In this document: in pieces, positions 1-32,000 of the stretch
Position numbering within the stretch: the first letter of the stretch is position 1
Layout of the letters: each line of letters begins with the position of its first letter
From: Methanothermobacter sp.
GTDB lineage: Archaea > Methanobacteriota > Methanobacteria > Methanobacteriales > Methanothermobacteraceae
Assembly (NCBI RefSeq): GCF_030055435.1
Contig: NZ_JASFYG010000001.1
Location: 50,154-82,153 of the forward strand
Direction of reading: 5' to 3'
Length of the DNA: 32,000 bases
The notes under the pieces: model-generated
What the model was told of the DNA's origin: nothing
What the model saw: the letters and a program-made list of their open reading frames with translations, nothing else
Databases searched by the model: none
Translations under genes and position numbers: made by a program

Positions 1-182
1 GCTACCCCTACGGGCTGGTGGACGTGGACATGAGGGCCCGTGTCTCAGGGGATGAAGTTGAAATCTACAGGAGAAGAGTCCTATCACAGATCAGGGATGG
101 TGAAGTCCTTAAGGGCATAAAATATGAGACAGAAAGTCTCGATTACCACGATACACTTAACAGGTATGCAGGTGAATATTAA
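1..182 (+). CDS. nurA: NurA-like 5'-3' nuclease, C-terminal fragment (gene begins upstream of window)
   Basis: Frame 3 is open from the window edge to TAA at 180-182. Translation: [59 protein letters not shown]. The YPYxL...D..A stretch and the position directly upstream of herA-mre11-rad50 fit archaeal NurA. The assignment is from memory and only 59 codons are visible. The stop overlaps the herA ATG (TAATG). Confidence 0.6.
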
Positions 183-1705
183 TGGAAATCGCAGGACAGA
201 TAATAGGTGGCGAAACAGCCGCGGTACTAATAAGGCAGAAATCAGATGAACCAGTGGAGCTCGGCGACCTCCTTGTCGCTGAGGGGGATGGCTACACGAT
301 ACTCCAGGTCAAGGACCTCAAATACAGGTCCCAGATACCCCAGGGGATGAGGGAACTTGCATCAGGCTTCAACCTTGAAGGCTACAGGGGGGACGTGGAG
401 TTCCTTGAACCGGAACTGCGGAACTATATCATCGCAGAGGCCCGCCCTATACTCCATGTGAGGAATGGTGAGCCAATGCTACCCAAACGCCTCCCCGGAT
501 TCTTCAGGGAGGTCCGGAGGATAAGGGATGGGGACCTGGCATTCCTCGAAAAGCCCCGCAACCCGGTATTCCTTGGAAATGTGAGGAGCGGCTCAAAGGT
601 CCTTGAGACACCGGTCTACATCGACGCCCTGGACGCCATAACCCACCACATCCTCATACCTGCAACCACTGGTAGAGGTAAGAGTAACCTGGTGAAGGTC
701 ATGCTCTGGAGCCTGGCAGATATGGACCGTGTGGGCATGCTGGTGCTGGACCCCCACGACGAGTACTATGGCAGGAACGAGGCGGGGCTTGGAAAGCACC
801 CATCAGGTAACGTGGTCTACTACTCCCCTGACGCGCCGGTCGGCGGGAATACCCTCTCAATAAACCTGAGGGCCCTGAGACCCGAGCACTTTGAGGGTAT
901 AATACCATTCACACAGGCCCAGGAGCAGGCAATTGCAAAGTACCACAACTGCTACAAAGAGAGATGGATCATCAAAATTGTTGAAGGGGAGAAGCTTTCC
1001 GATGTCAAATCTGTGACACTCAGTGTACTGAGAAGGGTCTTCGATGTGATACTCGGCGTCTACCTGGATGAGGACACAGGCGAGATAAAGTCCCGTGGAG
1101 GAGTATTCCGGGATGTGGGTGGTGAGTCAACCATAAAGGACATAGCAGGACACCTCGAGGATGGAAAGATAGTCGTGGTGGACACATCAAGGCTCATGGG
1201 CGAGGCGGAACTCCTCGTTGGGAGCGTGATATCCGGTGAGATCTTCAGGAGGTACCAGAAGTACAAGTCCACCGGGGAGCTCAGGAGAAAACCCGTCATA
1301 GGGATAGTGATAGAGGAGGCCCCCCGTGTCCTTGGAAAGGAGGTCATTGAGAGGCAGGGAAACAACATCTACAGTACCATCGCAAGGGAGGGCCGTAAAT
1401 TCAACATAGGCCTGGTCGCCATAACCCAGCTCGTAAGCCTCATCCCCAGGACGGTCCTTGCAAACATGAACACCAAGATAATCCTGGGGAATGAGATGGC
1501 CCAGGAGAGGGCTGAGATAATAGGAAGCGCCTCCCAGGACCTCTCAGATGACAACAGGGCAATAGCAAGCCTGGATAAGGGTGAGGCCATAGTGAGCAGC
1601 ATATTCACAAAGTTCGCGGTGCCCGTGAAGATACCACTCTTTGAGGAGTTCATTGAATCCACGGATCATGAGGATGAAGATGAGGACATTGAATTCATAG
1701 GATGA
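182..1705 (+). CDS. herA: HerA-type hexameric DNA helicase/translocase ATPase
   Basis: 507-aa ORF. Walker A is [10 protein letters not shown], the Walker B-like segment is [10 protein letters not shown], followed by ITQLVSLIP. It lies between nurA and mre11. AGGTGA sits 6 nt upstream of the ATG. Confidence 0.9.
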
Positions 1706-1715
1706 GGTGAAACTG

Positions 1716-2972
1716 ATGTACAGATTCGCGCACCTGTCAGACTGCCACCTGGGGGCCCAGAAACAGCCTGAACTCCGGGAACTGGAATTCCAGGCCTTCA
1801 GGATGGCACTGGATGATGCACTGGAGAATAATGTCGACTTCATGATAATAGCGGGGGACCTCTTCCACTCCAACATCCCAAACATGGAGACCGTCAAGAG
1901 GGCCACACTGGAACTCAGGAGGGTCAGGGATGAGGGGGTCCCAATCTACGTCAACTATGGCAGCCACGACTACAGCCCATCAAACACCTCCATGATAGAC
2001 ATCCTGGAAACCGCGGGGGTCATAGAAAAGGTTGTGCGCCCCATCCCAGGAAAGAAGCTGGGACTGGAGTTCACGGTGGATGAGAAGACCGGGGCAAAGA
2101 TCACGGGCCTATCAGGGAGGTCAAGGGCACTGGAGGTTGACTACTTCAGGAACCTTGACAGGGAGGCCCTTGAGGCCGAGGACGGCTTCAGGATATTCCT
2201 CTTCCACAGCGCCATAACCCAGTTCAAGCCCGTTGATTTTGCAGAGATGGACTCCATCGACCTCAACCTCTTCCCCCGTGGCCTGGAGTACTATGCAGGG
2301 GGCCACCTCCACAGGAGGGGCTGCTACCTGGAGGAGGGCTACGGCCCCATAGTATACCCTGGGGCACTCTTCGGTTCATACGCAGGGGACCTTGAGGAGA
2401 ACGCCAGGGGAGAGGAGAGGGGGTACTACCTTGTTGAATTCAGGGAAAAGGCAAAAACTCCCCAGTTCAGGGTTATAAGGCCCGCTGAATTTGAATACAT
2501 AGAATGTGATGTGACAGGTAAGAACTCCCAGGACGCATCCCTCCTTATACGTAAAGAAATGGGGGAACACGATGTCAAGGGAAAGGTTGTGATGTTCAAG
2601 ATCAGGGGTGAGCTCAGCTCAGGGAGAACCTCGGACATAGATTCAGCATGGATAAGGAGGGAACTTGAATCCAGGGGGGCCCGTGTTGTCCAGATCAACA
2701 GGCACGGCCTCAGCACCCGTGAGATACAGAAGGTGAGGGTCGCTGAGAGCGAGATCCCTGCACTTGAGAGGAGGATCTTCAGGGAGAAACTCGCCGGAGT
2801 TGACATCAGAAACAAAAGTCTCATGAAGAGGGGCGACTCACTGGCGGTTGAACTCCTCAGGAAACTTGAAAATGAGATTGCCCCCGGTGAGAAGAAGGAA
2901 GAATATGAGAGGAGGGTCATTGAGGAAGCAGAGGCCGTCATGGGGGTGAATCTGGATGATGATAACCGATAA
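1716..2972 (+). CDS. mre11: Mre11 DNA double-strand-break repair nuclease
   Basis: Phosphoesterase motifs occur in Mre11 order: [35 protein letters not shown]. The ORF track starts at GTG 1707, but that codon lies inside the SD GAGGTGA (1704-1710). ATG 1716 follows the SD by 5 nt, so I prefer it. Confidence 0.9.
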
Positions 2973-3042
2973 CCCCCGGAGAGATGATGGTGTTGACCTG
3001 CTCGGGTGAATCCAGATAACTGATAGCAGGTGGTGATATTCT

Positions 3043-5556
3043 TTGATTATCAATTCACTTGAACTCAGGAACATAAGGAGCTATGAATCAGGAACTGTTG
3101 AGTTTGATGATGGGGTGACCCTCTTTGAGGGGGATATAGGTTCAGGTAAGACGACGCTTCTACTTGCAATAGAATTCGCGCTCTTCGGGCTGGGTGACCA
3201 GAGGGGTGACAGCCTTCTGAGGGCCACAGCAAATTCAGGTTCAGTCAAACTCACCTTCACTGTTGACGGTACAGAGTACACCATCTACCGGGAACTTAAA
3301 AGGGCCGCCTCAGGGGTGCAGCAGGGGGAACTCTACATCAGAACACCCACAGGGAGAAGGAAACTCTCTGCAAAGGAACTGAAGGCCGAGGTACTTAACA
3401 TCCTGGGTTACAGGGAACCCCTGAATCCAAGGGCCAGGAGCAGAATATACCGTTACGCGGTCTTCACCCCACAGGAGCAGATGAAGAACATAATAGAGAC
3501 CGGAAAAACTGACCGGCTTGAAAGGCTCAGAAAGGCCTTCGACCTTGAGAAGTACAGCAGAGCAGCTGATAATGCCAAACTGCTTTCAAAGAAAATAAAG
3601 AGATACGCAGAAAGCCTTGAGGATAGATCCTACGACCTTGAAGATAAGAAAAAGGAGCTCCAGAATATTATCACTGAGAAGGGGGAACTGAAATCTGAGA
3701 GGAAGCAGCTTGAAGATGAACTCAGAGAAATCGAGGCTGAGATCAGCAAACTCAAACTGAAACTTGAAGAACTCGAAAAGGAGGAAAAAAGGATTCAGAA
3801 TGCGGATGAGAAGATAAAATCCCTTCAGAATGAAATTAAAAACCTGAGTTCATTCTCAGATAGTCTCAAGAGGAAAAACAGGGACATAGAGGAAGAATAT
3901 AAGAAATCCATGGATGAACTTCAGAAATGCCAGGATGTGAAAGATAAGCTTCAGAAGAAACTTGATTCACTCAGAAACGATATTGAAAAGATGAAGGATC
4001 AGAAAAAATCCATCAAAGAGGACTATGAAAAGTTCAAAGATGCTTCTAGTAAGCTTGAAGGCCTTATGAATCAATTTAAGACCCTTTCAGGTGTCAGGGA
4101 CAATCTGGAACTTGAAATCACCGCAATTAAGGGTGAGATTGACGACCTCAAATCAGAGATAAGAAAACTGGAGTCCCTTGAGGATCCAGGGTACACTGAG
4201 GATGAATTGAAAACTGAGATAGATAAACTTGAGGGCGAGGTATCGAATCTCCAGCATAAGATGGGCGCCATTTCCGGAAAGATAGAGGACTACATGTCCA
4301 TAAAAGATGTTAGTGTCTGTCCCACATGTGACCAGGATGTGGACCCTGCGTACATAGACGATAAACTCAGAGATGCCCGAAAGAGGGAAAGGTCATTTAA
4401 ATCCAGGATAAATGAGCTTAAAGTGAACATTAAAAATAAAAAAGAACTCCTGAAACGTGTAATAGAATACATGAGGTCCAGGGAAGAACTCAGTAGACTC
4501 CGGAAGGACCTTAAGAAGAAAACAGCCGAATATGAGAAAAAGCAGAAGGACTTTGAGAATAAGAAGGAAGAAATCAGGGGCATTGAATCAGATATAAACA
4601 AAAATGAAGAGATAATCAGTGAACTGAAGGATGCGGAATCCCGTTTTAGAGAAATTGAGGAGGAGCTGGAAACCCTCCGTGAAAGGGAGAAGAACTGTTC
4701 AAGCAGACTCTCAGCATCAGATTCGAAGATAGATGACCTTGAAAAAAGAATTCATGAACTCAACCCTGAAACCAGCAGGGAATACAGAGAGAACCTCCAG
4801 AAGATTAATGAAAATGCTACGATCATCGCTGAAAAGAAAGAGGAAATAAAGAAAAACCAGGAGGCACTTAAAAACAGGGATAAGGTGGAGGCCAGTATAC
4901 AGGATGTAAGTAGAAAACTCCATGAACTTGAAACCTCTGAGAATGAGAAAAGAAAGATTCTGGGATCAGTTGGGGGGAAAATCGAGGAAAAGGAGAGACA
5001 GATCCGGAAACTTGAGGATGAAATTGATGAAAAGAAGAGACTCAGAAAACGTGCCAGTGAACTCAAGGACCATGTGACCTGGCTTGAATCCTACTTCATC
5101 CCTGCACTCGCTGACATTGAAACCCATGTGATGGCACAGATAAACCATGAGTTCAATGAGAGGTTCCAGAAATGGTTCAGGGTCCTGGTGGATGACCCCG
5201 ATAAATCGGTGCGGATTGACGAGGACTTCACACCCATCGTGGAGCAGGACGGCTACGAACAGAACCTTGAGTACCTTAGTGGTGGTGAGAGGACCAGCAT
5301 AGCACTTGCCTACAGACTCGCCCTCAACATGGTGGTCCAGAGTCTGAGCGATGTGCGGTCTGATATACTTATACTGGACGAGCCAACCGATGGCTTCAGC
5401 AAGGAGCAGCTCTACAAGCTCAGGGATATCTTCGATGAACTTGAGGCCAGACAGATAATCCTGGTATCCCATGAGGAGGAACTTGAAAACCTTGCAGACC
5501 ACATATACCGGGTTGAAAAGTTCGATGGGGTATCAACCATCCGGAAGGCGGGATAA
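3043..5556 (+). CDS. rad50: Rad50 ATPase (SMC-like, zinc-hook coiled coil)
   Basis: 837 aa with a TTG start 5 nt after GGTGGTGA. Walker A is [11 protein letters not shown] and the Q-loop is FTPQEQ. A long K/E-rich coiled coil carries a central CPTC zinc hook (nt 4318-4329). The ABC signature is LSGGERTS, Walker B is ILILDEPT and the H-loop is VSHEE. Confidence 0.95.
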
Positions 5557-5928
5557 AGTTTTAAAAGGCCATATATAATTTTATTTCCATTTTTGACACT
5601 TTATAGGGTCCTTTAGCTCCATATAAGCTTTTAAAATCATTTTAAATTCAAATTTTCATTTTAATGTTGCTTTTAATTTATTGAGCATTCTAGTTCTTCT
5701 TTTAACAGAAATAAGCTCTGTAAGTCGCTTTTTATACAGGATTTACCTTCTGGATCTCCATTCTATCGGGGAGCCCCTCTGCCCCTAAACTCCAAATGGG
5801 ATTCCCTGATGGCCCCTATCTTCAAATAAAGTGGGATGGATTCTCAGAGAATATCTGAATATTAGAAAAGGATTCTAGTGGCTTTTTTTGATTAAATGAG
5901 CTCTCAGAGCTTTTATTTCATGGAAACA

Positions 5929-5936
5929 TTTATATA
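5929..5936 (+). promoter_or_regulatory. Candidate TATA box for the 6.0-kb gene
   Basis: TTTATATA on the + strand lies about 75-100 nt upstream of the candidate starts at 6010/6034. It is preceded by the palindrome AGCTCTCAGAGCT (5899-5911). Sequence pattern only. Confidence 0.3.
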
Positions 5937-6033
5937 CTATGATGATGTAACCATTGACCCAGTGTCCTAAGCGACCTGAAGGGTTAGTATTGGACATGGA
6001 GGCGATAGAATTACGCGATTCAAAGCAGTCACA

Positions 6034-6543
6034 GTGCTCTTTGCACTGATGTTCACTGTGGGTTCAGTGCCCATCAGTGAGGCAACAAATACTGAAACAG
6101 AAAACGCAAAGATAGTAACAAAAACTGAAACCATAAAGGCGGAACCTGTGAAGGTTGACGCCGCATACAAGTACAAGAAATATAAGAAGACCTACAGGAA
6201 GAATGTCAGGGCCACATACCGTACCAGTGTGAAGAAAAGGTACTACAATAATAAGTACTACAAGAAGAAAAGGGTACGGGCGGCCTACAGCACCAGCACG
6301 TACCGCTATGATCCTAACATAGGGGACTGCTGGGCTATGAGTGAATACTTATATAGAAAACTCACATCAGCCGGGAAGAAGGTGCGTATAATACAGTACG
6401 CCACGAGCATGTCACCACGACACCGCACAGTACAGGTGTACAGCGGCGGTAGATGGGTGGACTATGACTACAGTGGCTACAACAGGATATACCACCCCAC
6501 ATCAAGCAAACCCGGCATGTTTGTGGTTAAATCATCGGCCTAA
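6034..6543 (+). CDS. Small exported protein with transglutaminase-like Cys-His-Asp core and Lys/Tyr/Arg-rich spacer
   Basis: The hydrophobic N-terminus LFALMFTVGSVPISEA is signal-peptide-like. The C-terminal segment GDCWAMSEYLYRKLTSAGKKVRIIQY...RHRTVQVYSGGRWVDYD matches the transglutaminase-like core pattern (G-x-C, then H-x-x-V-x-V-Y, then W-x-x-x-D), with Cys at nt 6328-6330. The start is uncertain: GTG 6034 per the track, or an in-frame ATT at 6010 behind GGAGG (see findings). Confidence 0.75.
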   Translation: MLFALMFTVGSVPISEATNTETENAKIVTKTETIKAEPVKVDAAYKYKKYKKTYRKNVRATYRTSVKKRYYNNKYYKKKRVRAAYSTSTYRYDPNIGDCWAMSEYLYRKLTSAGKKVRIIQYATSMSPRHRTVQVYSGGRWVDYDYSGYNRIYHPTSSKPGMFVVKSSA

Positions 6544-6551
6544 GAGGCCAA

Positions 6552-6569
6552 CCCCTTTATTTTTCTTTC
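6552..6569 (+). terminator. Oligo-T terminator candidate
   Basis: CCCCTTTATTTTTCTTTC lies 9 nt after the stop of the 6034-6543 gene, in a convergent intergenic gap. Archaeal termination typically uses T-runs. Confidence 0.4.
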
Positions 6570-6651
6570 AGGTTTAATTCTTATTTTCTGGATTCACCGT
6601 ATCATGATTTCATTTAACTCCGATTTTAATCCCTATTAACTGCATCAATTT

Positions 6652-6990
6652 TCATTGATTGTCCTCTGGATTAACTGCATCCTCAATGGCTTCCCCTATG
6701 CAGTGGGGATTCCATCCAACAATCTCGGAACTCACTTCTTCAAGTTCCAGAGGCACGTTCTCAAGGCCATAGGGCCTCACGGTTATTATGGGCTTGGAGA
6801 GTTTCACAGCCCTTTTAACATCATCCATTATTTTTTCCTTCATGGTTCCCCAGAGGCCGGCAAGGATTATCACAGCATCTGCATCCTCAAGGTCAGTCTC
6901 TCTCCAGCTGAGACCTGAAAGGCCGAGTTTCTCCATGAAGACATGGTGGTCCTCAATGTCACCCTCTGTTATGTAAAGCCTGACTTCCAT
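6652..6990 (-). CDS. MTH538-type TIR-like domain protein (DUF1863/ThsB-like family)
   Basis: 112 aa. The pattern LYITEGD...[14 protein letters not shown]...[18 protein letters not shown]...IVGWNPHC matches what I remember of MTH538 (PDB 1EIW) and the DUF1863 flavodoxin/TIR-like layout. Its position next to the 2-oxoacid oxidoreductase and msrA matches the remembered synteny. Confidence 0.6.
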
Positions 6991-7040
6991 ACCAGATTCT
7001 CCAGTACAATGATTAAAATTATGGTCAATTAAAGTGCATG

Positions 7041-7907
7041 TTAAAGCATCATCTTTGATTCAAGGAGGGTCTTCAGCTTACCAGGATCATGCCTTCTCTT
7101 CCACAGTGGAGTTTTATCATCACTGTATATACTGAGGTTCTCCTCGAATGTGGCTCCACCATCAGCACGGTAGATCACACCCAGCGGAAACTTCCCTGAA
7201 CCGTAACCCTCAAGGGACTTCTCAAAGGCAAGCGTCCTGTCTGAGGTGTCATGGTCAGTGTAGTAGGTGTTCTCACGGAACCACTGGAACGTGTTGACAC
7301 GGTTGAAGGTCACACAGGGCTGGAAGATGTCCACGAGAGCATAACCATGGTGTCTGATGGCCTCAACGAGAATGTCCCGGGTCCTCTCAATATCACCTGC
7401 AAAGGCCCGGGCAACGAAGGTGGCCCCCAGGGAGATTGCCACTGCAAGGGGATTGAAGGGCTCCTCAAAGACACCGTGAACCTGCACAGGTGTCCTGAAG
7501 CCCGGCTGACTGGTGGGGGATGCCTGCCCCTTTGTGAGACCATAGACCATATTGTTATGGACGATGTTTGTTATATCAGGGTTCCTCCTTATGTTGTGGA
7601 TGAAGTGGTTGCCGCCCTCACCGTACATGCAGCCATCACCGCTAACATCGATAACTGTGAGTTCAGGGTTCACAGCCTTTATTGCCACAGCAGCCGGGAG
7701 GGACCTCCCATGGAGACCGTTGAAGTAGTTACACTTGAGGTACTGGGGGAGCTTACCTGCCTGGCCTATACCTGAGACAAGCACCAGCCTCTCAGGTGGT
7801 ATATCAAGCTCTGCAAGGGCCATCTTGAGGGCCCGGAGAATCGAAAAGTTACCGCAACCAGGACACCATGCCACATCCACATCAAGGTCATAGTCCTCTG
7901 GTTTCAT
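7041..7907 (-). CDS. 2-oxoacid:ferredoxin oxidoreductase, beta (TPP-binding) subunit
   Basis: The N-terminal [11 protein letters not shown] motif and the TPP motif [41 protein letters not shown] are present. The ATG overlaps the upstream stop (ATGA at 7904-7907). Confidence 0.9.
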
Positions 7908-9577
7908 GCAAAAACCTCCCCTATGAATTTTCTTATCTCCTCAACACTGAAGGGCATACCATTGTACCTATTGAGTCGATGGTCAACCTCAAAGCCGGCC
8001 TCAAGTTTAAGGAGATCAGCAAACTGTCCCCGGTAGTTGTTCTCAACGACAGCTGTCACATCAAATGACTCTAGAAGCTCACGGGTATCAGGTGCCAGGG
8101 GGTAGACCTGACTGAAATGCACCATGGTGACCTCGGCATCAGATGACTCAATGGCCTCCCTCACAGGCCAGTAGGTGGAACCCCAGCATATCACTGCACT
8201 GGAGTCGTCACCCCAGACCTCAGGTGGGAGTGCATCATCCCTGAGCATTTGAAGGCGCAGATTCCTCTTCTCAACCATCCTCCTTCTTACATCGAGGTCC
8301 TCTGTTATGAAGCCGTCCTCATCATGTTCATCTGAATCGACACGTACAAGTCCAGAGCCGTAGCCTGGAATCCCCCGGGGGGAGATACCGTCCTCGGTGA
8401 ATCTGAACCTCCTGTAACTGGCATCCGTCTCTATGATATGATACTCTGGCTCCACGCTGATTTCGGGTTCAGGGAGGTTGTAGTAGAGGTCTGCCAGGTA
8501 CTGGTCTGAGAGTATGAAGACGGGTATCTGGTACCTGTCTGCAAGGTTGAATGCATGGGCCGCTATTTCAGGTGCATCCTCCAGTTTTCCAGGGGCGAAT
8601 ATGGCCCTTGCAAACTCCCCTGGTCCAGAGTAGAGGGCCAGGTTCAGGTCCTCCTGGGCCGTCCTCGTGGGGAGACCAACCGCCGGCCCCGGCCTTTGAC
8701 CGATATATATCACCACAGGGGTCTCTATCATCCCTGCAAGGCCCACAGCCTCCTCCATGAGGGCAAAACCACTCCCTGAGGTTGCAACAAGTGACCTGGC
8801 ACCTGCATATGACGCCCCAAGGCACATGTTTATGGCTGCAATCTCATCTTCGGCCTGCTCAAATACCATGTCAAATTCATCGGCATTCTCTGCAATGAAT
8901 ATCTGGAGGGGACTTGAGGGGGTCATGGGGTAGGATGACATGAACCTGCACCCCCCTGCTATACACCCGAGGCCCACGGCCTCAGTACCGTTAAGAATTA
9001 CGTGTTTCCTGACAGAGGGGTCCGGTTCAACAGAAACTTTCAGGTGCTCTTTTAGTTCCTCACCAAGTTCATACCCCTTTCTGCCAGCCCTCAGGTCTGC
9101 ATCGAGGATCTCAGGCCCCTTCCGCTCAAACAGTGCCCTTACAGCATCATCAAAGACACTCTCTTCTACCCTAAAGAGACGGGCTGCGGCGCCTGCAGCC
9201 ACAACATTGGCGAATATCCGTCCACCTAGCTTCTCAGCCTCCTCAAGTATGGGCAGGCCCACGGCATCTTCCTCCCCGAAGCTCTCATCTGCAATAATCA
9301 GTGTCCCGTTGATTCTCTCCCTAAGGTGGTCCACCGCCCCTGGGCTCAGCGCAAAGAGGACATCGATACGGTCCACAAAGGCCCTCACAGGCCCTGATGA
9401 GACCCTTATCAGGGTGGAGTTTTCACCGCCACGCACACGGGACATGTACTCCTTGGAGGAGAATATATGGTAGCCGGTGGCACTGAAGGCCCTTATAAGG
9501 AGTGCCTCAACGGTCTGTATCCCCTGCCCTGCCTCACCGCAGAGGACCAGTGCAACATCATCCTTGACCTCTTTCAT
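7904..9577 (-). CDS. 2-oxoacid:ferredoxin oxidoreductase, alpha subunit (gamma-alpha fusion type)
   Basis: 557 aa. The N-terminal gamma-like domain reads [13 protein letters not shown]. The alpha domain reads [26 protein letters not shown]...[26 protein letters not shown]. No delta (ferredoxin) subunit is adjacent, so this is the two-subunit type. Confidence 0.9.
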
Positions 9578-9627
9578 TAGACATTCACCCCCTTTCTATT
9601 TTCACATTCTTTTTCAGGGCTGTGCCC

Positions 9628-10119
9628 TCAGATTAGCCTCCTGAGATAGCACCTTCGCTCCCTGTTCTTCTCAAGGTACTGCTGGTGGTAGTCCTCGGCC
9701 TCATAGAAGGTAGTTGCCGGTTCAATGGCCGTCACGATCCTCCCCCTGAACCTCCCGGACTCCTCAAGCTTCCTCCTTGACTCCACTGCCAGCCTCCTCT
9801 GCTCATCGTCATGGTAGAATATCACCGAACGGTACTGCTCACCCACGTCCGGCCCCTGCCTGTTGAGGCTTGTGGGGTCATGGATACTCCAGAAGACATC
9901 GAGGAGGTCACTGTAACTTACAATGTCAGGGTCAAAGGTGACCTCAACAACCTCGGCGTGCCCTGTAAGTCCGGTGCATACATCCTCATAGGTGGGGTTT
10001 TCCATGTGGCCCCCCATGTACCCCACACGGGTGGATACGACACCCCTGACTCTCCTGAAGGCATCCTCAACTCCCCAGAAGCATCCGGCACCGAAGGTGG
10101 CCTTTTTATATCTTCCCAT
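9628..10119 (-). CDS. msrA: Peptide methionine-S-sulfoxide reductase MsrA
   Basis: The catalytic motif [12 protein letters not shown] is present, along with [12 protein letters not shown] and YHQQYL. The track starts at GTG 10128. ATG 10119 lies 5 nt after GTAGGTGA and gives the typical N-terminus [16 protein letters not shown]. Confidence 0.9.
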
Positions 10120-10128
10120 CCATTTCAC

Positions 10129-10692
10129 CTACCTTGATACGTTACCCCGCACCTGGGCCTGGTCTGCGGTGAACCTGAAGGGTGAGCCTCCGCCCCCTGC
10201 TATGGAGAATGACATGAGGACACTTCCAGTGGGGTTCTTACGGTAGTCGAATGGTCCTCTGATGGTCCAGGAGTAGGTCTGGTTTCCTATGCTCAGTGTC
10301 CACCTCCCCACTTGACCTATGCCCTTGAGGTCATCCGCACCTCTCCGGGGATCACCGACACCACCCTCAATCGTGAAGCTGGTTCCGGCACTCATACGGC
10401 CGAGGTTGAAGGTTCTGCTTGACCCTGGCTGGAGAAGGAAGAAATAGTTTCCGGGATCCCCTGATATGATGTGCCTGCTTCCGCCACCAGTGGTGTTATT
10501 GGCCTCATAGATAAAGACGCTTTTTGATGGGCCTATGTTGGTTATGGTGAGCTTCACCTCAACTGTCTCATTCCCTGAAACCTTGAAGTAGGAGCTGTAT
10601 ATGTAGAGGGCTGCAACCGCTATTATTATGATGGCTGCAAAAAGAAGTATGTACTCCGCACCCCCCTGTCCACCTCTATCCTTCATTATCAT
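10129..10692 (-). CDS. Class III signal peptide (archaeal type IV pilin-like) protein
   Basis: The N-terminus [32 protein letters not shown] has a basic residue, G, a QxxxEY motif and a hydrophobic helix, typical of archaeal prepilin-peptidase substrates (DUF361-like). The remainder is Gly/Ser/Thr-rich with N-x-S/T sequons. Confidence 0.7.
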
Positions 10693-10739
10693 GTAAAATA
10701 TATATTGTATGATTATTTATATAAAACTGAGGTGTGGTA
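10693..10739. promoter_or_regulatory. Compact divergent promoter region (two interleaved TATA-like boxes)
   Basis: The perfect palindrome TTTATATAAA (10716-10725) lies 23 nt upstream of the pilin-like ATG (10692) with no SD, suggesting a leaderless mRNA. AAATATATAT (about 10696-10705) lies about 25 nt upstream of the SD GAGGTG (10729-10734) of the + strand gene. Confidence 0.35.
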
Positions 10740-10979
10740 ATGGGACCCGGGGCAGCTTCTGAAACTCCGCCTGTGAGCATGGAGGTTATATTAACTGCGG
10801 TGGCCGTGACCCTTGCGGTTGCAGCGATCATCATACTCATTGTAGTTATAGGTAAACGTAAGAGGTCAAGGGAGGAAGGGGAAAAACCTCTCAGGCCAGA
10901 GGTGTCAAAGAACGAGGATATAATAGCCCAGCTCAAGGAGGAATACGGGGTTTCTGATGATGATTCAGGAGAAGATTAA
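10740..10979 (+). CDS. Small single-pass membrane protein with acidic C-terminal tail
   Basis: The TM segment is VILTAVAVTLAVAAIIILIVVIG, followed by KRKRSREEGE and an acidic tail DDDSGED. ATG 10740 lies 4-5 nt after GAGGTGT. The track start GTG 10734 lies inside the SD. Confidence 0.6.
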   Translation: MGPGAASETPPVSMEVILTAVAVTLAVAAIIILIVVIGKRKRSREEGEKPLRPEVSKNEDIIAQLKEEYGVSDDDSGED

Positions 10980-10997
10980 CAGTTAATCGGTGAACCA

Positions 10998-12206
10998 ATG
11001 AGGGTTGCGGTTCTGGGACTTGGAGCTGAGGGTTTAAGGGCAGTTGAATCATTAAAAAGAAGGGGTCACAGTGTATATGCAAGTGACATACGACATGTCC
11101 CCGTAAACATTCAGGGGGTTGACCTTGACCTTGGCTTCCATGATACAGGGAAAATAGAGGCTGCGGATGCGGTTGTAATCAGCCCATCAATGATAAAAAC
11201 TGAATTCATGGAGCGGTTCAGGGATAAACTCCTCTGCAGGGTCCTTGAGGGCCACAGGAAGCCCAAAACCATTGTGGTCACAGGGACAAATGGAAAGACC
11301 ACAACCGCCACGATGATAGCACATGTACTTGAATGTGCAGGTAAAAGGGTGCTTCTTGGCGGAAATGCTGGCGGAGGATTTGAGGGCTACACAGAACTCT
11401 TTTTAAGGGCATCAGAGGAGGAATTCGATTACCTTGTTGTGGAGGTCTGCGACATGACCCTGGAATTCGCATCAGAGTGCTTTGACATTGACCTCGTGGT
11501 CCTCACAAACCTTGGCGAGGACCACATGGACTTCCACGGCTCAATGGAGAACTACAGGAGGACGATGACAGAATTCCTGAAGGATAGGGATGCTGTGGTC
11601 GGCGCTGAAGAGTCAGACAGAGAACTCATGGCGGCCCCCCGGCTTCTCAGGACCTACAGTGAGTACACCGGGCCCCTGATGGTTGAGGGCAGCTTCAACA
11701 GGCTGAACGCAGGGGCGGCATCCGAGGCCCTAAGGTATCTGGGGGTTCCAGAGGATATCATAAGGGGGGGACTTGCCAGTTTTGAGCCTGTGAGGGGCCG
11801 TATAAGGTCCTTCATCATCAACGGGTCATCTGTCGTTGCAGGTAAAACCGACAACCCCCATGCCATTAGGGCAGTACTTTCAGAATCAGACTTCGATGTC
11901 ATGTTCATCGGGACACCCCGGAGGTCAGAGGAGTGGCGCCTCCATATCCTTGATGAGATTGCAGGGTCACCCCCCAAGGTCCTTGTGATATTTCCGGGCC
12001 TTGAGGACACGGTTGACATGGTACTGGAGTACCTTGAGGGCCTTGAAATCCCATCAGATGTAATAAAGGTTGATGACCCTGATGAAATCCCCGGGATGAT
12101 CCTTGAGTTTTCCAGGAAATACAGGAGAATCTTCGTGGGTGGAAACGGTCAGGACAGGATAACCAGGGTCCAGGAAAAACTTGATGAAATCTCCTCCTGT
12201 GAATAA
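10998..12206 (+). CDS. Mur-ligase family protein (MurD-like; probable pseudomurein peptide ligase)
   Basis: The Rossmann-like N-terminus is MRVAVLGLGAEGL and the P-loop is VVTGTNGKTTTATM. The Mur ligase middle-domain motif NLGEDHMDFHGSMENY and the C-terminal motif DNPHA are present. Confidence 0.85.
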   Translation: MRVAVLGLGAEGLRAVESLKRRGHSVYASDIRHVPVNIQGVDLDLGFHDTGKIEAADAVVISPSMIKTEFMERFRDKLLCRVLEGHRKPKTIVVTGTNGKTTTATMIAHVLECAGKRVLLGGNAGGGFEGYTELFLRASEEEFDYLVVEVCDMTLEFASECFDIDLVVLTNLGEDHMDFHGSMENYRRTMTEFLKDRDAVVGAEESDRELMAAPRLLRTYSEYTGPLMVEGSFNRLNAGAASEALRYLGVPEDIIRGGLASFEPVRGRIRSFIINGSSVVAGKTDNPHAIRAVLSESDFDVMFIGTPRRSEEWRLHILDEIAGSPPKVLVIFPGLEDTVDMVLEYLEGLEIPSDVIKVDDPDEIPGMILEFSRKYRRIFVGGNGQDRITRVQEKLDEISSCE

Positions 12207-12353
12207 GCAGCATCACATGCATAAGTGGTATATATGAATAACCCATAATAATACAGATTGGGTATTTTAATTTACCTGCTGTATCATCACAAAACTATTA
12301 CTTCATGACCATATCCTAAAACAGATTTATGGGTGCATAAATTGATCAGGAAC

Positions 12354-15350
12354 ATGAAAGTGCTTGTGCTTGGAGCTGGAAACGCTGGTAGACCCGCCGC
12401 AAGATTGCTGAGATACCTTGGAAACAGTGTTCTTGTAAATGACCTAAGGGAACTGGATGAACTGCCCCCCAAGGCCAGGAAGAGAATAGATGAAATGAAA
12501 AGGGAGGGTGTAAGGTTCAGGTTTGGGGGTCACAGGATTGAAGACATGCTCTGGGCTGATGCCGTCTTTGTATCACCCAGCATACCCCCTGATGCACCGG
12601 TACGTGGGATGCTGGGGAGTGTGGAGAAGGATCTGATCCACATAACAACCTCGGATATAGGGAGGACCCTGAACCAGCTTATAGGCATACCCATGGTGGG
12701 AGTTGCAGGTACAGACGGGAAGACAACAACCACCAACATGATAGACCACATACTTTCATCACGCTACAGGACGGTGTCATTCTCATCGATCCAGGACTCA
12801 CTTGTCATCGAGGGACTTGTTGAACTTGTGGTGAATGGTGATGTGAGTAACAGGGACATGGCCGTGTTTGAACTCCCACACGGGACCATAAGGATGGCTG
12901 ATGGCCTCGAAATAGTTGCTGGTGTTGTGACAAACCTCACACCCGACCACATGGATGAGTTCAGGGACTATGATGAATACATTGAGAGGAACTTCTCAAT
13001 AAAGAACCTCATAGCCCCAGGGGGTGTTCTGGTCCTCTGTGGAGATGACCCGGTAATCGCAGGGCTCCTGGATGACCTTGAGGTTAAAAGTATTGTCTAT
13101 GGTCTGGGTAATGAAAGGAAGGTTGAGTTCATGGACAGAACCTTCAGTGGCTCGGCAGAACCACAGGTCAGTGCAACAGACATAGACCTCATGGGTCTCG
13201 AGGGCTCGGAGTTCACACTGAAGGTATCAGAGATACCGACTGCCCTCTGCAGCACCTGCGGATCTTTAAGCTGTGAGGAACATGATGGAGTGGTCCATGT
13301 CGGCCCCCTTACAGAGAGGATAAAACTCAGGGTGCCCGGTCTCTTCAACGTGGAGAACGCCCTTGCAGCCATAACCGTTGCACTGGTACTCGGATTTGAC
13401 ATTAAGGATATCAAAAATGTATTAGAGAAATTCAGGGGTATAAAGGGTAGATTTGAATTCATAGATGAGGTTGATGGTGTGTCTGTTTATATGGACGCAG
13501 CCCACAACCCTGAGAGCATGGAGAAACTCTTTGAGGGCATTGAATTTAAGGGGAGGCTGATAATAAGCCTGGATAACCCCGACACCCTCACAGTGAGGGA
13601 TAAGTACAGGATAGGCCAGATACTTGGCGAAAAAGCCGATATACTGATTGTGAGCGGCAAGAATGAAACAACAGGCATAATTGATATGGAAGCAGCCTCT
13701 GAGGTAGAAAGGGGGGCCGGTAGAGATAAAACCATAAAGACCGAGAGCGTATATGATAGCATAAGGAGGGCCCTTGAAATCGCAGAAAAGGGGGATACGG
13801 TACTCCACCTGGGTCCCGGGGTTGTCAACGCCTATGATAATGTGAGGAATGATATTGAGAGGGCTATAGAGTCAATGAGGGACTTTATAGTTGTCCTCGG
13901 GGGCTGCGGAAATGTTGGAAGCCTCATGGCAAGGAACCTCAGGGCGAGGGGTTACCGGGTAATTGTCTCGGATCTCAAGGAAAGCACACCCCTCGAGGAT
14001 GTCTTCAGGGATGAGGGAATAGAACTTGACCTTGGGGGTCACAGCATGGAGGTCCTCAAGCGCGCTGGCACCATAGCCATCACACCAGCCCTCGAGAATA
14101 ACAGGAAGGTTCTTGACCTTATCAGGGGACTTGAAGCTGATGTTATAGGCGTTGAGGACGTCCTGAACATGTGCCCTGTTGAGAAACCCGTGGTTGGAGT
14201 CACAGGGACCAATGGAAAGACCACAACCACAGGTATTCTCAAATCCATAATGAGGGCTGCCGGAAAGACTGTGCCAGAGCACCACCTCAACATACAGGGC
14301 AACACTGAACTGGTACCGGCCCTCCAGGCAAGGCTCCCGGGGGACGTGGCAGTGGTTGAGATAGGAACATTTGGGAGGAGGGACGAGATAAGGCAATCGG
14401 CCCTTCTCGCAGGGGTCTCAGTTGGTGTCATAACCAACATATCAAGGGACCACCTTTCAGGTGGAAGGAGGTTCTCTGATTACATAGAATGTAAGAGGGA
14501 AATCATTGATACAGCTGAGGTCATGGTACTCAACGCCGATGACCCCATCGTGGCATCATTCGCAGAGGGACTGAGGGAGGAGAGAGCGGTGCTATACGGT
14601 ATTCAGAGCATGGACTCTGCCACAGTGATGCCAGAGGGGAGGGAATGCCCCAAATGTGGTAACCCACTCAAATATACGCGCAGAACCATGGGGCATATGG
14701 GGGACTACCACTGTGTCTGCGGATACAGGAGACCCCAGCCTGAGGTCATGGCACTGGAGGCATCTGCAGATGGATTCAAACTGGTGATAGGCTCCGAGAT
14801 GAGGGATGTGAAATTGAGGACACCAGGGATCTTCAATGTCTACAATGCACTGGCAGCTGCTGCCACTGCCTGGTCCCTTGGCGTGGACATGGATGATATA
14901 GTGAGGGGAATTGAGTCATTCGGTGGTGTGAGGGGAAGGTTCCAGAAACTGATGGACTCACCCCGCGTTATACTCGACTACGCCCACAACCCCGCCGGTG
15001 TGAGGGCTGTGATGCAGGAGCTTAAAGATACTGATGGGAGGCTGATAGTCGTAAACACCGTGGCATCTGAGAGCGGAATCGATGGTGATCTGGAAATTGC
15101 ATCGCTCCTTAGGGATTCCGATACGGTTATACCGGCCTCCTATGCTGCAAGGAGAGCCTCCAGTACCCTGGGTAAGAGGGTTGTCCATATAGAATCCAGC
15201 AGAAAACGTGCAGGAGGGGGGACCCTTGGAGCGAGCCGTGAACAGGTTGAGGAGGCTGTCAATAAGGCCCTTGAAATTGCAGAACCAGATGACACAGTAC
15301 TCATAATAGGTGAGGGGGGATTCAGATATGCAGAGGATTATATCAGGTAA
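12354..15350 (+). CDS. Tandem double Mur-ligase fusion protein (two complete ligase modules; module 2 MurT-like)
   Basis: Module 1: MKVLVLGAGNAG, GVAGTDGKTTTTNM, NLTPDHMDEFRDYDEY, DAAHNPES. Module 2 begins at the in-frame ATG 13875: MRDFIVVLGGCGNVG, GVTGTNGKTTTTGI, NISRDHLSGGRRFSDY, DYAHNPAG. Module 2 also carries the Cys4-type ribbon CPKCGNPLKYTRRTMGHMGDYHCVCGY (14646-14720). The track start GTG 12333 is possible; I prefer ATG 12354. Confidence 0.85.
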   Translation: MKVLVLGAGNAGRPAARLLRYLGNSVLVNDLRELDELPPKARKRIDEMKREGVRFRFGGHRIEDMLWADAVFVSPSIPPDAPVRGMLGSVEKDLIHITTSDIGRTLNQLIGIPMVGVAGTDGKTTTTNMIDHILSSRYRTVSFSSIQDSLVIEGLVELVVNGDVSNRDMAVFELPHGTIRMADGLEIVAGVVTNLTPDHMDEFRDYDEYIERNFSIKNLIAPGGVLVLCGDDPVIAGLLDDLEVKSIVYGLGNERKVEFMDRTFSGSAEPQVSATDIDLMGLEGSEFTLKVSEIPTALCSTCGSLSCEEHDGVVHVGPLTERIKLRVPGLFNVENALAAITVALVLGFDIKDIKNVLEKFRGIKGRFEFIDEVDGVSVYMDAAHNPESMEKLFEGIEFKGRLIISLDNPDTLTVRDKYRIGQILGEKADILIVSGKNETTGIIDMEAASEVERGAGRDKTIKTESVYDSIRRALEIAEKGDTVLHLGPGVVNAYDNVRNDIERAIESMRDFIVVLGGCGNVGSLMARNLRARGYRVIVSDLKESTPLEDVFRDEGIELDLGGHSMEVLKRAGTIAITPALENNRKVLDLIRGLEADVIGVEDVLNMCPVEKPVVGVTGTNGKTTTTGILKSIMRAAGKTVPEHHLNIQGNTELVPALQARLPGDVAVVEIGTFGRRDEIRQSALLAGVSVGVITNISRDHLSGGRRFSDYIECKREIIDTAEVMVLNADDPIVASFAEGLREERAVLYGIQSMDSATVMPEGRECPKCGNPLKYTRRTMGHMGDYHCVCGYRRPQPEVMALEASADGFKLVIGSEMRDVKLRTPGIFNVYNALAAAATAWSLGVDMDDIVRGIESFGGVRGRFQKLMDSPRVILDYAHNPAGVRAVMQELKDTDGRLIVVNTVASESGIDGDLEIASLLRDSDTVIPASYAARRASSTLGKRVVHIESSRKRAGGGTLGASREQVEEAVNKALEIAEPDDTVLIIGEGGFRYAEDYIR

Positions 15351-16497
15351 GCACATCATTTTACTGGTTATTTTTGCAGCCATCATAACAGCATCGGGTG
15401 CATACATCGAGGGAAGTGTTGAACCCCAGCACCCAGGGGAGATAGCTGCCATTGAGCCTGGAAGCACGGTACTGAAGGGCCAGGATGTCATCGATGAGTC
15501 CAGGGTGAGGAGCGTCCCACTCATACTCCACCCGGACTACATACTCGATGAATTCAACTACATGAACCCTGGAAACCTACTTCAGGCGGTCCTCACAGGG
15601 GCTGTGCATGTCCCTATATCTGAGATGACCTCAGGAATAGACCCCTCAGGAAGATCCACTGTGGATGGTCCTGGGGTACTGAGGGTTTCAGGGGATAAAC
15701 TGGCGGTCCAGGAGCCACCTGTCTTCCTCTGGGCCTACAAGACACCCTACACCTATGGGGTCAAGAGAAACAACGGCATTGATATAATCGAAAATGGAAG
15801 GAAGGTTAAATTTGTCCCTGCAGATAGTATAAGCAATAGCACCGTCCCCCACAGGTACAAATCCGTTAACAGGATAAAGAGGTGGCTAAAAAGGGCTGAT
15901 GAGGGCGACGAAATAGTCCTGGACTACCAGCTATCCAACTTCAGCGACGGCAGACTCCCTGTTCCACCAGGGAGGATAGAGAAACTATTTGGTGAAGAGG
16001 TTCTTGAGTACATGGAGAACTACCCCTCAGGGGCTCCTGTGATGGTGTACATGGGGCCCTACCGGAAGATCCTTGTATCATCTGCAGTGAGCTACCTGGG
16101 CTCATATCCCCAGTACGATGATAACAAGAGGGCCTTCAATGCAAGGGCATTCGCGGCGGCATGGAATGGCACGGTGATTCCACCGGGAAGTGAGGGTTCA
16201 GGTAAGGAGACAGTCAGGTTCACAGCATCAAGGGACCCCAAGGCCCCCGGAGGATACGCGTCCCACGGGTCATGTCCACCTGGAAGGGCCCTCAGGGCTG
16301 TTGTCACTGACGCAGGGATGCCACTCCCCAGGGGAATGACCTGGGAGTTCCATGCGGTTCTATTCGGCTTCAACCCGGCAACCGGGATAAAGGTCAGAAA
16401 CACAGGAAGGTACCCGGTACTCATTGAGATGTGGACGACGGGTTCAGGTGCAGGTACAACCATATACGCCAGAATCTACAGGCTTGAACCGGCATAG
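15328..16497 (+). CDS. N-terminally membrane-anchored extracytoplasmic protein, possibly VanW-like C-terminal domain
   Basis: The N-terminus MQRIISGKHIILLVIFAAIITASGAY forms a TM anchor. The C-terminal segment HGSCPPGRALRAVVTDAGM...IKVRNTGRYPVLIEMW...IYARIY loosely resembles the VanW pattern (GGGxCQ...AG then F-x-N-x-x-x-YP-hLI); this match is weak. The gene overlaps the upstream ligase gene by 23 nt. Confidence 0.75.
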   Translation: MQRIISGKHIILLVIFAAIITASGAYIEGSVEPQHPGEIAAIEPGSTVLKGQDVIDESRVRSVPLILHPDYILDEFNYMNPGNLLQAVLTGAVHVPISEMTSGIDPSGRSTVDGPGVLRVSGDKLAVQEPPVFLWAYKTPYTYGVKRNNGIDIIENGRKVKFVPADSISNSTVPHRYKSVNRIKRWLKRADEGDEIVLDYQLSNFSDGRLPVPPGRIEKLFGEEVLEYMENYPSGAPVMVYMGPYRKILVSSAVSYLGSYPQYDDNKRAFNARAFAAAWNGTVIPPGSEGSGKETVRFTASRDPKAPGGYASHGSCPPGRALRAVVTDAGMPLPRGMTWEFHAVLFGFNPATGIKVRNTGRYPVLIEMWTTGSGAGTTIYARIYRLEPA

Positions 16498-17154
16498 GTG
16501 GTGGAGTTGATCTCAGCTGTTGTTACGGCGGCAGGGAGGGGTAGCCGTATGTTCAGGGACATGCAGGAACTTGGCCTTGAGCCGGTCCACAAATTACTGC
16601 TCCCCATCGACTCAGTTACTGTAATAGAGAAAACTCTGGATTCCGTGCTCAGGGCGGGCGTGGATGAGTGTATCGTGGTCACGGGTCACCATGCAGGGGA
16701 GGTGGAGGAGGCGATAGCAGGTATGGACGTGGAGATCGTGAGGAATGATCCTCCTGATGTTCCACTCGCGGCGTCACTCCTCAATGGTGTTCTATCTGCT
16801 TCTGGCGAAATCATACTCTGCGTTGCCGGAGATCAGCCTGCAGTATCCCCCGGGACCATGGGGAGGATCAGTGAACACGCTGACCCTGAGACGGTTTCGA
16901 TACTTGCAAGAGGGAGGAGTGGCTGGCTTGATAGCGCCGAGGGCCTCGGGATGCCCCTTGCAGCGAGCTCAGAGCTCCTTAGAAGGTACCTTCCAATGGG
17001 TGATGGAAATATAAATCCTCTGCTCCGTTTGATGGTGGATGATGGCATCAGGCTGTACGGTGTTGAGGCATCAGACCCCATTGAACTTGTGAATATAAAC
17101 CACTACAGTGATTACCTCAGAATAATGGAATATTTTGGAGTTAAAGGGGAATAG
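16498..17154 (+). CDS. MobA-like/GT-A fold nucleotidyltransferase (NTP_transf_3-like)
   Basis: The N-terminal signature AVVTAAGRGSRM is followed by a ...VAGDQP... motif. The start is ambiguous: GTG 16498, or TTG 16507 which lies 4 nt after AGGTGGTG. Confidence 0.75.
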   Translation: MVELISAVVTAAGRGSRMFRDMQELGLEPVHKLLLPIDSVTVIEKTLDSVLRAGVDECIVVTGHHAGEVEEAIAGMDVEIVRNDPPDVPLAASLLNGVLSASGEIILCVAGDQPAVSPGTMGRISEHADPETVSILARGRSGWLDSAEGLGMPLAASSELLRRYLPMGDGNINPLLRLMVDDGIRLYGVEASDPIELVNINHYSDYLRIMEYFGVKGE

Positions 17155-17209
17155 CTGGATAAAGGGTCTAAAACAGAATATAAAAGAAAAATAGGTGGAG
17201 ACCATGCAA

Positions 17210-17428
17210 CTAGAATTCTTTTTCCCCGGTCTCCTCTTCAAGAAGATCCAGTCTATCCTCAATCTCCTCGAGGAGCTTACCCACACTCCTGAGGATCTCG
17301 AGGGTGTCATAGATCCAGTTTATAACAAGTTCCTGGTCTGCCTCACTCTCATACTTCCTTATCTTCTCCTCGAGGTCAGCAACATCCTCAAGGATCCTGA
17401 AGGTCTTTGTCTCAACCACAATCATCAC
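17210..17428 (-). CDS. Small acidic coiled-coil protein, unknown function
   Basis: About 70 aa, E/D/L-rich (LEDVADLEEKIRKYESEADQE...LLEEIEDRLDLLEEE). It lies 22 nt downstream of the DUF169 gene on the same strand. The start is ambiguous among GTG 17428, ATG 17425 and GTG 17419. Confidence 0.5.
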   Translation of the reverse strand: MMIVVETKTFRILEDVADLEEKIRKYESEADQELVINWIYDTLEILRSVGKLLEEIEDRLDLLEEETGEKEF

Positions 17429-17450
17429 CCCATGATTTTATGGATTGAAC

Positions 17451-18140
17451 CTACTGGCTTATGGCCTCAAGGGCATTGACAACACACCCTATGTTTTCGC
17501 CGTTGAGCCCCACGATGAGTTCGTCGTCCCTTACACCGGCGTACTGCCTTGAACCGCTGCAGCCCATGGTTATGTTTGGTCTCTTCCTCATGTAGGGACC
17601 TGCAACTGCGTCTGCACAGAGTGACTGTATACCTGAGAAGTCTGCCTCAACGCGGCCACCCAGGGTGTAGACGAGGGCCTGTGAGATCTTCATTGCCTGG
17701 GCAGGGTTGCAGATGATGACTATGACGTCAGGGTCAAAGGTTGCATCCTCAAGGGGCGCGTATACTGCGGCGTAGAACCTGAGGTCAACTGATGGTATCT
17801 CATCAAAGGTTCTCTTGGCGGATGCAAAGCTTGCAAAGCGGCCAAGGTTGTAGTAGAACTCCCCTGTTTTGACCTTCTCTGGTGCCTCATCTATCCCGAT
17901 GGCATCTGCACCACCCTTGCATGCCTGGGCCTCTGCCGTTGCATAGAATGATTTTCCCGCAGCGGCCATCTGGACCATTTCACAGTGCCTTGCAGGTTTC
18001 TCTATTTTTTCAACACCCTCAGGAAGGTCATCCTCCCTTAGAACGAGTTTTATAGCCACCGGGGACTTTTCAAGTCCAAGGAGGGTTTTCAGTTTTTCTG
18101 ATATTTCATCATATCCATTTGTAGCGCATGCATCAACCAC
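17451..18140 (-). CDS. DUF169 (COG2043)-like protein
   Basis: 229 aa. SPVAIKLV...ARHCEMVQMAAAGKSFYATAEAQACKGGADAIGI resembles the conserved Cys-containing core of DUF169 (from memory). The GTG start lies 4 nt after the perfect SD TGAGGTGA, which overlaps the upstream stop. Confidence 0.55.
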   Translation of the reverse strand: MVDACATNGYDEISEKLKTLLGLEKSPVAIKLVLREDDLPEGVEKIEKPARHCEMVQMAAAGKSFYATAEAQACKGGADAIGIDEAPEKVKTGEFYYNLGRFASFASAKRTFDEIPSVDLRFYAAVYAPLEDATFDPDVIVIICNPAQAMKISQALVYTLGGRVEADFSGIQSLCADAVAGPYMRKRPNITMGCSGSRQYAGVRDDELIVGLNGENIGCVVNALEAISQ

Positions 18141-18149
18141 AAGATCACC

Positions 18150-18332
18150 TCAATCAATAATCTTCACGGGTTTACCGTACTGTCGTTTCTCTAGATGGCC
18201 ACAGTCTCGGCACCTGTAGATCACAAGGATGAAGTTCCCTGATTCAGGGTATGTCTCCTCCACCTCATCTGCAACACCACCGCAGACACTGCACTTCACC
18301 CTCTCTGGCTGATCCATTCTGTAGTGTATCAT
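18150..18332 (-). CDS. Small zinc-ribbon protein
   Basis: CSVCGG...(24 aa)...CRDCGH gives a CxxC...CxxC arrangement. ATG 18332 lies 5 nt after AGGTGTGG; the track start GTG 18341 lies inside that SD. Confidence 0.6.
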   Translation of the reverse strand: MIHYRMDQPERVKCSVCGGVADEVEETYPESGNFILVIYRCRDCGHLEKRQYGKPVKIID

Positions 18333-18432
18333 TAGAACCACACCTGTAATATTTATGTAAAAAAGAGTATATTAATTTCTCGGTTCTTTTATTGATTTAT
18401 CTGTCTGGTTTTCAGCTGCTCCAGCTACCCCT

Positions 18433-19125
18433 CTATAGGGATGCTGGGATTTCAGTGGAGTCAAGGGTTCTTACAAACTCCCTGGCATGTTGCAGGGTTC
18501 TTGAGTAGTCCTGGTACATGTAATTCTCATACAGTATGGCGGGTGTTCCACCCTGAATTATGGGTTCCGTTACATAGGCGGGGCTTGTCTGTGACTCAGG
18601 GAAATAGTAGGATAGCCAGCTGATCCTGGATGCAAGTTTCAGGGCTATCACCCTGCTCTGCTCGTGGGGGAGCGGGGTGAAAACGAACCTCCTCATACCA
18701 TAGTTGCCCCTGTTGGAGTGCACATCAACTGCCAGGCTGTAGTTACCCCTGGATACATCGGGTACCACGTATCTCCGTGCAAGGAGCTGTCCTGCCATCC
18801 TCCCCTTTTCGTAGTCCTCAGGGTTAAGTGTGACGTTGACCCGGTATACGAAGTACTTGTACCTCAGTTTATCCTGGTTCTCCTCAAGGACATGCAGCAC
18901 TGCCCTGTGGGAGTCCCTCTCAAGGGGGTGGACCCCTGTTATGTAGGCTATTTTCACCTCTGAGTCCGTGTTCCCGTAGGGTCCAAGTTTTTCAACTGTG
19001 CCCATCCTGTCTGAGCCTAGGACCACAGCTTCGTTCCCATCTGTGCTGTGGAATGGGGGGTTCAGCAGGTAAACCGTGATTAAGGTTCCCATGATTACGA
19101 GTGATATGATCAATTTTCTCTGCAT
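18433..19125 (-). CDS. Membrane-anchored/exported protein with HxxE...H zinc-hydrolase-like motif arrangement
   Basis: MQRKLIISLVIMGTLITVYLL is a signal anchor. ITGVHPLERDSH (H66, E69) and AVDVHSNRG (H136) recall metal ligands of M14/PghP-like peptidases. The assignment is weak. Confidence 0.7.
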   Translation of the reverse strand: MQRKLIISLVIMGTLITVYLLNPPFHSTDGNEAVVLGSDRMGTVEKLGPYGNTDSEVKIAYITGVHPLERDSHRAVLHVLEENQDKLRYKYFVYRVNVTLNPEDYEKGRMAGQLLARRYVVPDVSRGNYSLAVDVHSNRGNYGMRRFVFTPLPHEQSRVIALKLASRISWLSYYFPESQTSPAYVTEPIIQGGTPAILYENYMYQDYSRTLQHAREFVRTLDSTEIPASL

Positions 19126-19210
19126 ACTGAACTTCCATAGTACATTTTCCCTTAGATAAGGGTTTGTTTATTCAACAATAGTTATTAGCTTTCTATAAAA
19201 GAAAAGGGTA

Positions 19211-19774
19211 TCAGACACTCACCACTTCAGGTAGAGTGCCTGTTCTCCTGTATTCAACCAGAACCTGTCTGAAGATCTTTCTTGCAAGGGATGGGGTTAT
19301 GTCAGGGGATCCCTCAACATATATACCAACATGGTTGGGGCTTCTGCCATTGGCGTCCATCCAGGTGTATGTGCGCTCCGCCATATCGGTGTATTCGCTC
19401 CGTGTAAGGGTAACGGTATCCATGAACCCATAGGGGTCCTCAGGTCCACCGTATTCACCCACATGTATCTTTCCAGTTTCATTGAGTTCCAGCATCACAA
19501 CCCCCCTTGCAAAGATGTATAGTAACTGGGGGCCTGTGAAGTTGAATCCCCTGTAATTCACTGTACCGTTACCTGAGTCCATCTCAGCAAGTTCAAGGAC
19601 AGCCTGAAGGTTCAGCTGATATCCATCTGAGGTTTTTTCAACTGTTGCCGCTTCACCTTTATATTCTGAAACACTGCTGCCCTTAAATAACTGCAGTGCC
19701 CCAGCTGTCAACAGAAGAGCCACCATAACTGTTACAATAACCGGAATCATTCTGTCGGAATCCATATCACCCAA
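19211..19774 (-). CDS. Membrane-anchored protein with pseudomurein-binding-repeat-like segment
   Basis: The TM segment is MIPVIVTVMVALLLTAGAL. LTRSEYTDMAERTYTWMDANGRSPNHVGI resembles the PMBR consensus (..A.R...FI..N.RLPNYV.I, from memory). Confidence 0.65.
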   Translation of the reverse strand: MGDMDSDRMIPVIVTVMVALLLTAGALQLFKGSSVSEYKGEAATVEKTSDGYQLNLQAVLELAEMDSGNGTVNYRGFNFTGPQLLYIFARGVVMLELNETGKIHVGEYGGPEDPYGFMDTVTLTRSEYTDMAERTYTWMDANGRSPNHVGIYVEGSPDITPSLARKIFRQVLVEYRRTGTLPEVVSV

Positions 19775-20465
19775 CCCTGAAACTCCTTATAATTGTGTCT
19801 ATGTCATCCTGTATAAGTGAGATGTCATCAGATGTGAAAAGCAGGGAGTATTCATATGTGCCATCTGTGAATGCAATGTACTCCTGCTCCCCGTATCCGT
19901 ACTCTGAGTAATACGATGATTTGATGGAATATGCCCTTTTGCCATCAACCTCAAGCTCCCTCACATCTTCCACAATATCACCATTTTCATAACACACCTC
20001 AAGCCAGATATCCCTGAGTGTTTCAGCATCAAGGGATCCTGGCTTTTTATAGACTGTCATGATTGAACTCACACCACCCTTATAGGATTCAAGACTGACA
20101 ACTGCATCTGAACTCCACTCTTCTTCTGGGGATATGCTCCACGTCTCTGGGTAACTGAATGAGATACCATTTCTCTGAAATTTATTCCCGGGTGAATCTG
20201 TTAACTCTGACCCACCACTCGCCTCAAGACTATCATAACTGGAATCATCACTGTAATCGGTACTATAATCAGTGAATACCATGGCTGCAACTCCAATGAA
20301 GAGGATTATTATTGTTGGGAGTCCAGCAGTTATTAGAAACTTTGATGTATCGCTCTGCTTTTTCCACCAGCTGTTACTCCCGCCGGAGTTAAGCTTAGAC
20401 CCGCAGATGGAGCAGAAGACTGCATCTCTCCTGTTTTCTGATTTACAGTTTGAGCACCTTTTCAA
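19767..20465 (-). CDS. Zinc-ribbon / single-TM / extracytoplasmic-domain protein
   Basis: The N-terminus CSNCKSENRRDAVFCSICGSKL is a zinc ribbon. The TM segment is FLITAGLPTIIILFIGVAAMVF, followed by an acidic S/Y/D-rich linker and a C-terminal domain of about 140 aa. The gene overlaps the downstream gene by 8 nt. Confidence 0.7.
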   Translation of the reverse strand: MKRCSNCKSENRRDAVFCSICGSKLNSGGSNSWWKKQSDTSKFLITAGLPTIIILFIGVAAMVFTDYSTDYSDDSSYDSLEASGGSELTDSPGNKFQRNGISFSYPETWSISPEEEWSSDAVVSLESYKGGVSSIMTVYKKPGSLDAETLRDIWLEVCYENGDIVEDVRELEVDGKRAYSIKSSYYSEYGYGEQEYIAFTDGTYEYSLLFTSDDISLIQDDIDTIIRSFRVG

Positions 20466-20479
20466 ATGTACACCTCCAG

Positions 20480-20809
20480 TTAAAAAATTAAATTGGAACT
20501 GCTTATTAGCCCAAGAATAGCTGCAATACCAGGGAAAACTGTTTTGGGAATTACATAGCAGATATGCTTAGAGGAAGCCAGATCGCACTGACTATGAGGA
20601 TCACACAGCCCCTTCTGGGGTTGTTCCTTACATACTGATCCTATGATGCCCACAATGGAGGACGGTATTGCACTGACACCCAGATAGAGTAGTTCGGAGC
20701 CGAAAACCGAAAGTACAATGGCAAAAAGTCCTCCAAGCAAACCGAAGATTGCCCCAATTATTCCAAACACAGATTCAGGTGTTCTTGATGTTTCTACAGC
20801 ATCACTCAT
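20480..20809 (-). CDS. Small multi-pass membrane protein
   Basis: GAAGGTGA lies 6 nt upstream of the ATG. There are two clear TM segments (FGIIGAIFGLLGGLFAIVLSVFG, LYLGVSAIPSSIVGIIGSV). The C-terminal third is compositionally odd and may be degraded. Confidence 0.55.
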   Translation of the reverse strand: MSDAVETSRTPESVFGIIGAIFGLLGGLFAIVLSVFGSELLYLGVSAIPSSIVGIIGSVCKEQPQKGLCDPHSQCDLASSKHICYVIPKTVFPGIAAILGLISSSNLIF

Positions 20810-20922
20810 TATAACTCACCTTCATCAGATATTCAGGGCTGTTCTGTATATGCCCGGATCATCGTCACCCGCCAGGTCAGTGAATATCAGCAGTTCAACC
20901 TTCAGAGGCTGATTAAATGAAA

Positions 20923-21117
20923 TCAAGGCGCTGACCTGTTTTCGTGTCCCTGATGTTCCATGCAAGCGTGTCGTCGTAAAGCAGGTTCTGAGTCATCCAC
21001 TGAGGTGCATCTCAAGTAGGAGAAGTCCTTGATTGGTGTGATCTTTCCCTCAACACAGTAACTTTCATAGTCCTCTGGGACGACTTCAATATCTTCAACC
21101 CTGATTTTAGATTGGAA
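20923..21117 (-). pseudogene. Start-less 64-codon open frame: gene remnant or ATT-initiated small Cys/His protein
   Basis: The frame is open from the TAG at 21118-21120 to the TGA at 20923-20925. It encodes ..IRVEDIEVVPEDYESYCVEGKITPIKDFSYLRCTSVDDSEPALRRHACMEHQGHENRSAP*. There is no ATG/GTG/TTG near the 5' end. An in-frame ATT at 21090 lies 4 nt after AGGGTTGA (a weak SD). Confidence 0.2.
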
Positions 21118-21301
21118 CTATGTGTTCGATTTTTATGTACTGGATACTTCAGTAGCGGTGTTGTCTGGCGACCTCATCCCGGCCATTGTAACAACGAGTA
21201 TAAAAATCAAGACACAGTGCCCTGGATAACACCTACCTGGATGCTGAATTCTGTTCACCCCACCAGCTCATTTTATCAACCTCTTTTTGATCCAGAATTG
21301 T

Positions 21302-21628
21302 TCAGAGATGGAGTATGAAGTACTTCATTGCCTTTGTGAGTATACCCATTCCCACACCAGCTGCAAGGCCGGTTGAAAATCGCAGGAGATTGTTGCTTTC
21401 CCTGTAACCAAGTAGCTGTGTGAATCCGTCAAGGAATGTTGGTACTATCATAACTAATGCTGCTATTATCAGGGTGATATCATATTCAATCACTGTGAGG
21501 TATGCGTATATGAAGTATGAAAATGCACCTGTATATATGCCGGTACACCTTGAACATACAGGAAAATAGTGACCCCTTACTGAAAATGTTCTCTCTGGTT
21601 TTCTGTGGCACAGGTACTTCAGTTTCAT
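21302..21628 (-). CDS. DUF2085 family membrane protein
   Basis: CHRKPERTFSVRGHYFPVCSRCTGIYTG is the DUF2085 signature (CHQ.peRsF...fPvCaRCtGiy), followed by 3 TM segments. Confidence 0.8.
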   Translation of the reverse strand: MKLKYLCHRKPERTFSVRGHYFPVCSRCTGIYTGAFSYFIYAYLTVIEYDITLIIAALVMIVPTFLDGFTQLLGYRESNNLLRFSTGLAAGVGMGILTKAMKYFILHL

Positions 21629-22064
21629 CTGGACAACACCATCTCTGAAATGTCAATCAGGACAATTACTTAATTGATATCTCATTATATTTAAATGTTA
21701 ATCTTTTTCATTTACATTAATAAATTTTTTAGGGATGCGGGATAATCAATTTCATCATGAAATTCGCTGAAAATGTCCATTAACTTCATATACCTTATGA
21801 CAGATGATGGCCGAAGGATGATAAAGCACACATCCTCTGAATGGTATGAGCAAATTCGGTATAATCAAAGAGGGAATATACATTTTTTCACTGACACCTT
21901 CAATATAATTCCAGGATTTGGAATAAAAAAGAGTCTTTTCTGAATGTCAAGTAACATGGAGGAAAATATATATAGAATGATTAGAATAAGATAGCACAAT
22001 ATGTAATGAATTGTTTTCCCTCAACAAATCTTTGTGATAGGAAAATTTAAGGGAAGTGATAATA

Positions 22065-22658
22065 ATGGATACGACACTGATATCTACAATATACTCCATT
22101 GAGCCGGTGATGTTCTGTATAACACAGTTCTCACCAAAAAAGGTTGTACTGCTCAAGGAGGATAAGGCGCCGAGGGAGAAGGAACAGGTTGAACAGGTCC
22201 TCAGGGACACCCTGGGCAACTTCCTTGAGATAACAACCTTTGAGACGAGTCTTTATGATGTTGTCACCATTGCAAAAGATATGGTTGAGATCATAGATGA
22301 GGAAAGGGCCAATGGAAGGCGTGTCGTGGTTAATATAAGCGGTGGCAGGAAGACCCAGGCGCTCGGCGCACTCTTTGGCTGCTATGCAAGAAACCATGAT
22401 GTCCAGCGCATAGTATACGTGACTGAGGAGGATAACGAACTCATAGACCTCCCAATACTTAGCTTCGGGATCTCCAAGACCAAAAAACAGGTCCTTGAGG
22501 AACTCAAAGCCGGTGAAACATCGGTTAAGAACCTTGCAGTCAAGATAGGTATAAGCAGGGGGATGACCTACAACCACATAAGGGAACTCCGTGACATGGG
22601 GTTCATAGACCGTGAAAAGCTTGAAATAACCTCTGCAGGCGAACTTGCAGTGCTTTAA
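22065..22658 (+). CDS. CARF/Csa3-like ligand-binding domain fused to winged-helix DNA-binding domain
   Basis: The N-terminal Rossmann-like domain ends in the Gly-rich loop [21 protein letters not shown]. The C-terminal wHTH reads [34 protein letters not shown] 22065 lies 5 nt after GGGAAGTGA; the track start GTG 22056 lies inside the SD. Confidence 0.55.
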
Positions 22659-22704
22659 ATCATTTTCATGGACACATCTTAACCTAGGAATTAAAGTGTC
22701 CTCA

Positions 22705-23571
22705 ATGCCAATAATCTCTTTAAACAGGACAAAAGATTTTTTTGGAAGAGAAAAGGAGATAAGAAGAATTAATGAAGCCCTCAATGACCCCGGATTTGTG
22801 GTTGTGACGGGTAAGATGGGCTCAGGGAAAACCGCTATTCTCAGGAGAATCCAGGAGGAAAACTCCAACAGGACGACCTTCATTGATATGAGGTGCACCG
22901 ATATCAGGAGGTCCCATGAGGGCATACCTGACTTCAGGAGGATAAAGATCCTTGCAAGAACCTTGGAGTGGAATATACTCCTTGACAGTATGCCTCCTGA
23001 GAAGTCATCCCTAATTGATGCATGGAAGATGTCACAGATGCACTGTATGCGGTGCGCTGTGGCGGTGAGGTACAGTGCAGCACTTATCAGGGATATTCAG
23101 GAGGAACTACCCAGGGCGGCTGTTGTTGAGGTGCCACCCCTCACAGAAAGAGACACAGAAAGGTACATAAGGTTCAGGGCACCGGCTTTCAGGGCTGTCA
23201 GGGCTGGAATAGAATATATCCATGAGGTCACAGGGGGCATGCCTCTATTCATTGACAGCTTCCTGAATGTCTTATCAGATGGAATCATATATGGTCCAGC
23301 GCTCCTTGAGGAGAACTTCAAGGCAAAGTTTCAGCAGATAGCCTTTCCATGGATCGCTGAACTTAACCGCCTGACCCTGAGGGAAAAGAATATACTGAGT
23401 CTCTTAAAGGACGGTCCCCTTGGAGGGGATGAAATACCTGCCAGTAGCAGTGAACTTCGGGAACTTGAACTCAGGGGCCTCATTGAGCTTCATGGAAATA
23501 GCTGGAGTCTCGGCTCAGAGCTGCTCAGAAGGGTCATTGTTGAACTTGAGAATCAGACGGGATGTATCTAG
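22705..23571 (+). CDS. P-loop ATPase of the archaeal ATPase (AAA+, PF01637-like) type with C-terminal wHTH-like domain
   Basis: FFGREKEIRRINEAL...FVVVTGKMGSGKTAIL is the Walker A region. NILLDS is a possible Walker B. VEVPPLTERDTERYI and VTGGMPLFI follow. The C-terminus reads LTLREKNILSLLKDGPLGGDEI...LELRGLIEL. The start is ambiguous among TTG 22645, GTG 22696 and ATG 22705. Confidence 0.65.
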   Translation: MPIISLNRTKDFFGREKEIRRINEALNDPGFVVVTGKMGSGKTAILRRIQEENSNRTTFIDMRCTDIRRSHEGIPDFRRIKILARTLEWNILLDSMPPEKSSLIDAWKMSQMHCMRCAVAVRYSAALIRDIQEELPRAAVVEVPPLTERDTERYIRFRAPAFRAVRAGIEYIHEVTGGMPLFIDSFLNVLSDGIIYGPALLEENFKAKFQQIAFPWIAELNRLTLREKNILSLLKDGPLGGDEIPASSSELRELELRGLIELHGNSWSLGSELLRRVIVELENQTGCI

Positions 23572-23600
23572 TTTTCATTCAATAAAAATATAAAATGGGG
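23572..23600. terminator. Shared convergent terminator region
   Basis: The 29-nt gap TTTTCATTCAATAAAAATATAAAATGGGG lies between convergent stops. It provides T-runs on both strands. Confidence 0.35.
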
Positions 23601-26600
23601 TTATCTGCCCCTCCAGTAACCGAATCCCACAAGGAACACAAGGGCCACAACACCTAGAAGTGCGTAAAGTGGCACCTGGGTTTCTGATGATCCGCTCTGG
23701 GTTGATGCTGAAACCTCATATGCTTTACCTGAGTCAGCACCCTTTTCTGTTTCACCAGGAGTAGCTTGACCCTGACTTTCAGCCGCTGAACCTGATGATC
23801 CTGTGTATGATTCACCTGATGAACCTGAGGGTCTCTGTCCTGTCATCCCGGCACTTTCACCATTACTGTCTGAACCTGAATGGCCTGGATTCCCTGAACC
23901 TCCTTCCTGTGGTACATCGACTGATGCGCCTGTTGCAGCTGCAAGGGCAGAGGCAAACCTTTTGAGGGATGCCTGGTTGACCGAGGAGACCTTAACAACC
24001 CAGTTATTGAAGACTATATTTGCACAGGTATGATGGCAGCACACCACACCATACTCTCCTGCAAGTTCAATGTAGCGGTTTGCAAGGTCCCTCAGGACAG
24101 CCTTATCTGCATTCCAGATGTTTCGCCTTGCAGCCTCAAGGACCCAGGCGATCATTGACTGGGTTGCAACAGCCTCATAGTCCCCTGATGCCCTGAACCT
24201 GTCACTGAGGAGGTTCAGTGCAAGCTGGTTCCACAGTTCATTGCTCACAGCACCTGTTGTGACGGCCATACCGAAGACATTCTTGTACCTTGAGGCGTAT
24301 TCCAGCCAGCCGCTTGGTGAGCTGAGGAGTGAGTCCATGTAGCGCGGGTTGAGGAGCTGGGATCTCACCTCAAGTTCAATTTCCTCTGCAACGGTCCTGA
24401 CTGTAACCGTTTTTCTGTTCCGTATATCCACCAGTGCGGTGTCAGGGTTGCCGCCGAGGTGGCGTGATGCAAGAACCATTCCACCGAACCAGTCATAGTA
24501 GTCGTCTGTGTCAATGAGCCTCCAGGTGCTGTCCAGGTTCTGTGTAACAAGGTTCACCTTACCCAGTAGGTACTGGAAGGTGCCCCTGTTCTGCTGTATA
24601 TCCACTCCCCGGGGGGTTGACCTCCAGGCATAGGAGACCCTTGAGAGGTAGACATCTGCAAGTTCAGCGCTGGTATTCCACCTTGAGGTTGCCGGTGTCA
24701 TATCTGATACCCCTGTACCCTCAAGCACGAGCCCCCTGAGTCCAAAGACACGGTCCAGTGAGCCGCATTCACTGTAGTGCCTCTTAACATAGTTTTCGGT
24801 GTCATTTGCCTCTGCAGCCATCTTAACAGCGGCGTTCATGAGGTCTATCCAGAGCTGGTTACCTGTGACGGCAGTTACAAATACGTCGATGCGCGGCCTT
24901 GGTATTTCAACGCCGTTCACTGTGATTCTGAGTTCTGATGCGTCCATGAGGACAGGTTCAGGTTTGACGTCACCGTTGGTGTTCCACTGGGGCTTAACCC
25001 CGAGGAGGTACATGAACTCTGCAATGGCAACCCCATCGGTCCTCAGAAGCTCTGTACCCCACATCACCATTCCGATGAGTTCAGGGAATTTTCCGTGCTT
25101 CATGTAGTACTCTGCAAGGAGGGTGTCTGTGATTTTCTTTGCGGTCTCCCAGGCGGCCCTTGTCGGCATCTTCTTGGGGTTGGTGGCGTAGAAGTTGGCG
25201 CCTGTTGGAAGCACATCACACCATGCAGGGTCACCTGCAAGGCCTGGCCTCACAAATCCACCTCCAAGGGCTGAAAGCAGGCTCTGCCATTCGGTGTTTC
25301 CACGTATCTTTCTGATCGTCTCATTGATGAATTCAAGGTCGGTGCCGTTTATACCTGCAGGGGCAGTGCCGTTTATGATGTTCCTGATCCATGTCCGTGC
25401 AAGGTTCTTGACCGAGGCTATCTCGTCACTGTATCTCAGGGGGTCCTTAAGCATTTCAGTGTAGACTGGCTTTGAGGGGTAGAGGGTTTTCCTGATGTTC
25501 TCCAGGAACTCTGACCTTGATGATGCTATGGTGAGAACCTCCTCAACCAGCTCCTCACCATCAAGCACCCTTCCCAGGCTGTGAAGTCCCAGGGGGATTA
25601 TGTCTGATTCTATCTCATGGAGACTGAGGTGGAGCCTCTCCAGGGCATCTGTGAAGTTTCCTGACATGTTGAAGCCCATCTCTGAGGCTCTGGATCTGAT
25701 CTGGGACTCAATGGCCGGGAGTATCTGGCTGTTACCAACCTTCAGGGCGTTCTCGTACTGGTGGATGAGGTCATGTATCTCAATGAGTTTACCGTAGAGT
25801 CCGCTCTCCACCATTGCAGGGGTCATGTGGTCGATTATGAGTGCCCCGCTCCGGTCCTTTGCAACCATGCCCTCCCCTGGATTTGAGACTATGTAGGGGT
25901 AGATGTTTGGTATCCCTGTGAGCTGGAATGGCCAGTCATCCTCCATGAGCCCTATCATCCTTCCAGGGAGGAACTCCAGTGTCCCGTGGGTTCCAAGGTG
26001 TATCATTGCATTTGCCCCGAAGACGTTCTCCATCCACCTGTAGAAGGCTATGTACTGGTGGTGTGGCGGCAGGTATGGGTTGTGGTAGTCTGTGACCTCA
26101 TCCCATCCACGTGCCGGCTGGACCGTCACGAAGATGTTCCCCAGCATTATACCCGGTATCACTATGCTGCCGTTCACCGTCATTATGTTGCCTGGTGCGG
26201 CCCCCCATTTTGATAGGACCTCTGACCTGAGTTTTTCAGGGAGTTTGCTGAACCATTCCAGGTATTTCTGCACATCAAGGAGCTGCCCGCTGGCCTGCAG
26301 TTCTGCCCTGTGCTCACTCACGTACCTCTCAAGGAGTGGCTGTGCCCAGGTACCCTTGTTACCAAACTCTGAGACTATCCTGTAGAGCTCCTCCACGTCG
26401 GGTATCCTTTCAACCCTGTAGCCTGTCTCGTTGAGCTTCACCAGGAGGTCGTGGAGGCTCCTGAAGACGTCCAGGTATGATGCCGTGAACCCATCCTTCC
26501 CCGGTGGGTAGCTGTAGAGTATCACCGCGATTTTCTTATCTGAATTGCTGAGTTCCCTGAGCCTTGCCCATCCATCGGCCAGTTTGACGATCTTCTCCAC

Positions 26601-28061
26601 ACCCTCATGAACCACAACCTCATTCCATGATGCGTCGGTGTAGGACACAACGATGGGTGAGAAGACACCCTCGAACCCGGGTATCGTGACCTGCCATGTC
26701 CATTCGTACTGGGCACCCAGCGGGTTTGTGAGGCTTGAGTTGCTGTAGAGCTGCACCCCCTTGATCACGGGGATGTTGATCCTCTCAAACTCTGCTAGCG
26801 CCCCACCTGATGGCAGGTTGGCGTAGTTGAGTGACCAGGAGTAGAGGGATATCACCGCGTCTATCCTCCTTGTGAGGGGCCCCTTACCGTTAACACCAAG
26901 GGCGAGTTCCTCAAGGAGTGAACTCACAGCAGGGTTTGTGGCGCCCTGGTAGAGGTTGAATATGGCCCTTCCCTGTTTCTCTGCCTGGCGTATTATCGCG
27001 TCCACGGTCGGTGATGGATTGTAGCTTACAACGACGATGAATGGTCCTGTCATGTTTTTGTTTGCTGTGTACCAGTTCTCGAACTGTCTGTAGATATCTG
27101 CCCTCTGGTCTTCCGCCCATGCCGAGAAGTTCTGGTCTATCCATCTGAGGCTGTCATATGGTGGTATGAGACCAGGGTTGCCCTCTATCCAGGCCTTTAT
27201 TCTGGATCTTTCTGCAACCACACTCATGACTCCAAGGTCAGGGTGGTAGAGTCCCCAGTCAGGGGCTGCCATGACCGGCCCCTGATTGTTCTCAACCGGG
27301 TTGAAGGTGGTCTCACCGAGGAGGTACTGGATGTACTTTATCATGTTCTCCAGGTTCTCCCTGGCTGCCCCTCCTGATGCGAGGGCGTAGTAGCTTGCAA
27401 TGTAGGTATTCTCCACTGTGTCCGGTGTGTCATTTCCTGGTGTTCCGCCGAGGAGGTTCAGACCTGTTCCACCGTAGGGGTCAGTGTCTGTGTCTGTTGG
27501 GTAACCGAAGGCAGCTGCTATCATGTTTCTCTGGTTCGCGGGACTCCTCAGGAGGTATGGATACCAGGAGTCGCCCCAGCCTGTCCCGGGCATTGCCATG
27601 TCCAGGTAGGCGAAGTTCACGTGCTCCATGATCCAGTCACTGGCCGCTGAGGATGGGTCCCACATGTCATGGTAGATTATCCTCCTGTTACCCATTGACT
27701 TCAGTATGCGTCCCTTCTCAGGGACCGAGCTTATGATGGCTATATCCGGCATGAATGTGTGGTTCAGTGTTTGGCTTGAGGTCACGGTGTATGTCACTGG
27801 CCGGTAGGTGTGGTAGCTTATCCTCACCTCAACGGGGAATGTGTCACTGAATGTAACCCTGTAGGATCCGTCTGCCGCTGTTCGTGTTTCATTGATAACC
27901 GAACCATTGTATATCACGGTGATGCTTGCATTCTTCACCGGCAGTGCATCCTGGAGTGTGGTGTATCCTCCTGATGTTTCATTGTAGATCTCCTTTATAT
28001 GTCCTGAAACCTCCGCTGCGCTGGCTGTCCCTGTCAGTGCAACTGCGAGTATTACCGCCAT
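23601..28061 (-). CDS. Giant exported, C-terminally membrane-anchored CobN/Mg-chelatase-H-like protein
   Basis: 1486 aa. The signal peptide is (KRFITV)MAVILAVALTGTASA. A CarboxypepD_reg-like beta-sandwich is suggested by KNASITVIYNGSVINETRTAADGSYRVTF. The CobN core includes IHLGTHGTLEFLPGR (compare CobN HxGxHGxLEWLPG). The C-terminus has a CCHHTC motif, an S/G/P-rich linker, GKAYEV...PLYALLGVVALVFLVGFGYWRGR (TM plus basic tail) and many N-x-S/T sequons. The real start may be ATT 28082 (see findings). Confidence 0.85.
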   Translation of the reverse strand: MAVILAVALTGTASAAEVSGHIKEIYNETSGGYTTLQDALPVKNASITVIYNGSVINETRTAADGSYRVTFSDTFPVEVRISYHTYRPVTYTVTSSQTLNHTFMPDIAIISSVPEKGRILKSMGNRRIIYHDMWDPSSAASDWIMEHVNFAYLDMAMPGTGWGDSWYPYLLRSPANQRNMIAAAFGYPTDTDTDPYGGTGLNLLGGTPGNDTPDTVENTYIASYYALASGGAARENLENMIKYIQYLLGETTFNPVENNQGPVMAAPDWGLYHPDLGVMSVVAERSRIKAWIEGNPGLIPPYDSLRWIDQNFSAWAEDQRADIYRQFENWYTANKNMTGPFIVVVSYNPSPTVDAIIRQAEKQGRAIFNLYQGATNPAVSSLLEELALGVNGKGPLTRRIDAVISLYSWSLNYANLPSGGALAEFERINIPVIKGVQLYSNSSLTNPLGAQYEWTWQVTIPGFEGVFSPIVVSYTDASWNEVVVHEGVEKIVKLADGWARLRELSNSDKKIAVILYSYPPGKDGFTASYLDVFRSLHDLLVKLNETGYRVERIPDVEELYRIVSEFGNKGTWAQPLLERYVSEHRAELQASGQLLDVQKYLEWFSKLPEKLRSEVLSKWGAAPGNIMTVNGSIVIPGIMLGNIFVTVQPARGWDEVTDYHNPYLPPHHQYIAFYRWMENVFGANAMIHLGTHGTLEFLPGRMIGLMEDDWPFQLTGIPNIYPYIVSNPGEGMVAKDRSGALIIDHMTPAMVESGLYGKLIEIHDLIHQYENALKVGNSQILPAIESQIRSRASEMGFNMSGNFTDALERLHLSLHEIESDIIPLGLHSLGRVLDGEELVEEVLTIASSRSEFLENIRKTLYPSKPVYTEMLKDPLRYSDEIASVKNLARTWIRNIINGTAPAGINGTDLEFINETIRKIRGNTEWQSLLSALGGGFVRPGLAGDPAWCDVLPTGANFYATNPKKMPTRAAWETAKKITDTLLAEYYMKHGKFPELIGMVMWGTELLRTDGVAIAEFMYLLGVKPQWNTNGDVKPEPVLMDASELRITVNGVEIPRPRIDVFVTAVTGNQLWIDLMNAAVKMAAEANDTENYVKRHYSECGSLDRVFGLRGLVLEGTGVSDMTPATSRWNTSAELADVYLSRVSYAWRSTPRGVDIQQNRGTFQYLLGKVNLVTQNLDSTWRLIDTDDYYDWFGGMVLASRHLGGNPDTALVDIRNRKTVTVRTVAEEIELEVRSQLLNPRYMDSLLSSPSGWLEYASRYKNVFGMAVTTGAVSNELWNQLALNLLSDRFRASGDYEAVATQSMIAWVLEAARRNIWNADKAVLRDLANRYIELAGEYGVVCCHHTCANIVFNNWVVKVSSVNQASLKRFASALAAATGASVDVPQEGGSGNPGHSGSDSNGESAGMTGQRPSGSSGESYTGSSGSAAESQGQATPGETEKGADSGKAYEVSASTQSGSSETQVPLYALLGVVALVFLVGFGYWRGR

Positions 28062-28087
28062 TACTGTGATGAATCTTTTAATATTTT

Positions 28088-28129
28088 CACCTCCCTTTAA
28101 TTTTATTCAGGTTTACTTTAAGGGAGGCG
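28088..28129 (-). promoter_or_regulatory. SD-sequestering hairpin in the 5' UTR of the CobN-like gene
   Basis: On the mRNA strand, CCUCCCUU (from 28127-28120) is perfectly complementary to AAGGGAGG (from 28097-28090), which contains the SD. The loop is 22 nt. The stem can extend by a G-U and a C-G pair. Confidence 0.4.
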
Positions 28130-28206
28130 ATATTTAAAATTAACTTTAATTATTTTAAAACAAATTTTAAATATGTTTATTCATATGGTCCGATTAAATG
28201 CCTTTG

Positions 28207-28328
28207 CTGATAATAAAAGAAGTTGATGGGGTTTTCAGGTTATTTGGCGGGGATTCTTTAGTATTCACTGATAATAAAAGAAGTTGATGGGGTTTTCAGG
28301 TTATTTGGCGGGGATTCTTTAGTATTCA
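28207..28328. repeat. Perfect tandem duplication, 2 x 61 bp, plus a degenerate third copy (28329 to about 28366)
   Basis: Units 28207-28267 and 28268-28328 are identical: ctgataataaaagaagttgatggggttttcaggttatttggcggggattctttagtattca. The next roughly 38 nt (gtgataataaaagaggtgattggagttaaaggtggtgg) are about 75 percent similar and overlap the 3' end of the 28354 gene. Confidence 0.95.
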
Positions 28329-28353
28329 GTGATAATAAAAGAGGTGATTGGAG

Positions 28354-29439
28354 TTAAAGGTGGTGGCTGTTTCTCCTCATGGTCTCAGCCCTCTCCCTGT
28401 AACCTCTGATACCTCCGCTATCCTCCTGTAGGTTGAAGAACACCGAGTGTATGACCTCACCTGCATGTGTCAGGGCCGAGCCCACAAGACCCTCGGCAGT
28501 GTACCTGTGGTCTATCCCGTAGCCGGGGGATGGGTAACGGTGTTCCTCTGCGTTCATGATCCTCTCAATGAAGCCATCGGGGTCCACAGGGTCGTATTTT
28601 ACATCATCATGGAGCATGGCCTCGATTGCATAGCTCTTTATGATCTTATCATGGAGTTTCCTGTAGGCTGAACTTCTTGATACAAGTTCAAATCCTGCAA
28701 TTCTACCGTTGATTGCAACAAGCACTCCGTTCTGCTCTTTAAGCGGTTTGAATGGTTTTTTGAATTCCTCCAGTGTCTTTCTCTTCTTTCTGTAGGCATC
28801 TGCCATTGCACCTGTTTTTGAGGTTGAGCCGGCCCTCCTGTGGAGCCTGTTAACCTCATCCCATACGCTGCTCTGGCGTGAGCAGTACGCCGTCAGTAAC
28901 TCTTCCTGGTTCCTGATATTGATCTCCCTGATATCCTCAAAGGTGTCACGTATGACATGCTCATCCTCAGGGGCATCATCTATTTCAGCGCTTCTACCAA
29001 TGTTCTCAAGGTTCTCTGTCACGGTCCTTGTCTTGGTAACCCTTACGTTGAGTGCAGCCACCCTTTCAGGGTCCCTGAACTCCTTTGAGGTGTAGGACCA
29101 TCTGCCCTGCTCCACGCAGCTTACAGGTATCATGGTTTCTGACTTCTCAGGCAACAGAACTGTGACGTTGGCCACACGGTTCTGCTTGGCACCCTCCAGT
29201 TCCTCCCCGTCAATTATGAGTACGGGTTCATCAGCCCGGTTAACTGCAAGTACCGTGGGTACTGAGCCATATTCGTCCACCTCACCTATACTTATGAGGT
29301 CCTTGCTCATGGCATCTCTCAGTGTAAGGTAGTTCTGGCTCCCCTCAGGCGCCCTCACCGGGATGACCTCCATCTGACCTGAAACCTGGGGTTTGAGGAA
29401 CTCCAGGCTATCAAGACAGCTCTTGACTATCTCATTCAA
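28354..29439 (-). CDS. GAKQNR-motif protein (ARPP-1/DUF6569-like, assignment from memory)
   Basis: The N-terminal domain reads MEVIPV...NYLTLRDAMSKDLISIGEVDEYGSVPTVLAVNRADEPVLIIDGEELEGAKQNRVANVTVLLPEKSETMIPVSCVEQGRW. This matches my memory of the ARPP-1 family pattern (YLTL.EA...G...V.E....G.V..L.V.N....PVLLLDGEEL.GAKQNR..N....). TTG 29439 lies 4 nt after AGAGGTGA (29451-29444); the track start TTG 29454 overlaps that SD. Confidence 0.75.
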   Translation of the reverse strand: MNEIVKSCLDSLEFLKPQVSGQMEVIPVRAPEGSQNYLTLRDAMSKDLISIGEVDEYGSVPTVLAVNRADEPVLIIDGEELEGAKQNRVANVTVLLPEKSETMIPVSCVEQGRWSYTSKEFRDPERVAALNVRVTKTRTVTENLENIGRSAEIDDAPEDEHVIRDTFEDIREINIRNQEELLTAYCSRQSSVWDEVNRLHRRAGSTSKTGAMADAYRKKRKTLEEFKKPFKPLKEQNGVLVAINGRIAGFELVSRSSAYRKLHDKIIKSYAIEAMLHDDVKYDPVDPDGFIERIMNAEEHRYPSPGYGIDHRYTAEGLVGSALTHAGEVIHSVFFNLQEDSGGIRGYRERAETMRRNSHHL

Positions 29440-29490
29440 AACATCACCTCTCAATGTTAACAGCCAGATAATTCACTCTGGATCTAGTTA

Positions 29491-29516
29491 TGTATATGTA
29501 AATTATTGAATATAAA
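29491..29516 (-). promoter_or_regulatory. Promoter block with TATA box, copy A (upstream of the GAKQNR-motif gene)
   Basis: The minus strand reads TTTATATTCAATAATTTACATATACA. It matches copy B (30630-30655) at 24 of 26 positions and begins with a TTTATAT TATA box about 72 nt upstream of the TTG start. Confidence 0.5.
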
Positions 29517-29706
29517 TATTTTTACTGAATAATTGAAAATATTTTATTCAAATATGGGTGAAATATCTGTTTAATGAAAGAATTGCATTTAAAATGCGAT
29601 ATTCTGAAAGATTTGAAGTGTTTACAGGGGCACGCTGTGATCCTGGTTTCCTTCTCTGAGAGCCTGTAAGCATTTAATAAAAAATTAGAGGTATTATGGG
29701 GATATA

Positions 29707-30549
29707 TCAGCTGTTGTCCATGAGGGCGGCCCTCAGGTCCTCAACAGGTACATCGTAGGTCTCACAGACCCTCTGGAGCCATGCCAGTGTCGACTCAGGT
29801 GTTAGGGACATGGAAACCCTGAAGAGCTCTGCAAGCACCTGAAACTGTGGTGAGGCGGTATCAAGGATTTTCACAAGTGATCTTGAAAGTTTGAGGCATT
29901 TCCTTGCGTTTGATATGAATGAGCTCAGGGTCTCCTGGTATTCAAGGGCATCCACGTCCCTCTCATCATCCATTATCACTGTGGGGGTGAAGATGTCGTA
30001 CTCCCAGTTGAAGAGTCCCAGGATGAATCCCCTCTTATCCTCTGCCCCCTCAAGGTACCCTGATATGATGGACAGAATACCGTGGGATACCGCCGATGGA
30101 CTTGACCTCAGGTTGCCTGTAACCCCCAGGCTTGACTCCAGCAGTTTCTTCAGGGAGGTCTTCATCCAGCCGCTCTGGGGGTCGTCAAGGTCGTTCAGCG
30201 TGGCCTCCACAACCTTCCTAATCTCAAAGGGTTTATCTGTGAGGTCAAAGAAGTGGGGGTAGCGGGATTTCATTTCCATCTTCAGCTCCTCTGTATCGTG
30301 TTCCCCAGGGTCTTCACGGGTCTCCTGGAAGGCCTCAAAGAGGATAATGTCCCTTAAACGTATGTGGGACGTCCACTCGGTGAAGTATTTTATCCGGATA
30401 TCCTCGGCGGTTTTACGCCCCAGTGGGGTGTTCAGGAGGGAAGGATGGTATTTCAGGAACTCCTCCCAGCCCTCAAGGCCGGTGTATCCTGATTTCAGGA
30501 TTCTCTCTGCAGCCTCATTATATTTTATGCCTTCAAATATGTCCAACAT
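29707..30549 (-). CDS. Orphan protein, no recognisable domain (probably all-alpha)
   Basis: The ORF is open to 30615 (TTG). AGAGGTGG (30558-30551) sits just upstream of ATG 30549 and TTG 30546, giving MLDIFEGIKYNEAAERIL... I recognise no motifs. Confidence 0.65.
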   Translation of the reverse strand: MLDIFEGIKYNEAAERILKSGYTGLEGWEEFLKYHPSLLNTPLGRKTAEDIRIKYFTEWTSHIRLRDIILFEAFQETREDPGEHDTEELKMEMKSRYPHFFDLTDKPFEIRKVVEATLNDLDDPQSGWMKTSLKKLLESSLGVTGNLRSSPSAVSHGILSIISGYLEGAEDKRGFILGLFNWEYDIFTPTVIMDDERDVDALEYQETLSSFISNARKCLKLSRSLVKILDTASPQFQVLAELFRVSMSLTPESTLAWLQRVCETYDVPVEDLRAALMDNS

Positions 30550-30568
30550 ACCACCTCTAGAAGAGAGA

Positions 30569-30588
30569 GGGAGGTCACTGAGCCTCCC
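30569..30588 (-). promoter_or_regulatory. GGGAGG/CCUCCC hairpin in the 5' UTR of the orphan gene
   Basis: The mRNA strand reads GGGAGG-CUCAGUGA-CCUCCC, a 6-bp all-strong stem with an 8-nt loop. It lies 10 nt upstream of the SD AGAGGUGG. The CCUCC(C/U) arm could alternatively pair with the SD. Confidence 0.35.
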
Positions 30589-30629
30589 TATACACAAATA
30601 TCCTGAATAAAACAATCATATATGTAGCA

Positions 30630-30655
30630 GTGTATATGTATTTTATTGAATATAA
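30630..30655 (-). promoter_or_regulatory. Promoter block with TATA box, copy B (upstream of the orphan gene)
   Basis: The minus strand reads TTTATATTCAATAAAATACATATACA, matching copy A at 24 of 26 positions. A GAAAATA (plus-strand reading) follows both copies at similar spacing. Confidence 0.5.
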
Positions 30656-30761
30656 AGGTTGTGGTGAAGTTGATGAAAATAGTTCATTTATTAATCCTAT
30701 GATTAAAATGTATAACAGAATTCTCCCGGGATTCTAAAAAAATAAAATGGGGATGTCGCAG

Positions 30762-32000
30762 CTACCTCCCGGTACCCTTAAGGTAACCGGCTCCAAGGAG
30801 TGCGACAATTGAAACTATACCCAGTATGGCGTAGAGTGGAGTTTCAGTGGATCCGGAGTTGCTGTTACTTGATGCTGCGACCTCGTATGCCTTACCAGAT
30901 TCTTTACCGGTCTCTGAAGGCGTATTCTGAGATTTTGCTGAAGCCTCCTCTGAAACCGCAGATACGCTCCTACCAGGGCTGATATGTCCCTCTGATCCCC
31001 CAGGTGTGGATGGGTTCTGTGATCCCCCGGGCCTGCCCTGTGTAACATCAGGCGTGGGATCTCCTTCCACCTGAATGGCAGCCCCTGTGGCGTACCTGAA
31101 TTTCTCAAGGAAGGTCCTGAGTTCAGCGGAATTCAGTGAGGAGAGCTTCAGTATCCAGCTGTTGAGCTGGATGTTACCGCAGGTGTGGTGGCAGCATGCA
31201 ACACCGTACTCACTGGTTGTCCTCACGTAGATATCTGCCAGCATCCTCAGGGTCTCCCTGTCGGCATTCCAGTAGCCCCTCCGGGCGGCGTTTAGGAGTG
31301 TGCCTGTTATACTGATGAGTGCATATGCATTCTTCCCTGTTGAAAGCCATTCCCTGACTCCGAGACAATATCTGTCCCTTATATAGATATTCACTGCTTC
31401 GTTCCACATGGAATCAGTCACAGCGTCTGGTACTGTCACCTTCCAGCCCCAGAGGTTCTCAAAGAAGTTGCCTGATATGTAACTGGCGCCGGCATAGCCC
31501 TCCCGCATCATGGCACTGATCCATTCCCTGTTGAAGAACTTGCTGTGCAGGTCCCTGAGGATGAACTCTGAGAGCGTGTCGATGCCTGGTTTTGCCGGGT
31601 TCACCTGGTTCAGTATGAAGAGTTCAGGTCTCCTTCCTTTCACCCTCTCAACAGCAAGGCTGAAACCGCCAAGGAACTCGTAGTTATGGTCCAGGTCCAG
31701 GACTCCGTGTTTTGTATCTGAACGTGAATGGTAAACCCCGTCGATGTCCCTCAGCCTCCTTGTGAAGATCTCTGTGTTGATGGATCCCCAGTCGTCCTCC
31801 CGGTAGGAGTACTTCATGTCTGAGATGAAGGCGTCGCCGAGTTCCAGTCTGTCACTCCAGGTATCTGAGAGCTGTGCACCTGTTCTAACACCTGATGACC
31901 CCCACTCGCCAGGTGGAGGACCGAATATCCTGCTCACAGCCATCCTACCCGCCTCTGAAGCTCCAAAGTTCTTCGAAAGAAGAGCCTCTGTGTCGCTGAG
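30762..32000 (-). CDS. Second CobN-like paralog, C-terminal about 410 aa (gene continues beyond window end)
   Basis: The frame stays open to nt 32000 (..LSDTEALLSKNFGASEAGRMAVSRIFGPPPGEWG..). It is collinear with the C-terminus of the 23601-28061 protein: YGVACCHHTCGNIQLNSW vs YGVVCCHHTCANIVFNNW. It has the same S/G/P linker and the same GKAYEV...PLYAILGIVSIVALLGAGYLKGTGR anchor. Confidence 0.85.
   Translation of the reverse strand, partial: LSDTEALLSKNFGASEAGRMAVSRIFGPPPGEWGSSGVRTGAQLSDTWSDRLELGDAFISDMKYSYREDDWGSINTEIFTRRLRDIDGVYHSRSDTKHGVLDLDHNYEFLGGFSLAVERVKGRRPELFILNQVNPAKPGIDTLSEFILRDLHSKFFNREWISAMMREGYAGASYISGNFFENLWGWKVTVPDAVTDSMWNEAVNIYIRDRYCLGVREWLSTGKNAYALISITGTLLNAARRGYWNADRETLRMLADIYVRTTSEYGVACCHHTCGNIQLNSWILKLSSLNSAELRTFLEKFRYATGAAIQVEGDPTPDVTQGRPGGSQNPSTPGGSEGHISPGRSVSAVSEEASAKSQNTPSETGKESGKAYEVAASSNSNSGSTETPLYAILGIVSIVALLGAGYLKGTGR

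Follow-up and report, generated by a model that had tools for sequence, protein, structure and literature searches.

A Csa3 ortholog of Methanothermobacter followed by a minimised archaeal ATPase

The first of two adjacent genes (ORF1, csa3) in the analysed window, the whole stretch of DNA with a length of 32 kb, encodes a full-length and already annotated Csa3 in which a CARF domain is joined to a winged helix, as established by HMM scores and by fold. Csa3 proteins are dimeric transcription factors of the CARF plus winged-helix type, and this one is the ortholog of Methanothermobacter. The second gene (ORF2) encodes a minimised "archaeal ATPase" of the PF01637 type, whose most likely role is that of an accessory to Csa3 in this lineage. 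We favour, with moderate confidence, a reading in which the Csa3 ortholog senses cyclic oligoadenylate (cOA) and acts in trans, with ORF2 as a lineage-specific add-on. An unknown signalling system cannot be deduced from a CARF-wHTH gene that has no cas genes nearby; this one is an annotated csa3 with relatives in CRISPR loci. The one unusual feature of the locus is the stripped-down ATPase attached downstream, found only in Methanothermobacter. The features of the locus are the following:

21629-22064, no strand: AT-rich divergent intergenic region of 436 nt between the DUF2085 gene (minus strand) and csa3 (plus strand)
21961-21975, plus strand: GGAAAATATATATAG, putative BRE/TATA element of the csa3 promoter, about 90 nt 5' of the ATG
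22051-22060, plus strand: GGGAAGTGAT, Shine-Dalgarno-like element, 4-5 nt before the ATG at 22065
22065-22658, plus strand: ORF1, csa3, 197 aa; CARF domain from aa 1 to about 132, winged helix from about aa 133 to 197
22323-22379, plus strand: CARF ligand-binding segment, aa 87-105, with the signature N90-x-S92-x3-K96
22659-22704, plus strand: csa3-ATPase spacer of 46 nt, longest T-run at most 4
22705-23571, plus strand: ORF2, P-loop ATPase gene, 288 aa, ATG at 22705
22810-22833, plus strand: Walker A GKMGSGKT of ORF2, aa 36-43, following strand beta1 (aa 31-36) in the model
22972-22989, plus strand: Walker B NILLD plus Ser of ORF2, aa 90-95; predicted strand beta3 at aa 90-94
23368-23568, plus strand: C-terminal winged-helix-like domain of ORF2, aa 222-288, acidic and shortened
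23601-28061, minus strand: CobN-like gene, 1486 aa, convergent with ORF2

Csa3 identity and ligand pocket

The product of ORF1, named "CRISPR-associated transcriptional regulator Csa3" in RefSeq, matches the NCBIfam model TIGR01884 (cas_HTH) over residues 1-195 of 197 with 186.1 bits against a cutoff of 60.2 (E 4.6e-55). The PADLOC model CARF3 (PDLC01849) matches the entire protein (1-197/197, E 1.5e-98), and the PADLOC CasR models match it with E 7.6e-56. Four Pfam families score above their cutoffs: HFX_2341_N, Cas_APE2256 and, at the C-terminus (residues ~133-197), HTH_24 (28.6 vs. 21.9) and HTH_5 (25.2 vs. 22); Csa3_N, with a score of 14.1, is below its cutoff of 27. In the AF2 model (pLDDT 89), beta and alpha elements alternate in the N-terminal domain, and the winged helix comprises helices 138-148, 154-161 and 165-178, followed by the wing. 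The winged-helix domain is basic (pI 9.2). Foldseek searches with this model returned the Csa3 structures 6wxq, 2wte and 6w11 as the best matches, and then Cam1, Can2, Csm6, Card1 and ring nucleases, all at probability 1.00.

A sequence-only reading of this DNA had described ORF1 as a Rossmann-like domain with a CARF-type loop at aa 87-105 and a C-terminal winged helix, and these elements lie where it had placed them. NCBIfam, PADLOC, Pfam and Foldseek concur in placing the N-terminal domain with the genuine CARF domains and not in another Rossmann family. Also borne out were the downstream P-loop protein carrying FFGREKEI and GKMGSGKT, whose start codon is located exactly 46 nt past the ORF1 stop, the AT-rich gap preceding the pair (GC 0.33 over 21501-22000) and the convergence on the CobN-like gene. 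The reported lack of a CRISPR setting was confirmed as well: neither cas genes nor a CRISPR array nor Cas10 were found in the whole 32-kb window, there was no tRNA or Rfam match either, and csa3 has no cas or CRISPR association within these 32 kb.

The general cOA-binding signature of CARF domains, (D/N)-x-(S/T)-x3-(R/K), is located in the beta4-alpha4 loop (PMC8844856). It is present in ORF1 as N90-I-S92-G-G-R-K96 between beta4 (86-90) and alpha4 (96-108), within the segment of aa 87-105, which in the AF2 model covers the predicted beta4, the beta4-alpha4 loop and most of alpha4. This segment is invariant or nearly so in ortholog alignments across the order. Residues N90, S92, G94 and K96 are invariant among the Methanothermobacter and Methanobacterium orthologs, and K96 is replaced by Arg in Methanobrevibacter-like copies.

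The Csa3-specific motif 1 for cA4 binding is Phi8-G9-F10-(N/D)11-x-zeta13-F14 (PMC8844856). ORF1 has T8-I9-Y10-S11-I12-E13-P14 at these positions, retaining only the aromatic residue at position 10 and lacking Gly9, a conserved residue, as well as Phe14, the second of the stacking Phe residues; this mapping is positional rather than a superposition of structures, with beta1 ending at residue 8 in both proteins and a gap-free N-terminal alignment. Motif 2 for cA4 binding comprises pi94-(pi/Phi)95-G96-Phi97-R98, plus Glu122. The motifs were mapped via predicted secondary structure because sequence alignments to Csa3Sso failed in the motif region: sequence and profile searches of the PDB did not arrive at Csa3, hhalign aligned only the wHTH, and the global pairwise alignment, about 2.5 sd over shuffled sequences, misplaced motif 2. 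By secondary-structure position, pairwise alignment being unreliable there, motif 2 corresponds to S92-G93-G94-R95-K96 of ORF1, in which the essential Gly is kept, Lys stands for Arg, and an Arg occupies the hydrophobic position. The sequence VYVTEE(122) of ORF1 parallels VYVRDE(122) of Csa3Sso. Since motif 1 is not retained and motif 2 carries Lys for Arg, the ligand may not be cA4. The altered adenine-stacking motif makes this protein a good candidate to probe the ligand specificity and regulons of Csa3 beyond Sulfolobales.

Csa3a and Csa3b of Sulfolobales (Sso1445; PDB 2WTE, 6WXQ, 6W11) have the same CARF plus winged-helix architecture as ORF1 and a similar size. They are its best structural match, and TIGR01884 is common to both. 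The (D/N)-x-(S/T)-x3-(R/K) signature is shared as well, and the beta5-beta6 loop has an acidic residue in both. Sequence identity is, however, only 14-16%. Apart from the pocket substitutions (Gly9 and Phe14 replaced, Phe10 changed to Tyr, and Lys for Arg in motif 2), ORF1 differs from the Sulfolobales proteins in that type I-A adaptation genes are not adjacent and the CAPPa operator was not found. It differs also in its order-wide conservation at very low dN/dS and in the downstream ATPase present in one genus.

Distribution of csa3 and its links to CRISPR

A total of 554 csa3 homologs were found, the best 120 of the 554 being 68-97% identical, and 80 csa3 loci were recovered at the species level. 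The orthologous group spans Methanobacteriales with 55-98% identity. The order has one Csa3 ortholog, which is unusually strongly constrained and in most cases distant from cas loci. Among the Methanothermobacter loci, the dN/dS of csa3 is 0.013-0.028; for a gene linked to defence, a value of about 0.02 is unusually low. In alignments of the group, the ligand loop and the helix that recognises DNA are invariant, except that the pocket is altered in termite-associated and Methanobrevibacter-like copies. In the termite-associated Methanobrevibacter cuticularis, Methanorudis and Methanobinarius, the pocket reads SGGERPQ with VTEED lost, and the recognition helix is kept.

The neighbourhood of csa3 is partly conserved core genome beside pseudomurein genes. 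The synteny of Mur ligases, MobA, DUF169, DUF2085 and csa3 is partly retained as far as Methanobrevibacter, and no single non-cas neighbour of csa3 is conserved across the order. Genes of cas systems are present within 10 kb of csa3 at at least 7 of the 85 loci, a lower bound because only type I-B and III-A queries were used, and none was found at about 92% of them. At locus L079, csa3 adjoins a CRISPR array of 12 repeats and the genes csm1-5, including Cas10, of a type III-A system; at loci L020 and L017, it adjoins type I-B cas operons. These CRISPR-adjacent copies of the same clade have pocket and recognition-helix residues identical to those of the window protein, at odds with its earlier description as an orphan of unknown input.

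For M. thermautotrophicus, systems of types I-B, III-A and III-C are listed, and its Csm6 is activated by A4>P (an oligoadenylate). Its csa3 has been reported to be co-induced with cas1, cas2, cas3 and cas6. In S. islandicus, Csa3a binds the promoters of distant DNA-repair genes, and this trans action matches the position of ORF1 away from cas genes. Because of the CRISPR linkage within the clade, the Csm6 and type III systems, the co-induction and the trans action of Csa3a, a cas-free window of 32 kb need not mean an unknown signal. A position away from cas genes appears to be normal for this Csa3 clade. The Methanothermobacter Csa3 would sense cyclic oligoadenylate, most likely cA4, and the source of the signal may be a type III Cas10 whose gene lies at another site of the chromosome. 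The regulator would act in trans on the promoters of cas genes, of CRISPR arrays and possibly of other genes, like Csa3a of Sulfolobus.

It could be argued that the Csa3 ortholog is instead a housekeeping regulator in Methanobacteriales, with a ligand other than Cas10-made cA4, with non-CRISPR targets such as the neighbouring envelope or CobN-like genes, and with the ATPase as a co-regulator in Methanothermobacter. The extreme purifying selection, the conservation throughout the order, the partly kept upstream synteny, the small number of loci with cas genes within 10 kb (itself a lower bound), the diverged motif 1, and the altered pocket with an unchanged recognition helix in termite-associated relatives would all be consistent with such a role. 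It is nevertheless unlikely. The CRISPR-adjacent copies share the pocket and recognition-helix residues, the N-x-S-x3-K signature and the residue matching Glu122 are present, the top structural neighbours are all cOA-binding CARF proteins, co-induction of csa3 with cas genes has been reported, and no order-wide non-cas neighbour suggests a local target.

The downstream ATPase

ORF2 scores above the cutoff with AAA_16 (44.4 bits, cutoff 32.6) and below it with PF01637 (ATPase_2; 30.1 bits, cutoff 33.2), the latter match covering only aa 12-55. P0134, P0135 and P0142, its nearest relatives of full length, pass PF01637 over positions 1-224 of 225. The AF2 model (pLDDT 86) comprises a compact core of five strands, lid helices and a winged helix, and its best Foldseek matches were 2qen and then 2fna (E ~3e-10, TMq 0.67 and 0.61). 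Like the corresponding proteins PAB2304 (PDB 2QEN) and SSO1545 (PDB 2FNA), ORF2 has an F-x-x-R-E motif, a Walker A motif, and core, lid and winged-helix domains in the same order. It differs from them in its length, which is smaller by about 100 residues, in the absence of the helical insert that precedes their Walker B motif, in having D-S/G/H where they have D-E, and in its shortened, acidic winged helix. About 82 residues, the lost insert, are missing relative to homologs of about 390 aa.

In the Walker A motif, residues G36, G39, G41 and K42 are invariant in the alignment, and T43 is nearly so. In Walker B, Asp94 is kept and S95 takes the place of the catalytic Glu; the orthologs have LLDS, LLDG, LIDS or LIDH, and the full-length relatives hhhhDEFQ (IIIDEFQ). 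Judging from these residues, the Methanothermobacter gene probably codes for a tiny AAA+-like protein without hydrolytic activity: ORF2 would bind ATP, with hydrolysis slow or absent.

The C-terminal wHTH-like segment proposed earlier for ORF2 has the right fold, with the elements H225-234, H248-256, E260-263, E266-269 and H272-285 in the model, but its composition is acidic and its recognition-helix region is shortened. The net charge of the segment is -3 and its pI is 5.0, compared with 8.0-9.3 in full-length relatives, and the alignment places an 8-residue gap at the junction of helix 2 and the recognition helix. ORF2 may be a partner or modulator that depends on nucleotide and works on Csa3 by protein-protein contact, not by binding DNA itself. 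According to Charbonneau et al., specific promoter binding by Csa3a probably requires additional factors, and ORF2 is a concrete, testable candidate for these. As cas genes are present elsewhere in these genomes, the organism could be used to address both this point and the ligand specificity of Csa3, if genetic tools exist.

Only 11 close homologs of ORF2 were found, and those with a named source are all from Methanothermobacter. The ATPase gene is located directly downstream of csa3 wherever the context is readable, including a relative at only 46% identity, with a spacer of 20-69 nt across loci (20 nt in L003 and L086). Co-transcription with csa3 is probable. Co-conservation of the pair is partial: the adjacent genes are kept in Methanothermobacter, but beyond Methanothermobacter-like genomes csa3 occurs without the ATPase, which is restricted to them. 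The dN/dS of ORF2 is 0.12-0.22, roughly tenfold that of csa3, and the gene is under continuing purifying selection. It is frameshifted in one lineage (L004 and L005) and is therefore dispensable there. The three full-length PF01637 relatives showed no CARF or CRISPR link on their short, context-poor contigs, and literature searches on PF01637 and COG1672 gave nothing relevant among the matches listed.

The possibility that ORF2 is a degraded ORC/Cdc6 remnant without an intact Walker B holds in part: the protein is truncated and the Glu is missing. It is, however, not an ORC1/Cdc6 protein, TIGR02928 matching only aa 10-62 with 14.8 bits (cutoff 181.3, E 0.0096), and purifying selection on it continues. 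A related possibility is gene decay: a full-length PF01637 plus wHTH gene would have inserted by chance downstream of csa3, and the ATPase would be its remnant, with no functional tie to Csa3. Decay would be consistent with the deletion of about 82 residues and of 8 more in the winged helix, the absence of the catalytic Glu, the acidic winged helix, the elevated dN/dS, the frameshift and the narrow taxonomic range. This we regard as improbable, because purifying selection continues, Walker A is invariant, the modelled core is compact and complete, and the order and adjacency to csa3 are kept, with a short spacer, down to 46% protein identity.

Another improbable reading takes the nearly invariant Csa3 ortholog of the order not as a simple CRISPR regulator but as a core-genome sensor of a nucleotide signal with a diverged pocket, the Methanothermobacter copy being provided with an "additional factor" in the form of a mini-AAA+ protein deficient in hydrolysis. 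The sensor could respond to another second messenger, or could couple a cOA alarm to housekeeping targets, and the mini-AAA+ protein would set the promoter specificity of Csa3 or tie its output to ATP status. If true, the two proteins would together form a regulatory CARF/AAA+ switch, comparable to an RtcR split in two. RtcR is a bacterial activator that combines CARF, sigma-54 AAA+ and HTH domains in a single polypeptide. The csa3/ATPase pair resembles it, by analogy only, in having a CARF sensor, an AAA+-class NTPase and an HTH, here distributed over two proteins; RtcR differs in being one polypeptide with an AAA+ domain for sigma-54 interaction. To our knowledge, sigma-54 is absent from archaea. 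Assignment of ORF2 to RtcR itself was rejected, the match covering only the P-loop region (E 0.069, 12 bits, cutoff 650).

The notion of a defence pair, a self-contained module in which the CARF domain senses a signal and the P-loop protein is a STAND-like effector, is very unlikely: weak P-loop matches to nSTAND1, NACHT and Avs4, the occurrence of Avs4 and CED-4 among the Foldseek matches of ORF2 and the strict adjacency of the pair wherever the ATPase occurs could be cited for it, but the STAND and Avs matches are all below cutoff and restricted to the Walker A region, the protein of 288 aa has no sensor repeats, nuclease, other effector or further domains and no catalytic Glu, the pair occupies a syntenic core-genome position and not a variable island, and csa3 loci outside Methanothermobacter-like genomes have no ATPase.

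Upstream region of csa3

Across Methanothermobacter, the proximal 112 nt of the csa3 upstream region, at 21953-22064, have an identity of 0.75-0.90, compared with 0.66-0.82 at the third codon positions of csa3; the distal part has an identity of 0.56-0.78 and contains indels. An ORF of 56 aa at 21773-21943 in the AT-rich gap showed no conservation. A conserved RNA structure in the 5' leader of csa3 was rejected, as RNAalifold gave no consensus pairs. The inverted repeat in the leader seemed to differ in sequence between lineages, the single-sequence fold had z = -0.31, and no Rfam match to the leader was obtained even at E <= 1.

A search for a Csa3 operator by exact matching (half-sites of 5-6 nt with at least two G/C, spacer 0-15) revealed no palindrome occurring in at least 8 of the 81 upstream regions. 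The CAPPa motif of Sulfolobales, TCCC-N8-GGGA, has a single occurrence in the window vs. 1.26 expected, which is not near csa3. The k-mers enriched upstream of csa3 are mainly TATA-like. The alignment shows that the element GGAAAATATATATAG, presumably the BRE/TATA element of an archaeal promoter for csa3, is kept in position and sequence in Methanothermobacter and in the nearer Methanobacteriaceae loci. The Shine-Dalgarno-like element GGGAAGTGAT is invariant among the aligned orthologous loci, and an alternative GTG start at 22056 falls within it.

The Csa3 gene and its conservation

The two genes lie in the same orientation, and their existence and coordinates, the 46-nt spacer between the ORF1 stop codon and the ORF2 ATG, the AT-rich upstream gap and the convergence on a CobN-like gene, all proposed in the sequence-only reading, were confirmed in the sequence:

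21629–22064: gap upstream of csa3, 436 nt (GC 0.33, measured over 21501–22000)
21961–21975: BRE/TATA-like element GGAAAATATATATAG, putative csa3 promoter
22065–22658, + strand: ORF1 (csa3), 197 aa, ATG start
22705–23571, + strand: ORF2 (ATPase gene), 288 aa, ATG start
23601–28061, − strand: CobN-like gene, 1486 aa, convergent with ORF2

The Shine-Dalgarno-like GGGAAGTGAT precedes the ATG of ORF1, and an alternative start codon (GTG at 22056) falls within it. An antisense ORF of 264 aa (22131–22925, − strand) overlaps both genes and is probably spurious, since the + strand genes show strong homology and selection signals.

The structural guess of a CARF/Csa3 protein for ORF1 was right. Its product matches NCBIfam TIGR01884 (CRISPR-associated CARF protein Csa3) over the full length (186 bits, cutoff 60.2) and the PADLOC CARF3 model end to end (E 1.5e-98), and passes the Pfam cutoffs of HFX_2341_N, Cas_APE2256, HTH_24 and HTH_5. 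The best PDB matches of its AlphaFold2 model (pLDDT 89) in Foldseek are the Csa3 crystal structures 6WXQ, 2WTE and 6W11, followed by many cyclic-oligoadenylate-binding CARF proteins (Cam1, Can2, Csm6, Card1, ring nucleases). This identity is not new, the name “CRISPR-associated transcriptional regulator Csa3” being already in RefSeq (M. thermautotrophicus, M. wolfeii, M. defluvii, CaT2, K4 and others).

The gene is conserved across the order. A protein search yielded 554 homologs, the best 120 of which are 68–97% identical, and a scan of species-representative genomes revealed 80 csa3 loci (54–98% identity) in Methanothermobacter, Methanobacterium and a few Methanobrevibacter, Methanobinarius and Methanorudis. 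In the alignment, neither the recognition helix nor the CARF loop (NISGGRKxQALGxLFGCYAR) varies across Methanothermobacter and Methanobacterium; dN/dS within Methanothermobacter is 0.013–0.028. Upstream synteny (Mur ligases, MobA, DUF169, ..., DUF2085) is partly retained as far as Methanobrevibacter cuticularis. No universal downstream neighbor was found among the loci compared; csa3 usually stands alone, followed by a convergent gene. It is a known kind of regulator in the dispersed position usual for Methanobacteriales. The BRE/TATA-like element and a leader of about 90 nt are conserved across Methanothermobacter and nearer relatives, identity in the promoter-proximal 112 nt being 0.75–0.90 versus 0.66–0.82 at csa3 third codon positions. 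Neither a conserved RNA structure in the leader nor a recurrent palindromic operator among the csa3 upstream regions was found.

Ligand pocket and CRISPR-Cas linkage

Binding of cyclic tetra-adenylate (cA4) by Csa3Sso, the Sulfolobales Csa3 (Sso1445) of known structure, involves the Csa3-specific motif 1, Phi8-G9-F10-(N/D)11-x-zeta13-F14, motif 2, pi94-(pi/Phi)95-G96-Phi97-R98, and Glu122 (PMC8844856). The Csa3Sso sequence was checked against the PDB, and its residues were mapped to ORF1 by predicted secondary structure in the AF2 model, because sequence methods aligned the CARF domains unreliably. On this mapping, motif 1 is M8-G9-F10-N11-E12-T13-F14 in Csa3Sso but T8-I9-Y10-S11-I12-E13-P14 in ORF1, with the Gly and second Phe lost and the aromatic residue at position 10 retained. 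In motif 2 (T94-M95-G96-M97-R98 versus S92-G93-G94-R95-K96 in ORF1) the essential Gly is retained, while Lys replaces Arg, and the acidic residue is kept (VYVRDE122 versus VYVTEE122). The general CARF signature N-x-S-x3-K is also present. The invariance of the pocket makes clear that it functions; that it is specific for cA4 is what we infer. The diverged adenine-stacking motif of Methanothermobacter Csa3 is modestly new. In loci of Methanobrevibacter cuticularis, Methanorudis and Methanobinarius (L084/L080/L083; alignment A5) the pocket is altered (SGGRK to SGGER, in SGGERPQ; VTEED to VDYFKK-like) but the recognition helix is kept, which suggests that the ligand was changed or lost at an unchanged DNA target.

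Within the clade, csa3 is linked to CRISPR-Cas systems of types III and I. A copy 62% identical to ORF1 (locus L079) directly adjoins a CRISPR array of 12 repeats together with the operon of a type III-A system (Cas10/Csm1, Csm2-5), and two copies on one Methanobacterium chromosome (L020, L017) are divergent from type I-B operons (cas6, cas7, cas5, cas3). At least 7 of 85 loci carry cas genes within 10 kb, a lower bound because the queries were limited to types I-B and III-A. The cas-adjacent proteins share the pocket residues of the window protein and have an identical recognition helix, an argument that ligand and DNA target are shared too.

The absence of CRISPR-Cas context was confirmed for the 32-kb window, which contains no cas gene or CRISPR array, nor any tRNA or Rfam family. 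This does not make the input unknown, since, besides the clade-level linkage, the Csm6 of a type III system in M. thermautotrophicus DSM 1053 is activated by A4>P, a review lists type I-B, III-A and III-C systems in M. thermautotrophicus, a metatranscriptome study reported its csa3 induced alongside cas1, cas2, cas3 and cas6, and Csa3a of S. islandicus binds distant promoters, among them that of the nurA-mre11-rad50-herA operon. The description of ORF1 as an orphan sensor of unknown input therefore fails. The signal sensed by Csa3 would be a cyclic oligoadenylate, probably cA4, synthesised by Cas10; promoters of cas genes, CRISPR arrays and possibly repair genes may be the regulator's targets in trans.

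The downstream ATPase

Among 5.8 billion clustered proteins, ORF2 has only 11 close homologs; every one whose source is named comes from Methanothermobacter. When 1.84 billion representatives were searched exhaustively with HMMER, one further protein came to light, equal in length and 46% identical, along with weak matches, in two segments, to proteins of about 390 aa consisting of the PF01637 “archaeal ATPase” and a C-terminal winged helix, with a clear Walker B (hhhhDEFQ). Aligned with these relatives, members of the ORF2 family are about 82 residues short in the stretch from strand beta2 to Walker B. They share an intact, invariant Walker A, whereas their Walker B region reads W-N-I-L-L-D-S (or G, H) instead of I-I-I-D-E-F-Q: the Asp is kept and the catalytic Glu is missing from every family member. 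The five-stranded core is complete in the AF2 model (pLDDT 86), with strands at

beta1: 31–36
beta2: 57–61
beta3: 90–94, ending at Asp94
beta4: 116–122
beta5: 139–143

and with a helical lid, then the winged-helix domain, after it. The sole disordered stretch, loop 66–73, lies at the site of the missing insert. The best Foldseek matches are the PF01637 structures 2QEN and 2FNA, then Avs4, RuvB, RFC and CED-4. In the winged helix, 8 residues are missing where helix 2 meets the recognition helix, and the domain is acidic (net −3, pI 5.0) versus basic in the relatives (pI 8.0–9.3), making canonical DNA binding doubtful. The minimised ATPase, a modestly new partner of csa3, is probably hydrolysis-deficient; it would bind ATP but hydrolyse it poorly.

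The gene evolves under constraint, with dN/dS of 0.12–0.22, about ten times the csa3 value and well below 1. In one metagenomic lineage (L004 1211–2070, L005 188–1047) a frameshift splits it into ORFs of 79 and 206 aa at a point corresponding to the low-confidence loop of the window protein (aa 66–73); this is either a lineage pseudogene or an assembly error common to two assemblies.

Wherever the context is readable, the ATPase gene lies directly downstream of a 197-aa csa3 (spacer 20–69 nt), also in the case of the 46%-identical relative, and consecutive accession numbers confirm the adjacency in several genomes. Co-conservation of the pair holds within Methanothermobacter but not beyond, as no ATPase gene accompanies csa3 at loci outside Methanothermobacter-like genomes. 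The dependence is one-way, the ATPase being most likely an accessory gained by csa3 in one lineage. With this restricted distribution and no catalytic Glu, the proposal of a defence pair is not upheld. The 46-nt spacer in the window has no long T-run, so co-transcription is likely. Promoter binding by Csa3a was non-specific in vitro, and additional factors are probably needed (Charbonneau et al.), which makes a co-factor role plausible; the ATPase may modulate Csa3 via protein contacts.

Other genes around csa3

Gene content and the names of homologs assign the window to Methanothermobacter. It also encodes a 2-oxoacid:ferredoxin oxidoreductase, MsrA, pseudomurein-type Mur ligases, MobA-like, DUF169, pseudomurein-binding-repeat and DUF2085 proteins, and a HerA-Mre11-Rad50 operon (182–5556, + strand) 16 kb from csa3. 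In S. islandicus, Csa3a directly targets the promoter of nurA-mre11-rad50-herA. Of the two CobN/Mg-chelatase-like genes in the window (the second at 30762–31943, − strand), the 1486-aa one appears to encode a protein anchored at the surface and not a subunit of a cobalt chelatase, because of its N-terminal CarboxypepD_reg-like domain and Ser/Gly-rich tail with a hydrophobic end segment. Beyond it, relative to csa3, lies an ARPP-1 gene (28354–29454, − strand), and the two are separated by tandem repeats of 61 bp (2.2 copies, 98% match, 28207–28342) and 21 bp (2.2 copies, 28133–28179). About 15 Methanobacterium loci (L012, L042, L046, L051, L054, L056, L065–L067, L069, L074, L075) also have an ARPP-1 domain protein (PF20208), there encoded 1–2 kb upstream of csa3. 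The commonest divergent upstream neighbor in Methanobacterium is a response regulator with REC and the methanogen output domain MetOD1 (26 loci, e.g., L048 8711–9571).

A UvrD-like helicase (13 loci) and a PD-(D/E)XK nuclease with a C-terminal Cys cluster (11 loci) occur a few kb downstream of csa3 (L082 15067–17766, L081 2599–3789, L004 7242–8070), with both domains in one gene in L004; they could be a repair or defence pair. A 1005-aa protein in the window (12333–15350, + strand) carries the Mur-ligase module twice in tandem (two Mur_ligase_M and two Mur_ligase_C stretches); at locus L088 two separate genes, coding for 677 and 308 aa, are called in the equivalent region.

Follow-up and report, generated by a model that had tools for sequence, protein, structure and literature searches.

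Organization of the locus

The window, a 32,000-nucleotide stretch of DNA, derives from a close relative of M. marburgensis within Methanothermobacter; the CobN1 proteins of the two are 97% identical. As first annotated, positions 23601-32000 are filled by four co-directional minus-strand open reading frames, which encode CobN1, ARPP-1, an orphan protein and CobN2 (Table 1). ARPP-1 and the orphan each have their own promoter-block copy and oligo-T terminator. The near-identical block that the first-pass annotation ascribed to both middle genes exists: TTTATATTCAATAAnnTACATATACA has exactly two copies in the window (0 expected), and the copy upstream of ARPP-1 is kept in K4, L006 and L007 and, with three mismatches, in strain Delta H. 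The presumed CobN1 promoter region aligns with positions 10391-10564 of the related locus L089. Relatives carry partial matches to the 61-bp tandem duplication (K4 one, L007 one, L006 two), and a full-length copy was found in none of them. Pfam scans of the larger open reading frames of the window detected no ChlI/ChlD/CobS/CobT-like gene, bearing out an absence reported earlier.

Table 1. Genes and features of the locus (window coordinates; a dot marks features without strand)
Feature	Position	Strand	Description
CobN1	23601..28082	-	1486 aa from ATG at 28061; probably 1493 aa from ATT at 28082
C-terminal TM anchor, CobN1	23613..23669	-	Predicted; tail WRGR
CCHHTC motif, CobN1	24024..24041	-	Found in 65/66 full-length family members
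DDYYDWFGG, domain-V motif, CobN1	24480..24506	-	CobN-type; from alignment to 9d26
HLGTHG motif, CobN1	25983..26000	-	Superfamily-conserved His, equivalent to HmuS His-538
Carboxypeptidase-regulatory-like beta-sandwich candidate	27753..27944	-	PF13620, sub-threshold
Predicted Sec signal peptide, CobN1	28017..28082	-	(M)KRFITVMAVILAVALTGTASA/AE
AT-rich inverted repeat, 20-nt arms	28130..28174	.	Over presumed CobN1 promoter
61-bp tandem duplication	28207..28342	.	2.2 copies, 2 exact; carries ARPP-1 oligo-T terminator
ARPP-1 family protein	28354..29439	-	361 aa from TTG after GAGGTGAT; predicted cytoplasmic
ARPP-1 conserved core	29098..29193	-	EGAKQNR through IPVSCVEQGRW; invariant Gln86 and Cys108 (alignment)
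Promoter block, ARPP-1 copy	29491..29516	-	TATA-like TTTATATT and downstream sequence; upstream of ARPP-1
Genus-restricted ORFan (orphan)	29707..30549	-	280 aa from ATG after AGAGGTGG; predicted all-alpha, cytoplasmic
Promoter block, second copy	30631..30656	-	Upstream of orphan
CobN2	30762..32000	-	C-terminal 412 aa; gene continues past window end
C-terminal TM anchor, CobN2	30771..30851	-	Predicted; tail KGTGR
DHNYEFLGG within LDLDHNYEFLGG, CobN2	31665..31691	-	HmuS-type; residues correspond to His-1209 and Glu-1212

CobN1 and CobN2 are relatives of CobN and HmuS with a predicted outward-facing topology

CobN1 matches PF02514 with 767.7 bits and the partial CobN2 gene with 219 bits, and both share this domain and an HxGxHG motif with CobN of CobNST (PDB 7C6O, 9UK9) and with ChlH/BchH (PDB 4ZHJ). 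CobN1 gives partial matches to the NCBIfam CobN/BchH equivalog models and falls below every cutoff, the window proteins reaching about one third to three fifths of the required scores. Its M. marburgensis ortholog is cobN2 (MTBMA_c09040), detected in that species as a 164-kDa protein; identity of CobN1 to the L167 gene is 97.4% (dN/dS 0.09). The best PDB match of CobN2 is HmuS 9d26 (133 bits, vs. 89 bits for CobN). Its full-length ortholog in L089 has 1572 aa and a signal peptide, and the N-terminal half of that protein is closer to CobN than to HmuS (71.5 vs. 27.6 bits). At about 32% identity to each other, CobN1 and CobN2 are, on sequence grounds, anciently diverged paralogs of the class I chelatase large subunit (CobN/ChlH/HmuS).

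Signal peptides and transmembrane (TM) helices were predicted by hydropathy and inspection. CobN1 has the Sec-type N-terminal hydrophobic segment that had been proposed for it, ending in ASA/AE with a hydropathy peak of 2.08 (residues 3-26). Read from the ATG, the signal peptide has no charged n-region; an in-frame ATT (Ile) codon lies 5 nt after GGAGGTGA and is followed by K/R-R. Since the upstream Ile codon (ATC or ATT), the reading frame and the K/R-R n-region are kept in all CobN1 orthologs, and the Delta H ortholog has no ATG at all, the ATT is more likely than the ATG to be the start. The S/G/P-rich linker and C-terminal TM anchor described for both paralogs are present, with linkers that are 75-79% S/G/P/T/E/A (in CobN1, 57 S/G/P-rich residues with a GKAYEV motif) and helices followed by basic tails. 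Two further surface features stand in part. The carboxypeptidase-regulatory-like beta-sandwich (CarboxypepD_reg, PF13620) recurs in CobN1 orthologs as a weak or faint match, but in CobN1 it scores 27.1 bits (E 5e-6), under the Pfam cutoff of 32.3. The "many" N-glycosylation sequons amount to a modest excess in CobN1 (18 vs. 10.9 expected), with none in the visible part of CobN2.

These features extend across the family. The C-terminal TM helix and basic tail are found in 65 of 66 full-length relatives, and the N-terminal hydrophobic segment in 55. We surveyed 78 related loci on metagenome contigs, whose methanogen hosts we infer from sample types and from the remark on archaeal homologs in the HmuS paper. 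CobN-like genes stand in tandem at no fewer than 15 of them, DUF2162, MotA_ExbB and DUF2149 genes adjoin a CobN-like gene at 31, many paralogs occur per locus, and NADH:flavin oxidoreductase genes are also present. Among the 25 top families of immediate neighbours, each in at least 2 of 84 neighbours, there is no AAA+/vWA partner family. The P. gingivalis annotation names hmuU a MotA/ExbB protein and hmuV a DUF2149 protein, leaving hmuT "hypothetical" (PMC11681262); by gene order, DUF2162 would be the counterpart of HmuT. CobN1 and CobN2 are predicted membrane-anchored, outward-facing members of a CobN/HmuS family typical of methanogens.

Comparison with characterized chelatases

The best structural precedent is HmuS, the heme dechelatase of B. 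thetaiotaomicron and P. gingivalis (PDB 9D26; PMC12583661), which has the same superfamily fold, a similar size (>1400 aa), N- and C-terminal TM helices and no ATP requirement. The archaeal homologs are described in that paper as unexplained. Like HmuS, the window proteins are predicted to be anchored at both ends, and ATP independence would follow by analogy. This precedent, the topology signals and the family neighbours support the earlier proposal of an outward-facing chelatase-H fold without an adjacent ATPase motor. Canonical CobN, ChlH and BchH, in contrast, work in the cytoplasm with ATP, and their genes accompany those of AAA+/vWA partners; the window proteins have predicted signals for export and anchoring and lack neighbours of this kind.

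Motif states were read with the definitions given for HmuS His-538 and His-1209/Glu-1212 (PMC12583661). CobN1 has the superfamily HLGTHG motif and retains a Glu aligning with ChlH E660. CobN2 carries the HmuS motif in LDLDHNYEFLGG, sharing the HmuS-specific LSLDHxxEFMGG pattern, whereas CobN1 has there the DDYY..GG motif that it shares with CobN, with Asp in place of His-1209. This HmuS-type His/Glu pair in CobN2, against a CobN-type Asp pair in CobN1, suggests that the two may differ in metal or macrocycle specificity. HmuS also aligns with both window proteins through a C-terminal Cys-containing segment (C-S-G-F-V-C in HmuS, CCHHTC in the window) that CobN and ChlH do not have.

The likeness to HmuS has limits. 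Its Met-rich insertion is missing from CobN1 and CobN2, and CobN1 has the extra N-terminal beta-sandwich candidate. The hmuU and hmuV families, with DUF2162 in the hmuT position, occur at the related metagenome loci, but neither CobN1 nor CobN2 has hmuTUV-like neighbours in the window, where no hmuY or hmuR was seen either. HmuS hosts are bacterial, whereas the window host is an archaeon without an outer membrane. Methanobacteriales are not known to contain cytochromes, and the substrate of CobN1 and CobN2 is therefore probably something other than heme.

ARPP-1 and the orphan protein

ARPP-1 gives a full-domain match to PF20208/DUF6569 (308 bits), contains the GAKQNR motif, is the ortholog of MTBMA_c09030 and is 91% identical to P0153. 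Like the ARPP domain proteins described by Iyer, Burroughs, Anantharaman and Aravind (2022; PMC9503650), it has an intact core with the conserved Cys and Gln and a stand-alone architecture of ~330-360 aa. It differs from the exported ARPP subset in having no signal peptide, and none of the published partners (ADP-ribosylglycohydrolase (ARG), rhodanese-phosphatase, WYL, HIRAN, polysaccharide deacetylase) adjoins it. Its AF2 model (pLDDT 88) has no PDB fold match. The orphan (AF2 pLDDT 41; dN/dS 0.08-0.18) has homologs in Methanothermobacter only, among 5.8 billion proteins and 1.84 billion cluster representatives, and no match in Pfam or NCBIfam. Neither protein matches PADLOC or PHROGs, and hydropathy reveals no hydrophobic segment or export signal in either.

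Outside Methanothermobacter, conserved placement of ARPP-1 beside CobN-like genes was not observed. At 80 ARPP-1 loci of other taxa, nine of them from Methanobacteriaceae/Methanobacterium/Methanobrevibacter, the fetched flanks (up to 10 kb per side, many contigs being shorter) contain no CobN. The immediate neighbours of ARPP-1 (n = 100) include WYL/WCX, receiver domains, ARG, PDDEXK_1 and helicases, with CobN not among the 25 commonest families. Conversely, the family list drawn up from the 84 genes immediately beside CobN-like genes does not include ARPP-1.

Variation and expression among relatives

The locus is variable. In L089, CobN1 directly follows CobN2 at a distance of about 190 bp with no gene between; UvrD is kept there, and ARPP-1 is absent. 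Four relatives have lost CobN2 by deletion: M. marburgensis, strain K4 and two known from metagenomes. Alignable 3' remnants persist in K4, L006 and L007, and M. marburgensis retains remnants of both the 5' and the 3' end. The orphan is missing from Delta H and split in L007/L008. The order ARPP-1 then CobN1 is kept in Delta H, K4, M. marburgensis, L006 and L007. Because this adjacency is genus-wide except in L089, a lineage-specific link between the two genes is conceivable.

Published proteomics of the sister species M. marburgensis show opposite responses to iron limitation: ARPP-1 increases ~130-fold, together with pcrA2, AAA_16 and Csa3, while the CobN1 ortholog (cobN2 in that species) decreases ~9-fold, so the co-expression anticipated by the first-pass annotation does not hold. 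As the CobN1 ortholog falls under both nickel and iron limitation, it is a poor fit to induced scavenging of those metals. A CobN-annotated paralog in the same genus, M. marburgensis cobN1 (MTBMA_c06860), lies at another locus and is not the ortholog of window CobN1. This "possible metal-chelating protein" is produced only under nickel limitation, with a ~300-fold increase (PMC12350162), tying at least one family member to metal supply.

Discussion

On balance, we lean towards two separate things at this locus: an exported pair of chelatase-like paralogs and two unrelated inserted genes. The 2.7-kb stretch between the paralogs carries two genes for predicted cytoplasmic proteins, the ORFan and an enzyme-like ARPP-1, whose family is known elsewhere from settings of ADP-ribose and nucleic-acid conflict. 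As part of the same reading, we somewhat favour viewing both as variable passengers of the locus rather than partners of the chelatase-like proteins.

The exported proteins could instead be non-catalytic, capturing corrinoids, tetrapyrroles or metals or serving as structural envelope proteins. The candidate beta-sandwich, long linker and membrane anchor, the many paralogs per locus and the loss of the second HmuS His in CobN1 would suit such a role. We consider it unlikely: strong purifying selection (dN/dS about 0.09) preserves the active-site His/Glu and CCHHTC, and the ExbB/DUF2149/DUF2162 and NADH:flavin oxidoreductase genes at related loci suggest an energised, redox-dependent Hmu-like process.

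It is also doubtful that ARPP-1, possibly with the orphan, joins flanking cytoplasmic nucleic-acid/defence genes (a UvrD-PDDEXK helicase-nuclease, an AAA_16 STAND-like ATPase and the Csa3 CARF regulator) in a stress or conflict island surrounding the chelatase genes. ARPP has been tied to REases, helicases and WYL regulators (PMC9503650), the ARPP-1 neighbours elsewhere include PDDEXK_1, helicases, WYL and ARG, and pcrA2, AAA_16 and Csa3 rise with ARPP-1 as cobN2 falls. However, iron limitation alters many proteins, which makes this co-induction weak evidence. PADLOC and PHROGs recognize nothing in the two proteins, UvrD is retained in L089 despite the missing ARPP-1, and in the window CobN2 stands between ARPP-1 and the presumed UvrD position.

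Methanogens carry out early cobalt insertion with CbiX/CbiK and nickel insertion with CfbA, which speaks against the role implied by the current annotation "cobalamin biosynthesis protein N", that of ordinary cytoplasmic Co/Ni chelatase subunits in the making of cobamides or F430. The PF02514 and partial NCBIfam matches and the retained catalytic His and Glu fit that role, and Kaster et al. list these genes as CobN candidates (PMC3087415). Scores far under every equivalog cutoff, the predicted signal peptide and C-terminal anchor, and the missing AAA+/vWA neighbour render it very improbable.

The four-gene surface module or regulon of the first-pass annotation, with ARPP-1 and the orphan acting alongside the exported pair, draws on gene proximity and direction, the conserved ARPP-1–CobN1 order and the shared promoter block, but it is largely refuted already and highly implausible, because the proteins of the two small genes lack export signals, the orphan and ARPP-1 are each missing from some relatives, CobN2 itself is lost in others, linkage to CobN is absent elsewhere and the iron responses are opposite.

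With an exported pair and two inserted genes as the preferred reading, CobN1 and CobN2 would be exported by Sec and held on the outward side of the cell membrane by the C-terminal TM helix, their short basic tails lying on the cytoplasmic side. By analogy with HmuS, they may bind a metallo-tetrapyrrole in a central cleft and remove or exchange its metal extracytoplasmically, with no AAA+/vWA motor involved. The pair would represent an uncharacterised archaeal variant of the HmuS/CobN chelatase type, within a family that is both large and uncharacterised.

Gene content of the locus

The first-pass annotation proposed four minus-strand genes in 23601-32000 as a candidate cell-surface module or regulon built around a chelatase-H fold that works outside the cell without an ATPase motor. 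Open reading frames and Pfam matches confirm the four genes, and both CobN-like genes (gathering cutoff of PF02514, 24.5 bits) and ARPP-1 (match to positions 2-297 of the 297-position profile) score above cutoff. By its homologs, the window belongs to Methanothermobacter. Genes outside the studied region code for a 2-oxoacid:ferredoxin oxidoreductase, MsrA, HerA/Mre11/Rad50-like proteins, a protein with pseudomurein-binding repeats, Mur-type ligases, and a Csa3 CARF regulator with an AAA_16 ATPase. The Mur-ligase pair probably has a role in pseudomurein peptide synthesis, and all Methanothermobacter loci examined have the conserved Csa3 and AAA_16 pair next to CobN1. No Rfam model matched at E ≤ 1 over 20-32 kb of the window, indicating that this part holds no riboswitch.

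Features of the studied region and its surroundings in the window
Feature	Position	Strand	Description
HerA/Mre11/Rad50-like cluster	182-5556		DNA repair
Mur-ligase gene pair	10998-15350		One product is a 1005-aa double Mur ligase
Csa3 and AAA_16 genes	22056-23571	opposite to CobN1	CARF-wHTH regulator and overlapping AAA_16/STAND-like ATPase
CobN1	23601-28061	-	1486 aa; Pfam CobN-Mg_chel (PF02514) over whole length, 767.7 bits
CCHHTC motif, CobN1	24024-24041		Possible metal site
Probable CobN1 start	28080-28082		Non-canonical Ile codon ATT
Inverted repeat	28130-28174		AT-rich; 20-nt arms, 85% complementary, 5-nt gap
61-bp tandem unit	28207-28342		Two exact copies plus part of a third
ARPP-1	28354-29439	-	ARPP-1/DUF6569 (PF20208), full-length, 308.1 bits
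Orphan	29707-30549	-	No family match
CobN2	30762 to beyond 32000	-	C-terminal 412 aa; CobN-Mg_chel, 219.2 bits
CCHHTC motif, CobN2	31179-31196		Possible metal site

Family membership and motifs of CobN1 and CobN2

Full-length comparison of CobN1 with solved structures gives near-equal scores for ChlH (354 bits), CobN (347 bits) and HmuS (331 bits), and both window CobN-like proteins fall far under every NCBIfam CobN/BchH equivalog cutoff (best score/cutoff: NF004645, 566/1619; BchH, 510/829; cobalto_cobN, 454/822). The visible C-terminal part of CobN2 matches HmuS best (133 bits vs. 89 for CobN) and contains LDLDHNYEFLGG, which corresponds to the LSLDHxxEFMGG motif of the HmuS family (His-1209, Glu-1212), whereas CobN1 has at this position IDTDDYYDWFGG, the CobN-type acidic version. 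CobN1 contains the loop HLGTHG (H-x-G-(T/A)-H-G), the His of which corresponds to the essential His-538 of HmuS (PMC12583661), and its NPGEG segment aligns with ChlH NNPSEAT, so that the active-site Glu (ChlH E660) is kept. The HxGxHG segment of CobN2 falls beyond the window; its ortholog in L089, a relative in which CobN2 and CobN1 adjoin, reads YLGRHG and keeps the His.

Both paralogs share a CCHHTC motif, which may be a metal site, and a GKAYEV motif just ahead of the membrane anchor, despite overall identity of ~32%. A carboxypeptidase-regulatory-like β-sandwich had been proposed for CobN1; a CarboxypepD_reg match is found at residues 40-103, but at 27.1 bits it lies beneath the Pfam cutoff of 32.3. 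Pfam scans of the larger ORFs detected no AAA+ (CobS/ChlI) or vWA (CobT/ChlD) partner in the 32-kb window, as the first-pass annotation had reported.

Predicted export and anchoring, and the probable CobN1 start

By hydropathy analysis, CobN1 and CobN2 have hydrophobic segments and the other two proteins have none, in agreement with the proposed signal peptide of the complete paralog and the S/G/P-rich linker and transmembrane (TM) anchor of both. The N-terminal segment of CobN1 ends in ASA|AE. In each paralog, a linker of ~57 aa (75-79% S/G/P/T/E/A) leads into the C-terminal helix, and a few residues with basic character (WRGR in CobN1, KGTGR in CobN2) form the tail after it. Judged by hydropathy, this combination of signal-like segment, C-terminal TM helix and basic tail is not that of a soluble cytoplasmic protein, and by the positive-inside rule both termini of CobN1 and CobN2 are predicted to be cytoplasmic with the body outside. 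No NCBIfam CTERM model for an archaeosortase-type sorting signal matched the tail at E ≤ 0.01, and the tail is therefore taken as a plain TM anchor. The claim of many N-glycosylation sequons survives as a mild excess in CobN1 (18 vs. 10.9 expected), but the visible part of CobN2 has none.

Translated from the listed ATG, CobN1 has a signal peptide without a charged n-region. Every CobN1 ortholog has an in-frame Ile codon (ATT/ATC) 5 nt past GGAGGTGA, followed by K/R-R, and this frame and n-region upstream of the annotated ATG recur in the homologous loci L004/L005, L089 and L167 (M. marburgensis). The conservation of the Ile codon with its K/R-R n-region, together with the lack of any ATG within the signal peptide of the Delta H ortholog, makes a non-canonical start at 28082 likely; judged from these alignments, translation probably begins at ATT. 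The inverted repeat upstream lies over the presumed CobN1 TATA region, its region aligns with L089 too, and it may be an operator.

Comparison with HmuS

HmuS provides a published precedent for a chelatase-H fold that faces outward without an ATPase motor: N- and C-terminal TM helices hold the protein and ATP is not needed (PMC12583661). That part of the original proposal is thus supported, and CobN1 and the L089 CobN2 ortholog are predicted to share the N- and C-terminal anchoring and extracytoplasmic body. HmuS converts heme to protoporphyrin IX in an anaerobic, reductant-dependent reaction, and its many archaeal homologs have a role that its authors call "unclear" (PMC12583661).

The resemblance is partial. 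The N-terminal half of the full-length CobN2 ortholog is closer to CobN than to HmuS; its alignment with HmuS over the first 700 aa (27.6 bits, residues 324-533) is too weak to place counterparts of the heme ligands Met-79 and His-254, which in HmuS sit where head and neck meet. Domain IV of HmuS has a Met-rich insertion (21 Met/120 residues), compared with a maximum of 8-9/120 aa in CobN1 and the L089 CobN2 ortholog. HmuS has C-S-G-F-V-C where the exported CobN-like family has CCHHTC. HmuS is encoded with hmuT, hmuU and hmuV, whereas the window CobN-like genes lack such neighbors, and tblastn found no hmuTUV-like homologs in the window or the flanks of the Methanothermobacter loci. The hosts differ as well: Methanothermobacter has no outer membrane. 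It also makes no cytochromes.

The exported CobN-like family

Searching metagenomes with the CobN2 fragment, stripped of its low-complexity tail, gave 78 loci. Of the 66 different full-length proteins of this family (loci L090-L166), 65 contain CCHHTC, 65 end in a TM helix plus basic tail, and 55 begin with a hydrophobic segment. At least 15 of the 78 loci have CobN-like genes in tandem arrays of two or three. Genes for DUF2162, MotA_ExbB and DUF2149 proteins adjoin a CobN-like gene in 31/78 (L098 has them as CobN-like, DUF2162, ExbB, DUF2149). The P. gingivalis annotation assigns hmuU to MotA/ExbB and hmuV to DUF2149, and calls hmuT hypothetical (PMC11681262). The genes that recur next to exported chelatase-like genes therefore look like the HmuTUV set, with DUF2162 equated with HmuT by gene order.

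AAA+/vWA chelatase partners are absent among the 25 commonest families of the 84 immediate neighbors, which include NADH:flavin oxidoreductase (7) and CorA (4). Some tandem arrays (L117, L118, L122, L130, L146 and L149) are followed by genes for Oxidored_FMN and a GAF-PAS histidine kinase. This placement of NADH:flavin oxidoreductase (Oxidored_FMN) genes is suggestive, given that HmuS depends on a reductant for turnover.

ARPP-1 and the orphan

In an alignment of 28 ARPP-1 sequences, Q86 and C108 of the core are invariant. Methanothermobacter ARPP-1 has an acidic insertion at residues ~150-185 that is absent from the rest of the family; AF2 pLDDT is below 50 at residues 161-173 within it, and the strain K4 protein (L001 10001-11140) has an internal tandem duplication there. 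Immediate ARPP-1 neighbors in other taxa (n = 100) include WYL/WCX proteins (8), receiver domains (8) and ADP-ribosylglycohydrolase (ARG; 4), a pattern that agrees with the published ARPP description (PMC9503650). No ARG, rhodanese-phosphatase, WYL, HIRAN or PF01522 partner adjoins ARPP-1 in the window or the Methanothermobacter loci, and PADLOC and PHROGs gave no ARPP-1 match.

The orphan has no match in Pfam, NCBIfam, PADLOC or PHROGs, and an exhaustive HMMER search for remote homologs returned only its own cluster and one spurious match, the perfect-repeat protein P0128 with 11 weak repeated matches. To judge from these searches, it is a true genus-restricted ORFan. Its dN/dS of 0.08-0.18 indicates purifying selection; its AF2 model has a pLDDT of 41.

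A near-identical promoter block had been noted at both middle genes, and a 26-nt copy is indeed present at each: it is the ARPP-1 promoter, conserved genus-wide, with a second copy ahead of the orphan. Located after the ARPP-1 stop and ahead of the CobN1 promoter, the 61-bp tandem unit contains the oligo-T terminator. No relative has a full-length copy (partial matches: K4, one; L007, one; L006, two), and the exact duplication thus looks recent.

Locus variation and linkage

The arrangement varies within Methanothermobacter. L089 has a CobN2 of 1572 aa that includes a signal peptide and, ~190 bp further on, CobN1; ARPP-1 and the orphan are missing. M. marburgensis, K4, L006 and L007 share the order UvrD-PDDEXK, orphan, ARPP-1, CobN1; each retains a decayed 3′ CobN2 remnant, accompanied in M. 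marburgensis by a 5′ signal-peptide remnant. Between pcrA2 and the orphan of M. marburgensis (L167 8255-8900), a mini-ORF (MRVRKHIAVMLFLVPL...) resembles what is left of the signal peptide of the deleted CobN2. The 5′ mini-ORF and 3′ tail remnant together point to an internal deletion in a ~4.5-kb gene. Delta H has ARPP-1 and CobN1 without the orphan, and the orphan is split in L007/L008. A conserved UvrD/ARPP-1 pair was considered and rejected, as L089 has UvrD without ARPP-1.

Outside the genus, none of 80 ARPP-1 loci (nine from Methanobacteriaceae/Methanobacterium/Methanobrevibacter) has a CobN gene in the fetched flanks, which span at most 10 kb per side and less on many contigs. The proposed linkage to CobN-like genes is thus not seen in these ARPP-1 flanks outside the genus and is inconstant within it.

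Expression in M. marburgensis

Through the gene order of CP001710, the locus can be matched to proteomics data in the literature for M. marburgensis (PMC12350162 supplement), in which the ortholog of window CobN1, 97.4% identical in strain Marburg, is named cobN2. When iron was lowered from 50 to 1 μM, the 41-kDa ARPP-1 ortholog MTBMA_c09030 rose about 130-fold (~1.3e6 to ~1.65e8), whereas cobN2 fell about 9-fold (~5.6e7 to ~6.5e6); pcrA2, AAA_16 and Csa3 rose, and the orphan was not detected (PMC12350162 supplement). These opposite iron responses contradict co-regulation of ARPP-1 with the CobN-like gene, and the expected co-expression is not borne out in this sister species. MTBMA_c09030 is among the strongly iron-limitation-induced proteins, and a connection of ARPP to iron is not known from earlier work.

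Under nickel limitation, cobN2 dropped to near zero and a different paralog, there named cobN1 and described by the authors as a possible metal-chelating protein, rose ~300-fold (PMC12350162). The proteomics ties the CobN paralog family to metal supply and shows that shortage of neither nickel nor iron induces the ortholog of window CobN1.

Discussion

The four-gene module is not supported: the variable locus, the lack of linkage outside the genus and the opposite expression all speak against ARPP-1 and the orphan as partners in a surface system. Most likely, two exported CobN/HmuS-like paralogs stood in tandem in the ancestral locus, and ARPP-1 and the orphan, cytoplasmic and unrelated to them, form a variable insertion. 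This clears a false lead by placing ARPP-1 and the orphan outside the chelatase-like system.

The conclusions on structure and genomic setting stand on much firmer ground than the (de)chelation mechanism proposed for the pair. By homology and context, the CobN-like pair could remove or exchange the metal on a tetrapyrrole in an extracytoplasmic, ATP-independent reaction, the mechanism that we tentatively favor, with somewhat less than even weight. A wider proposal, which we consider rather unlikely, is that the exported CobN/HmuS-like giants constitute an archaeal extracytoplasmic system for metallo-tetrapyrrole processing that strips or swaps nickel, cobalt or iron. Such a system would be marked by CCHHTC and the C-terminal anchor and often paired with ExbB, DUF2149 and DUF2162 genes; HmuS-type CobN2 and CobN-type CobN1 would handle different metals or macrocycles, and the substrates would be environmental tetrapyrroles, e.g., F430, corrinoids and heme from dead cells. 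If true, this would be a trace-metal or cofactor salvage route so far undescribed in archaea.

Methanogens rely strongly on nickel, cobalt, iron and tetrapyrrole cofactors (F430, cobamides), and how they acquire metals and cofactors in sulfidic, metal-poor habitats is poorly understood. The CobN/HmuS-like family is routinely mis-annotated as "cobalamin biosynthesis protein N". New here are its architecture (signal peptide, CCHHTC motif, linker and anchor), the hmuSTUV-like setting of related loci with ExbB, DUF2149 and DUF2162 genes, and the distinction of HmuS-type from CobN-type paralogs. This large, outward-facing family offers a specific candidate for the processing of metals or tetrapyrroles outside the cell, a hypothesis now testable in a genus with genetic tools.
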